From: Acaryochloridaceae cyanobacterium VAR_48_metabat_390
Lineage (GTDB): Bacteria > Cyanobacteriota > Cyanobacteriia > Thermosynechococcales > Thermosynechococcaceae
Reading direction: 5' to 3'
Assembly: GCA_031422435.1 (NCBI GenBank)
Contig: JANPLU010000128.1
Span: 32,001-96,000 of the forward strand
DNA: 64,000 nt
Shown: piece by piece, positions 1 through 64,000 of the stretch
Layout: each line of letters begins with the position of its first letter
Position numbering within the stretch: position 1 is the stretch's first letter
Made by a program: the position numbers and the translations under genes
Notes under the pieces: generated by a model
Told to the model about the DNA's origin: nothing
Database searches by the model: none
What the model saw: only the letters and a program-made list of their open reading frames with translations

Positions 1-569
1 GGTACAGCAACATCCGGGTCAAGCTTCAGCAGCTCCAGGGGAATACCGTCCCGAAAGGTGATATCCCAGCCATTCATTTCGGCGAGATCTGCAAACTTGA
101 GCGAGACAAAAGACCAGCCATCGCCTTTCAAGGCATCGGGTAAAGGCAACGCCGGAGCGGGTTCAAATTTAGGAGGTGCAGCCATATTGGGCTGATACCC
201 TGGATGCTCTGGGTAGATGGACTGCGATCGCTCACTCAACCACTGCACCAGTGCGTAAGCGCGACGGCTTTGCTGCGCCGGAATGCCGATACCGTCACAG
301 GCGCGGGTCAAAATGGCGGTCATGGGTCGCCGAAAGAACCGGATTTTTTCAGGCTTCGCGGCATCACTGAGCTTGAACTGCGACTGCCAAAGGGCGATCG
401 CCTCTCCTAAAGCCGTCTGAAGCCAGCGCGCATTGGCCTCTGAGCCAGCGCAGTACCGCGCAAATTCAAAGGTGCGATCGGTATTGCAGATTAAGACTTC
501 CCACAGCTTCTTTCCCTGCTCATCCAAGATGGGGCGGGAATAGAAATCAATTTCCCAAACTTCTGTCAT
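1..569 (-). CDS. Tab2/Atab2 family RNA-binding protein (DUF1092), 3' end outside window
   Basis: Manual minus-strand translation from ATG at 569 gives MTEVWEIDFYSRPILDEQGKKLWEVLIC, the typical Tab2 N-terminus. Not in the ORF track because it runs off the window. Confidence 0.85.
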   Translation of the reverse strand, partial: MTEVWEIDFYSRPILDEQGKKLWEVLICNTDRTFEFARYCAGSEANARWLQTALGEAIALWQSQFKLSDAAKPEKIRFFRRPMTAILTRACDGIGIPAQQSRRAYALVQWLSERSQSIYPEHPGYQPNMAAPPKFEPAPALPLPDALKGDGWSFVSLKFADLAEMNGWDITFRDGIPLELLKLDPDVAV

Positions 570-686
570 GTAGCCCTAATAACCCAAAAAACCTTGATCT
601 TAAAGATGAGATGAGCATTGCTGCTTACGATCACTTCTTCAGCATACTGGTCTGGGTTACGCCTAGGGCGCTAGGGTTCAAAAATA

Positions 687-1652
687 TCAAATTTGATGGT
701 CAGATTCAGCGAAGTGAATGCCGTGGGCAATAAACTTTGTCACCCACACTTCAAGGTCAGGGTCTGGCAGCTCAGCTTGAATAGATGCGGCGATTTGCTG
801 TGCCTCTTCTCGTGTGGCGGCAAGGGCAAATACCGTCGGGCCAGACCCAGACATCATTGCGCCGAGGGTTGATTGTGCTGCCAGTTTCTCTCTTAACAGC
901 CCAACTTGAGGGTGATAGCTTAACACCACTTTTTCTAAGTCATTGTGAAGCGCTTGACCAATGGAGGTGGTGTCGTGATGGGCGGACTCTTGGTGCGCAG
1001 CTATCGCCCCCAGTAACCTCACCGATGGTCCCGTTCGTCGCCGCTCTTCTTGGGCAGCAGGCGTATTGGCGTAGGTAGCGCCAAACTGCTGCCGATAAGT
1101 TTGGTACGCCCAAGGTGTAGAAACCGAGAGGCTTTGATACTTTGCTAACACCGCATACAGCCGATCAAGATCGGGTAGGGGCGACAGTTCTTCGCCGCGT
1201 CCGAGCGCCAAAGCCGTGCCGCCAGAAACGCAAAACGGCATATCCGAACCTAGCTTAGCGGCAAGGGTATGCAGCTCATCCTGCGCTAAGCCCAGATTCC
1301 ACATTAGGTTTAGCCCGACTAGCACCGCTGCCCCATCCGTGGAGCCACCCGCTAACCCTGCGCCGATCGGGATATTTTTTTGGATTGTAATCTCTACTCC
1401 TCCGTGACCTGGAAAGCAATCTTGCATAAGCTTTGCAGCGCGGTAGGCAAGGTTACTCTCGTCGAGCGGGACTTGAGGATGGGTGCAGTGAAGGAGAATG
1501 CGATCGCCCCCTAGATGCTTCAGCTTAATTTCATCGGCTAAGTCTATGCTCTGCATTACCATGACCAGCTCATGGAACCCATCGGGGCGATCGCCGATGA
1601 TTTCGAGCAGCAGATTAATTTTGGCCGGAGCAATGAGTCGATAGGAGCGCAT
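687..1652 (-). CDS. ispE: 4-diphosphocytidyl-2-C-methyl-D-erythritol kinase
   Basis: APAKINL N-terminal motif; GHMP motif PIGAGLAGGSTD; MSGSGPT. Confidence 0.96.
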   Translation of the reverse strand: MRSYRLIAPAKINLLLEIIGDRPDGFHELVMVMQSIDLADEIKLKHLGGDRILLHCTHPQVPLDESNLAYRAAKLMQDCFPGHGGVEITIQKNIPIGAGLAGGSTDGAAVLVGLNLMWNLGLAQDELHTLAAKLGSDMPFCVSGGTALALGRGEELSPLPDLDRLYAVLAKYQSLSVSTPWAYQTYRQQFGATYANTPAAQEERRRTGPSVRLLGAIAAHQESAHHDTTSIGQALHNDLEKVVLSYHPQVGLLREKLAAQSTLGAMMSGSGPTVFALAATREEAQQIAASIQAELPDPDLEVWVTKFIAHGIHFAESDHQI

Positions 1653-1667
1653 AGAACTCTGAAATAT

Positions 1668-2492
1668 TTAGGATGAGGCGGCAGCGGCAGCGGGCGTTAA
1701 AAGACGACTCAACGCCACCCAGTTTGCCACGCTTAACTCTTCCGCACGGGCTTGGGGATTTACGCTGATTCCCTCAAGTATGACCGTTAAGCGGTCTGGC
1801 TCCACAATAGATTTGAAATTATTGCGTAACATTTTGCGACGGCTTTGAAAGCCCAACCGCACCAAGGTTGAAAACCACTGAGGCTGCTCTACAGGGTCAT
1901 AATACGGGCGAGGCCGCAGCCGAATCACCGCAGAATCGACCTTGGGGGGTGGGAAAAAAGCTTTAGCCACCACATCACAAATCCAATCGCAATCCGCGAG
2001 GTATTGGCAGTGAACTGAGAGCGCGCCATAAGCACGAGAGCCAGGTTTAGACGTAATTCGCTGCGCGACTTCTTTTTGCACCAGCAGCACTAAGCTGTCA
2101 AACGCTGGACTCGTTGGCTTTGCGACGGTTCCGATGACTCGATCTAAGATTGGCCCTGTGATGTTGTAGGGGATATTGGCAACCACTTTGTTGGGGTAAG
2201 ATTCCGGCGGAATAAATTTACCCAGATCCATCTCTAGAATGTCGCCTTGGAGCAGCAAAAACCGCTCATGCTTGCCAAACCTTGCCACCAGCTTCGGGCA
2301 CAGGTCGCGGTCAATCTCAACGGCGGTGACTAAGGCAGGGGTTTGTAGCAAAAATTCAGTCAGTGCGCCCATGCCAGGACCAATTTCTAAAACGCGATCG
2401 CCCTCTTGTAAATCCGCCGCTTTTACAATAGAGTGCAGCGCTTTTTCACTGCGGAGCCAGTGCTGACCAAACTGTTTACGAGGATGAGACAC
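1668..2492 (-). CDS. rsmA: 16S rRNA adenine dimethyltransferase
   Basis: KQFGQHWL, LEIGPGMG, VANIPYNIT, PPPKVDS motifs. Confidence 0.96.
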   Translation of the reverse strand: MSHPRKQFGQHWLRSEKALHSIVKAADLQEGDRVLEIGPGMGALTEFLLQTPALVTAVEIDRDLCPKLVARFGKHERFLLLQGDILEMDLGKFIPPESYPNKVVANIPYNITGPILDRVIGTVAKPTSPAFDSLVLLVQKEVAQRITSKPGSRAYGALSVHCQYLADCDWICDVVAKAFFPPPKVDSAVIRLRPRPYYDPVEQPQWFSTLVRLGFQSRRKMLRNNFKSIVEPDRLTVILEGISVNPQARAEELSVANWVALSRLLTPAAAAASS

Positions 2493-2554
2493 GCGATCGC
2501 CTAGGTGGATGGTTTTAGTGAGTCAATCTCGTATGATATCTTAGGTAAGCGCCT

Positions 2555-2637
2555 GGGGGCGTGGCGGAATGGTAGACGCTACGGACTTAAAATCCGTTGA
2601 CCGTAAGGTCGTATGGGTTCAAGTCCCTTCGCCCCCA
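2555..2637 (+). tRNA. trnL: tRNA-Leu(UAA), intron-less
   Basis: Acceptor stem GGGGGCG/CGCCCCC-A; D-arm GCGGAATGGTAGACGC; anticodon arm ACGGA-CTTAAAA-TCCGT; long variable arm; GGTTCAAGTCC T-arm. Confidence 0.95.
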
Positions 2638-2647
2638 TTTTTAAGCC

Positions 2648-2684
2648 AAAAACGGCTCTTTGTCTAAATCAAAGAGCCGTTTTT
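2648..2684. terminator. Bidirectional hairpin terminator between the tRNA and the convergent HAD gene
   Basis: AAAACGGCTCTTTG-N8-CAAAGAGCCGTTTTT. Confidence 0.7.
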
Positions 2685-3443
2685 TCCAAGTAGACAGCGC
2701 ACCATCTCACAAAAGCCTTCTACTTCTGGCTGAGTGGTGACGTATTTAGGCTGATGCTGAAGGCGATCGCCATATTTCAAAATATTTGCGACCCCTACTG
2801 AAACTGGAAAAATGATGGGGTCAAACAGGGCTTCATCATTGGGGCTATCGCCAATCGTTAAAACCTGGGCAGAATGAAGCGTCGGGAAGTGCTGCGCCAA
2901 AACCTGCTGGAGTCCCGATGCCTTATTTTGCAGCGGCGGCTTGATGTGACACTGAACGGTACTGTAGGTGAAGCTCCAGCCTAAGGTTTGGCACTGAAGG
3001 GCGATCGCCTCCAATTCCCCTTCACTCACCCCCTCCACATCAAACGTCCAGTCCGTCAGCCGAAACGCATTATCAGTAGATTCTTTTATGTGGGGATACT
3101 GGTGCTGAATCTGAAGAAACGCCTCTGATAGCCGCTGACGATGTACAGCAAGGGCTGGCACATTGCCCAAAAGCTGGTAAACACCCGTTTTAGAGAAATA
3201 CACCCCGCCATTTTCGGCGATCGCCCCCGCCACAGGCAAATAGCTCCGTAGGGCATCCACCCAACCCGCAGAACGCCCCGTGACCAGCAGCAAAGGGAGA
3301 TTGGCTTGATTAAGCTGGGCGATCGCCTCTAGCAGTCTCGGCGTAAATCGGTCAGCACAGGTTAGCGTCCCGTCTACATCACTCGCAATCAGCCGAATCT
3401 GAGGGGCATCAATGACTAGTCCATCTAGAGAGAGTAGCGGCAT
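2664..3443 (-). CDS. HAD-IIB family hydrolase
   Basis: SDVDGTLT motif I, VTGR motif II, GDSPND motif IV. Confidence 0.88.
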   Translation of the reverse strand: MPLLSLDGLVIDAPQIRLIASDVDGTLTCADRFTPRLLEAIAQLNQANLPLLLVTGRSAGWVDALRSYLPVAGAIAENGGVYFSKTGVYQLLGNVPALAVHRQRLSEAFLQIQHQYPHIKESTDNAFRLTDWTFDVEGVSEGELEAIALQCQTLGWSFTYSTVQCHIKPPLQNKASGLQQVLAQHFPTLHSAQVLTIGDSPNDEALFDPIIFPVSVGVANILKYGDRLQHQPKYVTTQPEVEGFCEMVRCLLGKNGSLI

Positions 3444-3456
3444 TGGGTAAGGGTGC

Positions 3457-4479
3457 TTAATTGGGACGAAAGTAAACGGTCATTTCACGATCTTCTGTGC
3501 CCACAAAAATAGGTGCCGTGGTTCGCAGCAGGCCATTGTTACCCACAAAGACCTTACCTTGCCCTGAAACCCCGTCCACAGACGTAATTGAAAGAACCTG
3601 ACCACTTTTGGTGGCCTCAAGCTGTCCCTGAAGCACAACCGTTTTAACCTTGGGTTCAGTTACCGTCAGCGTTAGACGCGTGATGCCTTTTGTCGTGCTG
3701 ACCGTGATGCGCGTCAGACCATACCGTTCTTCCTTCGCTTTGGCAGTGGATGGGTACATCACCAAGGCTCCTTGTCCTGGATAGGACGGCACCGCTGAGG
3801 CGGCAACAGACGCTGAACTAGGCTTTTTCGGAACCTGTGAGGTTGGGGGTTCAGCCGCCGCCGTATCTGCCTCTGGGATGGGTGCTTCCTCTAGGGTCAA
3901 CTTTCCAGTTGCCTTAACCTCACCCTTCAGCAGAGGGCCATTGCCAAACAGTGAGCAGGCTGCTTTGTCTTGCGTTTTGAGTCCTACAGTCTGGCAGGCA
4001 ATATCAAGGGTATATTTGGGCGACTGTCGGTCTTTGCTGTACTGATATCTCGCTAACAAAGACTTATAGCCGCTGCGACCGAGGTACAGCTTAGAGGTTG
4101 GGACAATACTCCAGGTGTAGGTGTCCATCCGCTGGCGATCGCCATTGCCCCCCGTCAGCACTACCGCCCCCAGACTCTCGGCGGTGAGCGTTGTATTCTC
4201 TACAGGCAACGCAACCACAGTTTTGGTGAGCTGAACCTGAAGCTGCTTCATTTCATCCACTGGGGTTGTCGCCTCAAAGGTCAAGACAGAACCCTGATTC
4301 TGTGCGCCTGCTGCCTGTGCCAGAAGAAAAGATTTAGCAAAATTTCTAGGGTGCGGTTTGGGTTGAAGTGCCTGTGCGCCTACGCCTGTCATCCCCCACC
4401 CTGCTAGCACTAATAAGGTAATGCTGCGCTTCATCCTGAGATTCTTTACCATAATTGCCTCGTTTGAAAGCTCATTCAC
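3457..4479 (-). CDS. Hypothetical exported protein
   Basis: 340-aa ORF with signal-peptide-like segment (KRSITLLVLAGWGMTGVGAQA) and Ala/Pro/Ser linker; no family recognised. Confidence 0.6.
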   Translation of the reverse strand: MNELSNEAIMVKNLRMKRSITLLVLAGWGMTGVGAQALQPKPHPRNFAKSFLLAQAAGAQNQGSVLTFEATTPVDEMKQLQVQLTKTVVALPVENTTLTAESLGAVVLTGGNGDRQRMDTYTWSIVPTSKLYLGRSGYKSLLARYQYSKDRQSPKYTLDIACQTVGLKTQDKAACSLFGNGPLLKGEVKATGKLTLEEAPIPEADTAAAEPPTSQVPKKPSSASVAASAVPSYPGQGALVMYPSTAKAKEERYGLTRITVSTTKGITRLTLTVTEPKVKTVVLQGQLEATKSGQVLSITSVDGVSGQGKVFVGNNGLLRTTAPIFVGTEDREMTVYFRPN

Positions 4480-4483
4480 ACAT

Positions 4484-4636
4484 TAGACCTCTTGCATCCA
4501 CCCCAACCCCTCATCCCTTTCTTATAGCCAAAGGCTTTACCCTTCTCCCACCAGGGGAGAAGGGCTACTTCCGTCTCCCATCGCCCGTTCTGGGAGAGGG
4601 GCTGGGGGTGAGGGTCATATTCGTGCAAGAGTTCTA
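4484..4636. repeat. MITE-like dispersed repeat with 13-bp terminal inverted repeats
   Basis: TAGACCTCTTGCA (4484-4496) and TGCAAGAGTTCTA (4624-4636), 12/13 inverted match, enclosing CCCTTCTCCC..GGGAGAAGGG and GGGAGAGGGG..GGGGTGAGGG hairpins also seen at 24056 and 48246. Confidence 0.75.
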
Positions 4637-4739
4637 TCAAAGTCAGACATTAAAATCACACGTTATTACAATACGCCATCCCCAAAACCGCGCATCGCTG
4701 ACTAGGGGTGACGCAAAACTGTAAAACTTGTGCCAGGAA

Positions 4740-4755
4740 GTTCGGTTATCTCGAT
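4740..4755 (+). promoter_or_regulatory. Possible K-box upstream of groEL
   Basis: GTTCGG-TTAT-CTCGAT, partial match to the cyanobacterial K-box GTTCGG-NNAN-CCNNAC, upstream of CIRCE. Confidence 0.4.
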
Positions 4756-4808
4756 ATCCACACCCACTGCAAGCAGATTTGAACGGGCTACAATAAATCT
4801 GCTCAGGT

Positions 4809-4835
4809 TTAGCACTCTGATCAAGAGAGTGCTAA
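4809..4835 (+). promoter_or_regulatory. CIRCE element (HrcA operator)
   Basis: Perfect TTAGCACTC-N9-GAGTGCTAA upstream of groEL. Confidence 0.95.
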
Positions 4836-4922
4836 TGTCTTATCCCCAAGGATTTGTGCAGGCTGGCTAATTCGCACAAGCTGATTGTGTGTGCTGCCCC
4901 GTCTGCTGTAGCAATTGTTTAA

Positions 4923-6608
<1,686 letters not shown>

Positions 6609-6669
6609 GTCATGCGTCTGAGGCTCATTCAACCTTAGAAACCTTTGAGAAGCTTAGGTTAACGTAATC

Positions 6670-6703
6670 AAAAGGGCGATCGCAGCACTGCGATCGCCCT
6701 TTT
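6670..6703 (+). terminator. Intrinsic terminator after groEL, stem built from two HIP1 sites
   Basis: AAAAGGGCGATCGCA-GCAC-TGCGATCGCCCTTTT. Confidence 0.8.
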
Positions 6704-6849
6704 AACGTTTGTAAGTAAGGGGTTTGGTGTAAAGCAAAGGAAGCATGTTAGGCTTTTGGGGTTCGTGGCATTGCGCTTATTTCACCCATAAAAGATCAGC
6801 GCCGTCAGAACCTTTTACCCTTTTTGATCAGAACCTCCGTACTGCCTCC

Positions 6850-7659
6850 ATGAAGTCATATCTTGCTGCGGCTATTCAAATGACTAGCCTTCCCGACTTA
6901 CGCCATAACCTTGCTCAAGCAGAAGAACTGATTGATCTTGCAGTGCGTAGAGGCGTAGAGCTAGTAGGCTTGCCTGAAAACTTTGCGTTTCTGGGCAATG
7001 AATCCCTCAAACTTCAGCAGGCGGCTGAAATTGCCGTTGAGAGCGAGAAATTTCTTAAAACCGTGGCCCAGCGCTATCAGATCACCATTTTGGGCGGCGG
7101 ATATCCAGCTCCAGCCAAAGATGGCAAGGTCTACAATACCGCGCTCCTTATTGACAAAGACGGGAAAGAATTGGCGCGTTACGAGAAAGTACACCTCTTT
7201 GATGTAGAGCTACCCGACGGTAACATTTATCAAGAATCCACCATGATTGTGGCGGGGGAAAAACAGGCTCCGGTCTATGCCTCAGAGCATTATGGCAACT
7301 TGGGGCTTTCAGTCTGCTACGACGTGCGGTTTCCAGAGCTATACCGCGCTCTAACGCAAGCGGGAGCCAATGTGCTGTTTGTGCCAGCGGCCTTTACCGC
7401 CTTTACAGGGAAAGACCACTGGCAGGTATTGCTTCAGGCGCGCGCTATCGAAAACACCAGCTACGTTATTGCTCCTGCCCAGACCGGACAGCATAACGCT
7501 CGCAGACAGTCCCATGGTCACGCCATGATTGTGGATCCTTGGGGCGTGGTACTTGCCGATGCTGGGACAGAGCCTGGAATGGCGATCGCCACCATTGAGC
7601 CGCGCCGTCTAGCGCAAGTCCGTCGTCAAATGCCCAGTCTCAATCATCGCGTGTTTTAG
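6850..7659 (+). CDS. Carbon-nitrogen hydrolase (Nit1-like amidase)
   Basis: LPENF, YEKVHLFD, SVCYDVRFPE give the E-K-C triad; start chosen at MKSYLAAAIQM. Confidence 0.9.
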   Translation: MKSYLAAAIQMTSLPDLRHNLAQAEELIDLAVRRGVELVGLPENFAFLGNESLKLQQAAEIAVESEKFLKTVAQRYQITILGGGYPAPAKDGKVYNTALLIDKDGKELARYEKVHLFDVELPDGNIYQESTMIVAGEKQAPVYASEHYGNLGLSVCYDVRFPELYRALTQAGANVLFVPAAFTAFTGKDHWQVLLQARAIENTSYVIAPAQTGQHNARRQSHGHAMIVDPWGVVLADAGTEPGMAIATIEPRRLAQVRRQMPSLNHRVF

Positions 7660-7809
7660 TAAAGTTCAGACTGAGGTGGGGAACGATATTGGCGCGACAT
7701 AGCGTCTCTTACAGAGAACGCCCTAAGACAGAAAACTGTAAGCATGGCGATCTAGGTTGCGCAGCACTATGATGTTGGGGGCTGATAGTCGGCTTAAAAG
7801 CGTCGACTG

Positions 7810-9837
7810 ATGAAAACTAATTCGAGCGATTTGTTGGAAGACGGAGACTGGCGGATGGGGCAATGTCTTAGGCTTAATCAAAAACGGTCAGCATTTAGAG
7901 CGATCGCCCATCTGGGAGGAATTGTAGGCAGCTTGATTGGCCTTGGCCTGTTTGCCAGTGCCGCGACCGCCGCGCGACTACAGTCTTGGCGTTTCGATGC
8001 CGCTGCAAATCGGCTAGAGTTTTTGACGGACGAAGTGATTCAGCCTCGGGTACAGCTTTTACCAAATCCCGTCAGGCTTGTGGTCGATTTACCGGGTGTA
8101 AAGCTTGATCGCCCCACGCTCAACCAAACCTATAGTGCTGCGGTTCGCTCCGTTCGAATTGGTCAATTTGATGCCCAAACGGCTCGCATTGTGGTGGAGC
8201 TATCTCCAGGCTACACAGTTGATCCGCAGCAGGTGAAGGTGAACAGTAATGCTAATGCCTCATGGTCGATTGATTTACCCACACCTCAGTTAGCCCAAAA
8301 TACCCCAGACAGCGGTAGTCCTGGGGGAGCCTCTACACTAACGGCTGCCGTCAATGATGGCAATCTCCCTGATGCTCCTGTCCAGCAGCCTTCGCCGCTA
8401 ATGCCCTCCGGTTCAGCAGCCATAGCGCAGTCCACGAGCAACACCAGCACTTTAGAAGATGTGCTAGTCACCACAGACGGTTTATTTCTCAAAACTCGGC
8501 AGGCCGTGATGGGCGCACAGGTTACTCGCAGCCGAAACCGTCGAGAAATATTGGTGGATTTGAACGGATTGTTGGCGACTGCGCCGCTGACCCAAAATGA
8601 GTACCGGATGAACTACCACGGTATTCAGAGTGTCTCGATTCGCCAAATATCGACACAGCCACCCATAGCGCGGGTCACGCTGAAAGTGAACCGCGATAGC
8701 CCCAATTGGATGGCCAGCGCCAGCAGGTTTGGCGGTGTTGTACTTCTCTCTCAAGTAGGGGGGGAAACCGGAAACCGACCGACTAAGACCATCAGTCTAT
8801 TGCAGGGGCGAACTGTAGCATTGTCATCTGCTGCTGCTCCTATAAATCCGGTTAGACCATCTCCCCCATTCTCTGGGGATAGTCTGTCTCTAGCAACGCT
8901 GCAAAATGTTTCTTTGGGCGGTAGCCAGCTCTTAATTCAGGCAGATCGCCTCGTTTCTTACACGATGGGATGGGAAGGCTCGCGCTACCGCATTACGCTA
9001 CGGGGTGCTCAGTGGTCTACCAACATTCGCAGTCCGCAGACTGGATTTGGCAGCGCTATTACGGACATTTCGCTGCGTCAAGAGGGACAAAACGCAAGTA
9101 TTTTAGTTACCCCTGCCCCTGGCGTTCGCATTGGGACTATCAGTCGCACTAGATCTCAGGGGATTGTGTTGAGTTTAAATCGTTTTGGAAACAGCAACAG
9201 CTCTAACACCACAATTTTTCAGCCTAATGCGTTACCCAATCCCAATACCGCTAGTTTCCCACAGCCTACGCTGCCTCGTCCCAATGGACGTCGCATCGTA
9301 GTCATTGACCCTGGGCATGGCGGCACCGATCCTGGGGCAGTGGGCATTGGTGGGCTGCGAGAGACCGATATTGTTTTGCCCATCAGTATGGAAGTTGTGA
9401 GACTTTTGCAGCAGCAAGGTCTACAGGTGTATCTAACCCGAGCGGATGAATCACGGGAGGTGGATTTACCCCCTCGCGTTGCGCTGGCAAAACAGGTACG
9501 TGCCGATGTTTTTGTCAGCATTCATGCCAACGCCATTAGCCTCAGCCGCCCCGATATTAATGGAGCAGAAGCCTACTACGCCCCTGGCTCTGCATCGGGG
9601 GCTGAACTTTCTCGCGTTATTCTCAACAGCATTACGCGCACCGTGAATATTCCTAGTCGGGGTGTTCGTTCGGCGAGATTTTATGTTGTTCGTAATACTA
9701 CAATGCCTGCAACACTAATTGAAACAGGATTTGTGACGGGCGCACAGGATGCACCCAAGCTAAGAGATCCTAATTTTCAGCGACAGATGGCGGCGGCGAT
9801 CGCCCAAGGCATCATTGAATTTCTGAATCAGCGTTAG
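7810..9837 (+). CDS. amiC: N-acetylmuramoyl-L-alanine amidase with AMIN domains
   Basis: AMIN (RLVVDLPG..VRIGQF); Amidase_3 motifs IDPGHGG, FVSIHAN, LIETGF. Confidence 0.9.
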   Translation: MKTNSSDLLEDGDWRMGQCLRLNQKRSAFRAIAHLGGIVGSLIGLGLFASAATAARLQSWRFDAAANRLEFLTDEVIQPRVQLLPNPVRLVVDLPGVKLDRPTLNQTYSAAVRSVRIGQFDAQTARIVVELSPGYTVDPQQVKVNSNANASWSIDLPTPQLAQNTPDSGSPGGASTLTAAVNDGNLPDAPVQQPSPLMPSGSAAIAQSTSNTSTLEDVLVTTDGLFLKTRQAVMGAQVTRSRNRREILVDLNGLLATAPLTQNEYRMNYHGIQSVSIRQISTQPPIARVTLKVNRDSPNWMASASRFGGVVLLSQVGGETGNRPTKTISLLQGRTVALSSAAAPINPVRPSPPFSGDSLSLATLQNVSLGGSQLLIQADRLVSYTMGWEGSRYRITLRGAQWSTNIRSPQTGFGSAITDISLRQEGQNASILVTPAPGVRIGTISRTRSQGIVLSLNRFGNSNSSNTTIFQPNALPNPNTASFPQPTLPRPNGRRIVVIDPGHGGTDPGAVGIGGLRETDIVLPISMEVVRLLQQQGLQVYLTRADESREVDLPPRVALAKQVRADVFVSIHANAISLSRPDINGAEAYYAPGSASGAELSRVILNSITRTVNIPSRGVRSARFYVVRNTTMPATLIETGFVTGAQDAPKLRDPNFQRQMAAAIAQGIIEFLNQR

Positions 9838-10166
9838 GAAACTGGCCCTGTAGGCAGATCCTGATGTGACTCACCCGCGTTTGCAAAGGGGGCATGACCT
9901 GAAGGAGGCGATCGCCAGATCTATGACAAGCAGAATTTTCATAAAGCTGTCTCTTTAATTGATTCGGTGGGCAGAGTAAAATGCAGCCGACCATAAGATT
10001 TCTGGCAATCAAAATAGCTTGAATTACGGCAATGCCAATTCAAACGTTTCTGTAAACGCCAAGCCACGGTTTCCAGTCAGCGATACAATCGTAGAGGCAC
10101 AGCGCATTCAACAAATGTGGCTGTGATCGCGGCTCTCTACACATTTTACAGGTGACAATTTTAAAT

Positions 10167-10565
10167 ATGACGGCTGACGTACAGACCCAAGACTCCACAA
10201 TCAAATATGGTGAGCGGCTGATTGACGAGGGGAAACTCATTACGTTTCCAAACCCACGGGTAGGGCGTCGGTTTTCAATTCAGATCACCCTGCCAGAATT
10301 TACCTGTAAGTGCCCTTTTTCTGGCTACCCTGACTTTGCCACCATCTACGTGACCTATGTGCCTGACCAGCGCGTTGTGGAGCTAAAAGCCATCAAGCTC
10401 TACATCAACAGCTACCGCGATCGCTATATTTCCCACGAAGAGTCGATTAACCAGATCTTAGATGACCTCGTCGCTGCCTGTGACCCGCTAGAGATGACTG
10501 TCAAAGGTGACTTTACCCCTCGCGGCAACGTCCATACAGTCGTTGAAGTGACGCATCAGAAATAG
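10167..10565 (+). CDS. queF: NADPH-dependent preQ0 reductase
   Basis: PEFTCKCPFSGYPDFA and VELKAIKLY QueF motifs. Confidence 0.93.
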   Translation: MTADVQTQDSTIKYGERLIDEGKLITFPNPRVGRRFSIQITLPEFTCKCPFSGYPDFATIYVTYVPDQRVVELKAIKLYINSYRDRYISHEESINQILDDLVAACDPLEMTVKGDFTPRGNVHTVVEVTHQK

Positions 10566-10624
10566 AGTCGGTTGGCGCGGGTTTAGCAAGCGCCGTGCGT
10601 CAAACCTAATTACAGCCAAAAGCT

Positions 10625-11077
10625 CTAGCGTCTGAGGTCATTAGGTTCGATCTCGGTTGGAGAAGACTTTGTCGTAGCAGGCTTAGCCTTTAAGCTTTGC
10701 TGGAGTGACTCAAGCTGCTTTTCTGTCAGAGATAAACGAACCTTCAGCGTAGCGTTTTCTGAGATTAGCGCGCTATTTTGAGCCTGTGCTGTTTTAAGCT
10801 GCTGTTCTATCGCTAGACCCTTCTGCTGAAAGGTGGCTAACTGTTTTTGAGCCGCCGCGAAATCTTTTTGCAGTTTGCCTCTAGACGTAATCGTCGCGGT
10901 GTTTTGATCCTTTAAAAGCTGCATTTGCTGAGTGGTCTGGTCTAGCTCGGTTTTAGTCCGTGCTAAGTCACGATCTTTTTGCTGAAGGTTGCTAATTTGC
11001 CAAATTGCTAATCCCGTAAAAAGTCCTACTACCGCAAAGAATGACAGCAGTATCCAAAGCTGTTTGCGCTGTCCCAC
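10625..11077 (-). CDS. Hypothetical membrane-anchored coiled-coil protein
   Basis: N-terminal TM helix followed by Q/K/L-rich heptads. Confidence 0.65.
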   Translation of the reverse strand: MGQRKQLWILLSFFAVVGLFTGLAIWQISNLQQKDRDLARTKTELDQTTQQMQLLKDQNTATITSRGKLQKDFAAAQKQLATFQQKGLAIEQQLKTAQAQNSALISENATLKVRLSLTEKQLESLQQSLKAKPATTKSSPTEIEPNDLRR

Positions 11078-11197
11078 GATCAGTTTTCTCCTCTTATCAC
11101 CATGAGGTCAAGGCTCAAAAAACGCACCAGAACTGAATATTACCCTATTCTCATCCTTTCTTTGGGTTTGCGTGACCTACTAAGGCTTGAGAGGCCG

Positions 11198-11911
11198 CTA
11201 TATTTCCTGGGGTTTAGCCATCGCTAATATGCCCATCGTATCAACGGCGATCGCATAGTGACGCACTGCCTCAAAGCCTGCTTGAGTCGCCAACTCAACT
11301 TGCTCTATCCCTGTCGGAAATCGTGCAAGGCTGGTTTCTAGATAGGCATATTCTTCTTGGAGATCAAAGCGGCTGGCAATAGGCACCACAATCTGCCGTA
11401 AGTACCAGCGCTGAAACTGCTGCATAATTGCCGAGGTGGGGCGATTGAAATCTAAAATGGCGGCACTGGCACCTGGCTTCAGCACCCGATAGATTTCGCT
11501 GAGCGCCTTTGGGATATCGACGACATTTCTTAAACCGTAGCCCATCGTCAGCGCATCCACGGCATTATCGGGTAAAGGCAATACCAAAACATCAGCCTCA
11601 ATCCACTGGAGGGTATTTGCCCACGGCAGGGACTGGGCACGGGCTTTGGCAACTTCTAACTGCTTTGGCGAGAAATCAATGCCAATAAACTGCCCTTGAC
11701 CCCGCAGCGTCCGCGCGGTCATCAGGGTCAAATCCCCACTCCCGCAGCACAGATCTACGTTAACGCCATTGGGTTCGGGGTTAGCCCATCGAATCGCCAT
11801 TTGCTTCCAGACGCGGTGCTGGCCTAGGCTTAGCCATGCATTGAGCTGGTCATAGACAGGCGCAATGTCATCAAATAAAGCCTGAACCTGTTGGGAGAGA
11901 ACGGTGTCCAT
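11198..11911 (-). CDS. menG: Demethylphylloquinol/menaquinone methyltransferase (UbiE/MenG)
   Basis: FDDIAPVYDQLN, DLCCGSGD, GYGLRNV motifs. Confidence 0.9.
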   Translation of the reverse strand: MDTVLSQQVQALFDDIAPVYDQLNAWLSLGQHRVWKQMAIRWANPEPNGVNVDLCCGSGDLTLMTARTLRGQGQFIGIDFSPKQLEVAKARAQSLPWANTLQWIEADVLVLPLPDNAVDALTMGYGLRNVVDIPKALSEIYRVLKPGASAAILDFNRPTSAIMQQFQRWYLRQIVVPIASRFDLQEEYAYLETSLARFPTGIEQVELATQAGFEAVRHYAIAVDTMGILAMAKPQEI

Positions 11912-12150
11912 ACAAAATTACGTTTCTATAAGGTCTTATGGTCTCACTACTCCTGAATTTTGTCCGGAGTATTGCGAAAAAGGACTCCCTAATTGGATCT
12001 TTACTCTCTCCCTTAATGGCGTGAAAAATTTTCCTCAAGAATAGAATATCTTTTCTAAGCCGAAAGACTTCTGAGAATTAAGGCAGCTTTCTTAATATTT
12101 TGTTACATTAGTTAGTAGACAAAGCGTTATGCGTTCGTGCAGCTTACAGA

Positions 12151-12726
12151 TTGCCCCGACCTGCTTGCGCCATCAGCCATTTAGAGGATCTAGCAGTGAC
12201 GAAGCAAGCTACAAACTATTTGGTTGCTGTATTGCCCAATCGAATTGAGGCAGAGTCTGCTTATTTAGAGCTAAAAGAAGCTGATTTACCGATTGATCAG
12301 CTTGAAATTTTGGGGCGCGGCTATAAGACTGCCGATGAGTTTGGTCTCATTAACCCCAATAACGTAGCGGAGCAACTGACTGATCGGCTTGCCAATGGGG
12401 TGGTGCCCTTTGGGTTTGTAGCAGGCTACCTTTTTAATGTGCTGACGGGTATTGAGCTGATTGGCTGGATTGGCGCGTTTGGAAATCACGTTTTGGGCGG
12501 CATTTTTGCTGCTGCTGCCGCTGCACTGGGTTCTTTTTTGACCGGGACGCTAACAGGCTGGACAACGGGCAGTGGAGACGCGATCGCCTATCGTAACCGT
12601 CTCAACGCGGGGAAATATCTCATCATTGCGACTGGCACTCATGCCTTTATGCGAGAAGCCACAGGGCTACTGCGGCAGTACAACCTTGAAAATATTCAGG
12701 GCTATGTGGAGCAGGCTGAAGGATAG
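12151..12726 (+). CDS. Conserved hypothetical membrane protein
   Basis: Gly-rich hydrophobic core and YRNRLNAGKYLI C-terminal motif; true start may be later. Confidence 0.65.
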   Translation: MPRPACAISHLEDLAVTKQATNYLVAVLPNRIEAESAYLELKEADLPIDQLEILGRGYKTADEFGLINPNNVAEQLTDRLANGVVPFGFVAGYLFNVLTGIELIGWIGAFGNHVLGGIFAAAAAALGSFLTGTLTGWTTGSGDAIAYRNRLNAGKYLIIATGTHAFMREATGLLRQYNLENIQGYVEQAEG

Positions 12727-13064
12727 GCTCAAGGTTTCGGAGGGCTTTGAAAGGCAGGGACAGAGGTGCTGTCTTTCAAAGAGCAGCAGCGCCTCATTTT
12801 TAAAGCGGCTGTTGCTTAACTTGCCTACCTATGCAATGTTGGACGAAACCCCTTGGAAATTAGAGCGTCATGGGATGTCTGATGCCTTGCGGAACTTGAG
12901 GGCGGCAGCAGCGTGCTGAATGTATTCATGAAGATTCTGGTGTCGTTAATCCTTTGGAGTTAGCTGGGTACTATAAGAACTGTGATGGACGGACTCTGGG
13001 TAGCGATCGCCTCAGCATCAAAATCCTCCACCGCGAAGCGTTTTACTATTTCTAACCTCCTGCT

Positions 13065-13838
13065 ATGAACATCATTAGAGTTTGGGCAATTGGCACCAAC
13101 GTGTTTCGAGAGGTGTTTCGAGAGCGCGTCTTATATGTAGCGGCGCTATTTGGGGTGGCGCTGGTGGGCGCAGTTTTGCTTTTAAATGAGGTTTCAGGCG
13201 GGGCAGAAGGCAAAATTAGCTTAGATGTAGGGTTAGCTGGCATTGGCCTTTTGGGGCTGACGGTTGCAGCTTTTATGGGCGCAGGGCTGATTAACAAAGA
13301 AATTGAAAAAAAGACGGCGCTGGTGCTGATTGCCAAGCCCATGAGTCGGGCAGAATTTATTGTTGGCAAGCATTTGGGATTAACCAGCATTTTAGGCGTA
13401 CTGGTTATACTCATGAACCTCATGCTGTTTGGGGTGATGCTATGGCGCGGTATTCCGTTTTCTGTGGGGGCGCTAACGCTATCGGGGCTGTATTTGATTT
13501 TGGAGCTGTCGCTGCTGACGGCGGTGGCGCTGCTATTTGGGGTGTTTACCAGTTCTTTGGTTGCGACAATCCTGACGTTTGCGGTGTACTTTATGGGACA
13601 CTTTAGCCAAAATTTAGTCACCTTAAGCCAAACTATCAAGACAGAATCTGTCAAAAATATTGTGAAAGGGATTTATCTCTTTTTTCCTGATTTATCTCGG
13701 CTTGACCTTAAAAATCAGGCGGTCTATGGGCTGCTGCCAGATTCGGGCATTATGATGCTGAATGCAGGCTACGGCGTTATTTATATTGTGCTGCTGCTGG
13801 CGATCGCCAGTCTCATTTTTTCCAGACGAGAATTTTAG
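13065..13838 (+). CDS. ABC-2 type transporter permease
   Basis: Multiple TM helices; EIEKKT..LIAKPMSRAEFIVGK motif. Confidence 0.85.
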   Translation: MNIIRVWAIGTNVFREVFRERVLYVAALFGVALVGAVLLLNEVSGGAEGKISLDVGLAGIGLLGLTVAAFMGAGLINKEIEKKTALVLIAKPMSRAEFIVGKHLGLTSILGVLVILMNLMLFGVMLWRGIPFSVGALTLSGLYLILELSLLTAVALLFGVFTSSLVATILTFAVYFMGHFSQNLVTLSQTIKTESVKNIVKGIYLFFPDLSRLDLKNQAVYGLLPDSGIMMLNAGYGVIYIVLLLAIASLIFSRREF

Positions 13839-13883
13839 CCATCCTAAATAAAAGTTAGACTAGATAAAAATAGGCAAATGTAG

Positions 13884-14936
13884 ATGAACCAGGCATCACA
13901 AATCGAATTTCCAGGTGGTTCAAAATCAAGAGTGAATAAAGCTGGTGCGAATGTTCGACATAAATGTGCGACTTCTGAAGATTTGAATATAATTGATGAA
14001 TGGCGAGCAGCTCATCGAGCGGTTCTAAATACATTTCAGGCTAGTTTGCGCAATAGGACACGAGATACAGAAATTGTTGTAGCTCAACGCCACAAAAGGA
14101 AATCTACTATTTTTAACAAATTACATCGCTTTCCAGATATGCAACTGGCACGCATGGATGATGTTGCTGGTTGTAGATTAATTTTTTCTGATATCAATGA
14201 ACTTAATCAGTTTCGCAAAAAAATTCATAAGGCACGATTTCGGCATAAACGCCGTAATGACATTGATAAGTATGACTACATAAAGACACCAAAAAATGCA
14301 GGTTATAGAGGTATTCATGATGTCTATATTTATGATGTCAACTCTGAAGCAGGCAGACCCCTAAAAGGTTTGATGGTTGAGATACAGTATCGCACTAGAA
14401 TACAACATGCGTGGGCAACAGCCGTAGAGGTCATTGGTTATATTACTGAAAGCCAACCAAAGTTTCAAAAAGGAGATCAAAGATATCAAACTGCAATGGC
14501 ACTTACGAGTGAAATTCTAGCTCGGTCATTTGAAAACTCAAAAGGTTGTTTTCCACAAAAACCTGATATTGAGTTAGTCAAAGAGTTCTTAAGTCTGGAT
14601 GATGACCTAAGTCTATTAAAAAAATTGAGAGGTCTTAATGCTGCTGACACAGATATTACCGTCAATCGTAATGCTATTCTTATTATCTCAGAGTCTGGTG
14701 AGCTAGAAATAAAAACATACCGAGATTCTACTGAAGCCCTTCGTGAATTATTTCAGCTAGAAACAGATATGCCAACAAGTGATATTGTCCTTGTTAAAGC
14801 AGATAGCTCAGAAGATGTTCGCTTTGCATTTAAAAATTATTTTTCTGATGCTCAAGACTTTATTCATTTAGTTGAAGAAGGTTGTCAAAAACTTTCTGGA
14901 GTAGGTAATTCTCAAATAAATCGAATACATGAATAG
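13884..14936 (+). CDS. Standalone RelA/SpoT-domain (small alarmone synthetase-like) protein
   Basis: AQRHKR..TI..K, MDDVAGCR, GYRGIH, VEIQYRT..QHAWA synthetase motifs; AT-rich relative to neighbours. Confidence 0.88.
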   Translation: MNQASQIEFPGGSKSRVNKAGANVRHKCATSEDLNIIDEWRAAHRAVLNTFQASLRNRTRDTEIVVAQRHKRKSTIFNKLHRFPDMQLARMDDVAGCRLIFSDINELNQFRKKIHKARFRHKRRNDIDKYDYIKTPKNAGYRGIHDVYIYDVNSEAGRPLKGLMVEIQYRTRIQHAWATAVEVIGYITESQPKFQKGDQRYQTAMALTSEILARSFENSKGCFPQKPDIELVKEFLSLDDDLSLLKKLRGLNAADTDITVNRNAILIISESGELEIKTYRDSTEALRELFQLETDMPTSDIVLVKADSSEDVRFAFKNYFSDAQDFIHLVEEGCQKLSGVGNSQINRIHE

Positions 14937-14971
14937 TCTATTTTCTAAAATCATGTCCCCTATTGGCTTTC

Positions 14972-15065
14972 GTCTAAAAAGCGCGTGCACACGGAACGGC
15001 GGCATACGCTATCGGTTAGTTATGATGCAAACATTATTTCCAGCCGATGACACGCCAGCCGGGGC
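14972..15065 (+). mobile_element. Decayed integron attC-like site
   Basis: GTCTAAA-AA-GCGCGT(G)CAC(A)CGG ... CCGATGACACGC-CAGCCGGGGC: arms pair once the two attC-type extrahelical bases are looped out; both R boxes degenerate. Confidence 0.5.
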
Positions 15066-15095
15066 TAAAATCCTAAAGATTCATCAAATATTTCG

Positions 15096-16805
15096 CTAAA
15101 ACAAGAAATATCGCTGTGCCATTGGTAAAACCGTCGCGGGTTCGCAGGTAAGCAATTCACCATCGGCACGCACCTCATAGGTTTCTGGATTGACCTCCAT
15201 GTGGGGCATCGCGCTGTTGAGCTTCATATCGCGCTTAGTTAACTTACGAATCCCCGAGACGGCAACCGCTTTCTTTTGCAGATTCAGCTTTTCAGGCACA
15301 CCGCGCTTGAACGCCGCCTTTGAAACAAAGGTCAAAGAGGTTGCCGCCATTGCGCTGCCGTAGCTACCAAACATCGGGCGCATGTGGACAGGCTGCGGCG
15401 TAGGGATACTGGCATTGGCATCACCCATCTGCGCCCAGGCAATCATGCCGCCCTTCAGCACCATCTCTGGCTTAACCCCAAACATCGCAGGTCGCCAGAG
15501 ACAGAGATCGGCTAGTTTACCCACCTCAATCGAACCTACATAGTTGGAGATGCCGTGAGTAATAGCCGGATTAATCGTGTACTTTGCCACATACCGCTTG
15601 GCACGGAAATTATCATTGCGCTCAGAATCTTGAGCAAGTGCCCCCCGCTGCACCTTCATTTTGTGCCCCGTCTGCCAGGTGCGAATAATCACCTCGCCAA
15701 TGCGTCCCATCGCCTGGGAATCTGACGAAATCATGCTGAAAGCACCCAGGTCATGGAGGATGTCTTCAGCGGCAATGGTTTCACGGCGGATACGAGATTC
15801 CGCAAAGGAAATATCTTCAGGGATATTGGGGTCAAGGTGATGACACACCATGAGCATATCCAGATGCTCGTCTAAGGTATTGAGGGTGTAAGGTCGGGTG
15901 GGGTTGGTAGAAGAAGGTAACACATTCGCCTCAGCACAGACCTTAATAATGTCTGGCGCATGACCGCCCCCTGCCCCTTCGGTGTGATAAGTGTGAATGA
16001 CGCGCCCTTTAAACGCGGAGATCGTGTCTTCTACAAACCCAGATTCGTTGAGGGTATCGGAGTGGATGGCAACCTGTACATCGTAGTCATCCGCCACGCT
16101 GAGGCAGGTGTCGATCGCAGCGGGGGTCGTGCCCCAATCTTCATGGAGCTTAAGGCCGATTGCACCTGCTTCAACCTGTTCTTCAAGGCCAGCGGGTTGG
16201 GCGCTGTTGCCTTTGCCTAAAAAGCCAATGTTCATCGGGAAAGAATCTGCCGCCTGAAGCATCCGGTGCATATACCAAGGGCCAGGGGTGCAGGTGGTGG
16301 CGCTGGTACCTGCCGCCGGGCCTGTACCGCCGCCAATCATAGTGGTAATACCAGAGGCGATCGCCACTTCAATTTGCTGTGGGCAAATAAAGTGAATGTG
16401 AGTATCAATGCCGCCAGCGGTAAGGATCAGCCCTTCTCCAGCGATCGCCTCGGTACCAGGGCCAATAATGATGTTGATGTTGTCTTGAATATAGGGGTTG
16501 CCTGCTTTACCGATCGCCGCAATTTGCCCGTCTTTAATGCCAATATCGGCTTTGACAATGCCCCACCAGTCCAAAATGAGGGCGTTAGTAATGACCGCAT
16601 CGACGGCACCATCTTTATTGGTGATGGGCGATTGCCCCATGCCGTCGCGGATGACCTTACCGCCGCCGAACTTCACCTCATCGCCGTAGGTAGTGTAGTC
16701 CTGCTCAACCTCAATGAAGAGTTCTGTGTCTGCTAAACGAATGCGATCGCCGACGGTTGGTCCAAAGGTATCCGCGTAGGCACGGCGACTCATGCGATAA
16801 CTCAT
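15096..16805 (-). CDS. ureC: Urease alpha subunit
   Basis: [40 protein letters not shown]. Confidence 0.98.
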
Positions 16806-16909
16806 GGAAACTCCTCACAAATGCAGGTTTGGGGGTGGCGCTGTTTTTCTCTCCCCAGAATAAAGGATTTCTGAGTCAGTGCTGTAGGCTAGCCATCAAT
16901 TTGCTGCTG

Positions 16910-17551
16910 CTACTGCTGAGCGATATCTGTTGTCTCTCCCCACACTTGCGCCAACCGCTGATCGCGTCCACAGGCAAAGCGATAAAAGCGGTACTTGAGC
17001 GCGTTGGTTTCGTAATAGTTTTGGTGATAGTCTTCTGCGGGGTAAAACTCACTTGCCGCAACAATCTCGGTTGCAATGGGCTGGATGCCAGACTGTTCTA
17101 ACGTCTTTTTAGACTGCTGTGCCTGCTTGCGCTGCGCTTCATCGTAGAAAAAGACGCTAGAGCGATACTGAGAACCGCGATCGCAGAACTGACCGCCCCC
17201 ATCAAGTGGATCGACGTTGTGCCAAAACACATCCAAAAGCTTCTCGTAACTTACTTGCGTCGGGTCATAGACCACCTGCACAGATTCTGCGTGACCCGTT
17301 GTACCAGAAGATACCTGACGATAGCTGGGGCGTTCTGTTTGACCACCTGTGTAGCCGGATGTTGTGGAGACGACTCCAGCCAATACATCAAAGGGTTTTT
17401 CCATGCACCAAAAGCATCCGCCAGCAAAGGTTGCTTTGGCTAAGGTTGGAACGGACTCTTGGGGCATAGCGATCGCCTCTGGATGCCAGAACCCTAATAA
17501 AGTTGACAGCATCAGCAATAGAGCAATACAGCGTTTTAAGTTAAATTTCAT
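16910..17551 (-). CDS. msrA: Peptide-methionine (S)-S-oxide reductase with signal peptide
   Basis: FAGGCFWC, GYTGG, FYPAEDYHQNY. Confidence 0.95.
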   Translation of the reverse strand: MKFNLKRCIALLLMLSTLLGFWHPEAIAMPQESVPTLAKATFAGGCFWCMEKPFDVLAGVVSTTSGYTGGQTERPSYRQVSSGTTGHAESVQVVYDPTQVSYEKLLDVFWHNVDPLDGGGQFCDRGSQYRSSVFFYDEAQRKQAQQSKKTLEQSGIQPIATEIVAASEFYPAEDYHQNYYETNALKYRFYRFACGRDQRLAQVWGETTDIAQQ

Positions 17552-17645
17552 TTAATGGCTCATAGTTCGTTTTCAAGCTTTTGTGACTGAGTACAGTCAA
17601 AGATCCTGTTTCAATCTATACGCCATGGAGTTGGCCTCTTTGAGG

Positions 17646-18068
17646 CTAAAGACTCAATAACAACGTTTCCGTTGTCCAGGTCGCAATCCCACACCCCAAA
17701 AAATCAGCATCCAAAGTCCAAATTGCAGCATCCACTGCCAAGGCGAGCGCCACAGTCGGCCAATCATGAGGATCACGCGGAATTCTTAAAAGCGCTTGTT
17801 CTTTCCATGCACCATAAATCTCTTCAGGAATCAGTCGAGCCTTTGCCTGTGCCAGATTAAATGCAGTTTCGAGCAGTGTCTCACCCGTTGCAGCACTAAA
17901 CTTATCCTGCTTGATCATTGCCTGTATTCTTTTGCGGAGTTCATGCTGCGCCTTACTCCAAGCGGCTTCAGCGACAAATAACTCCAACGTCTCATGGGCA
18001 ATCAATAGCCGTCCTCTATTGCGAATGAGTTCTGCCACAAAAATATTGGCATCCACTACCAACCGCAC
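17646..18068 (-). CDS. PIN-domain (VapC-like) toxin
   Basis: LVVDANI, RDPHDWP..ALA, IWTLDADF acidic PIN motifs. Confidence 0.88.
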   Translation of the reverse strand: MRLVVDANIFVAELIRNRGRLLIAHETLELFVAEAAWSKAQHELRKRIQAMIKQDKFSAATGETLLETAFNLAQAKARLIPEEIYGAWKEQALLRIPRDPHDWPTVALALAVDAAIWTLDADFLGCGIATWTTETLLLSL

Positions 18069-18069
18069 A

Positions 18070-18318
18070 CTAACCTTCCGCAGCCGATAAATTCAAAATC
18101 TGACTCAGGCTTTCTTCATCTAAACCGCTTTCAACTAGAGATTTATCAATTGCCAACTCAAGCTTTGCTAGCGCCGCTTTGATTTCTGTCTCTTCCGAAG
18201 CCAGCACCGGAATATAAAACCCCACAACTTTGTTATGGCGCTTGATCGCCACAGCTTCCTTTGCCGCAAGATAGTGCGTGGCCCTATCTCTAAATTCACG
18301 GATGCCGATTGCTTTCAT
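18070..18318 (-). CDS. Phd/YefM-like antitoxin
   Basis: IGIREFRD..AIKRHNKVVG Phd-type pattern; directly upstream of the PIN gene. Confidence 0.8.
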   Translation of the reverse strand: MKAIGIREFRDRATHYLAAKEAVAIKRHNKVVGFYIPVLASEETEIKAALAKLELAIDKSLVESGLDEESLSQILNLSAAEG

Positions 18319-18392
18319 GAGTTTGTGGTCACTTTGTGGTCATATTTTAACACCCGAAGCTTTAAACATGTGTGCGGTGACTTTGACACAGA

Positions 18393-18905
18393 TTAACCGC
18401 AATTAAGCGTTTCGCGCGTGTTTCGTCCTGTTGTTGAGTTTGTGCCCTCAGCGACTTTGCAAAGTGCAGCCTGTACCGTATCGGTCAAATCCACGTCGGT
18501 AAAATCTGCGCCCGTGATGATGGCACCCTGAAATTGAGCGCTATACACAAACGCACCTTCTAAAATAGCGTTGGTTAAATTAGCCTGCACCAATCGCGCT
18601 GAATCTAAGGTGGCAACACTCAGGTTAACGCCTTCTAAATTTGTATCTTCAAGGTTTGCCCCAAAAAAGCTGACCCCGCTGAGGTTAGACCCTTTAAAGG
18701 TTGAGTTTTTGAGATTGGCTTTGGTAAAGTTTGCGTCGGTTAAATTTTTGCCGGAGAAATCAGCATTGAGCAAAATCTCTTTGGTATAGTCATCTGCCCA
18801 AGCAGGGCTAACCCAGCTCAGCCACAGCAAAATGCTTAACCCCGATACAAAGAGCCAGCTTACCCAATGCTTTAACCCAACACGTTGCATAACCTGATGC
18901 AGCAT
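18393..18905 (-). CDS. Pentapeptide repeat protein (lumenal type)
   Basis: Signal peptide ending PAWA; A(N/D)(L/F)xx repeats; LC..A.GTN..TG..TRETL.C ending. Confidence 0.9.
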   Translation of the reverse strand: MLHQVMQRVGLKHWVSWLFVSGLSILLWLSWVSPAWADDYTKEILLNADFSGKNLTDANFTKANLKNSTFKGSNLSGVSFFGANLEDTNLEGVNLSVATLDSARLVQANLTNAILEGAFVYSAQFQGAIITGADFTDVDLTDTVQAALCKVAEGTNSTTGRNTRETLNCG

Positions 18906-19059
18906 AAAGGCGTCCTGATATACGTTCTATGGGTTGGCGATATTGCCCCTTCTCGCTTGGGGGCAATCTTATTTTATGGGCGATCGCCCCATTTACCGTT
19001 CAAGCCTCAACAGAAATTAGAATACCTTTATCATCCTTGTCCAAAGGTATATGTAACTT

Positions 19060-20349
19060 ATGAAGCTCAGCCTCAATGAGCAGCAGAGCGCAGCGGTTAA
19101 GCAAATGAAGCAATTTCTGGCTTCAGAGGCAGATCTATTTTTGCTCCAGGGTTTTGCAGGGACGGGCAAAACCACTACAATTCAGTCCTTTATCCGTGAT
19201 GCTCAAGTAACGCAAAAGAGAATCAAGGTTGCCTTGACTGCCCCCACCAACAAAGCCGTTAAGGTACTGTCACGAATGGCAAACGAGTGGGATCTGCAAT
19301 GGGTAGATACAATGACCATCCATCAGCTTTTAGGGCTAATGCTCAAGCCCAGTCGGGATGGTGGCATGAAGCTAGAACACAAAGGCATAGACTATCTGCC
19401 CCGCTACGACCTCATCGTGCTAGACGAAGCCTCTATGGTCAATCAAGAGCTGTGGATGCACATCATGTTTGGGCTTGCCCACTGCAATAGGGTAAAACTC
19501 ATCTGCATGGGAGATCCGGCCCAGCTCCCGCCGATTGGGGAACCCGCCTCTCAGGTGTTTGACATTACCGACAGAGCTGAGCTAACGGACGTGGTGCGTC
19601 AGGCCAAAGATAACCCGATCGCAGAACTCGTTGATGTGGCAAGGCAGGCCGTCTACAATCCGGCGGTAGTTATTCCCAAAGAGTCTCAGCAAAACCTTGA
19701 TAAAGGCGTTTGGTGGATTAATCGTTCAGAATGGCTGCATCATTTGGTTGCAGCTTTTAAATCAGAGGGGTTTCAATCTGATGCGGATCATGTGCGCGCT
19801 TTAGCCTGGACGAATCGAGAATGTGATTGGCTCAACCATTATGTGCGCTCTAGCATTTATGAGCCGGACGTTGAACCCTATGTTGAAGGGGAACTGCTCA
19901 TTGCCCGAGAGCCGATCTTTCAAGAAGATGAAATTGTGTTGCCAACGTCCACTGAATGTCGCGTGTTTAGCGTGGGGCGATCGCATCGAGGGGGGTATCG
20001 GTGCTGGAATTTAGAGGTGATTTCAGACGAGGGGGGAACCTATGATTTTGAGGTGCTGCACCGCAGTGAACGCGATCGCTACCGTCAAAACCTAGCCCAA
20101 CTAGAGCAGCAGGCGCGCCAGCACTGGACAAAACCCAACTGGAAAGCCTATTTTGCCCTCAAGCAGCAGTTTGCCTATCTAGATTATGGGTACGCGATTA
20201 CAACCCATAAAAGCCAAGGCAGCACTTTTCAAAATGTGTTTGTTGTAGACCAAGATATTGACTGCAACCCGAACCGAGATGAGGCGGCTCAATGTCGCTA
20301 TGTAGCTTACTCTAGAGCTGCAAAGCGTTTGTTCAATACGCTGCAATGA
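19060..20349 (+). CDS. SF1B DNA helicase (Dda/RecD-like)
   Basis: GFAGTGKT, APTNKA, DEASM, GDPAQLPP, YAITTHKSQGST, YVAYSRA. Confidence 0.88.
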   Translation: MKLSLNEQQSAAVKQMKQFLASEADLFLLQGFAGTGKTTTIQSFIRDAQVTQKRIKVALTAPTNKAVKVLSRMANEWDLQWVDTMTIHQLLGLMLKPSRDGGMKLEHKGIDYLPRYDLIVLDEASMVNQELWMHIMFGLAHCNRVKLICMGDPAQLPPIGEPASQVFDITDRAELTDVVRQAKDNPIAELVDVARQAVYNPAVVIPKESQQNLDKGVWWINRSEWLHHLVAAFKSEGFQSDADHVRALAWTNRECDWLNHYVRSSIYEPDVEPYVEGELLIAREPIFQEDEIVLPTSTECRVFSVGRSHRGGYRCWNLEVISDEGGTYDFEVLHRSERDRYRQNLAQLEQQARQHWTKPNWKAYFALKQQFAYLDYGYAITTHKSQGSTFQNVFVVDQDIDCNPNRDEAAQCRYVAYSRAAKRLFNTLQ

Positions 20350-20502
20350 TTTCAGCTAGACGCTCAAATTTAATAACGTCTAAATGCTTAGAAAACTCCT
20401 CATGGACGTAAGGGCGAGTTTAGCTGATCCTGCACTGGAAAACCCTAGATTTATCGTCAAAACCTGCCCCTACAGAACCTGGATGTTATTTAACTTTCGT
20501 TC

Positions 20503-20706
20503 CTAAGGTTTATCTTCAGTGTCAATTTTAGGCAGATAGCCAGGACGCTCTTTGCCTTCCCACCCGACGGGGCGTTTGGAGTTGTAGAACGCAAGTGACC
20601 CCAAAGATACCGCCGCAAAAAAGCCCAGGGCTAACACCCCATAGAACGCATACAGAGAATGCGAACCCGTTCCGGTCAAAGTCGTCAAGTCAAAGGCAAA
20701 AAGCAT
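20503..20706 (-). CDS. psb35: Photosystem II assembly protein Psb35
   Basis: TM helix followed by GSLAFYNSKRPVGWE motif. Confidence 0.8.
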   Translation of the reverse strand: MLFAFDLTTLTGTGSHSLYAFYGVLALGFFAAVSLGSLAFYNSKRPVGWEGKERPGYLPKIDTEDKP

Positions 20707-20839
20707 AATGGCAGAATCCAGCACTGAAACGCTAGAAATAATGATTGTATTTAGAATACTCGGTTTTTGAAGGCGGTGGTGCACGACCTTACTCAGTAAA
20801 TAGCGTTTTTTTGAGGTTTCAACTTTTGAGAGCTACGAC

Positions 20840-20917
20840 TTGACACCATAAAAGAGCGATACTAGACTTAGCGGGTGCCAGATTGTTATGCCTAGCTATG
20901 GCGCTAGATATAGAACT
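20840..20917 (+). promoter_or_regulatory. Sigma70 promoter of the RNR operon with two putative NrdR boxes
   Basis: TTGACA(20840-45)-17 bp-TAGACT(20863-68); ACTAGACTTAG and GCTAGATATAG resemble the NrdR box core CwAtATaTwG. Confidence 0.6.
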
Positions 20918-20952
20918 TCACTCTCATTACATTTAGCCCTAAAGATAGTCCT

Positions 20953-23900
20953 ATGGTTGTATCTCAGTCCCCCGTCACCGAACTCAGCGAATCCCAGAAG
21001 GCGGTTTTACAAAAGTATTTCATCAATGGCGAATCCACCTGGGAAGCAGTGGTGGAACGGGTGGCTCGGTATGTTGCTAGCGCGGAAGCTACGCCAGAAC
21101 TACGAGACTACTGGCAAGAAAAGTTTCTCTCGGTTTTGATTCCCATGAAGCTGGTGCCGGGTGGCTCCATTTTGGCGAACTGTGACCACGGCACCAGAGG
21201 GTTACTGAACTGCTTTGTGCTTTCGGCTGAGGATAATATCCACGACATTACGAAGCTGGTTTCTGATGCGGTGTTGACCACTAAGTTTAGGGGTGGCGTT
21301 GGCATCAATATTGGTGCGGAAGGTCAAAAGGGCTATATTCGACCCAAAAATGCGCCGTTTCAGGATGGACGGGCGCTAGGTCCCTGTGCGGTTCTCGATA
21401 TGGTGTCTGAGAATTCTAAGAAAATTACGACGGGTAACAAGGCGCGGCGTGGCGCGTTTTTGTTTTCGATGGATTGGAAACATCCTGACATTTTGGAGTT
21501 TATCCAGGCGAAGACGCAATCAACCATTGATGCTGGGGTAACGAAGTCTGTTGTGGAGCAGATGGCGCAGTTGGTGCAAAGCGATTTGCCCCAAGATGAG
21601 AAGAATGAGAAGCTGCAAGCCCTTAATCAGGAGCTATCGACGGCTTGGGTAGAAACACACTTGAGTCCTGACGGGAAACGCGATCGCCGTTGGCACAATG
21701 CAAACATATCTGTACAGCTAGATGACGAATTTTTCACGCGACTGGATGCGGGAGACAGCTTTGCCCATGAGCTATGGGACAAAATTGCCAGCAATGCCCA
21801 CGCGACGGCTGACCCTGGCCTGCTGTTGATCGACAACGCCAAGCGCCGCAGCCCTATCCGAGATTTTGTGACCTGCACCAACCCCTGCGTGACTGCCGAT
21901 ACTTGGGTGCATACAGGCGAAGGGGCACGTCAAGTCAAAGATTTAGTGGGTCAACAGCACAGCACGTACGTGAATGGAGAGCTATTTAGCACCACGCCTG
22001 AGGGCTTCTTTTCGACGGGGATTAAACCTGTGTTGAGCCTCCAAACTCAGGAAGGCTATCGGCTGCGGCTAACGGGGAACCATCGGGTGCTGAAGGTGAC
22101 GGCGCAAACTCGATACCGTCAGTACACCGAATGGGTGGCGGCGGAAGATCTGCAACCAGGCGATCGCCTCATGCTTCACGACCACCGCGTTTTGGAAGGT
22201 TGGGAAGGCACAGGCACCTTTGATGAAGGTTGGCTGCTGGGTAGTCTCGTGGGAGATGGAACCTTTGCGCTCAACAATCAGGGCGAAATGCAGGGCATTC
22301 TCGGGTTCTGGGGTGACGATAATCCTGTAATGATGAGCTACGCCGTGGGTTTACTCAATCAGATTGAAAAGAAAAATAGTCTTGGTCGAGTTTATTCACT
22401 AACGGGTACCCAGGCGATCTCCCAGCAAAAAAGCGTCGTTGCTACAACACGATTGGCGGAACTGGCACAACGATTTGGCATTTGCAGAGGTTCTAAAACC
22501 GTAACCGCTGAAGTTGAACAGGCCAGTTTTGTCTTTTATCAAGGATTTCTACGCGGTCTATTCGATGCAGATGGAAGCGTGCAGGGACATCAAGCAAAAG
22601 GCGTTAGCGTTCGTCTAGCTCAGAGTAATGTAGCAACCCTTGAAGCCGTACAGCGAATGCTGGCACGGGTGGGCATTGCTTCTAAGCTTTACCAAAATCG
22701 GCGGGAGGCTGGCGATCGCCTTCTTCCTGATGGCAATGGCGGTCTTGCACCATACTTCTGTAAAGCACAGCATGAGCTGATCATCGCTGGGGACAATTTG
22801 GGTCGATTTGCGGAAGCGATTGGATTTCAAGATCCTGCCAAGGCAGCAAAACTTGAAACGCTTATGGGTCAATATGTGCGGACTCCTAACCGAGAACGAT
22901 TTTCTGTGACGGTGGCGGCGATCACAGCCGATGGCGTTGAAGAAGTCTATGACTGTACAGTACCTGGGCCACATTGTTTTGATGCTAATGGTTTAGTAGC
23001 GCACAACTGCGGTGAGATCTTTTTGCCGCCAAACAGCGCCTGTAACCTTGCTTCGCTGGTGCTGACAAAGTTTATCCATCGCAATGAGAACGGTGAGATT
23101 GAGATTGACTGGCAAGACTTGGCGCAAACGGTCGCCATTGCCACTCGCTTCCTAGACAACGTCCTGAGCGTGGCAGAATTTGCTACCCCAGACCAAAAAC
23201 ACAACGTGCGGAACGTATTCCGGCAGTTGGGACTGGGCATTATGGGCTGGGCCGATTACCTCAAACAGGCGCATATTGCCTACGACTCCGCGCAGCATTT
23301 GGATGAGATTGATCGCTGGGGCGGTTGGATTGCGAACTATGCCTATCGTGCTTCGGAAGCGCTAGCGGCTGAGAAGGGAGCCTGTGGCGTGTGGCCTCAA
23401 ATACAGGATTTACGCACAGGCAATATTTTTGAGCGCTGGCTTGACAGCGAAGGTAACGAGTACAACGGAGAGCAGGCGCTCAATTCTAATCGCCAAGATT
23501 TGACCCAAGTACCGCGCCGTAACTCTACAGTTTTGTCTATCGCGCCAACGGGCAGTATTGCTCAGCTTGCGGCTTGTTCTTGGGCGTTTGAGCCAGATTT
23601 TGGGCTGACAATGTGGAAGCAGGTGTTTGTGGATGCTTCTAAAAATGAGCAAAACTGGATTCAAATCTTGAACCCATACCTCGAAGCCCTAAACCTTCCA
23701 GAAGCGGATGCCGAAATTGTGAAGCGCACGGGTTCTCTGAAGGGAACTGATTTTGCAAAGCAGCACCCTGATATTACGGCGGCGTTTAAGATTGCGCGGG
23801 AGGTGCCCCCAGGCTGGCATATCTTAGTGCAGTCTAAATGGCAGGACTGGATTGATTCTTCTATTTCTAAGACGATTAATTTGCCCAGTCATGCCACGGT

Positions 23901-24027
23901 GGATGAAATTAAGCAGATTTACCGTCTGGCGGCGAAGGCAGGCTTGAAGGGCGTAACGATTTATCGTTCTGGCACGTTGGAGTCTGAGCCGATTAAGGTG
24001 GGCGATGCGGAGAAATCTGGGAGTTGA
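20953..24027 (+). CDS. nrdJ: Class II (B12-dependent) ribonucleotide reductase large chain, intein-containing
   Basis: LNCFV, RGGVG, RRGA, TNP/CGE active site split by an intein, CNLASL, SIAPTGS, SSISKTINLP, KGVTIYR. Confidence 0.92.
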   Translation: MVVSQSPVTELSESQKAVLQKYFINGESTWEAVVERVARYVASAEATPELRDYWQEKFLSVLIPMKLVPGGSILANCDHGTRGLLNCFVLSAEDNIHDITKLVSDAVLTTKFRGGVGINIGAEGQKGYIRPKNAPFQDGRALGPCAVLDMVSENSKKITTGNKARRGAFLFSMDWKHPDILEFIQAKTQSTIDAGVTKSVVEQMAQLVQSDLPQDEKNEKLQALNQELSTAWVETHLSPDGKRDRRWHNANISVQLDDEFFTRLDAGDSFAHELWDKIASNAHATADPGLLLIDNAKRRSPIRDFVTCTNPCVTADTWVHTGEGARQVKDLVGQQHSTYVNGELFSTTPEGFFSTGIKPVLSLQTQEGYRLRLTGNHRVLKVTAQTRYRQYTEWVAAEDLQPGDRLMLHDHRVLEGWEGTGTFDEGWLLGSLVGDGTFALNNQGEMQGILGFWGDDNPVMMSYAVGLLNQIEKKNSLGRVYSLTGTQAISQQKSVVATTRLAELAQRFGICRGSKTVTAEVEQASFVFYQGFLRGLFDADGSVQGHQAKGVSVRLAQSNVATLEAVQRMLARVGIASKLYQNRREAGDRLLPDGNGGLAPYFCKAQHELIIAGDNLGRFAEAIGFQDPAKAAKLETLMGQYVRTPNRERFSVTVAAITADGVEEVYDCTVPGPHCFDANGLVAHNCGEIFLPPNSACNLASLVLTKFIHRNENGEIEIDWQDLAQTVAIATRFLDNVLSVAEFATPDQKHNVRNVFRQLGLGIMGWADYLKQAHIAYDSAQHLDEIDRWGGWIANYAYRASEALAAEKGACGVWPQIQDLRTGNIFERWLDSEGNEYNGEQALNSNRQDLTQVPRRNSTVLSIAPTGSIAQLAACSWAFEPDFGLTMWKQVFVDASKNEQNWIQILNPYLEALNLPEADAEIVKRTGSLKGTDFAKQHPDITAAFKIAREVPPGWHILVQSKWQDWIDSSISKTINLPSHATVDEIKQIYRLAAKAGLKGVTIYRSGTLESEPIKVGDAEKSGS
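21886..23007 (+). mobile_element. 374-aa intein with LAGLIDADG homing endonuclease
   Basis: Starts CVTADT after NP; block B LTGNHRV; WLLGSLVGDG and FLRGLFDADG motifs; ends VYDCTV..ANGLVAHN before the catalytic C-G-E. Confidence 0.95.
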
Positions 24028-24055
24028 GGAGTATGAATTGACTAGCCTTAATTTT

Positions 24056-24150
24056 GACCCTCACCCCTCTCCCCTCTCCCAGAGCGGGAGAGGGGAGTAA
24101 GAATCTGGTTCCCCTTCTCCTGCGGGAGAAGGGGTTAGGGGATGAGGGAG
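24056..24150. repeat. Dispersed CCCCTCTCCC/GGGAGAGGGG double-hairpin repeat
   Basis: Same architecture as 48246-48332 and the reverse of 4510-4616. Confidence 0.8.
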
Positions 24151-24290
24151 TGCAAAGCGTATCGCTTCTAAATCAATTCTCTAAATTATTTAATTCACGA
24201 TTTTAAGGGTGTTGAGGGCTTCGACTTCGCTCAGCCCTCAGCTTAAGACTTGCAGAATCAGGAACTTTATTTCTAGGCGTATTTCTAACA

Positions 24291-25175
24291 ATGGCAAGTA
24301 CACAGGCTTTATTGACCCTAGTAGATTCTTTCCCTGAAGCGTTTTTTGACCCAGAGGGGGCGCAGGCTAGCGTTAGCAGCGCAACGCAAGGGAGCCAGCA
24401 CCAAGAAGCAGCTCGCATTCAGACGCTTTTAGATTTAGCGACGGAATTTCCTGAAGCGTTTTCAGACCCAGAGGCACCTGTGGCAACATCGGCTGTAGTG
24501 GCAGATGCTCCTGCACCGGAGGTTCAGCCTGTAGTGGAAGCAGCCGCAGCTCCAACCGTAGCGACAAGTTTACCTGTTGGATACGAATTCTCGCTCAACC
24601 GCACAATTTCTACATTTACTTGGGGCAATATTGAGGCGCACTTGAGCTATTCGACGGCAGGGCTAGGGTCGCTGTGGCTGGTGGCAGGCAAGTCGGGGAC
24701 GGAGATTCAGTCGCTGTGTGAGGCAATCTGTCGGTTGACGAATTTGCTGTTGACTTATCAGGTGCCTGTTACAGAAATTGTGCGACAGTTGCGCGGCATT
24801 CGCGGGGCGGATTCTGAAGGGCTTGGCCCCCATCGGGTGTTGGGGCTGGCGGATCTGATTGGGAAGGTGTTGCAGGAGGCTCCGGCGACGTTGACGGTTG
24901 GGGCTGCTGCTCCGGTGGCGGGGGCACGGGCTGTGACGGCAGCGGCGACTGTGCTGGAACCTGCGAAGGTTGAGGCTGTGATGCCTTTAAGCGATTCTCA
25001 GAATGGCAATTCTGTTGTGAAGTCTGGTAGCGAGTTGTTATCGCCTTCATTACTCGATTTATCGGAGAATAATCATCGGATGGGGCTTTGTGCTGAGTGT
25101 GGCTCTGAGTTACAGGCAATGAATGGTTGTTCGGGTGGGGCTTGTCTGGTATGTGGTTTTAGTAGCTGTTCATAA
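24291..25175 (+). CDS. NrdJb-like (TSCPD domain) second chain of split class II RNR
   Basis: GKSG..EAICRL..LL..V..EIVRQLRGIRG TSCPD pattern; C-terminal CAECG..GC..CLVCGFSSCS; follows nrdJ. Confidence 0.85.
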   Translation: MASTQALLTLVDSFPEAFFDPEGAQASVSSATQGSQHQEAARIQTLLDLATEFPEAFSDPEAPVATSAVVADAPAPEVQPVVEAAAAPTVATSLPVGYEFSLNRTISTFTWGNIEAHLSYSTAGLGSLWLVAGKSGTEIQSLCEAICRLTNLLLTYQVPVTEIVRQLRGIRGADSEGLGPHRVLGLADLIGKVLQEAPATLTVGAAAPVAGARAVTAAATVLEPAKVEAVMPLSDSQNGNSVVKSGSELLSPSLLDLSENNHRMGLCAECGSELQAMNGCSGGACLVCGFSSCS

Positions 25176-25859
25176 GTGCTGGTCTAATACTTCATCTAAT
25201 CTGTTTTTAAACGCAGTTAAGCTAGGCATGTCGGTAATTCGACCAATGTCTATATTGCCTTGATCAATTAGGTCATTCAGCAAATGACTTGTGCCTGGTG
25301 TTTCAAGACATTGTTCTAGCTGACCTTTTAATGAATTAGGGGAAGCATCATTACCTGATTCATCTTCCAGTTGAACACAATTTTGATATTGATTACGCAA
25401 GGCACAAAGAATCCAAGCCTCGGATTTTGGTTTTGGAATCATTGGAACACCATTAGAAACTCCTTCGGCCTCAAAACCATCTAGCATGGATTGCTTTTTT
25501 TCGTTCCATTCTCCTCTATTGGAGCTTGCCGTGCCATCAGCATCCCTAAATAAAACCAGGATGACTGGAGTTCCATCTTCATTACTTTTTGTCTTTGCCA
25601 AAATGGCTAAAGCTCTTGCATTATTATAATAATAGCCAGTTTCTATCTTCCGCTTTTTCCCCTTTCTAGAAAGTGGCTTAATATGTTGTTTTGCTACTTC
25701 AGCAAGTCTTTGTTTGTTGACAATAGTATAATGGCCTAAATCAATGAGAGAATAACTGCTGCGTCTAGCAATCCAGTTATCTATCAACTTTGCCATAGGG
25801 CCAATTGCATCATCAATGCCTATGTCAGATGCCCCCTCTCCACTTAGCAATAAAAACAT
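25170..25859 (-). CDS. Hypothetical protein with TOPRIM-like motifs (ATPase partner)
   Basis: LLLSGEGASD N-terminus, LFRDAD, SEAWIL; AT-rich; 16 bp downstream of the ATPase. Confidence 0.6.
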   Translation of the reverse strand: MFLLLSGEGASDIGIDDAIGPMAKLIDNWIARRSSYSLIDLGHYTIVNKQRLAEVAKQHIKPLSRKGKKRKIETGYYYNNARALAILAKTKSNEDGTPVILVLFRDADGTASSNRGEWNEKKQSMLDGFEAEGVSNGVPMIPKPKSEAWILCALRNQYQNCVQLEDESGNDASPNSLKGQLEQCLETPGTSHLLNDLIDQGNIDIGRITDMPSLTAFKNRLDEVLDQHL

Positions 25860-25875
25860 ATTTAAGGATGAATAA

Positions 25876-27042
25876 TTAACTTGATTTTCGTAGCATGGAA
25901 ATCTCCTTAAAAAGTTGACTTAGAATAGTATCTTCATAAACTTCTCCAGGCCCCATAACAGTTAACTTTTCACGCATAGAAGGAATATCAAAAAGACGGA
26001 TAGCTTGTGTTGCTCCATTTTCTCCTTTATATAAATAGACAACACCTTCAATTGCAACCTCATCTTCTAGATAGTTTAAGACCATTGGGCTATGAGTGGT
26101 TACAAGAACTTGTGGAGAAGCTTGCACTAAGCTGTCCACAAGAAACTCAACTAACTCTGGATTAATACCGTTCTCTATTTCATCAAGTAGCAAAAAACTT
26201 TGCTCTTTAGACAGTTGAGCAAATACTGCCAGCATACGAAGAAATCCATCAGCAACATGCCGTGCTTCTGTTTTTAATAGAGTCCCTTCAAATTGCTCTT
26301 GAACTATAAGTTGCTTCCATCCAGAACGCAAGACGGATGTATCAAGTAGCCTGAGTTGTGGATAGAGTCCAGACATTTTTTTCTGAATAACTTCTCGCCG
26401 ATCTTCCCCTACTTCATGTAAAAATGCTGACAGCCTCTCACCACCTAAGCCTAGACTATTCTCTGCATCTCTAGTACGTTGCCTTAACAATTCAGGAGCC
26501 AAAAGATCTAGTGAATGTAAATCTTCAAAGAATTTTTTGATTTCAAGAATTTCTTTAGTTAACTTAGATTCTTTGTACCCTGACAATAATGATCCTTGAT
26601 ATTCAAATTCAATAACTCCAGATGAGCTGCGTACACGTTCTTGGTCTTGCTCAGCTAAAGAACGAATTACATACTTTCCATCTTCTACTTTTAGAATTAA
26701 ATTCTTATTCCAATCTACTCGCTCGAAGGTGCAACGTAATGTTTGCCGATTAAATCTTGCAGTCCATTTAATCTCCAATTCATTATCATGAAGGAGTAAA
26801 ATCTCAAATTCAATATTATTTCTTGGAGTTAATTTTGAGTTGATATCAGATGCTTCCCACTGTCTTCTCTTCAACCATTTATCTAAATCACCTTTAACCT
26901 GTTGAGACAGAAAATCAAAAAATTGTAATACCGTTGACTTGCCTGAACCATTTAGCCCAACTAAACAGTTAAATTTAGATAATGGCAATTCAAAGTTCAC
27001 TAAGGATTTGAAGTTATCAACTTTTATGTTTTTGATTCTCAT
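25876..27042 (-). CDS. ABC-type AAA ATPase (AAA_21/AbiEii-like)
   Basis: IKVDNFKSL, GLNGSGKST Walker A, ADGFLR signature-like, LLLDEIENGINP Walker B, TTHSP. Confidence 0.88.
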   Translation of the reverse strand: MRIKNIKVDNFKSLVNFELPLSKFNCLVGLNGSGKSTVLQFFDFLSQQVKGDLDKWLKRRQWEASDINSKLTPRNNIEFEILLLHDNELEIKWTARFNRQTLRCTFERVDWNKNLILKVEDGKYVIRSLAEQDQERVRSSSGVIEFEYQGSLLSGYKESKLTKEILEIKKFFEDLHSLDLLAPELLRQRTRDAENSLGLGGERLSAFLHEVGEDRREVIQKKMSGLYPQLRLLDTSVLRSGWKQLIVQEQFEGTLLKTEARHVADGFLRMLAVFAQLSKEQSFLLLDEIENGINPELVEFLVDSLVQASPQVLVTTHSPMVLNYLEDEVAIEGVVYLYKGENGATQAIRLFDIPSMREKLTVMGPGEVYEDTILSQLFKEISMLRKSS

Positions 27043-27357
27043 ATCTGTAATTTCTAATACTTGCTGCCCACAGATCACACGAAATTATATAAAGTAATTC
27101 TGTAGTCAATCGCAGAAAATTTTTTCGTTGTGCTTACTCTAGAGGCAAGCTTGAACATGTCCATTTTTTAGATCTGAAAATTCTCTACAACTTTAAAGAC
27201 ACTAACATTTTCTGCGAACAACTTCAAAACATTGTTCATCCCAATTCTCATCCCTCAAATATAAGGGTAATCCATCCAACGTGCAAAATCATGACTCAAC
27301 CCATATAATCCATTGTTGGAATAGTCCTGATCGCCATGCTTGAGGTGGTTTCGGTGT

Positions 27358-27397
27358 GATCGCCTTGCCCAAGATTTTGCTTGAGCGGGGCGATCGC
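27358..27397 (+). repeat. 40-bp HIP1-bounded hairpin repeat, copy 1
   Basis: GATCGCCTTGCCCAAGATTTTGCTTGAGCGGGGCGATCGC. Confidence 0.92.
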
Positions 27398-27462
27398 TGT
27401 GTGTGTTGGTAGTTTGAGGGAGATCGTTTAAACAAGTATTATGAGGGCTGTGGGCGATCGCA

Positions 27463-27780
27463 TCACTCAACAACCGTCGCTGTCCTTTTAGTAGTAGTCG
27501 CTAAAACTTCTAAAATCTTTGGAGCTAAAGGCTTTAAATCCGCCAAACGATTAGAGAACGCATGCAAAACAATAACTGCAATCCCAAACTGCGGTAAATT
27601 CTGTTGAAATGATAAATTCCGATCAACCGTAATAAAAACATCAAACTCCACCTCGGCAAGCGCGAGGAGTTGACCATTTTTAATTTCAGCCCATCCTATC
27701 TGCGGGACAGTTTTTACCTCATAGCCAATAAACTCTTTGGCCAACCTACGATCAATACATTCATCCAAAAGTAGCCTCAC
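27463..27780 (-). CDS. DUF5615 PIN-like toxin (cassette 1)
   Basis: GTG start, MRLLLDECID..GW..IKNGQLL..FITVDRN. Confidence 0.85.
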   Translation of the reverse strand: MRLLLDECIDRRLAKEFIGYEVKTVPQIGWAEIKNGQLLALAEVEFDVFITVDRNLSFQQNLPQFGIAVIVLHAFSNRLADLKPLAPKILEVLATTTKRTATVVE

Positions 27781-27781
27781 C

Positions 27782-28000
27782 TCAAGCCCCCACCCCAATA
27801 AGCTGTTCTCCAGCCTCTTCCAACAAAGCAATGACTTGTTCCCTAGTCACAGTAGGGAATCCGTCTAAAAAGTCATCAATCGACTCTCCTGCTTTGAGGT
27901 AATCCATCAACGTCTGTACCGGAACTCTCGTTCCAGTGAAAACTGGCGTACCACCCATCACGTCAGCAGATACGCTAATCATCAAAGAATCTTTCAGCAT
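27782..28000 (-). CDS. DUF433 antitoxin (cassette 1)
   Basis: MGGTPVFTGTRVPV..L..G.SIDDFLDGFPTV. Confidence 0.9.
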   Translation of the reverse strand: MLKDSLMISVSADVMGGTPVFTGTRVPVQTLMDYLKAGESIDDFLDGFPTVTREQVIALLEEAGEQLIGVGA

Positions 28001-28082
28001 TAGTCTTTGACCTCTAGCCTTTATACTGACTAGTTTATCAAGGGTTGAGCAGGGCGGTCGCACTTCTAGCAAACGGAGAAGC

Positions 28083-28122
28083 GATCACCTTGCCTAAGAT
28101 TTTGCTGACGTGGGGCAATCTC
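28083..28122 (+). repeat. 40-bp HIP1-bounded hairpin repeat, copy 2 (degenerate)
   Basis: GATCACCTTGCCTAAGATTTTGCTGACGTGGGGCAATCTC. Confidence 0.85.
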
Positions 28123-28208
28123 CCTATGTCTTGTTCGTTTGAAGGCGATCGCATAGTCCAAGATGGCGATCATCCATAATAGATAAAGCACCATTGCATC
28201 AAACGGTC

Positions 28209-28454
28209 ATGGACTGGAAACTTCATATTCATTCAGACCCCAATATTTTACTTGGCAAGCCCACCGTCAAAGGGACGCGGCTGTCTGTTGAATTTATACT
28301 GGGCTTATTTGCTGAAGGGTGGACAGAACAACAAATTCTAGAAAACTACCCTACCCTAAATGCGATCGCCCTTCAAGCCATTTTTGCATTTGCCGCAGAG
28401 TGCCTCAAAGAAGACGTATTTTATACATCACTCCTGACCGCTGAGGCAGGCTAG
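28209..28454 (+). CDS. DUF433 antitoxin (cassette 2)
   Basis: PNILLGKPTVKGTRLSVEFIL..GWTEQQILENYPTL. Confidence 0.9.
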   Translation: MDWKLHIHSDPNILLGKPTVKGTRLSVEFILGLFAEGWTEQQILENYPTLNAIALQAIFAFAAECLKEDVFYTSLLTAEAG

Positions 28455-28456
28455 CA

Positions 28457-28814
28457 ATGCGGCTTCTAGCAAACGAAAATTTTCCCTTGCTCAGCGTCAA
28501 GTTAATACGGCAAACAGGCTATGACATTGCTTCAATTACTAGGGATTCTCCAGGGATAGAAGATATAGAGGTTTTGACCCGTGCGGTCAACGAACAAAGA
28601 GATTATCCTGACCTTTGACCGTGATTACGGCGAACTCATCTATCGCTTACGAAAGCCATCGCCAAGAGGAGTGATCTATCTTCGGTTTCGTCCCCGTTCC
28701 CCAGAAGAACCAGCCGCAATATGGCTAAACCTCTCGCAAACTGAGGGACTACAATTCGAGGGACGGTTTACGGTTGTCGAGCGCGATCAGATTCGCCAGC
28801 GTCCTCTTCCGTAG
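28457..28814 (+). pseudogene. DUF5615 PIN-like toxin (cassette 2), frameshifted
   Basis: ATG at 28457 gives MRLLANENFP..EVLTRAVNEQR; one extra base near 28601 breaks the frame before IILTFDRDYGELIY, which continues to 28814. Confidence 0.82.
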
Positions 28815-28863
28815 TTTGATGAACTCATTAATATGAGATCGCACTTCTGGCAAGTAGCAAGGC

Positions 28864-28903
28864 GATCGCCTTGCCCAAGATTTTGCTTGAGCGGGGCGAT
28901 CGC
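28864..28903 (+). repeat. 40-bp HIP1-bounded hairpin repeat, copy 3
   Basis: Identical to copy 1. Confidence 0.92.
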
Positions 28904-28944
28904 CTTATCAAATCCTTACCTGAAGCAAGCAAACGACAGAGCAT

Positions 28945-29289
28945 TTAGAGAGAACTATCATTAATCTCTATAATAATTTCGCCCTCCTGCAATTTGCCCA
29001 ATGCATCCGTCAAAGTTTTTGAAATAAGTTGATGTAAATTACGATTCGTCACGTTGCCACAGGTCAGCCAAATTATTTGAGGCGGCATACCTAAGCGGCA
29101 GACTAGATCGATGAAGTCACTGTCCTTCGTCATAATTACAGCATTAGCAGCTCGTGCCGCCTCAAAAATTTCAATATCCTTTGCGTCTCGTAAGCCAAGA
29201 TCTTTAAGAGAAAACGCTTCCACCTCAAACTTACTATTCAACCAACTTGCCAAAGTTGGAGGTAATTGAGCATCAACCCAGATCTTCAT
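28945..29289 (-). CDS. DUF5615 PIN-like toxin (cassette 3)
   Basis: MKIWVDAQLPP..LRDAKDIEIF..IMTKDSDF..IIWLTCGN; ATGA overlap with the antitoxin. Confidence 0.88.
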   Translation of the reverse strand: MKIWVDAQLPPTLASWLNSKFEVEAFSLKDLGLRDAKDIEIFEAARAANAVIMTKDSDFIDLVCRLGMPPQIIWLTCGNVTNRNLHQLISKTLTDALGKLQEGEIIIEINDSSL

Positions 29290-29510
29290 GCAGTCAATCG
29301 CAAAAAATCTGTCCGTCGCGCCGCAAACAGAAGACAAGCCTGTATATCTTCATTCTCAAGATCGGGAAAATCTTCCAAAATCTCAGAGAAACTAACGTTT
29401 TCTGCCAACATCTCTAAAATGTCGCTCACCCGAATTCTCATCCCTCTAATACAAGGACGACCACCACACTGACCGGGAACCTGAGTAATACGAGACAATA
29501 GATTATTCAT
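29286..29510 (-). CDS. DUF433 antitoxin (cassette 3)
   Basis: RIT..PGQCGGRPCIRGMRIRVSDIL..EILEDFPDLE.EDIQACL. Confidence 0.92.
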   Translation of the reverse strand: MNNLLSRITQVPGQCGGRPCIRGMRIRVSDILEMLAENVSFSEILEDFPDLENEDIQACLLFAARRTDFLRLTA

Positions 29511-29583
29511 TCGTGTCTCAAGTTAACACCTTCGTATCATACTGCGTCAATGGCGATCACCCTGTGTGAAGTGCTTCGGGTTT

Positions 29584-29623
29584 GATCGCCTTGCCCAAGA
29601 TTTTGCTTGCGTGGGGCGATCGC
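29584..29623 (+). repeat. 40-bp HIP1-bounded hairpin repeat, copy 4
   Basis: GATCGCCTTGCCCAAGATTTTGCTTGCGTGGGGCGATCGC, 2 mismatches to copy 1. Confidence 0.92.
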
Positions 29624-29635
29624 ATTCCCTTGAGT

Positions 29636-30970
29636 CTAGAGTGTGAACGTCGCTAGATCTTCATCCACCGTAGCGTTTTGGGCGATCAACGATTTTGTAG
29701 CTGGTGTTTTTGCCATGCTCACCCCAGACTCTACTCTAATATCCGTTTGGGAAATCAGCTCTGACACTTGTGCTTGAGGGTTCTGGTCAAGGACAGCTAA
29801 CAGGTTTACAAACGCCGTAATAGTATTGCGAGGGGTACGAAAATAAGCATCTCCAATGCGCTGGGAGCAGTGAGCCATAAAGTTCTGGATGCCTCCATCT
29901 GAGATGAGATAGTCTTTGACCTCCCCAGCAGCATAGACGTAACGAATCTTACCCAGCAGCACATAAAGATCCTCTGGGCTGAGATTGGTTAATCGTAAGA
30001 CTGGACCGCTGTAGTCTACCAGTCCATTCGCTGCAAAGGTATTTACTGCCAACCTTGACTGTAGCGCCGGGTAGCTATAAAGCCCTCGGCGAGTATCGGT
30101 CAAAAACTCAGGAGTGCCGCCAAGCAGTACGCCCAGCCCCACAGCGGTTCCTTGCAGCACATCATTCAAAATTCGCAAGATTTGTTCGTAGTTGCTTTTG
30201 CGCGCTTGGACGTTAGACAGCTTAAATAAATTGACCAATTCATCCCAGCAGATTAGTAAGCCTCCGTAGCCAGACAGCCGCACCAACTGCGCCATCAGCT
30301 TGAGCTGATCGTATACATTCTCATCGTCTACGATGGTGCGAACGCCCAAGGCCTGCCGCGCCTCAAGCTTTGAACTAAACTCCCCCCGCAGCCATCGGAC
30401 AGCACTTGTTTTAAGGGTTTCATCGCTGGCATCATGACCCCGCCAGTAGGCTGCAATCACTTCGGCAAAATCATAACCGCCTACCATTTCTGAGAGATGC
30501 GCTAGCCGCTCCCGAATAACGGCTTCGGGACTAAGACTGCGATCGCGGCCTTCACTAATGGCTGAGGTCACAAAGCGCTCAACCACACTTGCCAAGGCAC
30601 CCCCCTCTGGCTTAGTGCGAGTGGAGAGATTCCGCATGAGTTCGGTGTAGAGCGATCGCGCTTGGCCTCCGGTGGCGTGGAGTCGGCGGTCAGGAGTAAG
30701 ATCTGCATGAACCGTCACCAGCTTTTCCTGAAGAGCAATAGAGCGCACCAAAGCCAGAAAAAAAGTTTTACCAGAGCCATACTCGCCAATAACAAACCGA
30801 ATAGTAGAGCCGCCCTCCGCAATCCGCTTCACATCTTGAATGAGCGCCTCTAGCTCGCGCGCTCGCCCCACCTGAATCAGCGGCAAACCCGTACGAGGCA
30901 CCACCCCAGCTCGCAGAGACTGAATCACCGCATCGCGCTCTTTCACCTTAATTACGGGGATTTTAGTCAC
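29636..30970 (-). CDS. DUF2791 (BrxD/SngB-like) P-loop ATPase
   Basis: SLRAGVVP..GL, GEYGSGKTF, WDELVN, GLYSYPALQSRL. Confidence 0.85.
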   Translation of the reverse strand: MTKIPVIKVKERDAVIQSLRAGVVPRTGLPLIQVGRARELEALIQDVKRIAEGGSTIRFVIGEYGSGKTFFLALVRSIALQEKLVTVHADLTPDRRLHATGGQARSLYTELMRNLSTRTKPEGGALASVVERFVTSAISEGRDRSLSPEAVIRERLAHLSEMVGGYDFAEVIAAYWRGHDASDETLKTSAVRWLRGEFSSKLEARQALGVRTIVDDENVYDQLKLMAQLVRLSGYGGLLICWDELVNLFKLSNVQARKSNYEQILRILNDVLQGTAVGLGVLLGGTPEFLTDTRRGLYSYPALQSRLAVNTFAANGLVDYSGPVLRLTNLSPEDLYVLLGKIRYVYAAGEVKDYLISDGGIQNFMAHCSQRIGDAYFRTPRNTITAFVNLLAVLDQNPQAQVSELISQTDIRVESGVSMAKTPATKSLIAQNATVDEDLATFTL

Positions 30971-31701
30971 GACAGCAGCTCCTGCAAAATATCTAGATTC
31001 ACTTCAAGGGGGTCTTCTCCCTCCGTTAAGGCTTCGTCACAACGCTCAAAGGCGGCTTCATTAATCAGCTCTAGGGCACCATCTAACAGAAGGTCTAACC
31101 GTTGAGCAACCCCCATAAGATCTGCGCGGCTCCATAGAGTTTTCTGTGTCAGGGTTTTCAGAAATGTGGCATGGGCAGCATCTAAGCTTAGAGTGGTTTC
31201 AGGAGATGAAGGGATAGAAGGTGCCTCAATGAAAACAGACTGAAGGAGCTGAGTGGCTTCTGCTGATTCACGCTCCTTGGCTTGAACAAGATCTAAGTTC
31301 AGGCTAAAGGGTAGCGATACCTCTAATTTAGATTCAGAAAAAGGCATTGAATCGCCAGCAGGTTCAGCCGTAATGTCAACTTTAGGCGTTCGTTTTTTTC
31401 GGGCACGCTTTTGGGTTAGCTCAGCAACCTGGGCGACGAGATCAGCATTATCAGCCTGGAGCTGAACCAGCTCAATCGCGCGATCGGTGGCAATCTGGTT
31501 GAGTTCAGCGACCCGCGTTTCTAGAGCGGTGCGTTGAGTGAGAGCAGCCGTTAGCTCCCGCTGAACTTTGTCCAACTGCTGTTGAAGCTGCTGTGTATTA
31601 TTTTGGGACTGTTTGACCGTAATCTCAACACGCTGGGCTTGCGTGCGCCACCAATAGAGACCTATTCCCAACGCTCCACCAATCCAAATATCTCGCAGCA
31701 T
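30967..31701 (-). CDS. TerB-C domain protein with TM anchor and coiled coil (short SngA-like)
   Basis: C-terminal LDAAH..FL..L....WSR..L..A....LLLDGALE.INE.AF TerB-C pattern; overlaps the ATPase start. Confidence 0.75.
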   Translation of the reverse strand: MLRDIWIGGALGIGLYWWRTQAQRVEITVKQSQNNTQQLQQQLDKVQRELTAALTQRTALETRVAELNQIATDRAIELVQLQADNADLVAQVAELTQKRARKKRTPKVDITAEPAGDSMPFSESKLEVSLPFSLNLDLVQAKERESAEATQLLQSVFIEAPSIPSSPETTLSLDAAHATFLKTLTQKTLWSRADLMGVAQRLDLLLDGALELINEAAFERCDEALTEGEDPLEVNLDILQELLS

Positions 31702-31808
31702 GTTGATTTATATTCATCAAGTTGCAACACACAATAGCGCAAACTGTGTGCAATAAGCCTGATTTAGGGTTGTACCGCTTAATATCAGCGCGTTGACTTA
31801 AACCAATG

Positions 31809-32030
31809 CTAGTCAATATTGATTGACTGAGGCCCACTACCGTTGCTGCCATTACCCTCAGACGGCATATTAGAAGGCGACACCGTCACGCCTAGCTCTC
31901 GATCTAACCAAGTTCTGACCGGATCTTCAGATAGATTGAGTCGCAGTAAGCCTGATGCAAACCCGCCCAGAAACGCAACAGGCTTCTGAACTAGTTCTTG
32001 AAAAATAGGGGATAGTTCTTGCACAAACAT
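31809..32030 (-). CDS. Conserved cyanobacterial hypothetical protein
   Basis: PVAFLGGFASGLLRLNL.EDPV..WL..GPQSI.ID pattern. Confidence 0.75.
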   Translation of the reverse strand: MFVQELSPIFQELVQKPVAFLGGFASGLLRLNLSEDPVRTWLDRELGVTVSPSNMPSEGNGSNGSGPQSINID

Positions 32031-32278
32031 AGCAACCTCGCACACCTTAACAATTTGATCTTAACGGGTAACCCAAAAAAAGGTTTTAACCAATCTACTT
32101 TCCCTCGGCCTTAGTTAAAGACTGATTTCTAGGCATTAGCTCAACATATTATAATAGCCAGGGAAGTTTATCGATACGGCAACCCACGCTTATCCAGCCA
32201 GCTTCAAACTGTTAGAGCCAAGCCTTCTACCAAACGTGGGCTTAGGCCTACTCACAGTGGAGAAACACTCCTCCTTGC

Positions 32279-32311
32279 AAAAAAGGGTCTGCAGCTTGCA
32301 GACCCTTTTTT
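32279..32311 (-). terminator. Intrinsic terminator after tsf
   Basis: AAAAAAGGGTCTGCA-GCT-TGCAGACCCTTTTTT. Confidence 0.85.
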
Positions 32312-32329
32312 ATAACAGTTCTAGTTCAA

Positions 32330-33052
32330 TTACTTCTTTTTTTTGCCCGTGCTTTTGGGTTCAGAAGGTTTTTCTTCGGCTGCTGCCGCTGGAGCAGCTT
32401 GCCCTGCGGTGGCTGCAACTTCGTCTGCCAAGTTAGAGACAGGCTTATCAATGCCTTCACCCAGCACAAATCGGCTAAAGCGACGCACCTGGATGTTTTC
32501 GCCCAGCTTAGAGATGCTTTGCTTAATCAGCTCTTCGACCGTAATGCTTTGGTCTTTAATGTAAGGCTGGTTGAGTAGGCACAGCTCTTGCATGACCTTA
32601 TCGACTTTGCCCTGCACAATTTTTTCTTTCACGCCTTCGGGCTTACCCTTGAGCGTGTCAGATTCGAGGGCGATCGCCTTTTCACGGGCAACAAAGTCAG
32701 CCGGAATTTCACCGACGTGAACATAGGAAATATTAGGACAAGCCGCAATCTGCTTGGATATATCCTGGACTAGTGCCTTAAATTCTTCGTTACGAGCAAC
32801 GAAGTCGGTTTCGCAGTTAACTTCAACCAGTACACCAATCTGTCCGCCAAAGTGGATATAGCTACCCACTAAGCCTTCAGCGGCAACCCGACCTGACTTT
32901 TTACCCGCAGAGGCTAACCCCTTTTTACGGAGGTAGTCTACTGCCTGTTCTAGATCGCCGTCAGTTTCCTGAAGCGCTTTTTTGCAATCCATCATCCCTG
33001 CGCCGGTTTTTTCGCGCAGTTCTTTCACATCTTTTGCTGAAATCTCTGCCAT
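32330..33052 (-). CDS. tsf: Elongation factor Ts
   Basis: [29 protein letters not shown]. Confidence 0.97.
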
Positions 33053-33233
33053 GATGCTGCCTCAGATGTTCTCTAATGTCAAAATACGCTATGGATTCAA
33101 GAGTAATGTGTTGCGGTTAAAACGCGCAGCACACGAGATTTATGCATCTCATTTGAGCCTACACAGTTTTTAGATGGGGCTTAGTCTTAAATTCTAGGGT
33201 GCGATAGGTTTGTCGCACCCTAAAACACGAGTT

Positions 33234-34019
33234 TTACTCTTCTGAATCTCCGGTGGCTTCGGTGCCGTCGTAGGCTACATCGTCTTCGTATACTGTATCG
33301 TCTTCGTCGTAGTCGAAGTCTGCGCCGCCTTCCACTTCGCCATGTCGCCCTTCGTAAATGGCATCTGCCAATTTACCCACGATAAGCTTAATGGAGCGGA
33401 TTGCATCGTCGTTTGCAGGGATGGGGATGTCTACCCAATCTGGATCGCAGTTGGTGTCGAGCAGCGACACGATGGGCAGACCCAGCTTTTGGCATTCCTG
33501 CACGGCGTTATATTCACGGCGCACATCCACCATGATCACGACATCTGGCAGCTTGCTCATTTGCTTGAGTCCACCGAGATACTTTTCGAGCTTTTCGAGT
33601 TCACGACGGAGTTTAGAAGCTTCTTGCTTAGGCAGTAGTTCAAAAATGCCGCTGTCGTGTCGTCGCTCTAGATCTTTGAGGCGATCAATTCGGGTTTTGA
33701 TGGTGGTCCAGTTGGTGAGCATTCCACCTAGCCAACGCTGGTTGACGTAGTAGCTACCGCAGCGGGCGGCTTCTTGAGCCACAATGCCAGCGGCTTGGCG
33801 CTTAGTACCCACAAACAAAAAGCGTTTGCCAGATTCTGCTGCTGAGCGAACATAGTAGTAGGCATCATCCATGAGCTGGGCGGTTTGCACCAAGTCAATG
33901 ATGTGGACGCCATTGCGCTCAGTAAAGATGTAGCTAGACATCTTAGGGTTCCAGCGGCGCGCTTGATGACCGAAGTGAACTCCGGCCTCAAGCATTTGAG
34001 CGAGACCAATAACGGGCAT
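33234..34019 (-). CDS. rpsB: 30S ribosomal protein S2
   Basis: [26 protein letters not shown]. Confidence 0.98.
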
Positions 34020-34293
34020 ATTTCTTTCTCCTATTCGGGTTTATCCTCCATCTGAGGGGATTTCAGCGCCTAGCTGGGCAAGCTGGAAACACCCGAATTC
34101 TCAGATGTGTGATTTTTAGACAACTCTGCTAGGGTAACATACCTGATGTTTGAGTTGAATACCTGAAATTAGGCGGCAATGGTGTTGTGAGCCTATGGGA
34201 ACACAATCTCAGCTCTCGTTTTGTCGCTAATTCAGCCCTCTAATCAACATCCTGTTGAAGGGATATGTTCTATGTTCTCGGCTAAATTTAGCC

Positions 34294-37200
34294 TTAAGCG
34301 CAGGTTTGCCAGAGCGCATCAATGGCTGAACCTAGGTTAGGAAAATCTGAATGCTGCTCAATCCACTGGACTATTATTGGTTGATTCTCAGTGCTAGATT
34401 TACCTAACTTTCCTAATGCCATAGCTGCTCTAAACCGCACAAATGAGTATTCATCCTTGAGGAAGCCTAACAGTCCCTGTAATACAATTTCTGAGCGATC
34501 ACCCAGTTTCAAAAATGCGGTGACGGCATCAGCACGCATATCGGCCTTTGGATCCTCTAGGAGGTTGAGAAGTTCGTTAACCACAGCTTCAGAGCGATCT
34601 CCCAAGTTCACCAATGTCTCTGCGGCCCCATAACAGACATATGAATTTTCATCTCTAAGCAGTGCGAGGAGTTTTGAGTAAATCTGATTTAAGAGACCGT
34701 CCAAGTGCCCTAATGCATCTGCTACCTCGCGAGGCACATATGAGTTTCCATTTCTATACAGTCTAATAAGAGCTTGGCGCACAGCTTCGGAGATATCACC
34801 TAATTCCATTAGTTTCTTAACTGCTCGAACACAAGTGTATGGGTGTGTATCCTTAAGTAGGTCAGTAAGAGCTTGGCGCACAGCTTCAGAGGTATCACCT
34901 AATTCCACTAGCTTCTCTGCTGCTCGAATACGCACCTCTGAGTTTTCATCCTTAAGTAGAATGAGAAGAGCTTGGATTAAAACTCTAGAGCAGTCATCCA
35001 AGAATACTAATGCATCTATTGCTAGATGGCGAACTGCTGGGTCTTTATTCTTAAGTAGTGTCCTGAACGCTTGTTGGAGAGAATCTTTAGTCCAATCACC
35101 GATGAAACTCAAAGCATATGCTGCAAGACAACAGACTTCGTAATCTTCATCCTTAAGCAGTTCAATGAAAGTCTGGCACATAGCTTCGGAGGTATCAGCC
35201 AATTCCACTAATTTCCTTGCTGCTCGAACACGCACCTCTGAGCTTTTATCCTTAAGAAGGTTAATCAGGATTTCAAGGGCAATCTTTTTTTCTCCCAAAT
35301 TTATTTGAAAATCTAGAAATCTATCTTGATCAATTTGAGCTTTTGAAGCTTTCAAATAGGTTAAGACTTTGACATCAAAAGCAGTTTCCTTAAGCCAACT
35401 GAAATCTCAAAGGTTTCTTTTTTGATCGATCTTCCAATTCGTTTTTCATCGTCTGTTTCTAGAGTAACAAGCCGTTGTAATATTTCTGAAACAGTTCCTA
35501 GTGATGCGGGCGCTAATTTTTCTGGGTCTTCGGTCAAACAATGCCCTGCAAAAAGCAAATCTCGATGCAGCCATTTCTCATACTGACTATTCCGTCGCAA
35601 AATAACCTCGATAGCCTTTGCTGCTTTTTTCCCCTGTAACTGACTAACAAGCAGCAAAATTACTTCTCTCCAATGAGAATTGTGTAAATGGGTTTGAATT
35701 GCCTCGTAGATCAGTTCTGAATTATCTTCGTACTCTGCTTGGTTCAGAATTGCTTCTGCCGTCAAATATTCCTGAAACGTCTTATGCACAAAAGCATAAC
35801 GACCCCGCCCATACTCATTCAACAAACCCGACCGATCTCGAATAAACGCCACAAATCGCTCCGCCTCCTCCTTTGCCTGATGGAGCTTCACCTGCGGGTA
35901 TTCCTGCCGAATAATTAGGCTTAACTGGGTAAGCAACTCCCCTTCTTCAATCACTGTGCCGCTTTCCGTTGTCTGGGTTTCGTACTGGGTATGTATCCAG
36001 TAAGCCAACTGACTCATCACCCGCCGCAAATCATCATCTCGATCTAGATGCTTAAATTCCCCATAGGTTTCTCCCTTCCCCTTACGATCCCAACTTTTCA
36101 GCAGCGTATCCACCGCACGGTCATAAAGCTTATATCGCCGCTTCGGCAACGTATCCTGATAGCGATGAATCAACGCCACCATCGTCAACAGCAGTGGGTT
36201 CCTCACCAGATCTTGCAAACGATCTTTACTCTTGAGCGCATCCTGCAAATCCCGAATCATCTCCTGCGCCTCCGCCGCATTTTCGCAGCGGTTTTCATAC
36301 CAATGCTCAATAAACTCCTGAATTTGCGCCTCATTAAATAGCTCTAACTCAAAATGCGGATAGGCATCCGTACGGAAATAATCTCGCCGATAGCCCCAAG
36401 GACGCGACGTAATCACCGCCCAATTATTCTCATGGGCCGCCAAAAAGCAGTTAATCTTTTCCACCAGCGCCGCACGGGTCGAATCTTCCGCCACCTCATC
36501 TAAGCCATCTAGCAACAGCAGCGCCTGTCCCTCCGTCCAATGCTCCAAAAATCCCGTCGGCAAATCCACTTGCAGCGTATTCTCAGCAAAATCTCGCACC
36601 TGATCTAGCAAAGACCGTTCAGGATACTTCGCCCAATCCCGCATATAAACCAAAATCGGCAACCGCTCCACACCTTCCGGCAAGCCAATCTCAGCCCCTT
36701 TCTCCCCAGCCGCCATCACCGCCAAATACCGCATCAGCGTCGTCTTCCCTGTCCCTGGATCGCCCAACACCACCACCCGCTGCCGCGTTGTCGCCCTCAA
36801 TATTTCGTGCGCCAACATCGATCGCCCCCGCTGTTGAGCATGGCGATCGCGCTGTTCTTGCCACAGTTGTGCTTGTCGCTCCGTCAACTGCTCAGGGCGT
36901 TCTGGCAATAACCGCTCAGGACTGAATGCTAATTTTGTAACCTCTTCCGACACATTCGGCACCACAAAAATATCCAGCAGCCGCGCCGCCCGATGATCCT
37001 CACGGGCGCTAACATCAATCCCGACAAACTTCACATCCTCACAGCTCGTAATCAGCCGATCTCGGTATTCCCGCAGCTTGGCACGGTAGCGGATAAACGT
37101 ATTCGTTTGTTCAAAATACGTCTCCACAAAAATCCGCAGCCATTGTACAAGCTGTTCTGGTTCCACGGATTTCATGCGAGGCGTTGCTTTGGCTGCCTGC

Positions 37201-37496
37201 TCAAAGGCAACCCTTAAAACCTCAACATCCGGTTTTTCTGCACCCTTCTGCAACTCTTCTAGACCAATGCCACCACCCAAAAACGCCTGCAAAAACCCTT
37301 CAACCCGATCTTTATCATCTGCATTCAGCGATGGCACCAGTTCAGCTTTTGCTTGAGCTTTATTCAATGTAACTTCAAGCGCTTTTTCAACCTCGCTTTT
37401 GCTGAGTTGCTGGGAAACGCCGCTAATCCCAGCCTCTACAACCCTACGGGCGATCGCCCCTACAATGGCCTTTCCAAACCCTAATTCCCAAACCAT
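34294..37496 (-). pseudogene. NACHT NTPase with C-terminal HEAT repeats, split by a single frameshift near 35403
   Basis: ORF 35361-37496 has GDPGTGKT, LLLDGLDE, NPLLLT, FVHKTFQEYL; ORF 34294-35355 is HEAT repeats; the HEAT frame is open upstream through FSWLKETAFDVKVLTYLK, overlapping the NACHT tail. Confidence 0.7.
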
Positions 37497-37597
37497 CTGC
37501 GATCACTCTCCACCTTCATCCCTCTGTCATTTTAGGTGAGGGAAAATGGCGATCGCAGTTTTACGACTGAAGTAACGGGTTCTTTTGAGCTTGTTTT

Positions 37598-38515
37598 TCA
37601 GGAATGCGATTGCAGCCAGTCATCCAAATCAGCCATCTCAGTAAAATCCAACAGCGCCTCACCCAGTGCTTCAACTTGGGTAACAGATAAAGCTTGAAGT
37701 TGGGACTCCACAGATGAAGTCAACGTCCCAATACGTCGGTTGAGTAGTCGAAGAACAATAGATCTCTCCCCATCTTGCCGCCCACGCTGTAGACCTTGTT
37801 GCAAGCCCTCTTCTAAAGTCTCTTGCCGCCACTTCTCGTAAACCGGAGTCAAATTCATCGCCAAAGCCCTCTCGTCCGTGGTTAAATTCTGCCCTATATT
37901 CAAGCTAATTTGCAACACCGCCAAATGCTCCATCGTTTTACGCTTCATCGAGTGGTCTGACGGTAAAGCCAATAACTCAGAAATCGCCCTTCGCTGCACC
38001 CCATCTCGCCCCATTAATCGTAGCCATAGCGTTGTCTCATCCACCGGAAGCTGATGAATTGCCACCAGCGCCGTGCGAAACTGCGGCGGTAGAAAGTAAA
38101 ATCCCGTAGACCAACTGGGGTCGTATCCTGCACCAAATCCCAGCACCACGCGCTCAGAAACGGTTGGGCTTAAAATCCATAATCGAGGCAAAGCCGATTC
38201 GAGCAAAGATTTTTTCTCTCGTTTCGCCTGCCGCCGAAAGACTTCGGTCAAATCAATCAGCTTGCCAACGCAGCTACTCACATCCTGAAATTGGACAGAG
38301 TTGCGAAACGGTTCAATAACACAGCACTGAACCGCCATGCGACCCAACAATCCCAAGGCAAACAAACCTTCTTGAGCTTCATCATGGGGTGAAAACCACA
38401 GGTCAACCTCACGGGTTTCACTGGTTACTTTACGACTGGTCGTAACCGTCCCCAACGATTCAAGTAATGCTTCAAGATGTTGTTTGGCAAACAGATCGTG
38501 ATGGGTACGAGTCAT
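37598..38515 (-). CDS. DUF4351 / Rpn-like protein
   Basis: HDLFAKQ.L, REVD.WF, IEPFR, TLWLRLMGR; C-terminal LEALGEALLDF..DL..WL (DUF4351). Confidence 0.8.
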   Translation of the reverse strand: MTRTHHDLFAKQHLEALLESLGTVTTSRKVTSETREVDLWFSPHDEAQEGLFALGLLGRMAVQCCVIEPFRNSVQFQDVSSCVGKLIDLTEVFRRQAKREKKSLLESALPRLWILSPTVSERVVLGFGAGYDPSWSTGFYFLPPQFRTALVAIHQLPVDETTLWLRLMGRDGVQRRAISELLALPSDHSMKRKTMEHLAVLQISLNIGQNLTTDERALAMNLTPVYEKWRQETLEEGLQQGLQRGRQDGERSIVLRLLNRRIGTLTSSVESQLQALSVTQVEALGEALLDFTEMADLDDWLQSHS

Positions 38516-38605
38516 CCAGGGAAATTAATGGTGCATTGCGCCAACCATCGTACTACACCGCTATCACAACCCACTCTCTTAGCTACGGTTATAGCCCAAC
38601 CAGAA

Positions 38606-40948
38606 CTAATTCACCCGCTGGAGCGCAGTAATTTTGGGGTCTAAAATCTTTTGTCCCATCCCTGGGAACTTGACTGCCAAGCAAATTTTGTCGGCTGCAC
38701 CAAAGATATGGGTCACTTCACCAATGCCAAAGCCCTTGTGGATGAGGCGATCGCCCACGGACCAATCTTGAGCATGGGTATTGGGCAGTGCCGAAGGCTT
38801 TTCTTTCGTGGGCGCTGCCATTTCAGGCTTGTGCTTGGGAATCGCAAGGGGCGAGTTGAGCTGCATTAGCTCTCGCGGAATTTCTGACAGAAACAGCGAA
38901 GCCACCGCAGGTTCACGAGAGCCGTAGAGCCGACGTTCACGAGCATGGGAAATAAACAGTCGCTCCTGGGCGCGGGTAATGCCCACGTAGCAAAGGCGAC
39001 GCTCTTCTTCGAGAGAGGCAGGGTCATCTAAAGAGCGGAAATTAGGGAACAGTCCCTGCTCTAGCCCTACTAAAAACACAATCGGGAACTCTAGACCCTT
39101 CGCCGAGTGCAGCGTCATCAGCGTAACCGTATCCGTTGAGTCTTTGCTGTCTGCATCGGAGGCCAAAGCAGCATTCGCCAAGAAGGTATTTAGCGACTGG
39201 TCATCATTTTCTTCGGCGTACTGAAGCGACGCATTATAGAGTTCTTTGACGTTGCCGAGCCGCTCGTCAGCTTCATCGGTGCCCTGCTCCTGCAAATCGC
39301 GCACATAGCCAGACTGCTCCAAAACACCTTGGATAATATCGGCAGCGGGCTTGGTTTCAACTTCTGCCTGCCAGTGCTGAATCATGGCAACAAACTGCAA
39401 AATCGGCTTTGAACTACGAGCCGCTAGAGTTTTAACCGCAGATTCATCACTGAGGATTTCCCACAGCGGAACGCCCAGCTCCTGCGCCGCTTGACCCAGG
39501 CGATCAAGGGTCGTTTTGCCTACGCCACGTCGCGGGGTATTAATCACCCGCTGAAGGCTGAGAGTATCAGCAGGGTTGACGATGAGACGCAGATAGGCCA
39601 ACACGTCCTTAATTTCTTTGCGGTCATAGAACTTGAGTCCCCCCACCACGGTGTAGGGAACGCCCCACCGTACTAAAGAATCTTCAAACGCACGGGATTG
39701 GGCATTGGTGCGGTACAGAATGGCAAAGTCGCCAAAGTTCACCTCTGGGTTCTCTCGCTCAATCGTCCGGATTTGGTCGATCACAAACTCGGCCTCGTGC
39801 TGCTCATCATCGGCACGGAAGCAGTAGATCGTATCGCCTTCGCCCCGCGTGGCCTTCAGCACCTTATCGATCCGCTCGGTATTGTGCTCAATCAGGGCAT
39901 TGGCGGCTTCGAGAATATTGGCAGTAGAGCGATAGTTTTCCTCCAGCTTCACCATCGTGCGGGTGTCGTCATCGGGGAGTCGATCGCCAAAATCCTGCTG
40001 GAAGCCCATCAAAATGGTGAAGTCAGCCGCACGGAACGAATAAATGGACTGATCCGCATCGCCCACCACAAAAATGGAGCGGTTCTGCCAGTTTTTGAAA
40101 GTTTCGACAGCCTCGCCATTGGTGGCGATATATCGCAGCAGATCGTACTGGGTGCGGTTGGTGTCTTGGTACTCATCCACCAGCATGTGATGGAACTGGC
40201 TGTGCCAGTAGGCCAACACCTGTTCATTTTGGGCAAAGAGCTGCACCAAAACCCGAATTAAGTCATCAAAGTCGAGGGCGTTGTTGGCAGCTAGCGCATC
40301 TTGGTACGCCTCATAGACGCTGGCGATGACGCGACCGCGAAAGTTATTGTTCTCGGCCTCGTACTGTTGGGCGGTCTGGCCTAAGTTTTTAGCGTTGCTA
40401 ATGGCAAAGCGTACCGAGCGAGGTGGAAACTTGCGATCGTCTAGATTCAGACGGTTGGTGACAATATCTTTGATCAGGCTTTGAACATCCGATTCATCAA
40501 AAATCGAGAAGTTTTTCTCCCAGCGACGACCCTTTTCATCCTGATACTTATTGATTTCCATCCGCAGCAGCCGCGCACACAGACTATGGAAGGTGCCAAT
40601 CCATAAGTGCTTCGTAATGGTTTTGTAAACCCGCGATCGCAGTTTGGTTTGCTCATAGGCTGGCAGTAGCTCCAATGCCTTACCCTGCTCCTGAAGCGCT
40701 AACTGCTCTGCAAATAGTTTCTCAATCCGCTCCTTCATTTCGCGGGCGGCCTTGTTAGTAAACGTAACCGCCAAAATATTTTCTGGATTCACCCGATGCT
40801 TCAGCACCAAATTAGAAATGCGATAGGTAAGGGCGCGGGTTTTGCCCGAACCTGCGCCAGCCACCACCAGTAAAGGGCCGCAGTAATGCTCGACAGCCTG
40901 ACGTTGAGAAGAATTCAGGAGGCTTAAAAAGTCAGCAGAGGAGGGCAT
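38606..40948 (-). CDS. pcrA: ATP-dependent DNA helicase PcrA/UvrD
   Basis: AGAGSGKT, VDEYQDTN, GDADQSIYSFR, TLHSAKGLEF, EERRLCYVGITRA. Confidence 0.96.
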   Translation of the reverse strand: MPSSADFLSLLNSSQRQAVEHYCGPLLVVAGAGSGKTRALTYRISNLVLKHRVNPENILAVTFTNKAAREMKERIEKLFAEQLALQEQGKALELLPAYEQTKLRSRVYKTITKHLWIGTFHSLCARLLRMEINKYQDEKGRRWEKNFSIFDESDVQSLIKDIVTNRLNLDDRKFPPRSVRFAISNAKNLGQTAQQYEAENNNFRGRVIASVYEAYQDALAANNALDFDDLIRVLVQLFAQNEQVLAYWHSQFHHMLVDEYQDTNRTQYDLLRYIATNGEAVETFKNWQNRSIFVVGDADQSIYSFRAADFTILMGFQQDFGDRLPDDDTRTMVKLEENYRSTANILEAANALIEHNTERIDKVLKATRGEGDTIYCFRADDEQHEAEFVIDQIRTIERENPEVNFGDFAILYRTNAQSRAFEDSLVRWGVPYTVVGGLKFYDRKEIKDVLAYLRLIVNPADTLSLQRVINTPRRGVGKTTLDRLGQAAQELGVPLWEILSDESAVKTLAARSSKPILQFVAMIQHWQAEVETKPAADIIQGVLEQSGYVRDLQEQGTDEADERLGNVKELYNASLQYAEENDDQSLNTFLANAALASDADSKDSTDTVTLMTLHSAKGLEFPIVFLVGLEQGLFPNFRSLDDPASLEEERRLCYVGITRAQERLFISHARERRLYGSREPAVASLFLSEIPRELMQLNSPLAIPKHKPEMAAPTKEKPSALPNTHAQDWSVGDRLIHKGFGIGEVTHIFGAADKICLAVKFPGMGQKILDPKITALQRVN

Positions 40949-41113
40949 AGCAGATTGTCAGCAGAGCGTGGGAGGAATTTAGAATCTTGCAAAACCATTA
41001 CAGGACGACACATCGCCTTAGCACCTTGGTTTTATAGAGCGCCTCTCCATCTTAAGACCGATCTGACTAAGCATATTGGCTTACTTAAGATTTTGATGAT
41101 TCTGGTCTTCTAT

Positions 41114-41533
41114 TTAAACCTGATCGCAGGTTTCACAAGCCCCATGAGGATACTTGGATTGATAAGTCTCTGATCGCCGTCCAAACCAGGCATAGCGGTT
41201 ATCGCGAACTTGTGTATAGGTGCGATCGCCCAATCCCTTGAGGCCAGGAATGGCGCGGTACGCCTGAACTGCGATCGCACCCGCAGGCAGTAGCCGCGCA
41301 ATCTCTTCAGCAGCGTCACTGCCCTGCCAGCGCTGAAATGGGTTGTCTGCTCGCAGCAAAATCATGCCCATCTCGCAGTCTTGGGGAGTGATATTCCACT
41401 GTGCAAGGGTGTCCGAATCCTGCATGGGTACGTAGCTAAACAGACTGCCGCGCTCTAGCTGTTCTAGCGCCTGCACGAGCGTTGAGCATAAATTACAGCG
41501 ACCGTCATAAATTACGACATAAGAAGCAGTCAT
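41114..41533 (-). CDS. DCC1-like thiol-disulfide oxidoreductase (DUF393)
   Basis: YDGRCNLC and RDNRYAWFG motifs. Confidence 0.88.
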   Translation of the reverse strand: MTASYVVIYDGRCNLCSTLVQALEQLERGSLFSYVPMQDSDTLAQWNITPQDCEMGMILLRADNPFQRWQGSDAAEEIARLLPAGAIAVQAYRAIPGLKGLGDRTYTQVRDNRYAWFGRRSETYQSKYPHGACETCDQV

Positions 41534-41539
41534 ACAGGT

Positions 41540-41794
41540 TTAACGCTTAAGCACAACGGTAATAAAAACTGAAATAGTGGCGCTGGCAATCAGTGAAAAA
41601 GCTAGATTGATGATCGATTGCGTGGATTGCTGATAATAGCCAAACCGCAGACCTAGCTCTTTTGCCTCTTCGCGCTGTTGGTCAATATCACGGGTCAATT
41701 TTTCAATCGCGGCAGAATTCTTTTCAACAAGTTCTGAATTCCGCTCCACGATGGCTTCAATGCGGTCAAGACGGTCGGTTGGGTTGGTGGTCAT
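41540..41794 (-). CDS. Small hypothetical coiled-coil/TM protein
   Basis: DRLDRIEA..YQQ..INLAFSLIASATI. Confidence 0.6.
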   Translation of the reverse strand: MTTNPTDRLDRIEAIVERNSELVEKNSAAIEKLTRDIDQQREEAKELGLRFGYYQQSTQSIINLAFSLIASATISVFITVVLKR

Positions 41795-41913
41795 GGTTTT
41801 TTGTTGTCTAGATTTTGGGCGATCACAGCGCTTAAATCCTCCCAAAACGCCGCGTGCAGCAGATTTTCTTACTTTAGGCTAGCACTTCAGCAAAAAAGTG
41901 AAGCGGGTTCTAG

Positions 41914-42309
41914 GTGGCTGAGATCACAAATCTAGCCCTCTTACCATCACTCAACATAATTCGCAGAATCACTCAGCAGCATGGGATGCAGTCACTGAGC
42001 AATTCTGCCAAAATCGAGAAGATACATTCATCGAAGAAGACATACATTACCCCTCACAGGAAGCCCACCCTGAAACGCCAGCTTGTTTACGCCTTAAGCA
42101 TTACTGCAGCCCTTGCTACTTCCGTCATTCCCGCCTATGCCAACCCCGTCGCCCCTAGCAGTCGCAGCGGCAACAGCGGTCGCGCCCCGCGCCCATTTAT
42201 CCCCCTGCTCAACAACGTCAGTTTATTGGTGTTTGGGTTCCGCTATGCAATCGACAGCAGCGCCCCTGCTGTGAGTACGGTTTCTAGTGCCAATCCAGTT
42301 CTGTTGTAA
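41914..42309 (+). CDS. Hypothetical protein
   Basis: ORF with an internal signal-like segment; start uncertain. Confidence 0.3.
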   Translation: MAEITNLALLPSLNIIRRITQQHGMQSLSNSAKIEKIHSSKKTYITPHRKPTLKRQLVYALSITAALATSVIPAYANPVAPSSRSGNSGRAPRPFIPLLNNVSLLVFGFRYAIDSSAPAVSTVSSANPVLL

Positions 42310-42338
42310 AAATACAGCGTTGAGTTCTTCGACTGGTT

Positions 42339-42890
42339 TTAGCTCAGCGCAGAAATAACGTAGTCAAAATACATTCCACATTCTGAGGCTAAATCAGAGC
42401 AGTCTCCTGAGGTGACTTGCTTCTGAGTAGAGGAGGGGTGGCGACCTGCGTTATTAAAGCTTTGAATATGGGCAATGCAGATGGCCTTCATGATTTTGAG
42501 CGCTCGAACCATGGACGGGATACAGACATTCAGCGTCGTATAGGTTTCTTTCAGCCCGTATACGCAGCGGTTTTCGAGGACGGAAATATCGCCAGCCATG
42601 AGTGCGTAACAGACGTAGCGCAAAATAATTTCGCCATCTCGTAAACAAGCTGCCATCTTACGATTAGGATAACAAGCGCCTCCCTCTTTAATGAGGCTAG
42701 GGTCTTCACAGAGCATTCCAGAGATAGCATCCGAGACACAGCAGCTTGCAATACCAGAAAGAGCCTCAATCGCGTCAAACCGCTTGTTGAGTCCAGCGGT
42801 AATGACTTTAATCTCCTCTAATTCAGCTTTACCCATGCAGGCAGTATTTTTATTTGCACGCTCAGCAACGCGGGAAAATGCATCAAACAA
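42339..42890 (-). CDS. cpeB: Divergent phycoerythrin beta-like phycobiliprotein (orphan)
   Basis: FDAFSR, ASCCVSDAISGMLCE, CYPNRKMAACLRDGEIILRY, GDCSDLASE..YFD.VISALS; TTG start. Confidence 0.8.
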   Translation of the reverse strand: MFDAFSRVAERANKNTACMGKAELEEIKVITAGLNKRFDAIEALSGIASCCVSDAISGMLCEDPSLIKEGGACYPNRKMAACLRDGEIILRYVCYALMAGDISVLENRCVYGLKETYTTLNVCIPSMVRALKIMKAICIAHIQSFNNAGRHPSSTQKQVTSGDCSDLASECGMYFDYVISALS

Positions 42891-43167
42891 GGGAGTCTCC
42901 TTTCCGTTCGGGAATTTCTAGATCTGTAGGTCTAGGGTGATTCCAGACTTGAGCTGATTTCACAGAGGTTCATAATTTTTTATAAAAGAGGGAAAGGTTC
43001 AAAGTGCAAGGGATTAGGGTAGAGCATCACTGCGGAAATTACTTACGCAAATGTGCGGAGATAGCGCATCATTTTAGCCGTCAAGTCGCGTGTATTCAAC
43101 GATGTACTGAGTATGCAGATTCCCAATAATAGGAGACATAGCTTATCAGTGAAACGGAAGACCCACA

Positions 43168-43968
43168 ATGGCTTACAAAACTTCAGCTCACTCCGAAACG
43201 TTAGAACTGTTGATGGCCTATCGCCAGAATCCATCTGTGCATCTTCGTAACCGTGTCGTAAAACTCAATGCAGGCTTAGTCCGTAAAGTAGCGCACCAGC
43301 TCGCCAATCAAAGCCCCCTCCCGTTTGAAGACTTAGAGCAAATTGGCTATATCGGCTTAATTACCGCCGCCGAACGTTTTGACCCGACCCAAGGCTATGC
43401 TTTTAGTTCTTTTGCAGTTCCCTACATTAAGGGCGAAATGCTTCACTTCCTGCGTGACCGCGCCAGTGCCGTGCGAATTCCGAGACGGCTTCAGCAGTTA
43501 AGTAACGAAGGCGCAAAAGTATCGCAGGCTTTGATTGAAAAATTGGGTCGTCAGCCGAATGATCATGAAATTGCAGCAGCGCTGAACATTGACCTCCAGG
43601 AATGGCGTTCAGTTAAGCTGTCTTCTATTAACCGTACACCCATGAGCTTAAACGCCTGCCTCAATGGTGGCGGTTCCCAGCAGGCAGAAGCGGTCATGAC
43701 CTTGGGAGACACCCTTGTAGATGTTCGTAGCCAAATTCAGCAAGACCACGCAGAAGAGCGTTTGGCACTACAGCACGCCTTAAATCAGCTTGAAGATAAA
43801 ACCCGTGAAATCATTGAGGCGGTTTTTCTACATCAGCATTCTCGTCAAGAAGTTGCCGCAAGAATTGGCATTAGCCCCGTAACCGTCACCCGACGTATTA
43901 AAAAGGGGATTGAGCAGCTAGCAGAAATGATTCAGATGCCCAGTTTGACTGTCTTGGCTGAAGGGTAA
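43168..43968 (+). CDS. sigF: RNA polymerase sigma factor SigF
   Basis: EDLEQIGYIGL, FSSFAVPYIKGEMLHFLRD, C-terminal HTH. Confidence 0.88.
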   Translation: MAYKTSAHSETLELLMAYRQNPSVHLRNRVVKLNAGLVRKVAHQLANQSPLPFEDLEQIGYIGLITAAERFDPTQGYAFSSFAVPYIKGEMLHFLRDRASAVRIPRRLQQLSNEGAKVSQALIEKLGRQPNDHEIAAALNIDLQEWRSVKLSSINRTPMSLNACLNGGGSQQAEAVMTLGDTLVDVRSQIQQDHAEERLALQHALNQLEDKTREIIEAVFLHQHSRQEVAARIGISPVTVTRRIKKGIEQLAEMIQMPSLTVLAEG

Positions 43969-44038
43969 ACTGCGGTTCTAGGCCATTCATTGTCATCAGA
44001 AGCTATAACAAAGCTGGATACTGTGTTTAGCGAAATAA

Positions 44039-45433
44039 GTGATGACCAACCAAATTGCAATGCCCTCAGCTCTGCAAACCCTCGTTCAACAGCAGCGCAG
44101 CTTTTTTGGCACGGGTCAAACAAAACCCCTAGAATTTCGGCTCCAGCAGCTCCAAAAGCTTCAGCACGCGATCACTGAGTATCAAGGTGCCATTGTCAAA
44201 GCCGCTCAGCAAGATTTAGGGCGACCGGAGTACGAAGCGTACTTTGAGATTGCCACCGTTTCTGAAGTTAAAAAGGCGATTAAGTCTCTTAAGCAGTGGA
44301 TAAAGCCCCAAAAGGTTGCAACGTCCATTGACCAGTTCCCTTCTCAAGCCTGGGTTCAGCCCGACCCCCTGGGCGTGGTTCTGATTATTGGGCCGTGGAA
44401 CTATCCATTTCAACTCATTATTTCGCCACTGGTGGGGGCGATCGCCGCTGGTAACTGCGCCATCCTCAAGCCTTCAGAACATGCGCCACACACGGCACAG
44501 GTTGTTTCAGAAATGATTCGGTCTGCCTTTGACCCTCAGTACATTGCGGTAGCTCAAGGCGATGCCGAGGTCAGTCAACAGCTCTTGGCAGAGAAGTTTG
44601 ACCATATCTTTTTTACAGGCGGCACGGCGATCGGACGAATTGTAATGGAGGCCGCCGCCAAACATCTCACCCCTGTCACCTTAGAGCTGGGTGGCAAAAG
44701 CCCCTGCATTGTCGAAGCAGATGCGCGTCTAGACTACGCCGCTAAGCGTATCGCCTGGGGCAAGTTCATCAACGCGGGGCAAACCTGCATTGCGCCAGAC
44801 TATCTGCTGGTGAACCGCCGCATTAAGACAGAATTTTTTGAGAAGCTGAAGCAGTACATCCAAGAATTTTATGGCGAGAACCCTGCCGACAGCGCTAGCT
44901 ACGGTCGCATTATTCATCAGCGACACTTTGCGCGGCTGGCTTCATTTTTAGACAATGGCAAAACTATTACAGGAGGTCAGACCGATCCAGACACCCGCTA
45001 CATTGCGCCCACCGTTTTGGATGCGGTGAGCTGGAGCGATCCGGTGATGCAGGACGAGATCTTTGGACCGATTTTGCCTGTGTTGGAGTATGACGAACTC
45101 GAAGAGGCGATCGCCCTCATCAATGCTAGACCCAAGCCTTTAGCCCTTTACTTTTTCTCAAAGGACTCACGCAAGCAGCAGCAAATTTTGAACTCTACCT
45201 CATCGGGGGGCGTTTGCCTTAACGATACGGTAATGCAAATTGCGGTAGCCACCCTACCCTTTGGCGGCGTGGGCGAGAGCGGCATGGGTCGATATCACGA
45301 CAAAGCCAGCTTTGATACCTTTTCTCACTATAAGAGCGTACTCAAAAAGTCGTTCTGGCTTGATTTAACGTGGCGCTATGCCCCCTATACTACCGATAAG
45401 CTTAAGTTGATCAAGCGAATTGTGAACGGCTAA
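44039..45433 (+). CDS. Aldehyde dehydrogenase (ALDH3 family)
   Basis: PWNYP, FTGG, LELGGKSP, NAGQTCIAPD, EIFGP. Confidence 0.93.
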   Translation: MMTNQIAMPSALQTLVQQQRSFFGTGQTKPLEFRLQQLQKLQHAITEYQGAIVKAAQQDLGRPEYEAYFEIATVSEVKKAIKSLKQWIKPQKVATSIDQFPSQAWVQPDPLGVVLIIGPWNYPFQLIISPLVGAIAAGNCAILKPSEHAPHTAQVVSEMIRSAFDPQYIAVAQGDAEVSQQLLAEKFDHIFFTGGTAIGRIVMEAAAKHLTPVTLELGGKSPCIVEADARLDYAAKRIAWGKFINAGQTCIAPDYLLVNRRIKTEFFEKLKQYIQEFYGENPADSASYGRIIHQRHFARLASFLDNGKTITGGQTDPDTRYIAPTVLDAVSWSDPVMQDEIFGPILPVLEYDELEEAIALINARPKPLALYFFSKDSRKQQQILNSTSSGGVCLNDTVMQIAVATLPFGGVGESGMGRYHDKASFDTFSHYKSVLKKSFWLDLTWRYAPYTTDKLKLIKRIVNG

Positions 45434-45541
45434 GTGCAGTTGAATGAAAATATATTGGCTTTTCTTTTGTCTCGTTTGTGCCAAAGCAGCAGCTTCCTAG
45501 ATAAAATGGGCTTCTGATCATAAGTCTTTGCTGCGCGCGCC

Positions 45542-46066
45542 ATGAAACACACGCTATCGGTTTTAGTTGAAGATGAGGCTGGAGTTTTAACCCGAATTGC
45601 AGGGCTATTTGCCCGACGGGGCTTTAATATTGAAAGCCTTGCGGTAGGGCCTGCCGAGCAAATGGGCGTGTCTCGCATCACGATGGTAGTTCCAGGCGAA
45701 GACCAGGTGATTGAGCAGCTTACCAAGCAGCTTTATAAGCTTGTGAATGTGCTTAAAGTACAGGATATTACCGAAATCCCCTGTGTTGAGCGGGAGCTGA
45801 TGCTGGTTAAGGTGAATGCGACAGCCCAGCTTAGGTCTGAAATTTTAGATATTGTTCAGATCTTCAGAGCCAAGGTGGTAGACGTTTCTGAAGATTCTGT
45901 CACCATTGAGGTTTCGGGCGATCCTGGCAAAATGGTGGCGATCGTGCAGATGGTCAATAAGTTTGGCATTCGTGAAATTGCACGCACGGGCAAGGTTGCC
46001 CTTACTCGTGAGTCTGGTGTGAATACAGAGTATCTGAAATCTCTTGAGGCGAAGCTTCAGTATTAA
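45542..46066 (+). CDS. ilvN: Acetolactate synthase small subunit
   Basis: [33 protein letters not shown]. Confidence 0.96.
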
Positions 46067-46069
46067 CGA

Positions 46070-46403
46070 AGTTTGCTCCTGCTTGGTATCTTTTAACATA
46101 CTTGCCTCTGACACCGCCAGCCATCTTGGAAAAGTCGTATTCAGGGCGTAGTTCATCAACGTCCTTTTTCATAAAATCTCCAGTAAAGCCAATTATATGA
46201 ACTGCTCGATGTCCAATTCTGACAAACCAGATTTGAGCATCTGGATATTGAGCCAACAGTTGATCTGAAGCCGTGAGACTATCTTTTGCTAATTCAAAGG
46301 CTCCCGTTTCAATGTCGATCGCCACAATTTTGCCATGATTGCCTTGCTCGACTTGAGGACGCACCTGAGATTCATAAATCTCATTACCACGTCGAGTAAA
46401 CTC
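46070..46403 (-). pseudogene. Fused fragments of two small TA/antitoxin-like genes
   Basis: EFTRRGNEIYESQVRPQVEQGNHGKIVAIDIETG..RIG (no start codon) runs into DELRPEYDFSKM.GGVRGKY, then breaks off against ilvN. Confidence 0.55.
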
Positions 46404-46462
46404 TCAGGCTCAACCAACTATCTCAATACGATCAAGTGTGGAAGCGGATTGTTATGCCGCCG

Positions 46463-46903
46463 CTATAACTTGAACGAGTAATGATGAAATTCCTCGTCCT
46501 TGCAGTACCCAATCGATTCATAAAGAGCCTGAGCAGAAACGTTAGAAATTTGCGTTGCTAGAGAAATTCGGATAGCTTCTGTTTGTCTTGCAAAGTCCTC
46601 TGCCGCTCTCAACAACAACTTTGCAACACCCTGCTTTCGACAGGTTGGCTCCACAAATAGATCGTTCAGAATCCAAACACGCTTCATGGACACAGAAGAA
46701 AAACTGGGATAAAGCTGCGTAAACCCAACTATCTGCCCGTTATTACCTGCTGCAAATATAATTGAATCGCCTTTGTGAAAACGCTCTTGAATAAATTTTC
46801 TAGCAGTTTCAATATCTGAGGGTGACTTGTAAAAAACACGATATTGATCAAACAACTGAGATACCGTTTCAAGATGCTCTAAACGGGCTTGAAAAGTTTC
46901 CAT
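46463..46903 (-). CDS. GNAT acetyltransferase
   Basis: GFTQLYP, LNDLFV..RKQGVA..LL, N.SAQALYE. Confidence 0.9.
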   Translation of the reverse strand: METFQARLEHLETVSQLFDQYRVFYKSPSDIETARKFIQERFHKGDSIIFAAGNNGQIVGFTQLYPSFSSVSMKRVWILNDLFVEPTCRKQGVAKLLLRAAEDFARQTEAIRISLATQISNVSAQALYESIGYCKDEEFHHYSFKL

Positions 46904-47074
46904 CTGCTATCCTCACCACTACCCCAATAATCTAGCGTCGATCACATTACCACAATCTCTAAAATACTGACTCAGCAAAAGCTTTGAATCAAACTCAAAT
47001 ACTGATAAATAGAATTCAAGAACTTCTTCTACCCAATACTTGCGGCACCACTATTGATTAGGGTGAGAGATCCG

Positions 47075-48067
47075 CTACCGGAAGCTGCCAGGGTTATCGT
47101 CAAAGTTGCCGCTGTTGTCAAAATCATCGTCAGAGCTATGCGGCTTTGGGGTACCCAAGGGTTTGTAGTCTACATAGTCACCGTCTAAAGGGCGGACTCT
47201 TGGTGCAGAGCTATCGCCATTACCTCTAGATCGGCGACGCGCACTACGAGAACTCCCACTCGCAGGAACTTCAGCTTCAGGTAACGAGGATAACGATAGA
47301 GAAGATTCAGACCGACCGCGACGACGACCACTCGCAGACGGCTCTCCCTTAGCAGGGCGCTCTTCACCATAGCTGTAGCTGCTGTTCTCTGGGGCGGCTA
47401 TAGCATCGCCCTCTAACTGAAGGGGTTGCTTACGACGACGCGCACGGGGTTCTTCCCCACCGCCATACTGCTGCTGGCTATCATCATCAGAATAAGAATT
47501 GCTTGAGCGACGGGTGCTGCTGCTTTGAGCGCGACGCGGTTCACGGGTATCTTCAGAAAGCTGATCTAAGTAAGCGCTTTGATAATTATCACGAACGCTG
47601 GCACCTTCGCGTCCCCCACGAATGCGCCGCACCCGCGAAGACTCTTCCATGGGAATAAATTCATCATCAAACTCAGCCCGTACCTCTGACCTAAAGTCAT
47701 CCTCAAAGCTAGCGCGTGAAGATCGGCTAGGCCGATCAGGAGAATTGCGGAATCCGCCGCCGCCATTCCCACCACCGCTACCGCCATTTCCTTGATAAAG
47801 AGACGTATTGCCTGGTGTACGCCGTCTAATGTTGTCGATCATCAGCGAAATCAACATCCCCGCAAAAATCATCAGCTGAAACGAAGGTAGAAACTCTTGG
47901 TTCAGTTGAAACAGGGAAAGAATGCCAACGGTCAAAAACAATACGGAGTAAACCGTGTCAGAGTCTCGCCGATAGCCCGGTTTAAACTTTTCCAAAAAGA
48001 ATAAGCCGACCGCGATGAGAATCAGAACGATTCCAACCAGTAGCGGAACAGGAGTACCAAAGTTCAC
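47075..48067 (-). CDS. ycf66: Ycf66 family protein
   Basis: MNFG start, three TMs with RDSD motif, long R/D/S-rich disordered tail; next to psbX. Confidence 0.8.
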   Translation of the reverse strand: MNFGTPVPLLVGIVLILIAVGLFFLEKFKPGYRRDSDTVYSVLFLTVGILSLFQLNQEFLPSFQLMIFAGMLISLMIDNIRRRTPGNTSLYQGNGGSGGGNGGGGFRNSPDRPSRSSRASFEDDFRSEVRAEFDDEFIPMEESSRVRRIRGGREGASVRDNYQSAYLDQLSEDTREPRRAQSSSTRRSSNSYSDDDSQQQYGGGEEPRARRRKQPLQLEGDAIAAPENSSYSYGEERPAKGEPSASGRRRGRSESSLSLSSLPEAEVPASGSSRSARRRSRGNGDSSAPRVRPLDGDYVDYKPLGTPKPHSSDDDFDNSGNFDDNPGSFR

Positions 48068-48245
48068 GGTGGATTCCTCTCAGGATAACGACTCAGTGGA
48101 AATGAAGGAGCCGTAATGGGTATAGCATTGTAGCGTCAAGCAAAGGGTTGTATACGCCACTGCTGGCTTTCTATCAGTCTAATCCTAGCGGTCTTTGTAG
48201 GTTTTGTCGTGGCTAAGGAGCATGGCTCAAATAACCTCAACTTTT

Positions 48246-48332
48246 GCCCCTCACCCCAACCCTCTCCCTAGGGAGAGGGAGCAAGAATCCGATCCCCCTT
48301 CTCCCTAGGGAGAAGGGGCTAGGGGATGAGGG
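48246..48332. repeat. Dispersed CCCCTCTCCC/GGGAGAGGGG double-hairpin repeat
   Basis: Collinear with 24056-24150, sharing AAGAATC linker and GGGGATGAGGG end. Confidence 0.8.
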
Positions 48333-48516
48333 CGTGCAAAATGTAAAGTCTCTTATCGAATGCTCTAGATTATTTAATCTAGGATCCTTAGCACAACGAG
48401 ACCCTTCATCAAAAAAGCCTACGATTGATCACTTTCAACCGTAGACCTTAAAGAGCAAATGGATATTGCCTTGCACCCCCAGTCTAAAGTTGCCTGGGTT
48501 TTAACTGAAGTCAACC

Positions 48517-48639
48517 TTAAGAGCGCTGAACTTTATCAAGCTGGCTGACCACAATAACGCCAGCGGTAATGCCAGCTAACACAACGCCACCAGCCGCTAG
48601 ACCAATAAAGAACCCATTCAGAGAAGGGGTGATTGTCAT
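48517..48639 (-). CDS. psbX: Photosystem II protein PsbX
   Basis: Manual translation MTITPSLNGFFIGLAAGGVVLAGITAGVIVVSQLDKVQRS (40 aa, below ORF-track cutoff). Confidence 0.92.
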   Translation of the reverse strand: MTITPSLNGFFIGLAAGGVVLAGITAGVIVVSQLDKVQRS

Positions 48640-48812
48640 TAGAACAGGCATCATAACCGTTTTCTATCAAAACATTACTTTAATCTTAGAGGGTTGCCCG
48701 ACGCTTGAGAAGCACTAATTAAAAGTCCCACCTAAACTTGACACCGAAAGAACCATTGAGGGCATCAAAGTTTTAGACTAAAAACAGCCGTTAACCCCAG
48801 AGTCTTGAAACG

Positions 48813-49094
48813 ATGGATACCGCAACGCTATTAATGTGGACAGTTGGGCCGCTGTTGGGCATCATGTGTCTTTTGTTTGTCTTTCGGATTGTATTGACCT
48901 GGTACCCTCAAGTCCCCTTTGGCAAATTCCCGTGGATTTTGATCTACTGGCCTACGGAGCCGCTGCTTGTTGTCACACGCAAAGTCATTCCGCCCATCGG
49001 CGGCGTGGATATTACGCCGATTATCTGGTTTGGATTGGTCAGCCTAGCTCGTGAAATGCTGCTAGGTCAACAGGGTCTACTTAGGATGATTTAG
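48813..49094 (+). CDS. YggT/Ycf19 family membrane protein
   Basis: [29 protein letters not shown]. Confidence 0.9.
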
Positions 49095-50442
49095 CAGCCT
49101 GAGCCTGCATCTGCTCGACAAAGTTGGTGTACACCAGCCCTGCCTGAAATTCGGCATTTGCCAAAATCTTTTGGTGAAACCCTATGGTGGTTGGAACCCC
49201 CGTAATGGCGCATTCTTGAAGGGCACGCTGCATTCGGGCGATCGCCGTGGGTCGGTCAGGTCCCCACACAATCAGCTTGCCAATCAAAGAGTCGTAATAG
49301 GGTGGAATTTCATAGTCTGGGTAGACATGGGAATCCATCCGTACCCCAGGTCCACCAGGGGGTAGGTAGGCCAAAATGCGGCCTGGGGCGGGGCGAAAGT
49401 TATGGTTAGGGTCTTCGGCGTTAATGCGGCACTCTATGGCATGTCCCCGCAGCGAAACCTGATCTTGGGTAAAGCTCAGCGGGTCGCCTTGGGCAATTTT
49501 GATTTGCTCGGCAATTAAATCTAGCCCCGTAATCATCTCCGTCACAGGATGCTCAACCTGGATGCGGGTATTCATCTCCATAAAGTAGAAATTGCCAGAG
49601 ATATCTAGCAAAAACTCAACGGTTCCAGCGCCCACATAGCCAATAGACTGGGCAGCTTTGACCGCTGCATCCCCCATTTTTTGACGCAGTTCAGGCGTTA
49701 AGGCGGCACTGGGCGCTTCTTCTAGCAGCTTTTGGTGACGGCGCTGAATCGAGCAGTCGCGCTCACCCAAATGCACCACGTTGCCGTGGCTGTCTGCCAA
49801 AATCTGAAACTCAATGTGACGGGGTTTTTCAATAAATTTTTCGAGGTACACGCCCCCATTGCCAAAGGCTGCTTCTGCTTCCCCTTGGGCAGCCAAAAAG
49901 AGCTTCACCAAATCTTCCGGCTCTCGCACCAGACGCATCCCGCGACCGCCGCCCCCAGCCGTAGCCTTCACCATCAGGGGAAAGCCAATGTGCTCGGAGA
50001 TCGCCTTTGCAACCTCTTCATCTGCGACAATGCCGTCACTACCAGGCACCGTTGGCACCCCCGCCTTCTGCATTGTTTCCTTTGCCGTAGACTTATCCCC
50101 CATGCGACGAATGGAATCGGGCGAGGGACCAATAAACTGGATTTGGTGATCGGCACAAATTTCGGCAAACTTGGCATTTTCAGCCAAAAACCCATAGCCA
50201 GGATGAATCGCCGTCGCATTGCGCGTCAGCGCCGCCGCAATAATATTGGGGATATTGAGATAGCTTTTTGCGCTGGGCGCTTCTCCAATACACACGGCTT
50301 CGTCAGCCAACTGTACATGGAGTGCAGATTGATCAACCGTAGAGTGCACGGCTACTGTCGCAATACCCAGTTCTTCACAGGTTCGGAGAATTCGGAGCGC
50401 AATTTCACCGCGATTGGCAATCAGAATTTTAGAAAAGCGCAT
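49081..50442 (-). CDS. accC: Acetyl-CoA carboxylase biotin carboxylase
   Basis: [39 protein letters not shown]. Confidence 0.97.
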
Positions 50443-50564
50443 GTTTTCAGCGGGCGTAGACGCGCGAGTAGGTATTGAACCATTAGGTTCAGTCAACTGC
50501 TCATCCTATCACGTTGTCATAGACCGCCCTCACATCAATAGCAGCTACCAAAACAAACTTAAGA

Positions 50565-52508
50565 CTAGCGATTGTCAGGGAGTGGCTCTAGGGGTGGCGG
50601 CTCACCATTCTGTAACGGGGGTTCATTTCCCAGCGGGGGCGGCTCTGACCTAACCTCAGGCGGTGGTTCGCTGGCGCTTTCTGCTGGGGCATCACTGCTG
50701 CTGCTGGGAGAAGTCGACTCAGAAGGCTGCGGTGCTGGCTCACTCTCAGCCCGAATCTGACGGCGGCGCTCAGCCCAGTCCGAAATTCTAGATTGCGCTT
50801 CTCCATACACTGCACGGTTAGACCCAATATCAGAAGCACGGGCGATCGCCTCTGATAGTCGCCCTTCACTGGCGAGCGCATCGGCTTCGTTAAGAATAGG
50901 GCGATCTTCTGCGGCCTGAGTCTGAGCAATCCACTCACCCACACGGGCTTGAGCATCTTGATAAAGCGATCGATTTGACCCAATTTTGTCAGCCGTCTGA
51001 ATCGCAGCCGTGAGGTCGCCTTTTTTGGCAAGGGCGATCGCCTGATCTAAGATGGGCTGATCTTCAATCCGTTGAATCGCGTTTCCCCACTGAGCGACCA
51101 AGGTTTGAGCGGCATCTCGTAGTGGTTGGCCTGACAAGATCTTACCCGCCTCTGTTATCGCACTCTGAAGGCTAGCAATGGTGTTGTCCACTGCCATCTG
51201 CTGAGCACGAGCCATAAACTGACGATCTTGAAGCGAACCAACCTGCTTTGTCCAAGAAGCAATTAAGGTTTGAGCCTCTACACGACGGGGCTGCCCCGAG
51301 CGAACCATCGCAGCCTGCTCCGTCGCCAGTTTGTAGCCTGAAACCTGGTCTACCCCTGCAAACCATTTGGCGATCGTCAATTGCCCCCACGCCTGAATTT
51401 GCCCTTCCCACCTCTGACGCTGCGCTTTAGTCGAATCATAGACAGGCGTATTGGCATCAATTTGGGCAGCAAAAGCATGAGCCTGAATCGCAGACCACAG
51501 CGTCTCATCCTTCGCTGCCGTCCCTGCACGACCTAACTGAAGGTAAGAAGCAGCAACATTGGCAACTTTCGCGGTCGGCGGCACCTTCTGTGCCGCATTT
51601 ACCATCTGTGCATAGTCGCCATTCGCTTGAGCAGACTTAGCAATGGCAACGAGTTTTTCACTCCATTCATCAATTTTTTCACCCACACGCTTACGCGCCA
51701 AACGCTTTGGGTCAATTTTGCTTGCGGCCTGAATTGCCTTAGCAAAATCATCGGGACTTCCATAATCTGCAATGGCCTGTGCTGAAGCAATTTTATAAAA
51801 CGCCTCTTGCTCAACGGACATTTCTTTGACAATTTTGTCTGCTTGCCCCTGCCAGAAGCTGCTGCCAAGCTGCATCAAATCGCGGACTTGCTCCATTGCT
51901 AGGCCCCAATTTTGATCCTGAATGGCTGTTTTCGCTTTCTTAAACGTTGCGTCCCCTTTTTGCCAGTTGCCCTGCCAATCTTGAATCATGGCCTGAGCAT
52001 CTGCATGAACGCCGCTGGTTTTAGGCACTTTTTGAGCTAAAGCAATTCCCTTTTTGAGATCTCCCGCTTCTACTTTTTTACGAGCTAACACCAAAATAGA
52101 CTCAGACCAATGATCTGAGAGCTGTCTAGACTGCTCAAATAAGGGGTCGGATTCTGTAATAGAGCCAGCCAATTGCAGTGCGGCGGAGAGGGAAGCTTCA
52201 TCCCCTTTTCGGGCCGACTGATCGGCACAGTAGAGCTGTCCAGAATCTGACAGCGTTGCTTTGAAAAGCTTACGGCAGCTTGGAGTCGGCGGCAAACCCG
52301 TCAGCCACTGAAAGGCGATCGCTCCAGTCAGGGTCGAGGTGGCCAACACAACAAGCCAAAATAAACCCTGAGAGCGTTTGTAGGGGAACCGCTCCCAAGC
52401 TTCCTGCATTGGCGTAAAAATCGTCTTTTTAGGTTCGGGCGCAGCACCCACTTCAGCCTCTATTTTTGGCTCCGAAGCAGGAGCCGACGAAGGTTCATTC
52501 GTGGACAT
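50565..52508 (-). CDS. Conserved membrane-anchored alpha-helical repeat protein
   Basis: TM, then LPPTPSC..LYCA and repeated AI..A..I......Y..AQ..I..W units. Confidence 0.75.
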   Translation of the reverse strand: MSTNEPSSAPASEPKIEAEVGAAPEPKKTIFTPMQEAWERFPYKRSQGLFWLVVLATSTLTGAIAFQWLTGLPPTPSCRKLFKATLSDSGQLYCADQSARKGDEASLSAALQLAGSITESDPLFEQSRQLSDHWSESILVLARKKVEAGDLKKGIALAQKVPKTSGVHADAQAMIQDWQGNWQKGDATFKKAKTAIQDQNWGLAMEQVRDLMQLGSSFWQGQADKIVKEMSVEQEAFYKIASAQAIADYGSPDDFAKAIQAASKIDPKRLARKRVGEKIDEWSEKLVAIAKSAQANGDYAQMVNAAQKVPPTAKVANVAASYLQLGRAGTAAKDETLWSAIQAHAFAAQIDANTPVYDSTKAQRQRWEGQIQAWGQLTIAKWFAGVDQVSGYKLATEQAAMVRSGQPRRVEAQTLIASWTKQVGSLQDRQFMARAQQMAVDNTIASLQSAITEAGKILSGQPLRDAAQTLVAQWGNAIQRIEDQPILDQAIALAKKGDLTAAIQTADKIGSNRSLYQDAQARVGEWIAQTQAAEDRPILNEADALASEGRLSEAIARASDIGSNRAVYGEAQSRISDWAERRRQIRAESEPAPQPSESTSPSSSSDAPAESASEPPPEVRSEPPPLGNEPPLQNGEPPPLEPLPDNR

Positions 52509-52613
52509 CAGAGAAATCTAAAGAATAAACAAGACTAAAACCCATCTAAAGACAGATTGTTAGATTTTATCTTAGGGCTTTGGGTCTCTAATCACAAATC
52601 TTGGGCAATTCAT

Positions 52614-52659
52614 ACAAAGAAGGTGTGTAATGCAAATTGACATTACACACCTTCTTTGT
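52614..52659 (-). terminator. Hairpin after rplT
   Basis: 19-bp perfect stem ACAAAGAAGGTGTGTAATG/CATTACACACCTTCTTTGT. Confidence 0.75.
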
Positions 52660-52709
52660 GTAGATATTTAAGCTTTGAATCGCTAAGCACCCCAAAAACA
52701 AAGGATTAA

Positions 52710-53069
52710 CTAAGCTTTTGCTGCCTGAGCCGCAATCTCTAAAACAGAGGTAAATCCATCGGGATCTAAGACCGCAAGCTGAGCCAACATTTTACGATTG
52801 AGTAAAACATCAGCTTTTTTGAGATTACCAATAAGCTGGCTGTAGCTCATTCCATGCAGACGAGAGGCCGCATTAATCCGAGCAATCCACAGGCGGCGGA
52901 AATCGCGCTTGCGCTTACGACGGTCACGATAGGCATTTCGCAGCGCCTTCATGACCTGCTGGTTAGCAGTACGGAACAAACGAGAGTGTGACCCTCGGAA
53001 GCCTTTAGCTAACTTAAGAATTTTTTTGCGGCGCTTGCGAGCGACGTTACCGCGTTTGACCCGTGTCAT
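52710..53069 (-). CDS. rplT: 50S ribosomal protein L20
   Basis: [20 protein letters not shown]. Confidence 0.98.
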
Positions 53070-53127
53070 GTCTTCGTCCTTGTTTCCAGTGTTGTTACTC
53101 TATGCGCAAAGGTAGTGCGCTCAAAAA

Positions 53128-53325
53128 TTAGGCGTAGGGCATCATAAGACTGACGTTACCAGCATCTCGCTCATCTACTACAGCCATATGAGACAGCCGA
53201 GTTTTTTGAGACGTTGTCTTATGTTCTAAGATGTGGTTTTTACCGGCCTTGCGACGCATAAACTTTCCGCTACCACTGCGCTTGAATCGCTTTGCGGCGG
53301 AGCGTCGCGTTTTTAACTTGGGCAT
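53128..53325 (-). CDS. rpmI: 50S ribosomal protein L35
   Basis: MPKLKT..AAKRF; upstream of rplT. Confidence 0.97.
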
Positions 53326-53422
53326 GGTGTTCCTAGATATTAAACACAGTCTTTAACTATATGCTGTTATTAGTCTCAAACGCAAGCTTTTATTTTATTT
53401 TGCTCCAAATGCCGTCCACGCC

Positions 53423-54541
53423 TTAATTCCGAATCTGGATAGGCATGATGAGATAGGTGACTTTTTGTCCAGAGACTGGGGACAAAATGGCGGGCATGGT
53501 TTCGGCGTTTAGCTGCATTTGAATTTCGCTGCTATGAACGGCTTTCAGCCCATCACTGAGATACTTGACGTTAAACGCAATTTCAATAGACTTTCCAGAA
53601 ATCTGTGCCGGAATGGATTCTTCGCCACTGCCAAATTCTGGCGCTTCAGCAGACAAAAATAAACTCTGTTTCTCTTGATCAAGGCGCAGGCGAATAATGT
53701 TGTTTTTGCGCGCTGCCAGTACGGCAATGCGGTCTACACCACTTAAAAAAGCCTGCCGATCTACCGCCATCTGCCGCTCGAAGGTGCTAGGCACAAGCTG
53801 GTTATAGGCAGGGTACTGACCATCTAGCAGACGGCAGCTTAGGCGCTCAATGCCCTGCTCAGACTTCAGCTCAAACACAATCTGGGTTTTATCGGAGCGC
53901 ACTTCTACCATTGCGACGGTGCGCCCTAGCATTCGCTCTAGCTCTCGGAGCGCCCGTGCTGGGACGGTGACGTCGATATGGTCTGCATTACTCGAGTCTG
54001 GGAACTGGGCGATCGCCAGTCGATGTCCGTCTGTGGTTGCCATTTCTAGCCCTTCAGCAGAGGAGCTAATATGTAGCCCCGTCAAAACCTGCTTACTTTC
54101 ATCTGTGCTAGATGCAAACAGCGTGGACTGAAGCCCATCCGTCAAAACTGCTGTATCTAGAAGCAGCGGCTCAATTTCGGCCAACGTGGGCAACTCAGGA
54201 AACTCATCGGCAGAAAGCCCCTGCATTTGGTAGCGCCCTGAACCGCAAGACAGCGAAACAGCAAGTTCTTCCGTCTCAAGGCGAACCTCTTGGTTGGGGA
54301 GCCGAGACACAATTTCACTAAACAAGCGCGCAGGCAGTGTCAAAGATCCGGTCGCTTCAACTGTTGCAGGGATCCACACCTGCATCCCAATGCTTAAGTC
54401 AAAAACTGATAGTCCGAGGCGGTCTGGCTCTGCAATGAGCAGCACATTTGCAAGAACGGGATGAGTCGGGTTGGTCGGAACAATTCTGCTTATTAAAGAA
54501 AGTTTGGAACTCAAGTCACTCTGGGAACAAACTAACTTCAT
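53423..54541 (-). CDS. dnaN: DNA polymerase III beta clamp
   Basis: HPVLANV, TTDGHRL, IAFNVKYL, YLIMPIQ. Confidence 0.96.
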   Translation of the reverse strand: MKLVCSQSDLSSKLSLISRIVPTNPTHPVLANVLLIAEPDRLGLSVFDLSIGMQVWIPATVEATGSLTLPARLFSEIVSRLPNQEVRLETEELAVSLSCGSGRYQMQGLSADEFPELPTLAEIEPLLLDTAVLTDGLQSTLFASSTDESKQVLTGLHISSSAEGLEMATTDGHRLAIAQFPDSSNADHIDVTVPARALRELERMLGRTVAMVEVRSDKTQIVFELKSEQGIERLSCRLLDGQYPAYNQLVPSTFERQMAVDRQAFLSGVDRIAVLAARKNNIIRLRLDQEKQSLFLSAEAPEFGSGEESIPAQISGKSIEIAFNVKYLSDGLKAVHSSEIQMQLNAETMPAILSPVSGQKVTYLIMPIQIRN

Positions 54542-54689
54542 ACTGCCGCTGCTTAAAATCTGCTTTTAAAAAATGGACTGCTTGACAAAGGTGGAATGCA
54601 ACTGAACCGAATTTGTAGCGACCAACATCCTACCACCCTTTTTTCAAATTCCGAGAAGGGCATTTTCTACAAATCACTTTTGCTCTAAA

Positions 54690-54935
54690 CGATTCCTATT
54701 CTTTTTAAAATTTAAAACTAGTAGCTATAGTAGGGGCTGTGGAAACTGTGGATAACTTTTTAAAAGCCTTGCTCAGCAAGCGTTAAAGGCACTTACCCCC
54801 TGTGGATAACTTGTGGATAACTTTGCCGAGTTATCCACAGCCTGTGGAAAGATAAAAAGTATTCCACAGGCAAGCCGAGTTATCCACAGGTTTATCCACA
54901 GGTTTATCCACAGAAAACGGGTAGTTATCCACAGG
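54690..54935. other. Probable chromosomal replication origin (oriC)
   Basis: Eight perfect DnaA boxes TTATCCACA/TGTGGATAA (54747, 54801, 54812, 54831, 54880, 54892, 54904, 54925), three near-matches, and an AT-rich tract with TAG trios next to the first boxes; directly upstream of dnaN. Confidence 0.9.
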
Positions 54936-55191
54936 CTGAAATGAGGTTTACGTTTCTTCATATAAAAATTTATTTTTCTCAGAAATAAGGCTGAATTGCT
55001 TGTAGGGTATACGTCTTACGTTTTGATTTGTCAAACATAAGAAATTTGTATGTTTGACTTTCTAAGCACTCTTAAATGCTCACAACTCCCTGTGTAAATC
55101 ATTTTTTGCTGATTTGGGGCAGGCTCAGATTTGCGATGATTGGCGATCCTAACTATGATGCAGATAAGAGTTCTAAGTTTTGTAAAGTTGC

Positions 55192-55824
55192 TTGAATAAG
55201 AATGCCTTGAAAATAGAAGCAGATTTTCCGCAGGATGGCTTGTCTTGTATACGAGACTGGCAGCGTCTAGAGATGAGCTGGTTTGGCGATCAGGAGACGC
55301 TACTTCATGGCGTACCTCGCCATTTGCTGACGCCACCCTGGCAGGTTTTAGTATTAGGCGATGGTTCTACTACCCGTCATCTTCAGCTTTTAACAGGAGA
55401 ATCTATTGCTGTTGATGTGGTGGATATGTCCTTAATTGGAATGCACGCTGACCACGCACCGGATTTGATTCAGGCTGTGCCTGGCCCACGCTTAAGGCGA
55501 CAGGTTTGGCTAAAAACGGCATCGGGTCAGCGTTTGGCCTATGCAACATCTTGGTGGGAGGCGAGCCATGTGGATGAGTATTTACACAATCGTTCTATCC
55601 CGATATGGTCGAGCTTAGCGAACCTGCGGATGGAGCTGTATCGAGATATCCGAGAGGCTTTTCTGGGGCACTCGGAGGCGCTGGAAATTGCCTTTGGATG
55701 CCCTGGTCCATTTTGGGGGCGCTACTACCTGTTTTGGCATAATGGCAAGCCGCTGACGCTGATCTATGAGGTGTTTTCCTCTTGTCTTAAAACCTATTTA
55801 GGCTCATCTTGCCCAGAGCTTTAG
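55192..55824 (+). CDS. Chorismate lyase-like protein (Ycf21/DUF98)
   Basis: LGDGSTTRHL, RRQVWL, LAYATSWW, LTLIYEVFS. Confidence 0.85.
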   Translation: MNKNALKIEADFPQDGLSCIRDWQRLEMSWFGDQETLLHGVPRHLLTPPWQVLVLGDGSTTRHLQLLTGESIAVDVVDMSLIGMHADHAPDLIQAVPGPRLRRQVWLKTASGQRLAYATSWWEASHVDEYLHNRSIPIWSSLANLRMELYRDIREAFLGHSEALEIAFGCPGPFWGRYYLFWHNGKPLTLIYEVFSSCLKTYLGSSCPEL

Positions 55825-55878
55825 TGGGTCGTGTGAGGTAGGCCGATTGGTCTTCTACACTTCTCAAAAAGTGATTTA

Positions 55879-55921
55879 AAACAGTTAACCCGTCAGATGA
55901 TGTCTGACGGGTTAACTGTTT
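55879..55921. terminator. Bidirectional terminator between convergent genes
   Basis: AAACAGTTAACCCGTCAGA-TGATG-TCTGACGGGTTAACTGTTT. Confidence 0.85.
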
Positions 55922-55940
55922 GAGAGAAATTGAAATTAAA

Positions 55941-56390
55941 TTAAGCGCTTTTAATGGTTTTAGCCATGTCTAGGTAAGACTTCATGTTGGCTCCAGGACG
56001 ACGGCGCGACCCGAAGACGGTGTAATTGCTAGCAGGGGTTGGTGCAGGTGTATTGCTAACGGTAACTGTAGACTGTGGGAGGTTAAGCGCGGCGGCAGTT
56101 GCGGCGGGAGCAGCAGCGGCAGGAGCTGGCTTTGTTTTAGCCGCCTTCGTTGTAGCTTTAGCGGCAGGTGCAGACGCTGGCGCTGGCGTTGAAACACCTT
56201 GGGCATCTTCTGCTTCGAGAAAGAAGGCTCCGCTCTTTTTCTTCTGTTTGGCTGGTGCTGCTGCTGCATCTGGATCTTTTTTGGAGGACAGAAGCTTTAG
56301 CGGCAGTGTAATCAGGGTGATGGGCAGCTTAAGGATTGTGACGAAAATTCCAAAAATGGAGGCAAAAAGTTTTTTAATAGAGCCGATCAT
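55941..56390 (-). CDS. Conserved cyanobacterial hypothetical protein
   Basis: FFLE..DA motif, Ala/Pro linker, C-terminal RRRPGANM..YLDMAK. Confidence 0.75.
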   Translation of the reverse strand: MIGSIKKLFASIFGIFVTILKLPITLITLPLKLLSSKKDPDAAAAPAKQKKKSGAFFLEAEDAQGVSTPAPASAPAAKATTKAAKTKPAPAAAAPAATAAALNLPQSTVTVSNTPAPTPASNYTVFGSRRRPGANMKSYLDMAKTIKSA

Positions 56391-56724
56391 GAAAAGTTCT
56401 CCTGAGCCGTGCAGTGTTATGCCGATGAAAATCGTGGATCTTTAATGAAGGTAAGTAATGGCGGGCTAGGCAATATCATCAGCCCAAACAAAAGCCGTAA
56501 CCTGACAGACAGCGAGGTTATTGAGTCTAGGCTCAGATAGCGGCAGCGTCACTAAAATTATCAGGGCTTGATGTACATCCTGAAAAGCTAAACGTTTCGT
56601 TTCGTAACAAAGCCTCAGTTTTTGGGGTGTTTAGAGTCGTAATGTTTTGCTCAACTGACAACCCACCCCGCCCTTCGGGCACCCCTCCCAGGAGGGGATT
56701 TTTTCGTACTTGTGTGTACAGCCT

Positions 56725-57375
56725 CTAAGGGCGAATCGCTTCAATTCGTCGAAAGTCACCTTCGATTTCTGTCCATAAGGATTTATTGTGTGGGTCTGTT
56801 TTGAGCGCCTTTTTGAGATAGGCACGAGCCTGGGTCAGTTTTCGGTCTTCGATGAGTTGGCGACCCCAGCGCTGGTAGATAATTGCCTGCCACTGACGGA
56901 TTTCGGGGTCATTGGGGAGGCGCGCTTGCAGAGCCTCGATGATGGCGATCGCCCTTGGTAAGCTCCTGCGCTTAATGAGATCTTCGAGCTGACGGTAGGT
57001 TTCAAGCTTCAGCTTTTGGTCGGCAAAGGATAACTCTTGGGGAAGGGGTGCAGCAGATTCGGGTTGAGAATGAGTTGGGGTCTGAGGTACTTGAGCCGAT
57101 GGGGCGGCTGTTTTGACTGAAATTTTAATGTCTGGAACTGGGCTGGGCTGTGGCGTGGGTCTAACTGAAGTTGACACGGGACGAGCGGCGGCAATTTTGC
57201 CTAACACTTTATAGGCTTCAGTAATGCGAATGAAGTGATCGTGGGCTTTGGTATTGTTGGGGTTTACGTCAGGGTGAAGCCGACGGGCTAAGCGTCGATA
57301 GGAGGATTTAATATCTTCTAAACTGGCGGCTGAGGTGAGTTCTAGGAGCCGATAACACTCAATAATATCCATCAA
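56725..57375 (-). CDS. DnaJ-domain / TPR protein
   Basis: J-domain YRRLARRLHPD; C-terminal TPR-like helices. Confidence 0.88.
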   Translation of the reverse strand: MMDIIECYRLLELTSAASLEDIKSSYRRLARRLHPDVNPNNTKAHDHFIRITEAYKVLGKIAAARPVSTSVRPTPQPSPVPDIKISVKTAAPSAQVPQTPTHSQPESAAPLPQELSFADQKLKLETYRQLEDLIKRRSLPRAIAIIEALQARLPNDPEIRQWQAIIYQRWGRQLIEDRKLTQARAYLKKALKTDPHNKSLWTEIEGDFRRIEAIRP

Positions 57376-57627
57376 ATTTTGAAGCCTATGAAAGCCAGCG
57401 TGTTTATATCCCTTGGTTTTAGAGTGGTCAATCTCAATCGGTTTCTTTCACGAAAGGTCAGAAATCTCTATGCTGCCAGTCTGTCTGCACTACATTAACA
57501 TCTGTACTGTGGGGTCACAATTCAATGTAGGGCAACACGAGAAAGAGGCAACTTCAACTCATAAAGCTGCGTCTTTGAGAACATTGAGTGAAACATTCCG
57601 GCTTTTATGCACAAGCGATAAAGAAAA

Positions 57628-58467
57628 ATGTTGAGAGTTTGGTCTACTATGCCGCTGATGGCGTTGGGGGGAAGTGTGATGATCGCCGCGTCCCAAACGT
57701 TGGCGCTTTCTCTACCTGCGATCGCCCAGTTCCCAACCTTGGAAACATCTGCGCCGAATCAAGTGGATGCCGCTTTTCCTGAGTCGATTGGCAGCGCGGT
57801 GATGCAGGCCGCTGCTACTCAGTCTGGTTTACCGCTAGAGCAGCTAACGCTTTTTCAGGCAAAGCCTAAAACTTGGTCAGATGGATGTTTAGGCTTTGCA
57901 CCGCCAGACCAACTGTGTACCGCCGCTCTGGTTAGGGGTTGGGAAGTGATGGTGACGCACGAGCGCCAGGAATGGGTGTATCGCACCAGCGCAACGGGAC
58001 AAAAAATCATGTTAGATCCAGCAGGTGGTCGATTAAGTCGCTTAATCGTGCCTCCCGCTGAGCAGATTCCGGCGAGTCAACTGCCGCCCAAGGTAGATCG
58101 ATCTGTGGTGTTTCGAGAAATTAAGACGGATAGCTTTGCTGGCATTACCCAAGAAACCAGGCTGTATAAAGATGGACGTTTAGTGAAGCATCCGCTCTCT
58201 AAAGCGCCAAAGCCATCGGAAGGCGAACTGATTCGCACGCTCCCGAAGGCAGAAGTTAAGACATTTGTGAAGTTATTAGAAACTCGTCATTTTGGTCAAT
58301 TTGGTGGGCTACGCTATCCGGCTCCCAGTGGCTCAGCGGATTATTTCACCATTACCCTCGGCAACTGGCAGACCACGGTTCAATATACGGATATAAGTAT
58401 GAAGAAACTACCGCCTGATTTAGAGAAAATACGAGAGGCTTGGCGATCGTTGGTTTCACCTGAATGA
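57628..58467 (+). CDS. Hypothetical exported protein
   Basis: Signal-like N-terminus; TWSDGCLG..CTAALV.GW motif; GSADYFT C-terminal domain. Confidence 0.7.
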   Translation: MLRVWSTMPLMALGGSVMIAASQTLALSLPAIAQFPTLETSAPNQVDAAFPESIGSAVMQAAATQSGLPLEQLTLFQAKPKTWSDGCLGFAPPDQLCTAALVRGWEVMVTHERQEWVYRTSATGQKIMLDPAGGRLSRLIVPPAEQIPASQLPPKVDRSVVFREIKTDSFAGITQETRLYKDGRLVKHPLSKAPKPSEGELIRTLPKAEVKTFVKLLETRHFGQFGGLRYPAPSGSADYFTITLGNWQTTVQYTDISMKKLPPDLEKIREAWRSLVSPE

Positions 58468-58488
58468 ATTGAGTCTGTGCGCACGTAG

Positions 58489-59725
58489 CAGGGCTGTTTC
58501 ATTCACTTGAAAGACTTACTGTGCATCATTCCCTGTGCATTTGAACATAGGGTTATATCATCTTAAACAAGGATTTTAATTTGTCTAAGGTAAAACTAGC
58601 TAAGCGTTGAGCTTGAGCCATGTTTTCAGAACCGCTTTCCCGATACAAATTCAGCGCGAGATTACGGGCAATTGCCCAAGATTGAATCAAAGGCGAGGTT
58701 CGAATTCGCGAGGCATCTTCGCCTTGTGTCACATCTCGAACATGATGCACCTTATTTTCGACTCCCCAATATCCGCGAATTCGCTCAGCAATTGCTTTTA
58801 CCAGCTCCCCAAAGGAAGCAACATAGTAACGAGTTTCTATAGAGCTTTCAATGATATTGGCTCGATAGATTTGGCGTTGGGAGACGACTCGAATTATGGT
58901 GTGCAACCCTGGAAATGCCGGAATACCAGCTAAGTCATGACTAATACTGATTGTCCTTTTTTCAATACGTCCATGTCCTTTATTCATTTGTTTTATGGTC
59001 TCTTGAGCTTTGAAGTTAGCCTTAACTCCTTTAAGCAATCCAGATTGATTTCCCTTGAGTGCTCCTAGATAATCATTGCCACTATCTATGATTGTCTGAG
59101 CTATTTTTTTGGGTGCTGATTGCATCAAAAGCAAACACAACTCCCTTGAGAGCCAACTGTTCAATAAATGCAGGAAGTGCGGTAATCTCGTTCGTTTTTG
59201 AGTCAACCTCATACGGTTCGAGAATCAGGCCTCGTTCGACAATATAAGCACTGACAAGCATGATTGCTGGATGTGAGTCTACCCTTGGGTCATCACTGAT
59301 GGCTTCGTAGGATCCCCGTAGCACTTTTCCGTCAGCCGCAATTGTTTCTCTAGGCAAGGGCTTAATCTCGAAAAACCGAGATAAACACCCTCCATACAAG
59401 CCATACTCTATCCTCAGCAGGGTACGTCTAATTGTGCTGTAGGATGGCAAACGGCCTTTGGGAGGGTTAAACAAAATAACTAACTGAGCATGATATGCCT
59501 TTAACCAATCACCAATGGCGAGGAATCCACGATTGCCTGCGGCTACGGCGAGGGTGAATAGGGCTAAGCATAACGCTTGAGTGTGTCGTCGCCCTTTAAC
59601 ACGACGGATATCAGGCAGATCGCGAAAGGCTTCAACAATAGCAATTTCAGACATTCGGATGACCTAACATGATTGGGGCTAACTCCCCACCATATCAATG
59701 ACTCCATAAGAATGAAACAGCCCTG
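58489..59725 (-). mobile_element. Complete ISAs1-family insertion sequence (1237 bp)
   Basis: Perfect 16-bp TIRs CAGGGCTGTTTCATTC / GAATGAAACAGCCCTG; 10-bp target duplication GCGCACGTAG at 58479-88 and 59726-35. Confidence 0.95.
58553..59654 (-). CDS. ISAs1 transposase in two overlapping frames (-1 shift at an A7 run)
   Basis: ORF1 has PSYSTIRR, ADGKVLRG, KTNEI, AFDA; ORF2 has LKGNQ, HGRIEKR, YWGVENKVH..RD; junction ACC CAA AAA AAT at 59104-59110. Confidence 0.88.
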
Positions 59726-60061
59726 GCGCACGTAGACATTGCCTAAAAAAATTAGCAAGGATTATATGCTGTTCTCTGTGGGTGATGTGACGTATGTTGA
59801 CAACCCGATTATGATTGAAGTGTTGACAACAGTAGCCAACATTCTTGTTGACAATACTAAAAAATCAATCATGATGGTGTTCTGACCGTTTTGAAAGGTT
59901 TTCTCTAGGTGTAAGCACTTGGAATTAAGAAGGATAATAGACTGCTAAAAATCTGCACGAAAATCTCAACTCTAACAAGGTTTCAGATGCTTACCAGGAT
60001 TGCTAAGGTCATGCTAAGAAAAACTATGCAGACTAAGAGATAACAAAAAAAGGACTCAGTT

Positions 60062-60565
60062 ATGGATGCTGTATTGAGAAACGATACAAAAAAAATAATT
60101 GCAATTAATATTCAAGACTTTTCGTCACGTTTAATGGCTGGTAGATTTGATGATTTATCAGCTTTAGCTCAATCGTTATTAAGTATGGGAGAGCCTAAAG
60201 AAGTTTTCCGTGTCTTTAAGTTCCCTGAGCTTTCAGCAGCAATGCTTTGGGAAGATTCCTCTCAAGAAGAAAAAGACGAGCTTTTTCAAAAATGTATAGG
60301 TGATAAGGGCATTATTATGCGTGGTGAATCATCTATGAAATTAAAAATATTTATATTAGAATTAAAACTTTCTTTTTTGACTCGAAGAAATTTTATTACA
60401 TTCATACCTCGTTTTTTTGAATTTAATCATAGATTTGCACTAGCGCTGGAGAGTTTAAAGGAAAAAGATGATATTCTGAAGGGGTTTCGTCAAAGCTGGA
60501 TTGATGCGATTGAGGGAAAGACATACCCTGTAGAAGATCTTTGGGAACAAGTTGAATGTGAGTAA
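60062..60565 (+). CDS. Putative antitoxin
   Basis: C-terminal GFRQSW..AIEGKTYPVEDLW antitoxin-like motif; overlaps the RelE-like gene; AT-rich. Confidence 0.6.
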   Translation: MDAVLRNDTKKIIAINIQDFSSRLMAGRFDDLSALAQSLLSMGEPKEVFRVFKFPELSAAMLWEDSSQEEKDELFQKCIGDKGIIMRGESSMKLKIFILELKLSFLTRRNFITFIPRFFEFNHRFALALESLKEKDDILKGFRQSWIDAIEGKTYPVEDLWEQVECE

Positions 60566-60956
60566 GGATGAGTATTTAGTTAAGGTTTCTTATACTGCTG
60601 ACTTTTTAAGAAGTCTGAAAAGATTAAAAAAGGATCAGCCAAACATAAAACAAGATTTGAACCCAGTAATCGAAGATCTGAGGAATGGACAAGTTCTTCG
60701 TGATAGAATTCCAGGAGTAGGGAAACCTGTCTATAAAGTAAGGGTTAAAAATAGTGACAAAAAATTAGGTAAAAGCTATGGATATCGATTAATTTATTAC
60801 TTAATTGATTCTGGTTTGGTTTCTTTGTTGACTATATACTCAAAAGTAGACACAAAAAACATAAAGCCAAAAGAGATAATTGATTTACTATATGTCAGCT
60901 CAGATGATATTTCTGATTTAATAAATAAACTATATCCTGAAAATATTTCGGAATAG
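60552..60956 (+). CDS. RelE/ParE (HigB2-like) toxin
   Basis: F.RSLKRL.K, VYKVRVKNSD..GKSYGYRLIYY, LLTIYSK. Confidence 0.85.
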   Translation: MNVSKDEYLVKVSYTADFLRSLKRLKKDQPNIKQDLNPVIEDLRNGQVLRDRIPGVGKPVYKVRVKNSDKKLGKSYGYRLIYYLIDSGLVSLLTIYSKVDTKNIKPKEIIDLLYVSSDDISDLINKLYPENISE

Positions 60957-61023
60957 ATTTTTAAACAAACTGTCAAGAATCTCTTGATAAGTTTGGGTTT
61001 CTACTTGTTCGGTGCATCTGTCC

Positions 61024-62907
61024 CTACGAGGGGTGAAAATAATCGTAAATTTGTTGGGCTAAGCGTGGCCCAATAGTGGGAACCTCGGCAATCTGTGCGG
61101 GTAAGGCTTCGCGGATATAGTCGATGGAGCGAAATACGCTCAAGAGCTGCTTTTGCCGATGGTGCCCAAGCCCTGGAATTTCATCCAAACGCGATCGCCG
61201 CATTCTTTCAGTCCGCTGCTGACGGTGAAAGCTGACGGCAAACCGATGGGCTTCGTCTCGCAGCCGTCGTAAAAGCTGGACTCCTGGCTGTTCGGCTTCG
61301 GTTTCTAAAGGGTTAGATTCCCCTGGTAAAAACACTTCTTCTCGCTGTTTGGCAAGGCTAATCACCGTCAGCTCATCCATTAGCCCCATTTCGGTTAGCA
61401 CGCTCACTACGCTTGAAAGCTGGCCTTTGCCGCCGTCAATCATCACCACGTCAGGCCAGTCTTCAGCGCCTGTGCGGGGTTTCTCGGGGTGCAGCCCATA
61501 GTCTCTAAAGCGTCGCCCAATCACCTCGGCAAGGCTGGCAAAGTCATCGGAGTGGCCTGTCTTAATGTTGGGGTTGCGGATTTTGTAGCGGCGATAGTGC
61601 TGCTTGGCGGGCATTCCTTCGACAAACACGACCCTCGATGCCACCGCATCTGAACCTTGAATGTGGGAAATATCGTAGCCTTCAATTCGGCGCGGCACGT
61701 CTGGTAAATCCAGCAAGGCCGATAAGTCTTCCATTGCGCTGAGGTTGCGATCGCGGGTTTTCTGAGCGCGAGCCAGTTCGTACTGGGCGTTGCGCTCTAC
61801 CATTTCAATCAGGTCGGCTTTGGTCTGGCGCTGGGGGCACACGATGGTGACCTTTCGACCTTTGCGATCGCTTAAATACTCTGCCAAAATCTCTGTTTCA
61901 GGCAGATCTTCCTGCACTAAAATTTCAGCAGGGAACTCTACTGGCTCAGCACTGGCGTAGTGGTTCTCTAAGACGCGCTGCAAAATTTGCCCTACAGAGC
62001 CAGACTGGGCATCTGCCACAAACCCTAATCGCCCTACCAGTCGCCCTGCCCGAATTTGGAAGAGCTGTACACACGCATACTCATCATCGCTAGAGAGGGC
62101 GATCGCATCTCTTGACACCGTATCGTCTGGCAATGAAACCTTTTGGTCAGCACCCAGAGTCTTTAGCCCGTTAATCTGATCGCGCAGACGCGCTGCAACC
62201 TCAAAGTTTAAATCCTCAGCGGCCTTCTCCATTTGGGCGGTCAATATCTCAATCAGCTCCCCCGCCCGCCCCTGGAACACCATTGCCACCTTGGTCATAA
62301 TTTTGTGGTAGTCCTCGGTTGAGATCAGCTTTTGACAGACTCCAGGACAGCGACCAATATCGAAGTTAAGACAGGGACGATCTTTAAACAGGGGCTTTGG
62401 GCGCTGCCGCAGTGGAAACACGCGCTTGATGATGCCCAAGGTTTGACGCAGCAAAAACGTATCGACGTAGGGACCGTAATAGCGATCGGCTTTTTTACCA
62501 AGCTGTCGTTTACGGGTAATAAAAATGCGCGGGTATGCCTCAGACCACGTAATGCAGACATAGGGGTACTTTTTGTCGTCTTTGAGCAGCACATTAAAGT
62601 GGGGCTGGTGCTGCTTGATGAGATTTGCTTCTAGGGCAAGGGCTTCGGCCTCTGTATCGGTGACGATAAACTCGATTTCAGCGACCTGCCGCACCATTAG
62701 CTCAATGCGAGGGCTAAGATCCTGCAAATTTCGGAAATATGACCGCACCCTAGACCGCAGCTTTTTTGATTTTCCAATGTATAAAATGTTGTCGCTGGTA
62801 TCCCGCATGAAATAGACCCCCGGCTCAGGCGGAATTTCTTTGAGGCGATATTCGAGACGTTCTGGATCTTTGAGCAGCGCTTTGGGGTTTGACGTTTCGA
62901 TCACCAT
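61024..62907 (-). CDS. uvrC: Excinuclease ABC subunit C
   Basis: GIY-YIG (PGVY..YIGKSK), [26 protein letters not shown], HhH. Confidence 0.97.
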
Positions 62908-63014
62908 GTAACGTTGTGGGCATAATAAGTGAGCAGATCACTATTACGTATTGTAATGTTTGTCTGTGAAGGGTTAGAGCCTGTCTTCATAGGCAAACAC
63001 AATTACAAACATTT

Positions 63015-64000
63015 ATGCTCCTTAGAACGTTACTTCAACTCTCGTTGACGTCTCCAGACGTTATGCTGCCTGATTGTTTACGTCAGCAGTTAAAGGTTGC
63101 TTCTATTCAGGACTGGAAAGATGTACTGACCGACCTGGAATTACACCGCCTAATGCCGTTGGTTTATTATGGCGTTCAGGTTCATGACCTAACGGACAGT
63201 ATTCCCAAGTTTGGGTTAAAAAAGCTATTGCAGGCGTACCTTTTTTCTTTAGGGCGTAATGAGATTTTCTTTAAGACCTTGGCGACTGTTTTGGAAGAGA
63301 CTTATGCGGCAGGTGTGCAGCCAGTTCTATGGAAAGGGATTGTGCTTGCCGACCAGCTTTACCCGAACCGAGCCATTCGTATGATGGGTGACATTGATTG
63401 GGCGATCGCTCCCCATGAATTAGAAATAGTTAGCCAAGTGTTTAATCGGCTCGGCTTTACGCTTCAAGATCAGATGACCACATCAGATGCCGTCTATTTC
63501 ATGGGCAAAAATCGCGTTGTGTTTGATGTGCATCATCGTGTGCGCCTCTTTGAAACAAAAGAGCATCTGTCGCTAACACAAACGCTGACTCCATTGACCG
63601 CAAGACTCCCACAAATTCACGTATTAGAACCAACTGCTATGCTGACGCACCTGACCGTTCATATGACGGGGCATAAGGCAGAAACAGGACCGCTGCTCTT
63701 TTGGATTATGGATTTTGTGTTTTTATTGCGTAAATGGGGACATCTCATCGATTGGAATCTCTTAAATCAGCTGATGCCAGATGCAGAGAGTTGGGATTTT
63801 CTAGGACGACTGCTGCGCTTTCTAGAAGTTGAACTAAACGAAACGCTACCGCCCGATTTGGCAAAGTTTTCTCAAGAATATAAGCCTCTGACCTTGGAGT
63901 TAATTACGCGTCAGTGTCGGTTAGCGGTATGGGGATTGCCATTGCCGAAAGGATGGCTCAAGCTAATTGCCTATCGTTTGGGGCTGAAGTCTTCTCGAAA
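63015..64000 (+). CDS. Nucleotidyltransferase family protein (NTP_transf_5-like), 3' end outside window
   Basis: Manual translation includes PVLWKGIVLADQLYP..IRMMGDIDW and FDVHH. Confidence 0.75.
   Translation, partial: MLLRTLLQLSLTSPDVMLPDCLRQQLKVASIQDWKDVLTDLELHRLMPLVYYGVQVHDLTDSIPKFGLKKLLQAYLFSLGRNEIFFKTLATVLEETYAAGVQPVLWKGIVLADQLYPNRAIRMMGDIDWAIAPHELEIVSQVFNRLGFTLQDQMTTSDAVYFMGKNRVVFDVHHRVRLFETKEHLSLTQTLTPLTARLPQIHVLEPTAMLTHLTVHMTGHKAETGPLLFWIMDFVFLLRKWGHLIDWNLLNQLMPDAESWDFLGRLLRFLEVELNETLPPDLAKFSQEYKPLTLELITRQCRLAVWGLPLPKGWLKLIAYRLGLKSSR

Follow-up and report, generated by a model that had tools for sequence, protein, structure and literature searches.

The window analysed here (the whole stretch of 64,000 nucleotides) contains a genus-specific array of candidate toxin-antitoxin (TA) cassettes, separated by mosaic linkers that are bounded by the palindrome HIP1. 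These linkers may well be joints where general recombination adds, removes, duplicates and reorders cassettes, and may also insulate neighbouring operons, a reading to which we give about an even chance. Downstream of nrdJ/TSCPD, the array forms part of a variable defence island, and the genus is probably Altericista. Below, G000 denotes the window's own genome and G001-G009 other genomes of the same genus.

The array is punctuated by a 40-nt HIP1-capped hairpin that occurs four times, always on the + strand, at 27358-27397, 28083-28122, 28864-28903 and 29584-29623 (copies R1 to R4; spacing 725, 781 and 720). R1 and R3 are identical, R4 has 2 mismatches and R2 has 8, which bears out the initial annotation in position, spacing and mismatch pattern. 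With at most 3 mismatches allowed, the 40-mer gives three matches against 0.00 expected from 100 shuffles. Free-energy minimisation predicts the proposed hairpin too: as DNA the fold has -12.8 kcal/mol, compared with -5.2 +/- 1.75 in shuffles. Folded as RNA, the stability is -28 to -35.5 kcal/mol on the + strand and -22.6 to -33 on the - strand (z-scores -4.4 to -7), with R3 reaching -35.5 and -33 kcal/mol. Among the Rfam 15 covariance models only SNORD75 matches, and its 18.1 bits (E = 0.35) fall far short of the gathering score of 50.

What had been taken for the repeat is the core of longer mosaic linkers (70-130 nt), composed of modules of 18-32 nt that are each flanked by HIP1 sites on both sides. 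The linkers contain 6 exact HIP1 sites in 570 nt (10.5 per kb), compared with 1.03 per kb window-wide. The most proximal linker opens with module C' (27329-27357, +; HIP1-like sites at both ends; repeat D1, 84%), the same module as at 29553-29583. It continues with hairpin module A in copy R1, which equals the family consensus (69.7 bits with covariance model R1), and with modules C and E (27398-27461, +), after whose terminal HIP1 (27454-27461) the homology of cassette p1 starts directly. Next, module D (28054-28082, +; repeat D3), preceded by a degenerate HIP1, leads into the decayed copy R2 (56.2 bits), which lies between divergent promoters. It is followed at 28123-28175 (+) by a C-like module, a HIP1 at 28145, a truncated A-like module and a degenerate HIP1, directly after which p2 homology starts. 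By repeat comparison module D recurs at 28835-28863 (+; HIP1-like sites on either side), ahead of hairpin module A in copy R3 (76.1 bits), where the 3' ends of p2 and p3 converge. At the distal end of the array, module C' (29553-29583, +) is present in G000 and G007 and absent in G004 precisely from HIP1 to HIP1; hairpin module A follows as copy R4, likewise recognised by the model.

Each gap between neighbouring hairpins holds one pair of DUF433 and DUF5615 genes, all of which score above the Pfam cut-off (65.8-86.6 bits for PF04255, 27.3-90.2 bits for PF18480). As neighbouring small genes with DUF433 (COG2442) and DUF5615 PIN-like domains, all three pairs show the combination used here to recognise type II TA systems; the PIN-COG2442 pair has been proposed as a VapBC-type TA system (PMC3834315). 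We refer to them as candidate type II TA pairs, with predicted toxicity. Cassette p1 (27463-28072, -), inverted relative to the hairpins, comprises a PIN-like DUF5615 toxin (27463-27831, likely start near 27783) and a DUF433 antitoxin (ORF 27782-28072, likely 27782-28000); its orthologues in G002, G003 and G007 are 83-91% identical at the nucleotide level, with ORFs of 72 and 122 aa. Cassette p2 (28194-28814, +) combines DUF433 (28194-28454) with a broken DUF5615 toxin, split by a frameshift into 28457-28618 and 28581-28814. In G004 the toxin orthologue is a single ORF, in contigs from related strains one base is missing at 28600, and the cassette's nucleotide identity to its G002 and G004 orthologues is 89-90%. 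Cassette p3 (28945-29510, -), again inverted, carries a DUF5615/PIN_10 toxin (28945-29337, likely start at 29289) and DUF433 (29286-29510); the orthologues in G004 and G007 are 92-93% identical, and G002 has the DUF433 part. The initial annotation had one compact pair in every interval, which is correct for the number of pairs but misses the frameshift in the middle toxin.

The three pairs are highly divergent: in alignments of 45-62 residues their DUF433 proteins agree at 14-19 positions, and their DUF5615 proteins can hardly be aligned to one another. This agrees with the earlier view of a cassette array as opposed to a tandem duplication. A fourth unit had been missed, namely a decayed, pair-3-like DUF433 remnant (27101-27330, -) with stops in all three frames, in effect a dead cassette. 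It is 71-79% identical to pair 3, linker included, and its repeat families D2 and D6 match 29289-29456 at 76-79% identity. The proximal flank consists of PDC-M25 B and A (25170-27078, -), a candidate defence pair that also precedes the array in G001. On the distal side we find SngB (a BrxD-like ATPase) with a C-terminal fragment of SngA (29636-31701, -; Pfam), and contigs of related strains show a different sequence before 29636.

The hairpin is strictly local. In G000 (3.70 Mb, 99.99% complete) every match of at least 24 nt falls within C128:59358-61623, all four copies are at the array, and the other linker modules (C, C' and D) are likewise confined to this locus. Seven of the 10 species of the genus carry the hairpin, always clustered and co-oriented, against 0 of 38 genomes of other genera. 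Covariance model R1 yields 31 matches of at least 44 bits across 48 family genomes, all in 7 of the 10 genus genomes; 28 of these are matches by construction, which leaves three new ones, two of them in G001 and the third on G003:C89. Below these the score drops to 34.8 bits, and the strong matches cluster at one locus per genome. An exact 27-nt pattern, searched across 185,579 species, was found at 5 loci on 4 contigs of 3 genomes. Hairpin copies share one strand on 8/8 contigs, and their direction is that of TSCPD in 5/5 genomes where both are linked. None of the 118 close HIP1 pairs of G000, which has 3,856 HIP1 sites, reveals another hairpin family.

The same hairpins enclose a varied cargo in relatives. 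At least 10 kinds of small TA-type cassettes occur between them, including VapBC, PIN_3, ParDE, HigBA, HicAB, BrnTA and DUF6887/6888. Among 19 complete inter-hairpin intervals, 15 hold one unit, three hold two and one holds three. A TA-type component recognised by Pfam (a count that takes in DUF433/DUF5615 and DUF6887/6888) is present in 17 of the 19, and the remaining 2 contain only small ORFs of no recognised kind. The order is p3-remnant, p1, p2, p3 in G000; p3, p2, HicAB, VapBC, PIN_3 in G004; p3, p1 in G007; VapBC, p1, PIN_3 in G003; and VapBC, DUF6887, PIN_3, ParDE, HigBA in G009. In G002 the series runs HigBA, p1, unknown, p2, DUF6888/7, p1', then p3-DUF433, ParDE, BrnTA, with p1' 97% identical to p1. 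Cassettes common to several species are 82-93% identical (nucleotides) and stand in different orders: ParDE-HigBA in G009 corresponds to HigBA...ParDE in G002, and p2-p3 to p3-p2, and deletion alone could not yield both. Since different pairs appear in different orders between the same hairpins, the linkers are likely to be the joints at which cassettes are swapped. In these respects the initial annotation is supported: the copies separate unrelated small TA units, and in relatives cassettes have been gained, lost, duplicated and reordered, the breaks falling in the linkers at HIP1 sites. Its idea that cassettes are flipped finds no support, as the orientation of every cassette type to the hairpin is constant (26/26 occurrences, 0/26 flipped).

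Alignments show that the homology of orthologous cassettes starts and stops at HIP1 sites, and that whole modules of 20-30 nt are present or absent precisely from HIP1 to HIP1. Two clean pairs of filled and empty sites were obtained: one concerns C' on the right of p3, the other an additional module that G003 has on the left of p1. BLAST HSP ends lie within 10 nt of a HIP1-like site in 53 of 121 cases, against 15% of random array positions, although the ends are interdependent and some belong to flank HSPs. Furthermore, A/B chimeric hairpins are present among the copies and indicate putative exchange inside the module. We propose that RecA-type recombination between linkers of 40-70 nt would exchange cassettes, to which short-homology joining at HIP1 may also contribute, with other chromosome copies or DNA taken up by natural transformation as possible partners. 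The stable hairpin might stop read-through or protect 3' ends, so that the linkers would insulate adjacent operons, and a dedicated recombinase would be unnecessary. Reports on HIP1 are in line with such a role. Homologous HIP1 sites are described as raising integration up to 7-fold, and >100-fold if methylated ('reminiscent of Chi'), and HIP1 is reported to favour natural transformation (bioRxiv 10.1101/2024.09.10.611283). PMC4390886 ties HIP1 to site-specific recombination and excision, and places the SDR5 module precisely inside HIP1, between nt 3 and 4.

Several observations nonetheless count against exchange by general recombination. The hairpin apex (loop and upper stem) has 4.3% variable cells against 10.8% in the mid-stem, a pattern predicted by sequence-specific recognition but not if the element were simply a patch of homology or a structural hairpin. 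The stem shows weak covariation: both partners have changed in 3 pairs, compared with 1.5 in shuffles (48 of 500 shuffles reach 3). There is no signal of ongoing homogenisation, given a mean of 4.34 mismatches within and 4.39 between genomes (permutation p = 0.46). As for insulation, no T-run follows the hairpin, a terminator scan finds 5 against 2.3 +/- 1.5 in shuffles (no excess), and the hairpin is kept in 4/5 contexts between divergent promoters. The core TSCPD flank is 85-91% identical (nucleotides), so about as divergent as the cassettes, and much of the pattern could hence be old, with differential loss. Finally, no recombination event was caught directly: contigs of four metagenome runs contain no joints between repeats and give no support to the active capture and excision suggested earlier; this null result is weak because contigs drop rare variants.

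One rival reading, which we consider improbable, is a dedicated site-specific system, integron-like or dif-module-like. The hairpin would then be the recombination site, as inverted arms round a 6-nt asymmetric centre or as a folded single strand, and cassettes would be excised as circles and reinserted by an enzyme whose gene lies elsewhere, either IntI or one that went unrecognised and might be a HIP1-directed nickase. Spacer identity is required for strand exchange at site-specific recombination sites, and here the site centre is the most conserved part. The layout of direct repeats and gene units with co-oriented sites fits as well, and the constant orientation is expected if cassette and site travel together. 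Moreover, an intact integron integrase (TIGR02249, 452-485 bits against a cut-off of 265) is encoded in 8 of the 10 genus genomes including G000, and TA cassettes are described as typical of chromosomal integrons (PMC4889954). Against this, a regex search for R''/R' box pairs (RYYYAAC/GTTRRRY) gives 0 in 27000-29800, and the 40-mer lacks both GTT and AAC, which confirms the earlier remark on missing attC boxes. None of 7 intI contigs has a hairpin copy (at most 11 mismatches), and the DNA beside intI in G003 shows a canonical-looking attC, an inverted GTATAAC...GTTATAC pair that is unlike the hairpin. The complete genome G009 keeps an array of 6 copies at 3.50 Mb with intI fragments only, at 0.75 and 1.52 Mb. 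The window's contig (C128) has no match to the tyrosine recombinase domain PF00589, no XerD exceeds the cut-off in G000 or G009 (best TIGR02225 score 101.8 bits against 329.6), and PF01797 (Y1 transposase) has 0 matches in G000. Module mosaicism at HIP1 is also unlike the product of one fixed crossover point, and neither circles nor joints are seen in the contigs, the only data searched for them. Of the integron-like system put forward initially, the cassette array with hairpins between its units is supported; a dedicated recombinase is not, and none lies at the locus. A bolder version, in which the 40-nt hairpin is the true site of a new integrase-independent cassette system, with an enzyme that reads the apex or cuts HIP1 to move TA cassettes and HIP1 as a built-in exchange signal, strikes us as rather unlikely. 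If it were true, HIP1, after thirty years without an agreed function, would be a cassette-exchange signal of cyanobacterial genomes.

The remaining explanations take the linkers as bystanders of cassette movement. The modules could be selfish, SDR5-like mini-insertions that target HIP1 and have accumulated at its intergenic sites in a pre-existing TA island, marking joints and moving no cassettes; their length, the HIP1 on both sides and the filled and empty sites in identical contexts match the SDR5 signature as described in PMC4390886. If the modules were a mobile mini-element, many of the HIP1 sites of G000 should carry them, whereas the types tested (A, C, C' and D) occur at the array locus only, strong model matches fall at one locus per genome and the close HIP1 pairs hold no further family. 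Regular separation of cassettes and constant orientation are also left unexplained, and we give this account little credence. It appears similarly doubtful that the hairpin is an ancestral, passive regulatory element under selection (a two-way transcription barrier or REP-like 3'-end stabiliser), with cassette order changed by ordinary rearrangement and loss that have nothing to do with the repeat. Its RNA hairpin is very stable on both strands, copies lie 42-66 nt past toxin stop codons or between convergent units, and R2, the one copy in the window that has decayed, is found between divergent promoters. Departures from the consensus are largest for copies in such divergent settings (3-10 mismatches, compared with mostly 0-3 for the others, in a small number of copies whose kin are not independent), and the similar divergence of cassettes and core flank agrees with this account. 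The missing T-run, the unremarkable terminator scan, a loop better conserved than the stem, the weak covariation, and breakpoints and module indels at HIP1 all argue against it, as do homologous TA pairs on plasmids of other genera without the hairpin. Because the same 40-mer stands beside ten unrelated TA families, either the hairpin has spread or cassettes were inserted next to it. Exchange at HIP1-bounded linkers by general recombination remains our preferred reading.

In the literature searched we found no published description of a TA array with HIP1 hairpins. An integron attC is 57-141 nt long and bulged; in contrast, the array hairpin has 40 nt with one mismatch, lacks R''/R' boxes, is capped by HIP1 and set in mosaic linkers, and its units are two-gene operons in either orientation. 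The likeness to integrons and CALINs, following the account of Cury et al. 2016 (PMC4889954), lies in small gene units that alternate with a co-oriented hairpin-forming repeat, TA modules as cargo and high site homogeneity within a chromosomal array. CALINs (attC clusters without integrase) resemble it further in that no integrase adjoins the array and IntI is found elsewhere in the genome (PMC4889954). A complete integron has adjoining intI and attI, while a CALIN needs no intI. Integron or CALIN identity was rejected, as the regex search gives no attC boxes, adjoining intI/attI are lacking and the hairpin is unlike the canonical-looking attC seen beside an intI of the genus. MITE identity was likewise rejected, the copies being not dispersed and the sole flanking repeat being HIP1 itself. 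Neither genome-wide scatter, nor identical gene order in relatives, nor a full explanation by a known integron, MITE or SDR model was encountered, the three outcomes that the initial annotation had named as speaking against it.

The sites known as pdif alternate in orientation, whereas all array sites are direct. The dif modules of Acinetobacter plasmids are otherwise similar, as accessory modules, often TA, are described as being shuffled between short imperfect palindromes with a 6-nt centre (PMC13141974, PMC6449649). They are plasmid-borne and depend on XerC/XerD, whereas the array is chromosomal and XerD is below the cut-off in G000 and G009. REP/BIME of enterobacteria are mosaic elements too, intergenic GC-rich hairpins combined with other short motifs, and the array resembles them in its mosaic hairpin linkers, as candidate 3'-end stabilisers and as sites of genome plasticity. 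REPs have hundreds of dispersed copies and a cognate RAYT transposase, whereas the array hairpin has 4-7 copies at one locus and G000 is without Y1 transposase. They are mentioned in PMC5861425 and PMC3184786, the latter placing a REP at the variable ccdO157 TA locus.

SDR5 is a small dispersed repeat within HIP1 in heterocystous cyanobacteria (Elhai et al. 2008, via PMC4390886, PMC5861425 and PMC13756078), which these sources describe as 21 nt long and known solely from Nostocaceae; according to PMC5861425, SDR-like repeats were not found outside this family. Going by its published description, SDR5 shares with the array very short HIP1-bracketed modules that are present or absent precisely at HIP1. 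The array differs by several module types (18-32 nt) at one locus of a non-heterocystous genus, tied to TA cassettes. HIP1-linked excision and site-specific recombination were reported by Robinson 1997 and Akiyama 1998 (cited in PMC4390886), so that HIP1 already appears as a place of DNA joining or deletion (PMC4390886; bioRxiv 10.1101/2024.09.10.611283). These accounts concern laboratory constructs or single deletions, whereas the array records, in nature and across a genus, how DNA around gene cassettes was joined from HIP1 to HIP1 again and again.

HIP1 is the most abundant short repeat of cyanobacterial genomes, and its function is debated (Chi-like recombination signal or DNA-uptake signal). 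The locus offers a compact natural record in which HIP1 marks the joints of cassette exchange and the gain and loss of 20-30-nt modules across the genus. As the complete chromosome of Altericista sp. CCNU0014 holds the array, the idea can be tested with long reads and transformation assays. The locus shows that genomes with true integrons can also stock defence and TA cassettes in an integron-like manner that is separate from these integrons. The true integron integrase of G000, which was not part of the initial annotation, is encoded on C129, a contig of 2.6 kb separate from the array contig.

The initial annotation described an integron-like array of toxin-antitoxin (TA) cassettes at 27329..29623, in which units were captured, excised or flipped at hairpins capped by the cyanobacterial palindrome HIP1. 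Its four copies of the 40-nt hairpin (the 40-mer, or module A) are indeed present, all on the + strand: those at 27358-27397 and 28864-28903 are identical to each other, the copy at 29584-29623 has 2 mismatches and the one at 28083-28122 is decayed, with 8 mismatches (0.00 matches are expected in shuffled sequence). Likewise, Pfam verified three pairs of a DUF433 antitoxin and a DUF5615 PIN-like toxin, with p1 and p3 on the - strand and p2 on the + strand. These are as divergent as had been described: DUF433 alignments of 45-62 residues contain 14-19 identities, and the toxins can hardly be aligned. Overlooked were a frameshift in the p2 toxin, which splits its ORF into 28457-28618 and 28581-28814, a dead fourth unit at 27101-27330 (a DUF433 remnant full of stops, 71-79% identical to p3 including its upstream linker) and the longer linkers of which the 40-mer forms the core. 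The base at 28600 in the p2 toxin is absent from contigs of related strains, and the orthologue in G004, another species of the genus, is one unbroken ORF. Among contigs of the likely source metagenome runs, the p2 toxin region 28551-28685 has two alleles; one matches the window exactly, and the other differs by 5 substitutions, a missing base at 28600 and an additional base behind 28635.

The repeat is not scattered genome-wide. In the assembly of the window's own genome, G000 (3.70 Mb in 136 contigs, 99.99% complete), all blastn-short matches of at least 24 nt fall inside the array, the other linker modules are likewise confined to it, and the 118 close exact-HIP1 pairs across the genome contain no second hairpin family of this kind. 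With up to 3 mismatches allowed, the 40-mer is present in 6 of 61 genomes, namely G000 and 5 of the 9 other congeneric species, and in 0 of the 51 outside the genus; the corresponding locus of G001 contributes two further copies, carrying 4 and 5 mismatches. A covariance model built from 28 hairpin copies and run against 48 genomes of the family gave 31 matches of at least 44 bits, all confined to 7 of the 10 congeneric genomes; 28 of these match by construction, whereas the other 3 are new, with two located in G001 and one on contig C89 of G003. The next-best score (34.8 bits) belongs to the reverse strand of a true copy, and genomes of other genera reach at most 32.2 bits. An exact 27-nt pattern, searched in one genome per species (185,579 species), occurs at 5 loci, distributed over 4 contigs from 3 genomes, of which one is Altericista sp. 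CCNU0014, whose complete chromosome carries the array, and two are MAGs; in JGI metagenome contigs it occurs at 0 loci. Clustered copies are spaced 0.45-1.6 kb apart in every genome having them, they lie on one strand per contig (8 of 8 contigs), and their direction is that of the TSCPD gene in the 5 genomes with both on one contig. In G006 and G008, which lack the hairpin, TSCPD is followed by other small genes or by a NERD-domain gene.

No Rfam family matches the hairpin, and the phage collection gave no match. Matches in the plasmid collection are limited to the p1 and p3 coding parts (69-80% identity, other cyanobacterial genera), and the hairpin module is absent from the flanks of the two best of these matches. 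When analogues of the linker array were sought in other genera, 2 of 4 DUF5615 clusters (3 genomes) had no direct repeat of at least 28 nt; the sole repeat of the cluster on G035:C23, from another genus, is a two-copy one of ~150 nt, and the fourth cluster, on G013:C129, looks like an integron array of canonical type. Our searches of the literature on HIP1 with TA, cassettes, integrons, SDR or tandem arrays, and on Altericista, yielded no account of an array of this kind.

Cargo was classified by Pfam for 89 ORFs from the loci of six relatives and 19 more ORFs. The types comprise VapBC-type PIN pairs, PIN_3 with an Unstab_antitox-like partner, ParE pairs, Gp49/HigB with a HigA-like partner, HicAB, BrnT, DUF6887/DUF6888 and three kinds of DUF433/DUF5615 pair; a locus-bound, genus-wide and co-oriented hairpin family punctuates this array of unrelated TA cassettes. 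Complete hairpin-to-hairpin intervals (n = 19) hold one unit in 15 cases, two in 3 and three in 1, and unknown small ORFs are the sole content of 2. All-against-all blastn recovered p1, p2 and p3 in other species at 82-93% nucleotide identity, with order and company changed: the order is p3-remnant, p1, p2, p3 in G000; p3, p2, HicAB, VapBC, PIN_3 in G004; p3, p1 in G007; VapBC, p1, PIN_3 in G003; and VapBC, DUF6887, PIN_3, ParDE, HigBA in G009. The longest series, in G002, runs HigBA, p1, unknown, p2, DUF6888/7, second p1 (97% identical), then p3-DUF433, ParDE, BrnTA. These orders are not interconvertible by deletion alone. Reordering, duplication, gain and loss of cassettes are all seen between species. 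The flipping proposed in the initial reading is rejected: every cassette type seen at least twice has a single orientation to its hairpins (26 of 26 occurrences; flipped, 0 of 26), so there is no evidence for inversion at the hairpins. Given the observation that cassette divergence is about that of the TSCPD flank (85-91% at the nucleotide level), the events need not be recent. The assembled contigs of the four metagenome runs compared with the window (X1-X4), in which rare variants would not show, contain no repeat-to-repeat joints and simply break at the repeats.

The two p1 copies of G002 lie at non-adjacent sites with 96-97% identity (locus L020 on G002:C223, 1-180 and 2536-3164; locus L021, 1-378), and the assembly breaks within the second copy. 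This duplication appears to be the most recent event of the data set.

Short modules, each edged by HIP1 or a one-mismatch HIP1, are strung together in the linkers: A is the hairpin, B a variant hairpin with a different apex, and C, C', D and E are spacers of 18-32 nt; A/B chimeric hairpins exist. Exact HIP1 occurs 6 times in the 570 nt of window linkers (10.5 per kb, against 1.03 per kb window-wide). Both the junctions and the module indels sit at HIP1. Homology between orthologous cassettes begins and ends directly at it, on both sides of p2 in three genomes and on the left side of p1 in five copies, and whole modules are there or missing from HIP1 to HIP1 within otherwise identical contexts. 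For example, C' stands right of p3 in G000 and G007 and is missing in G004, G003 has an extra module left of p1, and hairpin and cassette adjoin directly at the second p1 copy of G002. Overall, 53 of 121 HSP ends (HSPs of at least 250 nt, flank HSPs included; the ends are not independent) are no more than 10 nt away from a HIP1-like site, against 15% of random array positions.

With roughly even confidence, it might be argued that the HIP1-dense linkers are joints of cassette traffic via general recombination. Exchange would proceed by RecA-type recombination between linkers of 40-70 nt and by short-homology joining at HIP1, probably assisted by natural transformation, and the hairpin may also shield adjacent operons from read-through. 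In the published record, HIP1 has been linked to excision and site-specific recombination (work cited in PMC4390886), and a more than 100-fold increase in the integration of transforming DNA by homologous methylated HIP1 sites, 'reminiscent of Chi', is reported in bioRxiv 10.1101/2024.09.10.611283.

A dedicated recombinase acting on the hairpin would agree with the constant cassette-to-site orientation and with the conservation of the apex, where the loop and upper stem (27370-27383 and the corresponding columns of all A-type copies) have 4.3% variable cells against 10.8% in the mid-stem, a pattern contrary to that expected of a purely structural hairpin. We nevertheless consider this unlikely, given that no candidate enzyme was found, attC features are absent and so are fixed-point junctions. 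As the initial annotation noted, the locus has no recombinase (a tyrosine recombinase is absent from the whole window contig) and the attC boxes are missing: the array has no R''/R' pair, and the 40-mer contains neither GTT nor AAC. G000 does encode a full-length integron integrase on a 2.6-kb contig (locus L030, G000:C129:1213-2154; TIGR02249, 484.5 bits at a cut-off of 265), and 8 of the 10 congeneric genomes have an intact intI, in most cases at the end of a contig; the hairpin, with up to 11 mismatches, is on 0 of 7 intI contigs, and G009 has a six-copy hairpin array yet intI fragments only. XerD above cut-off was found in neither G000 nor G009, and no Y1 transposase in G000. Although the array behaves as a cassette array, it does not pass the tests that define integrons, dif modules, REP/RAYT elements or MITEs. 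A second alternative takes the modules for selfish SDR-like elements with no part in the exchange. According to passages of PMC4390886, PMC5861425 and PMC13756078, SDR5 is a 21-nt module placed precisely inside HIP1 in heterocystous cyanobacteria, and nothing comparable is said to exist beyond Nostocaceae. The likeness is limited to the HIP1-bracketed build, and the restriction to one locus makes such an origin improbable.

The remaining alternative, a passive terminator-like element, we regard as doubtful. The hairpin folds as had been drawn, with 17 pairs, one C/A mismatch and two T-G pairs (as DNA, -12.8 kcal/mol on the + and -11.5 kcal/mol on the - strand; as RNA, -28 to -35.5 and -22.6 to -33 kcal/mol); since the DNA energies are similar on both strands, no strand can be assigned. 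Paired cells make up 90.3% of the stem pair cells, against 33-46% with the partner column slid. Covariation is weak (3 both-side pair changes, where shuffles give 1.5 and 48 of 500 of them attain 3), and concerted evolution was not seen (4.34 mismatches within against 4.39 between genomes, p = 0.46). Behind the hairpin there is no T-run, and neither the terminator scan (5 against 2.3 +/- 1.5) nor the promoter scan (6 against 4.1 +/- 2.1) exceeds shuffles. By eye, a C or A module might supply a -35 box to the cassette-start -10 of the VapBC-type and p2 cassettes.

The array island is bounded by core genes, nrdJ and its TSCPD partner upstream and tsf and rpsB downstream. The class II ribonucleotide reductase nrdJ (20953-24027, +) contains an intein with a LAGLIDADG homing-endonuclease domain, which the G009 orthologue shares and the G002 orthologue (672 aa) lacks. 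The island also carries a candidate defence pair, SngB and a SngA fragment. The pair (25170-27078, -), a 229-aa protein and an AAA_21 ATPase, matches PADLOC PDC-M25 (B 291 bits, A 519.5 bits) and is also found ahead of the array in G001. At 29636-31701 (-), SngB (583.5 bits) is followed by a 244-aa protein matching SngA profile positions 327-524 of 528 only, which looks like a truncated Shango system. Just past tsf/rpsB, at 35361-38515 (-), lie a NACHT NTPase with an NNH2 N-terminal domain and a DUF4351 protein; the core genes are therefore flanked by further defence-type genes.

Identities of the array as integron, MITE, REP/RAYT, Xer/dif or IS200/IS605 element were rejected in tests of their defining features. 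Published work reports dif modules on Acinetobacter plasmids (PMC13141974, PMC6449649) and, for integrons, their occurrence in cyanobacteria, TA modules in chromosomal integrons and CALIN elements (PMC4889954). In G003 an attC-like site with inverted GTATAAC...GTTATAC ends adjoins intI, and G000 has an 86-nt inverted pair of the same form at G000:C124:873-958, on a contig other than that of intI. Locus L048, from another genus of the family (G013:C129:10001-16821), contains at about 2817-6423 four copies of a ~350-nt repeat, spaced 1.0-1.4 kb; these hold GTTAGAC...GCTTAAC boxes and adjoin DUF5615 genes, and the locus looks like a canonical integron array with TA cassettes.
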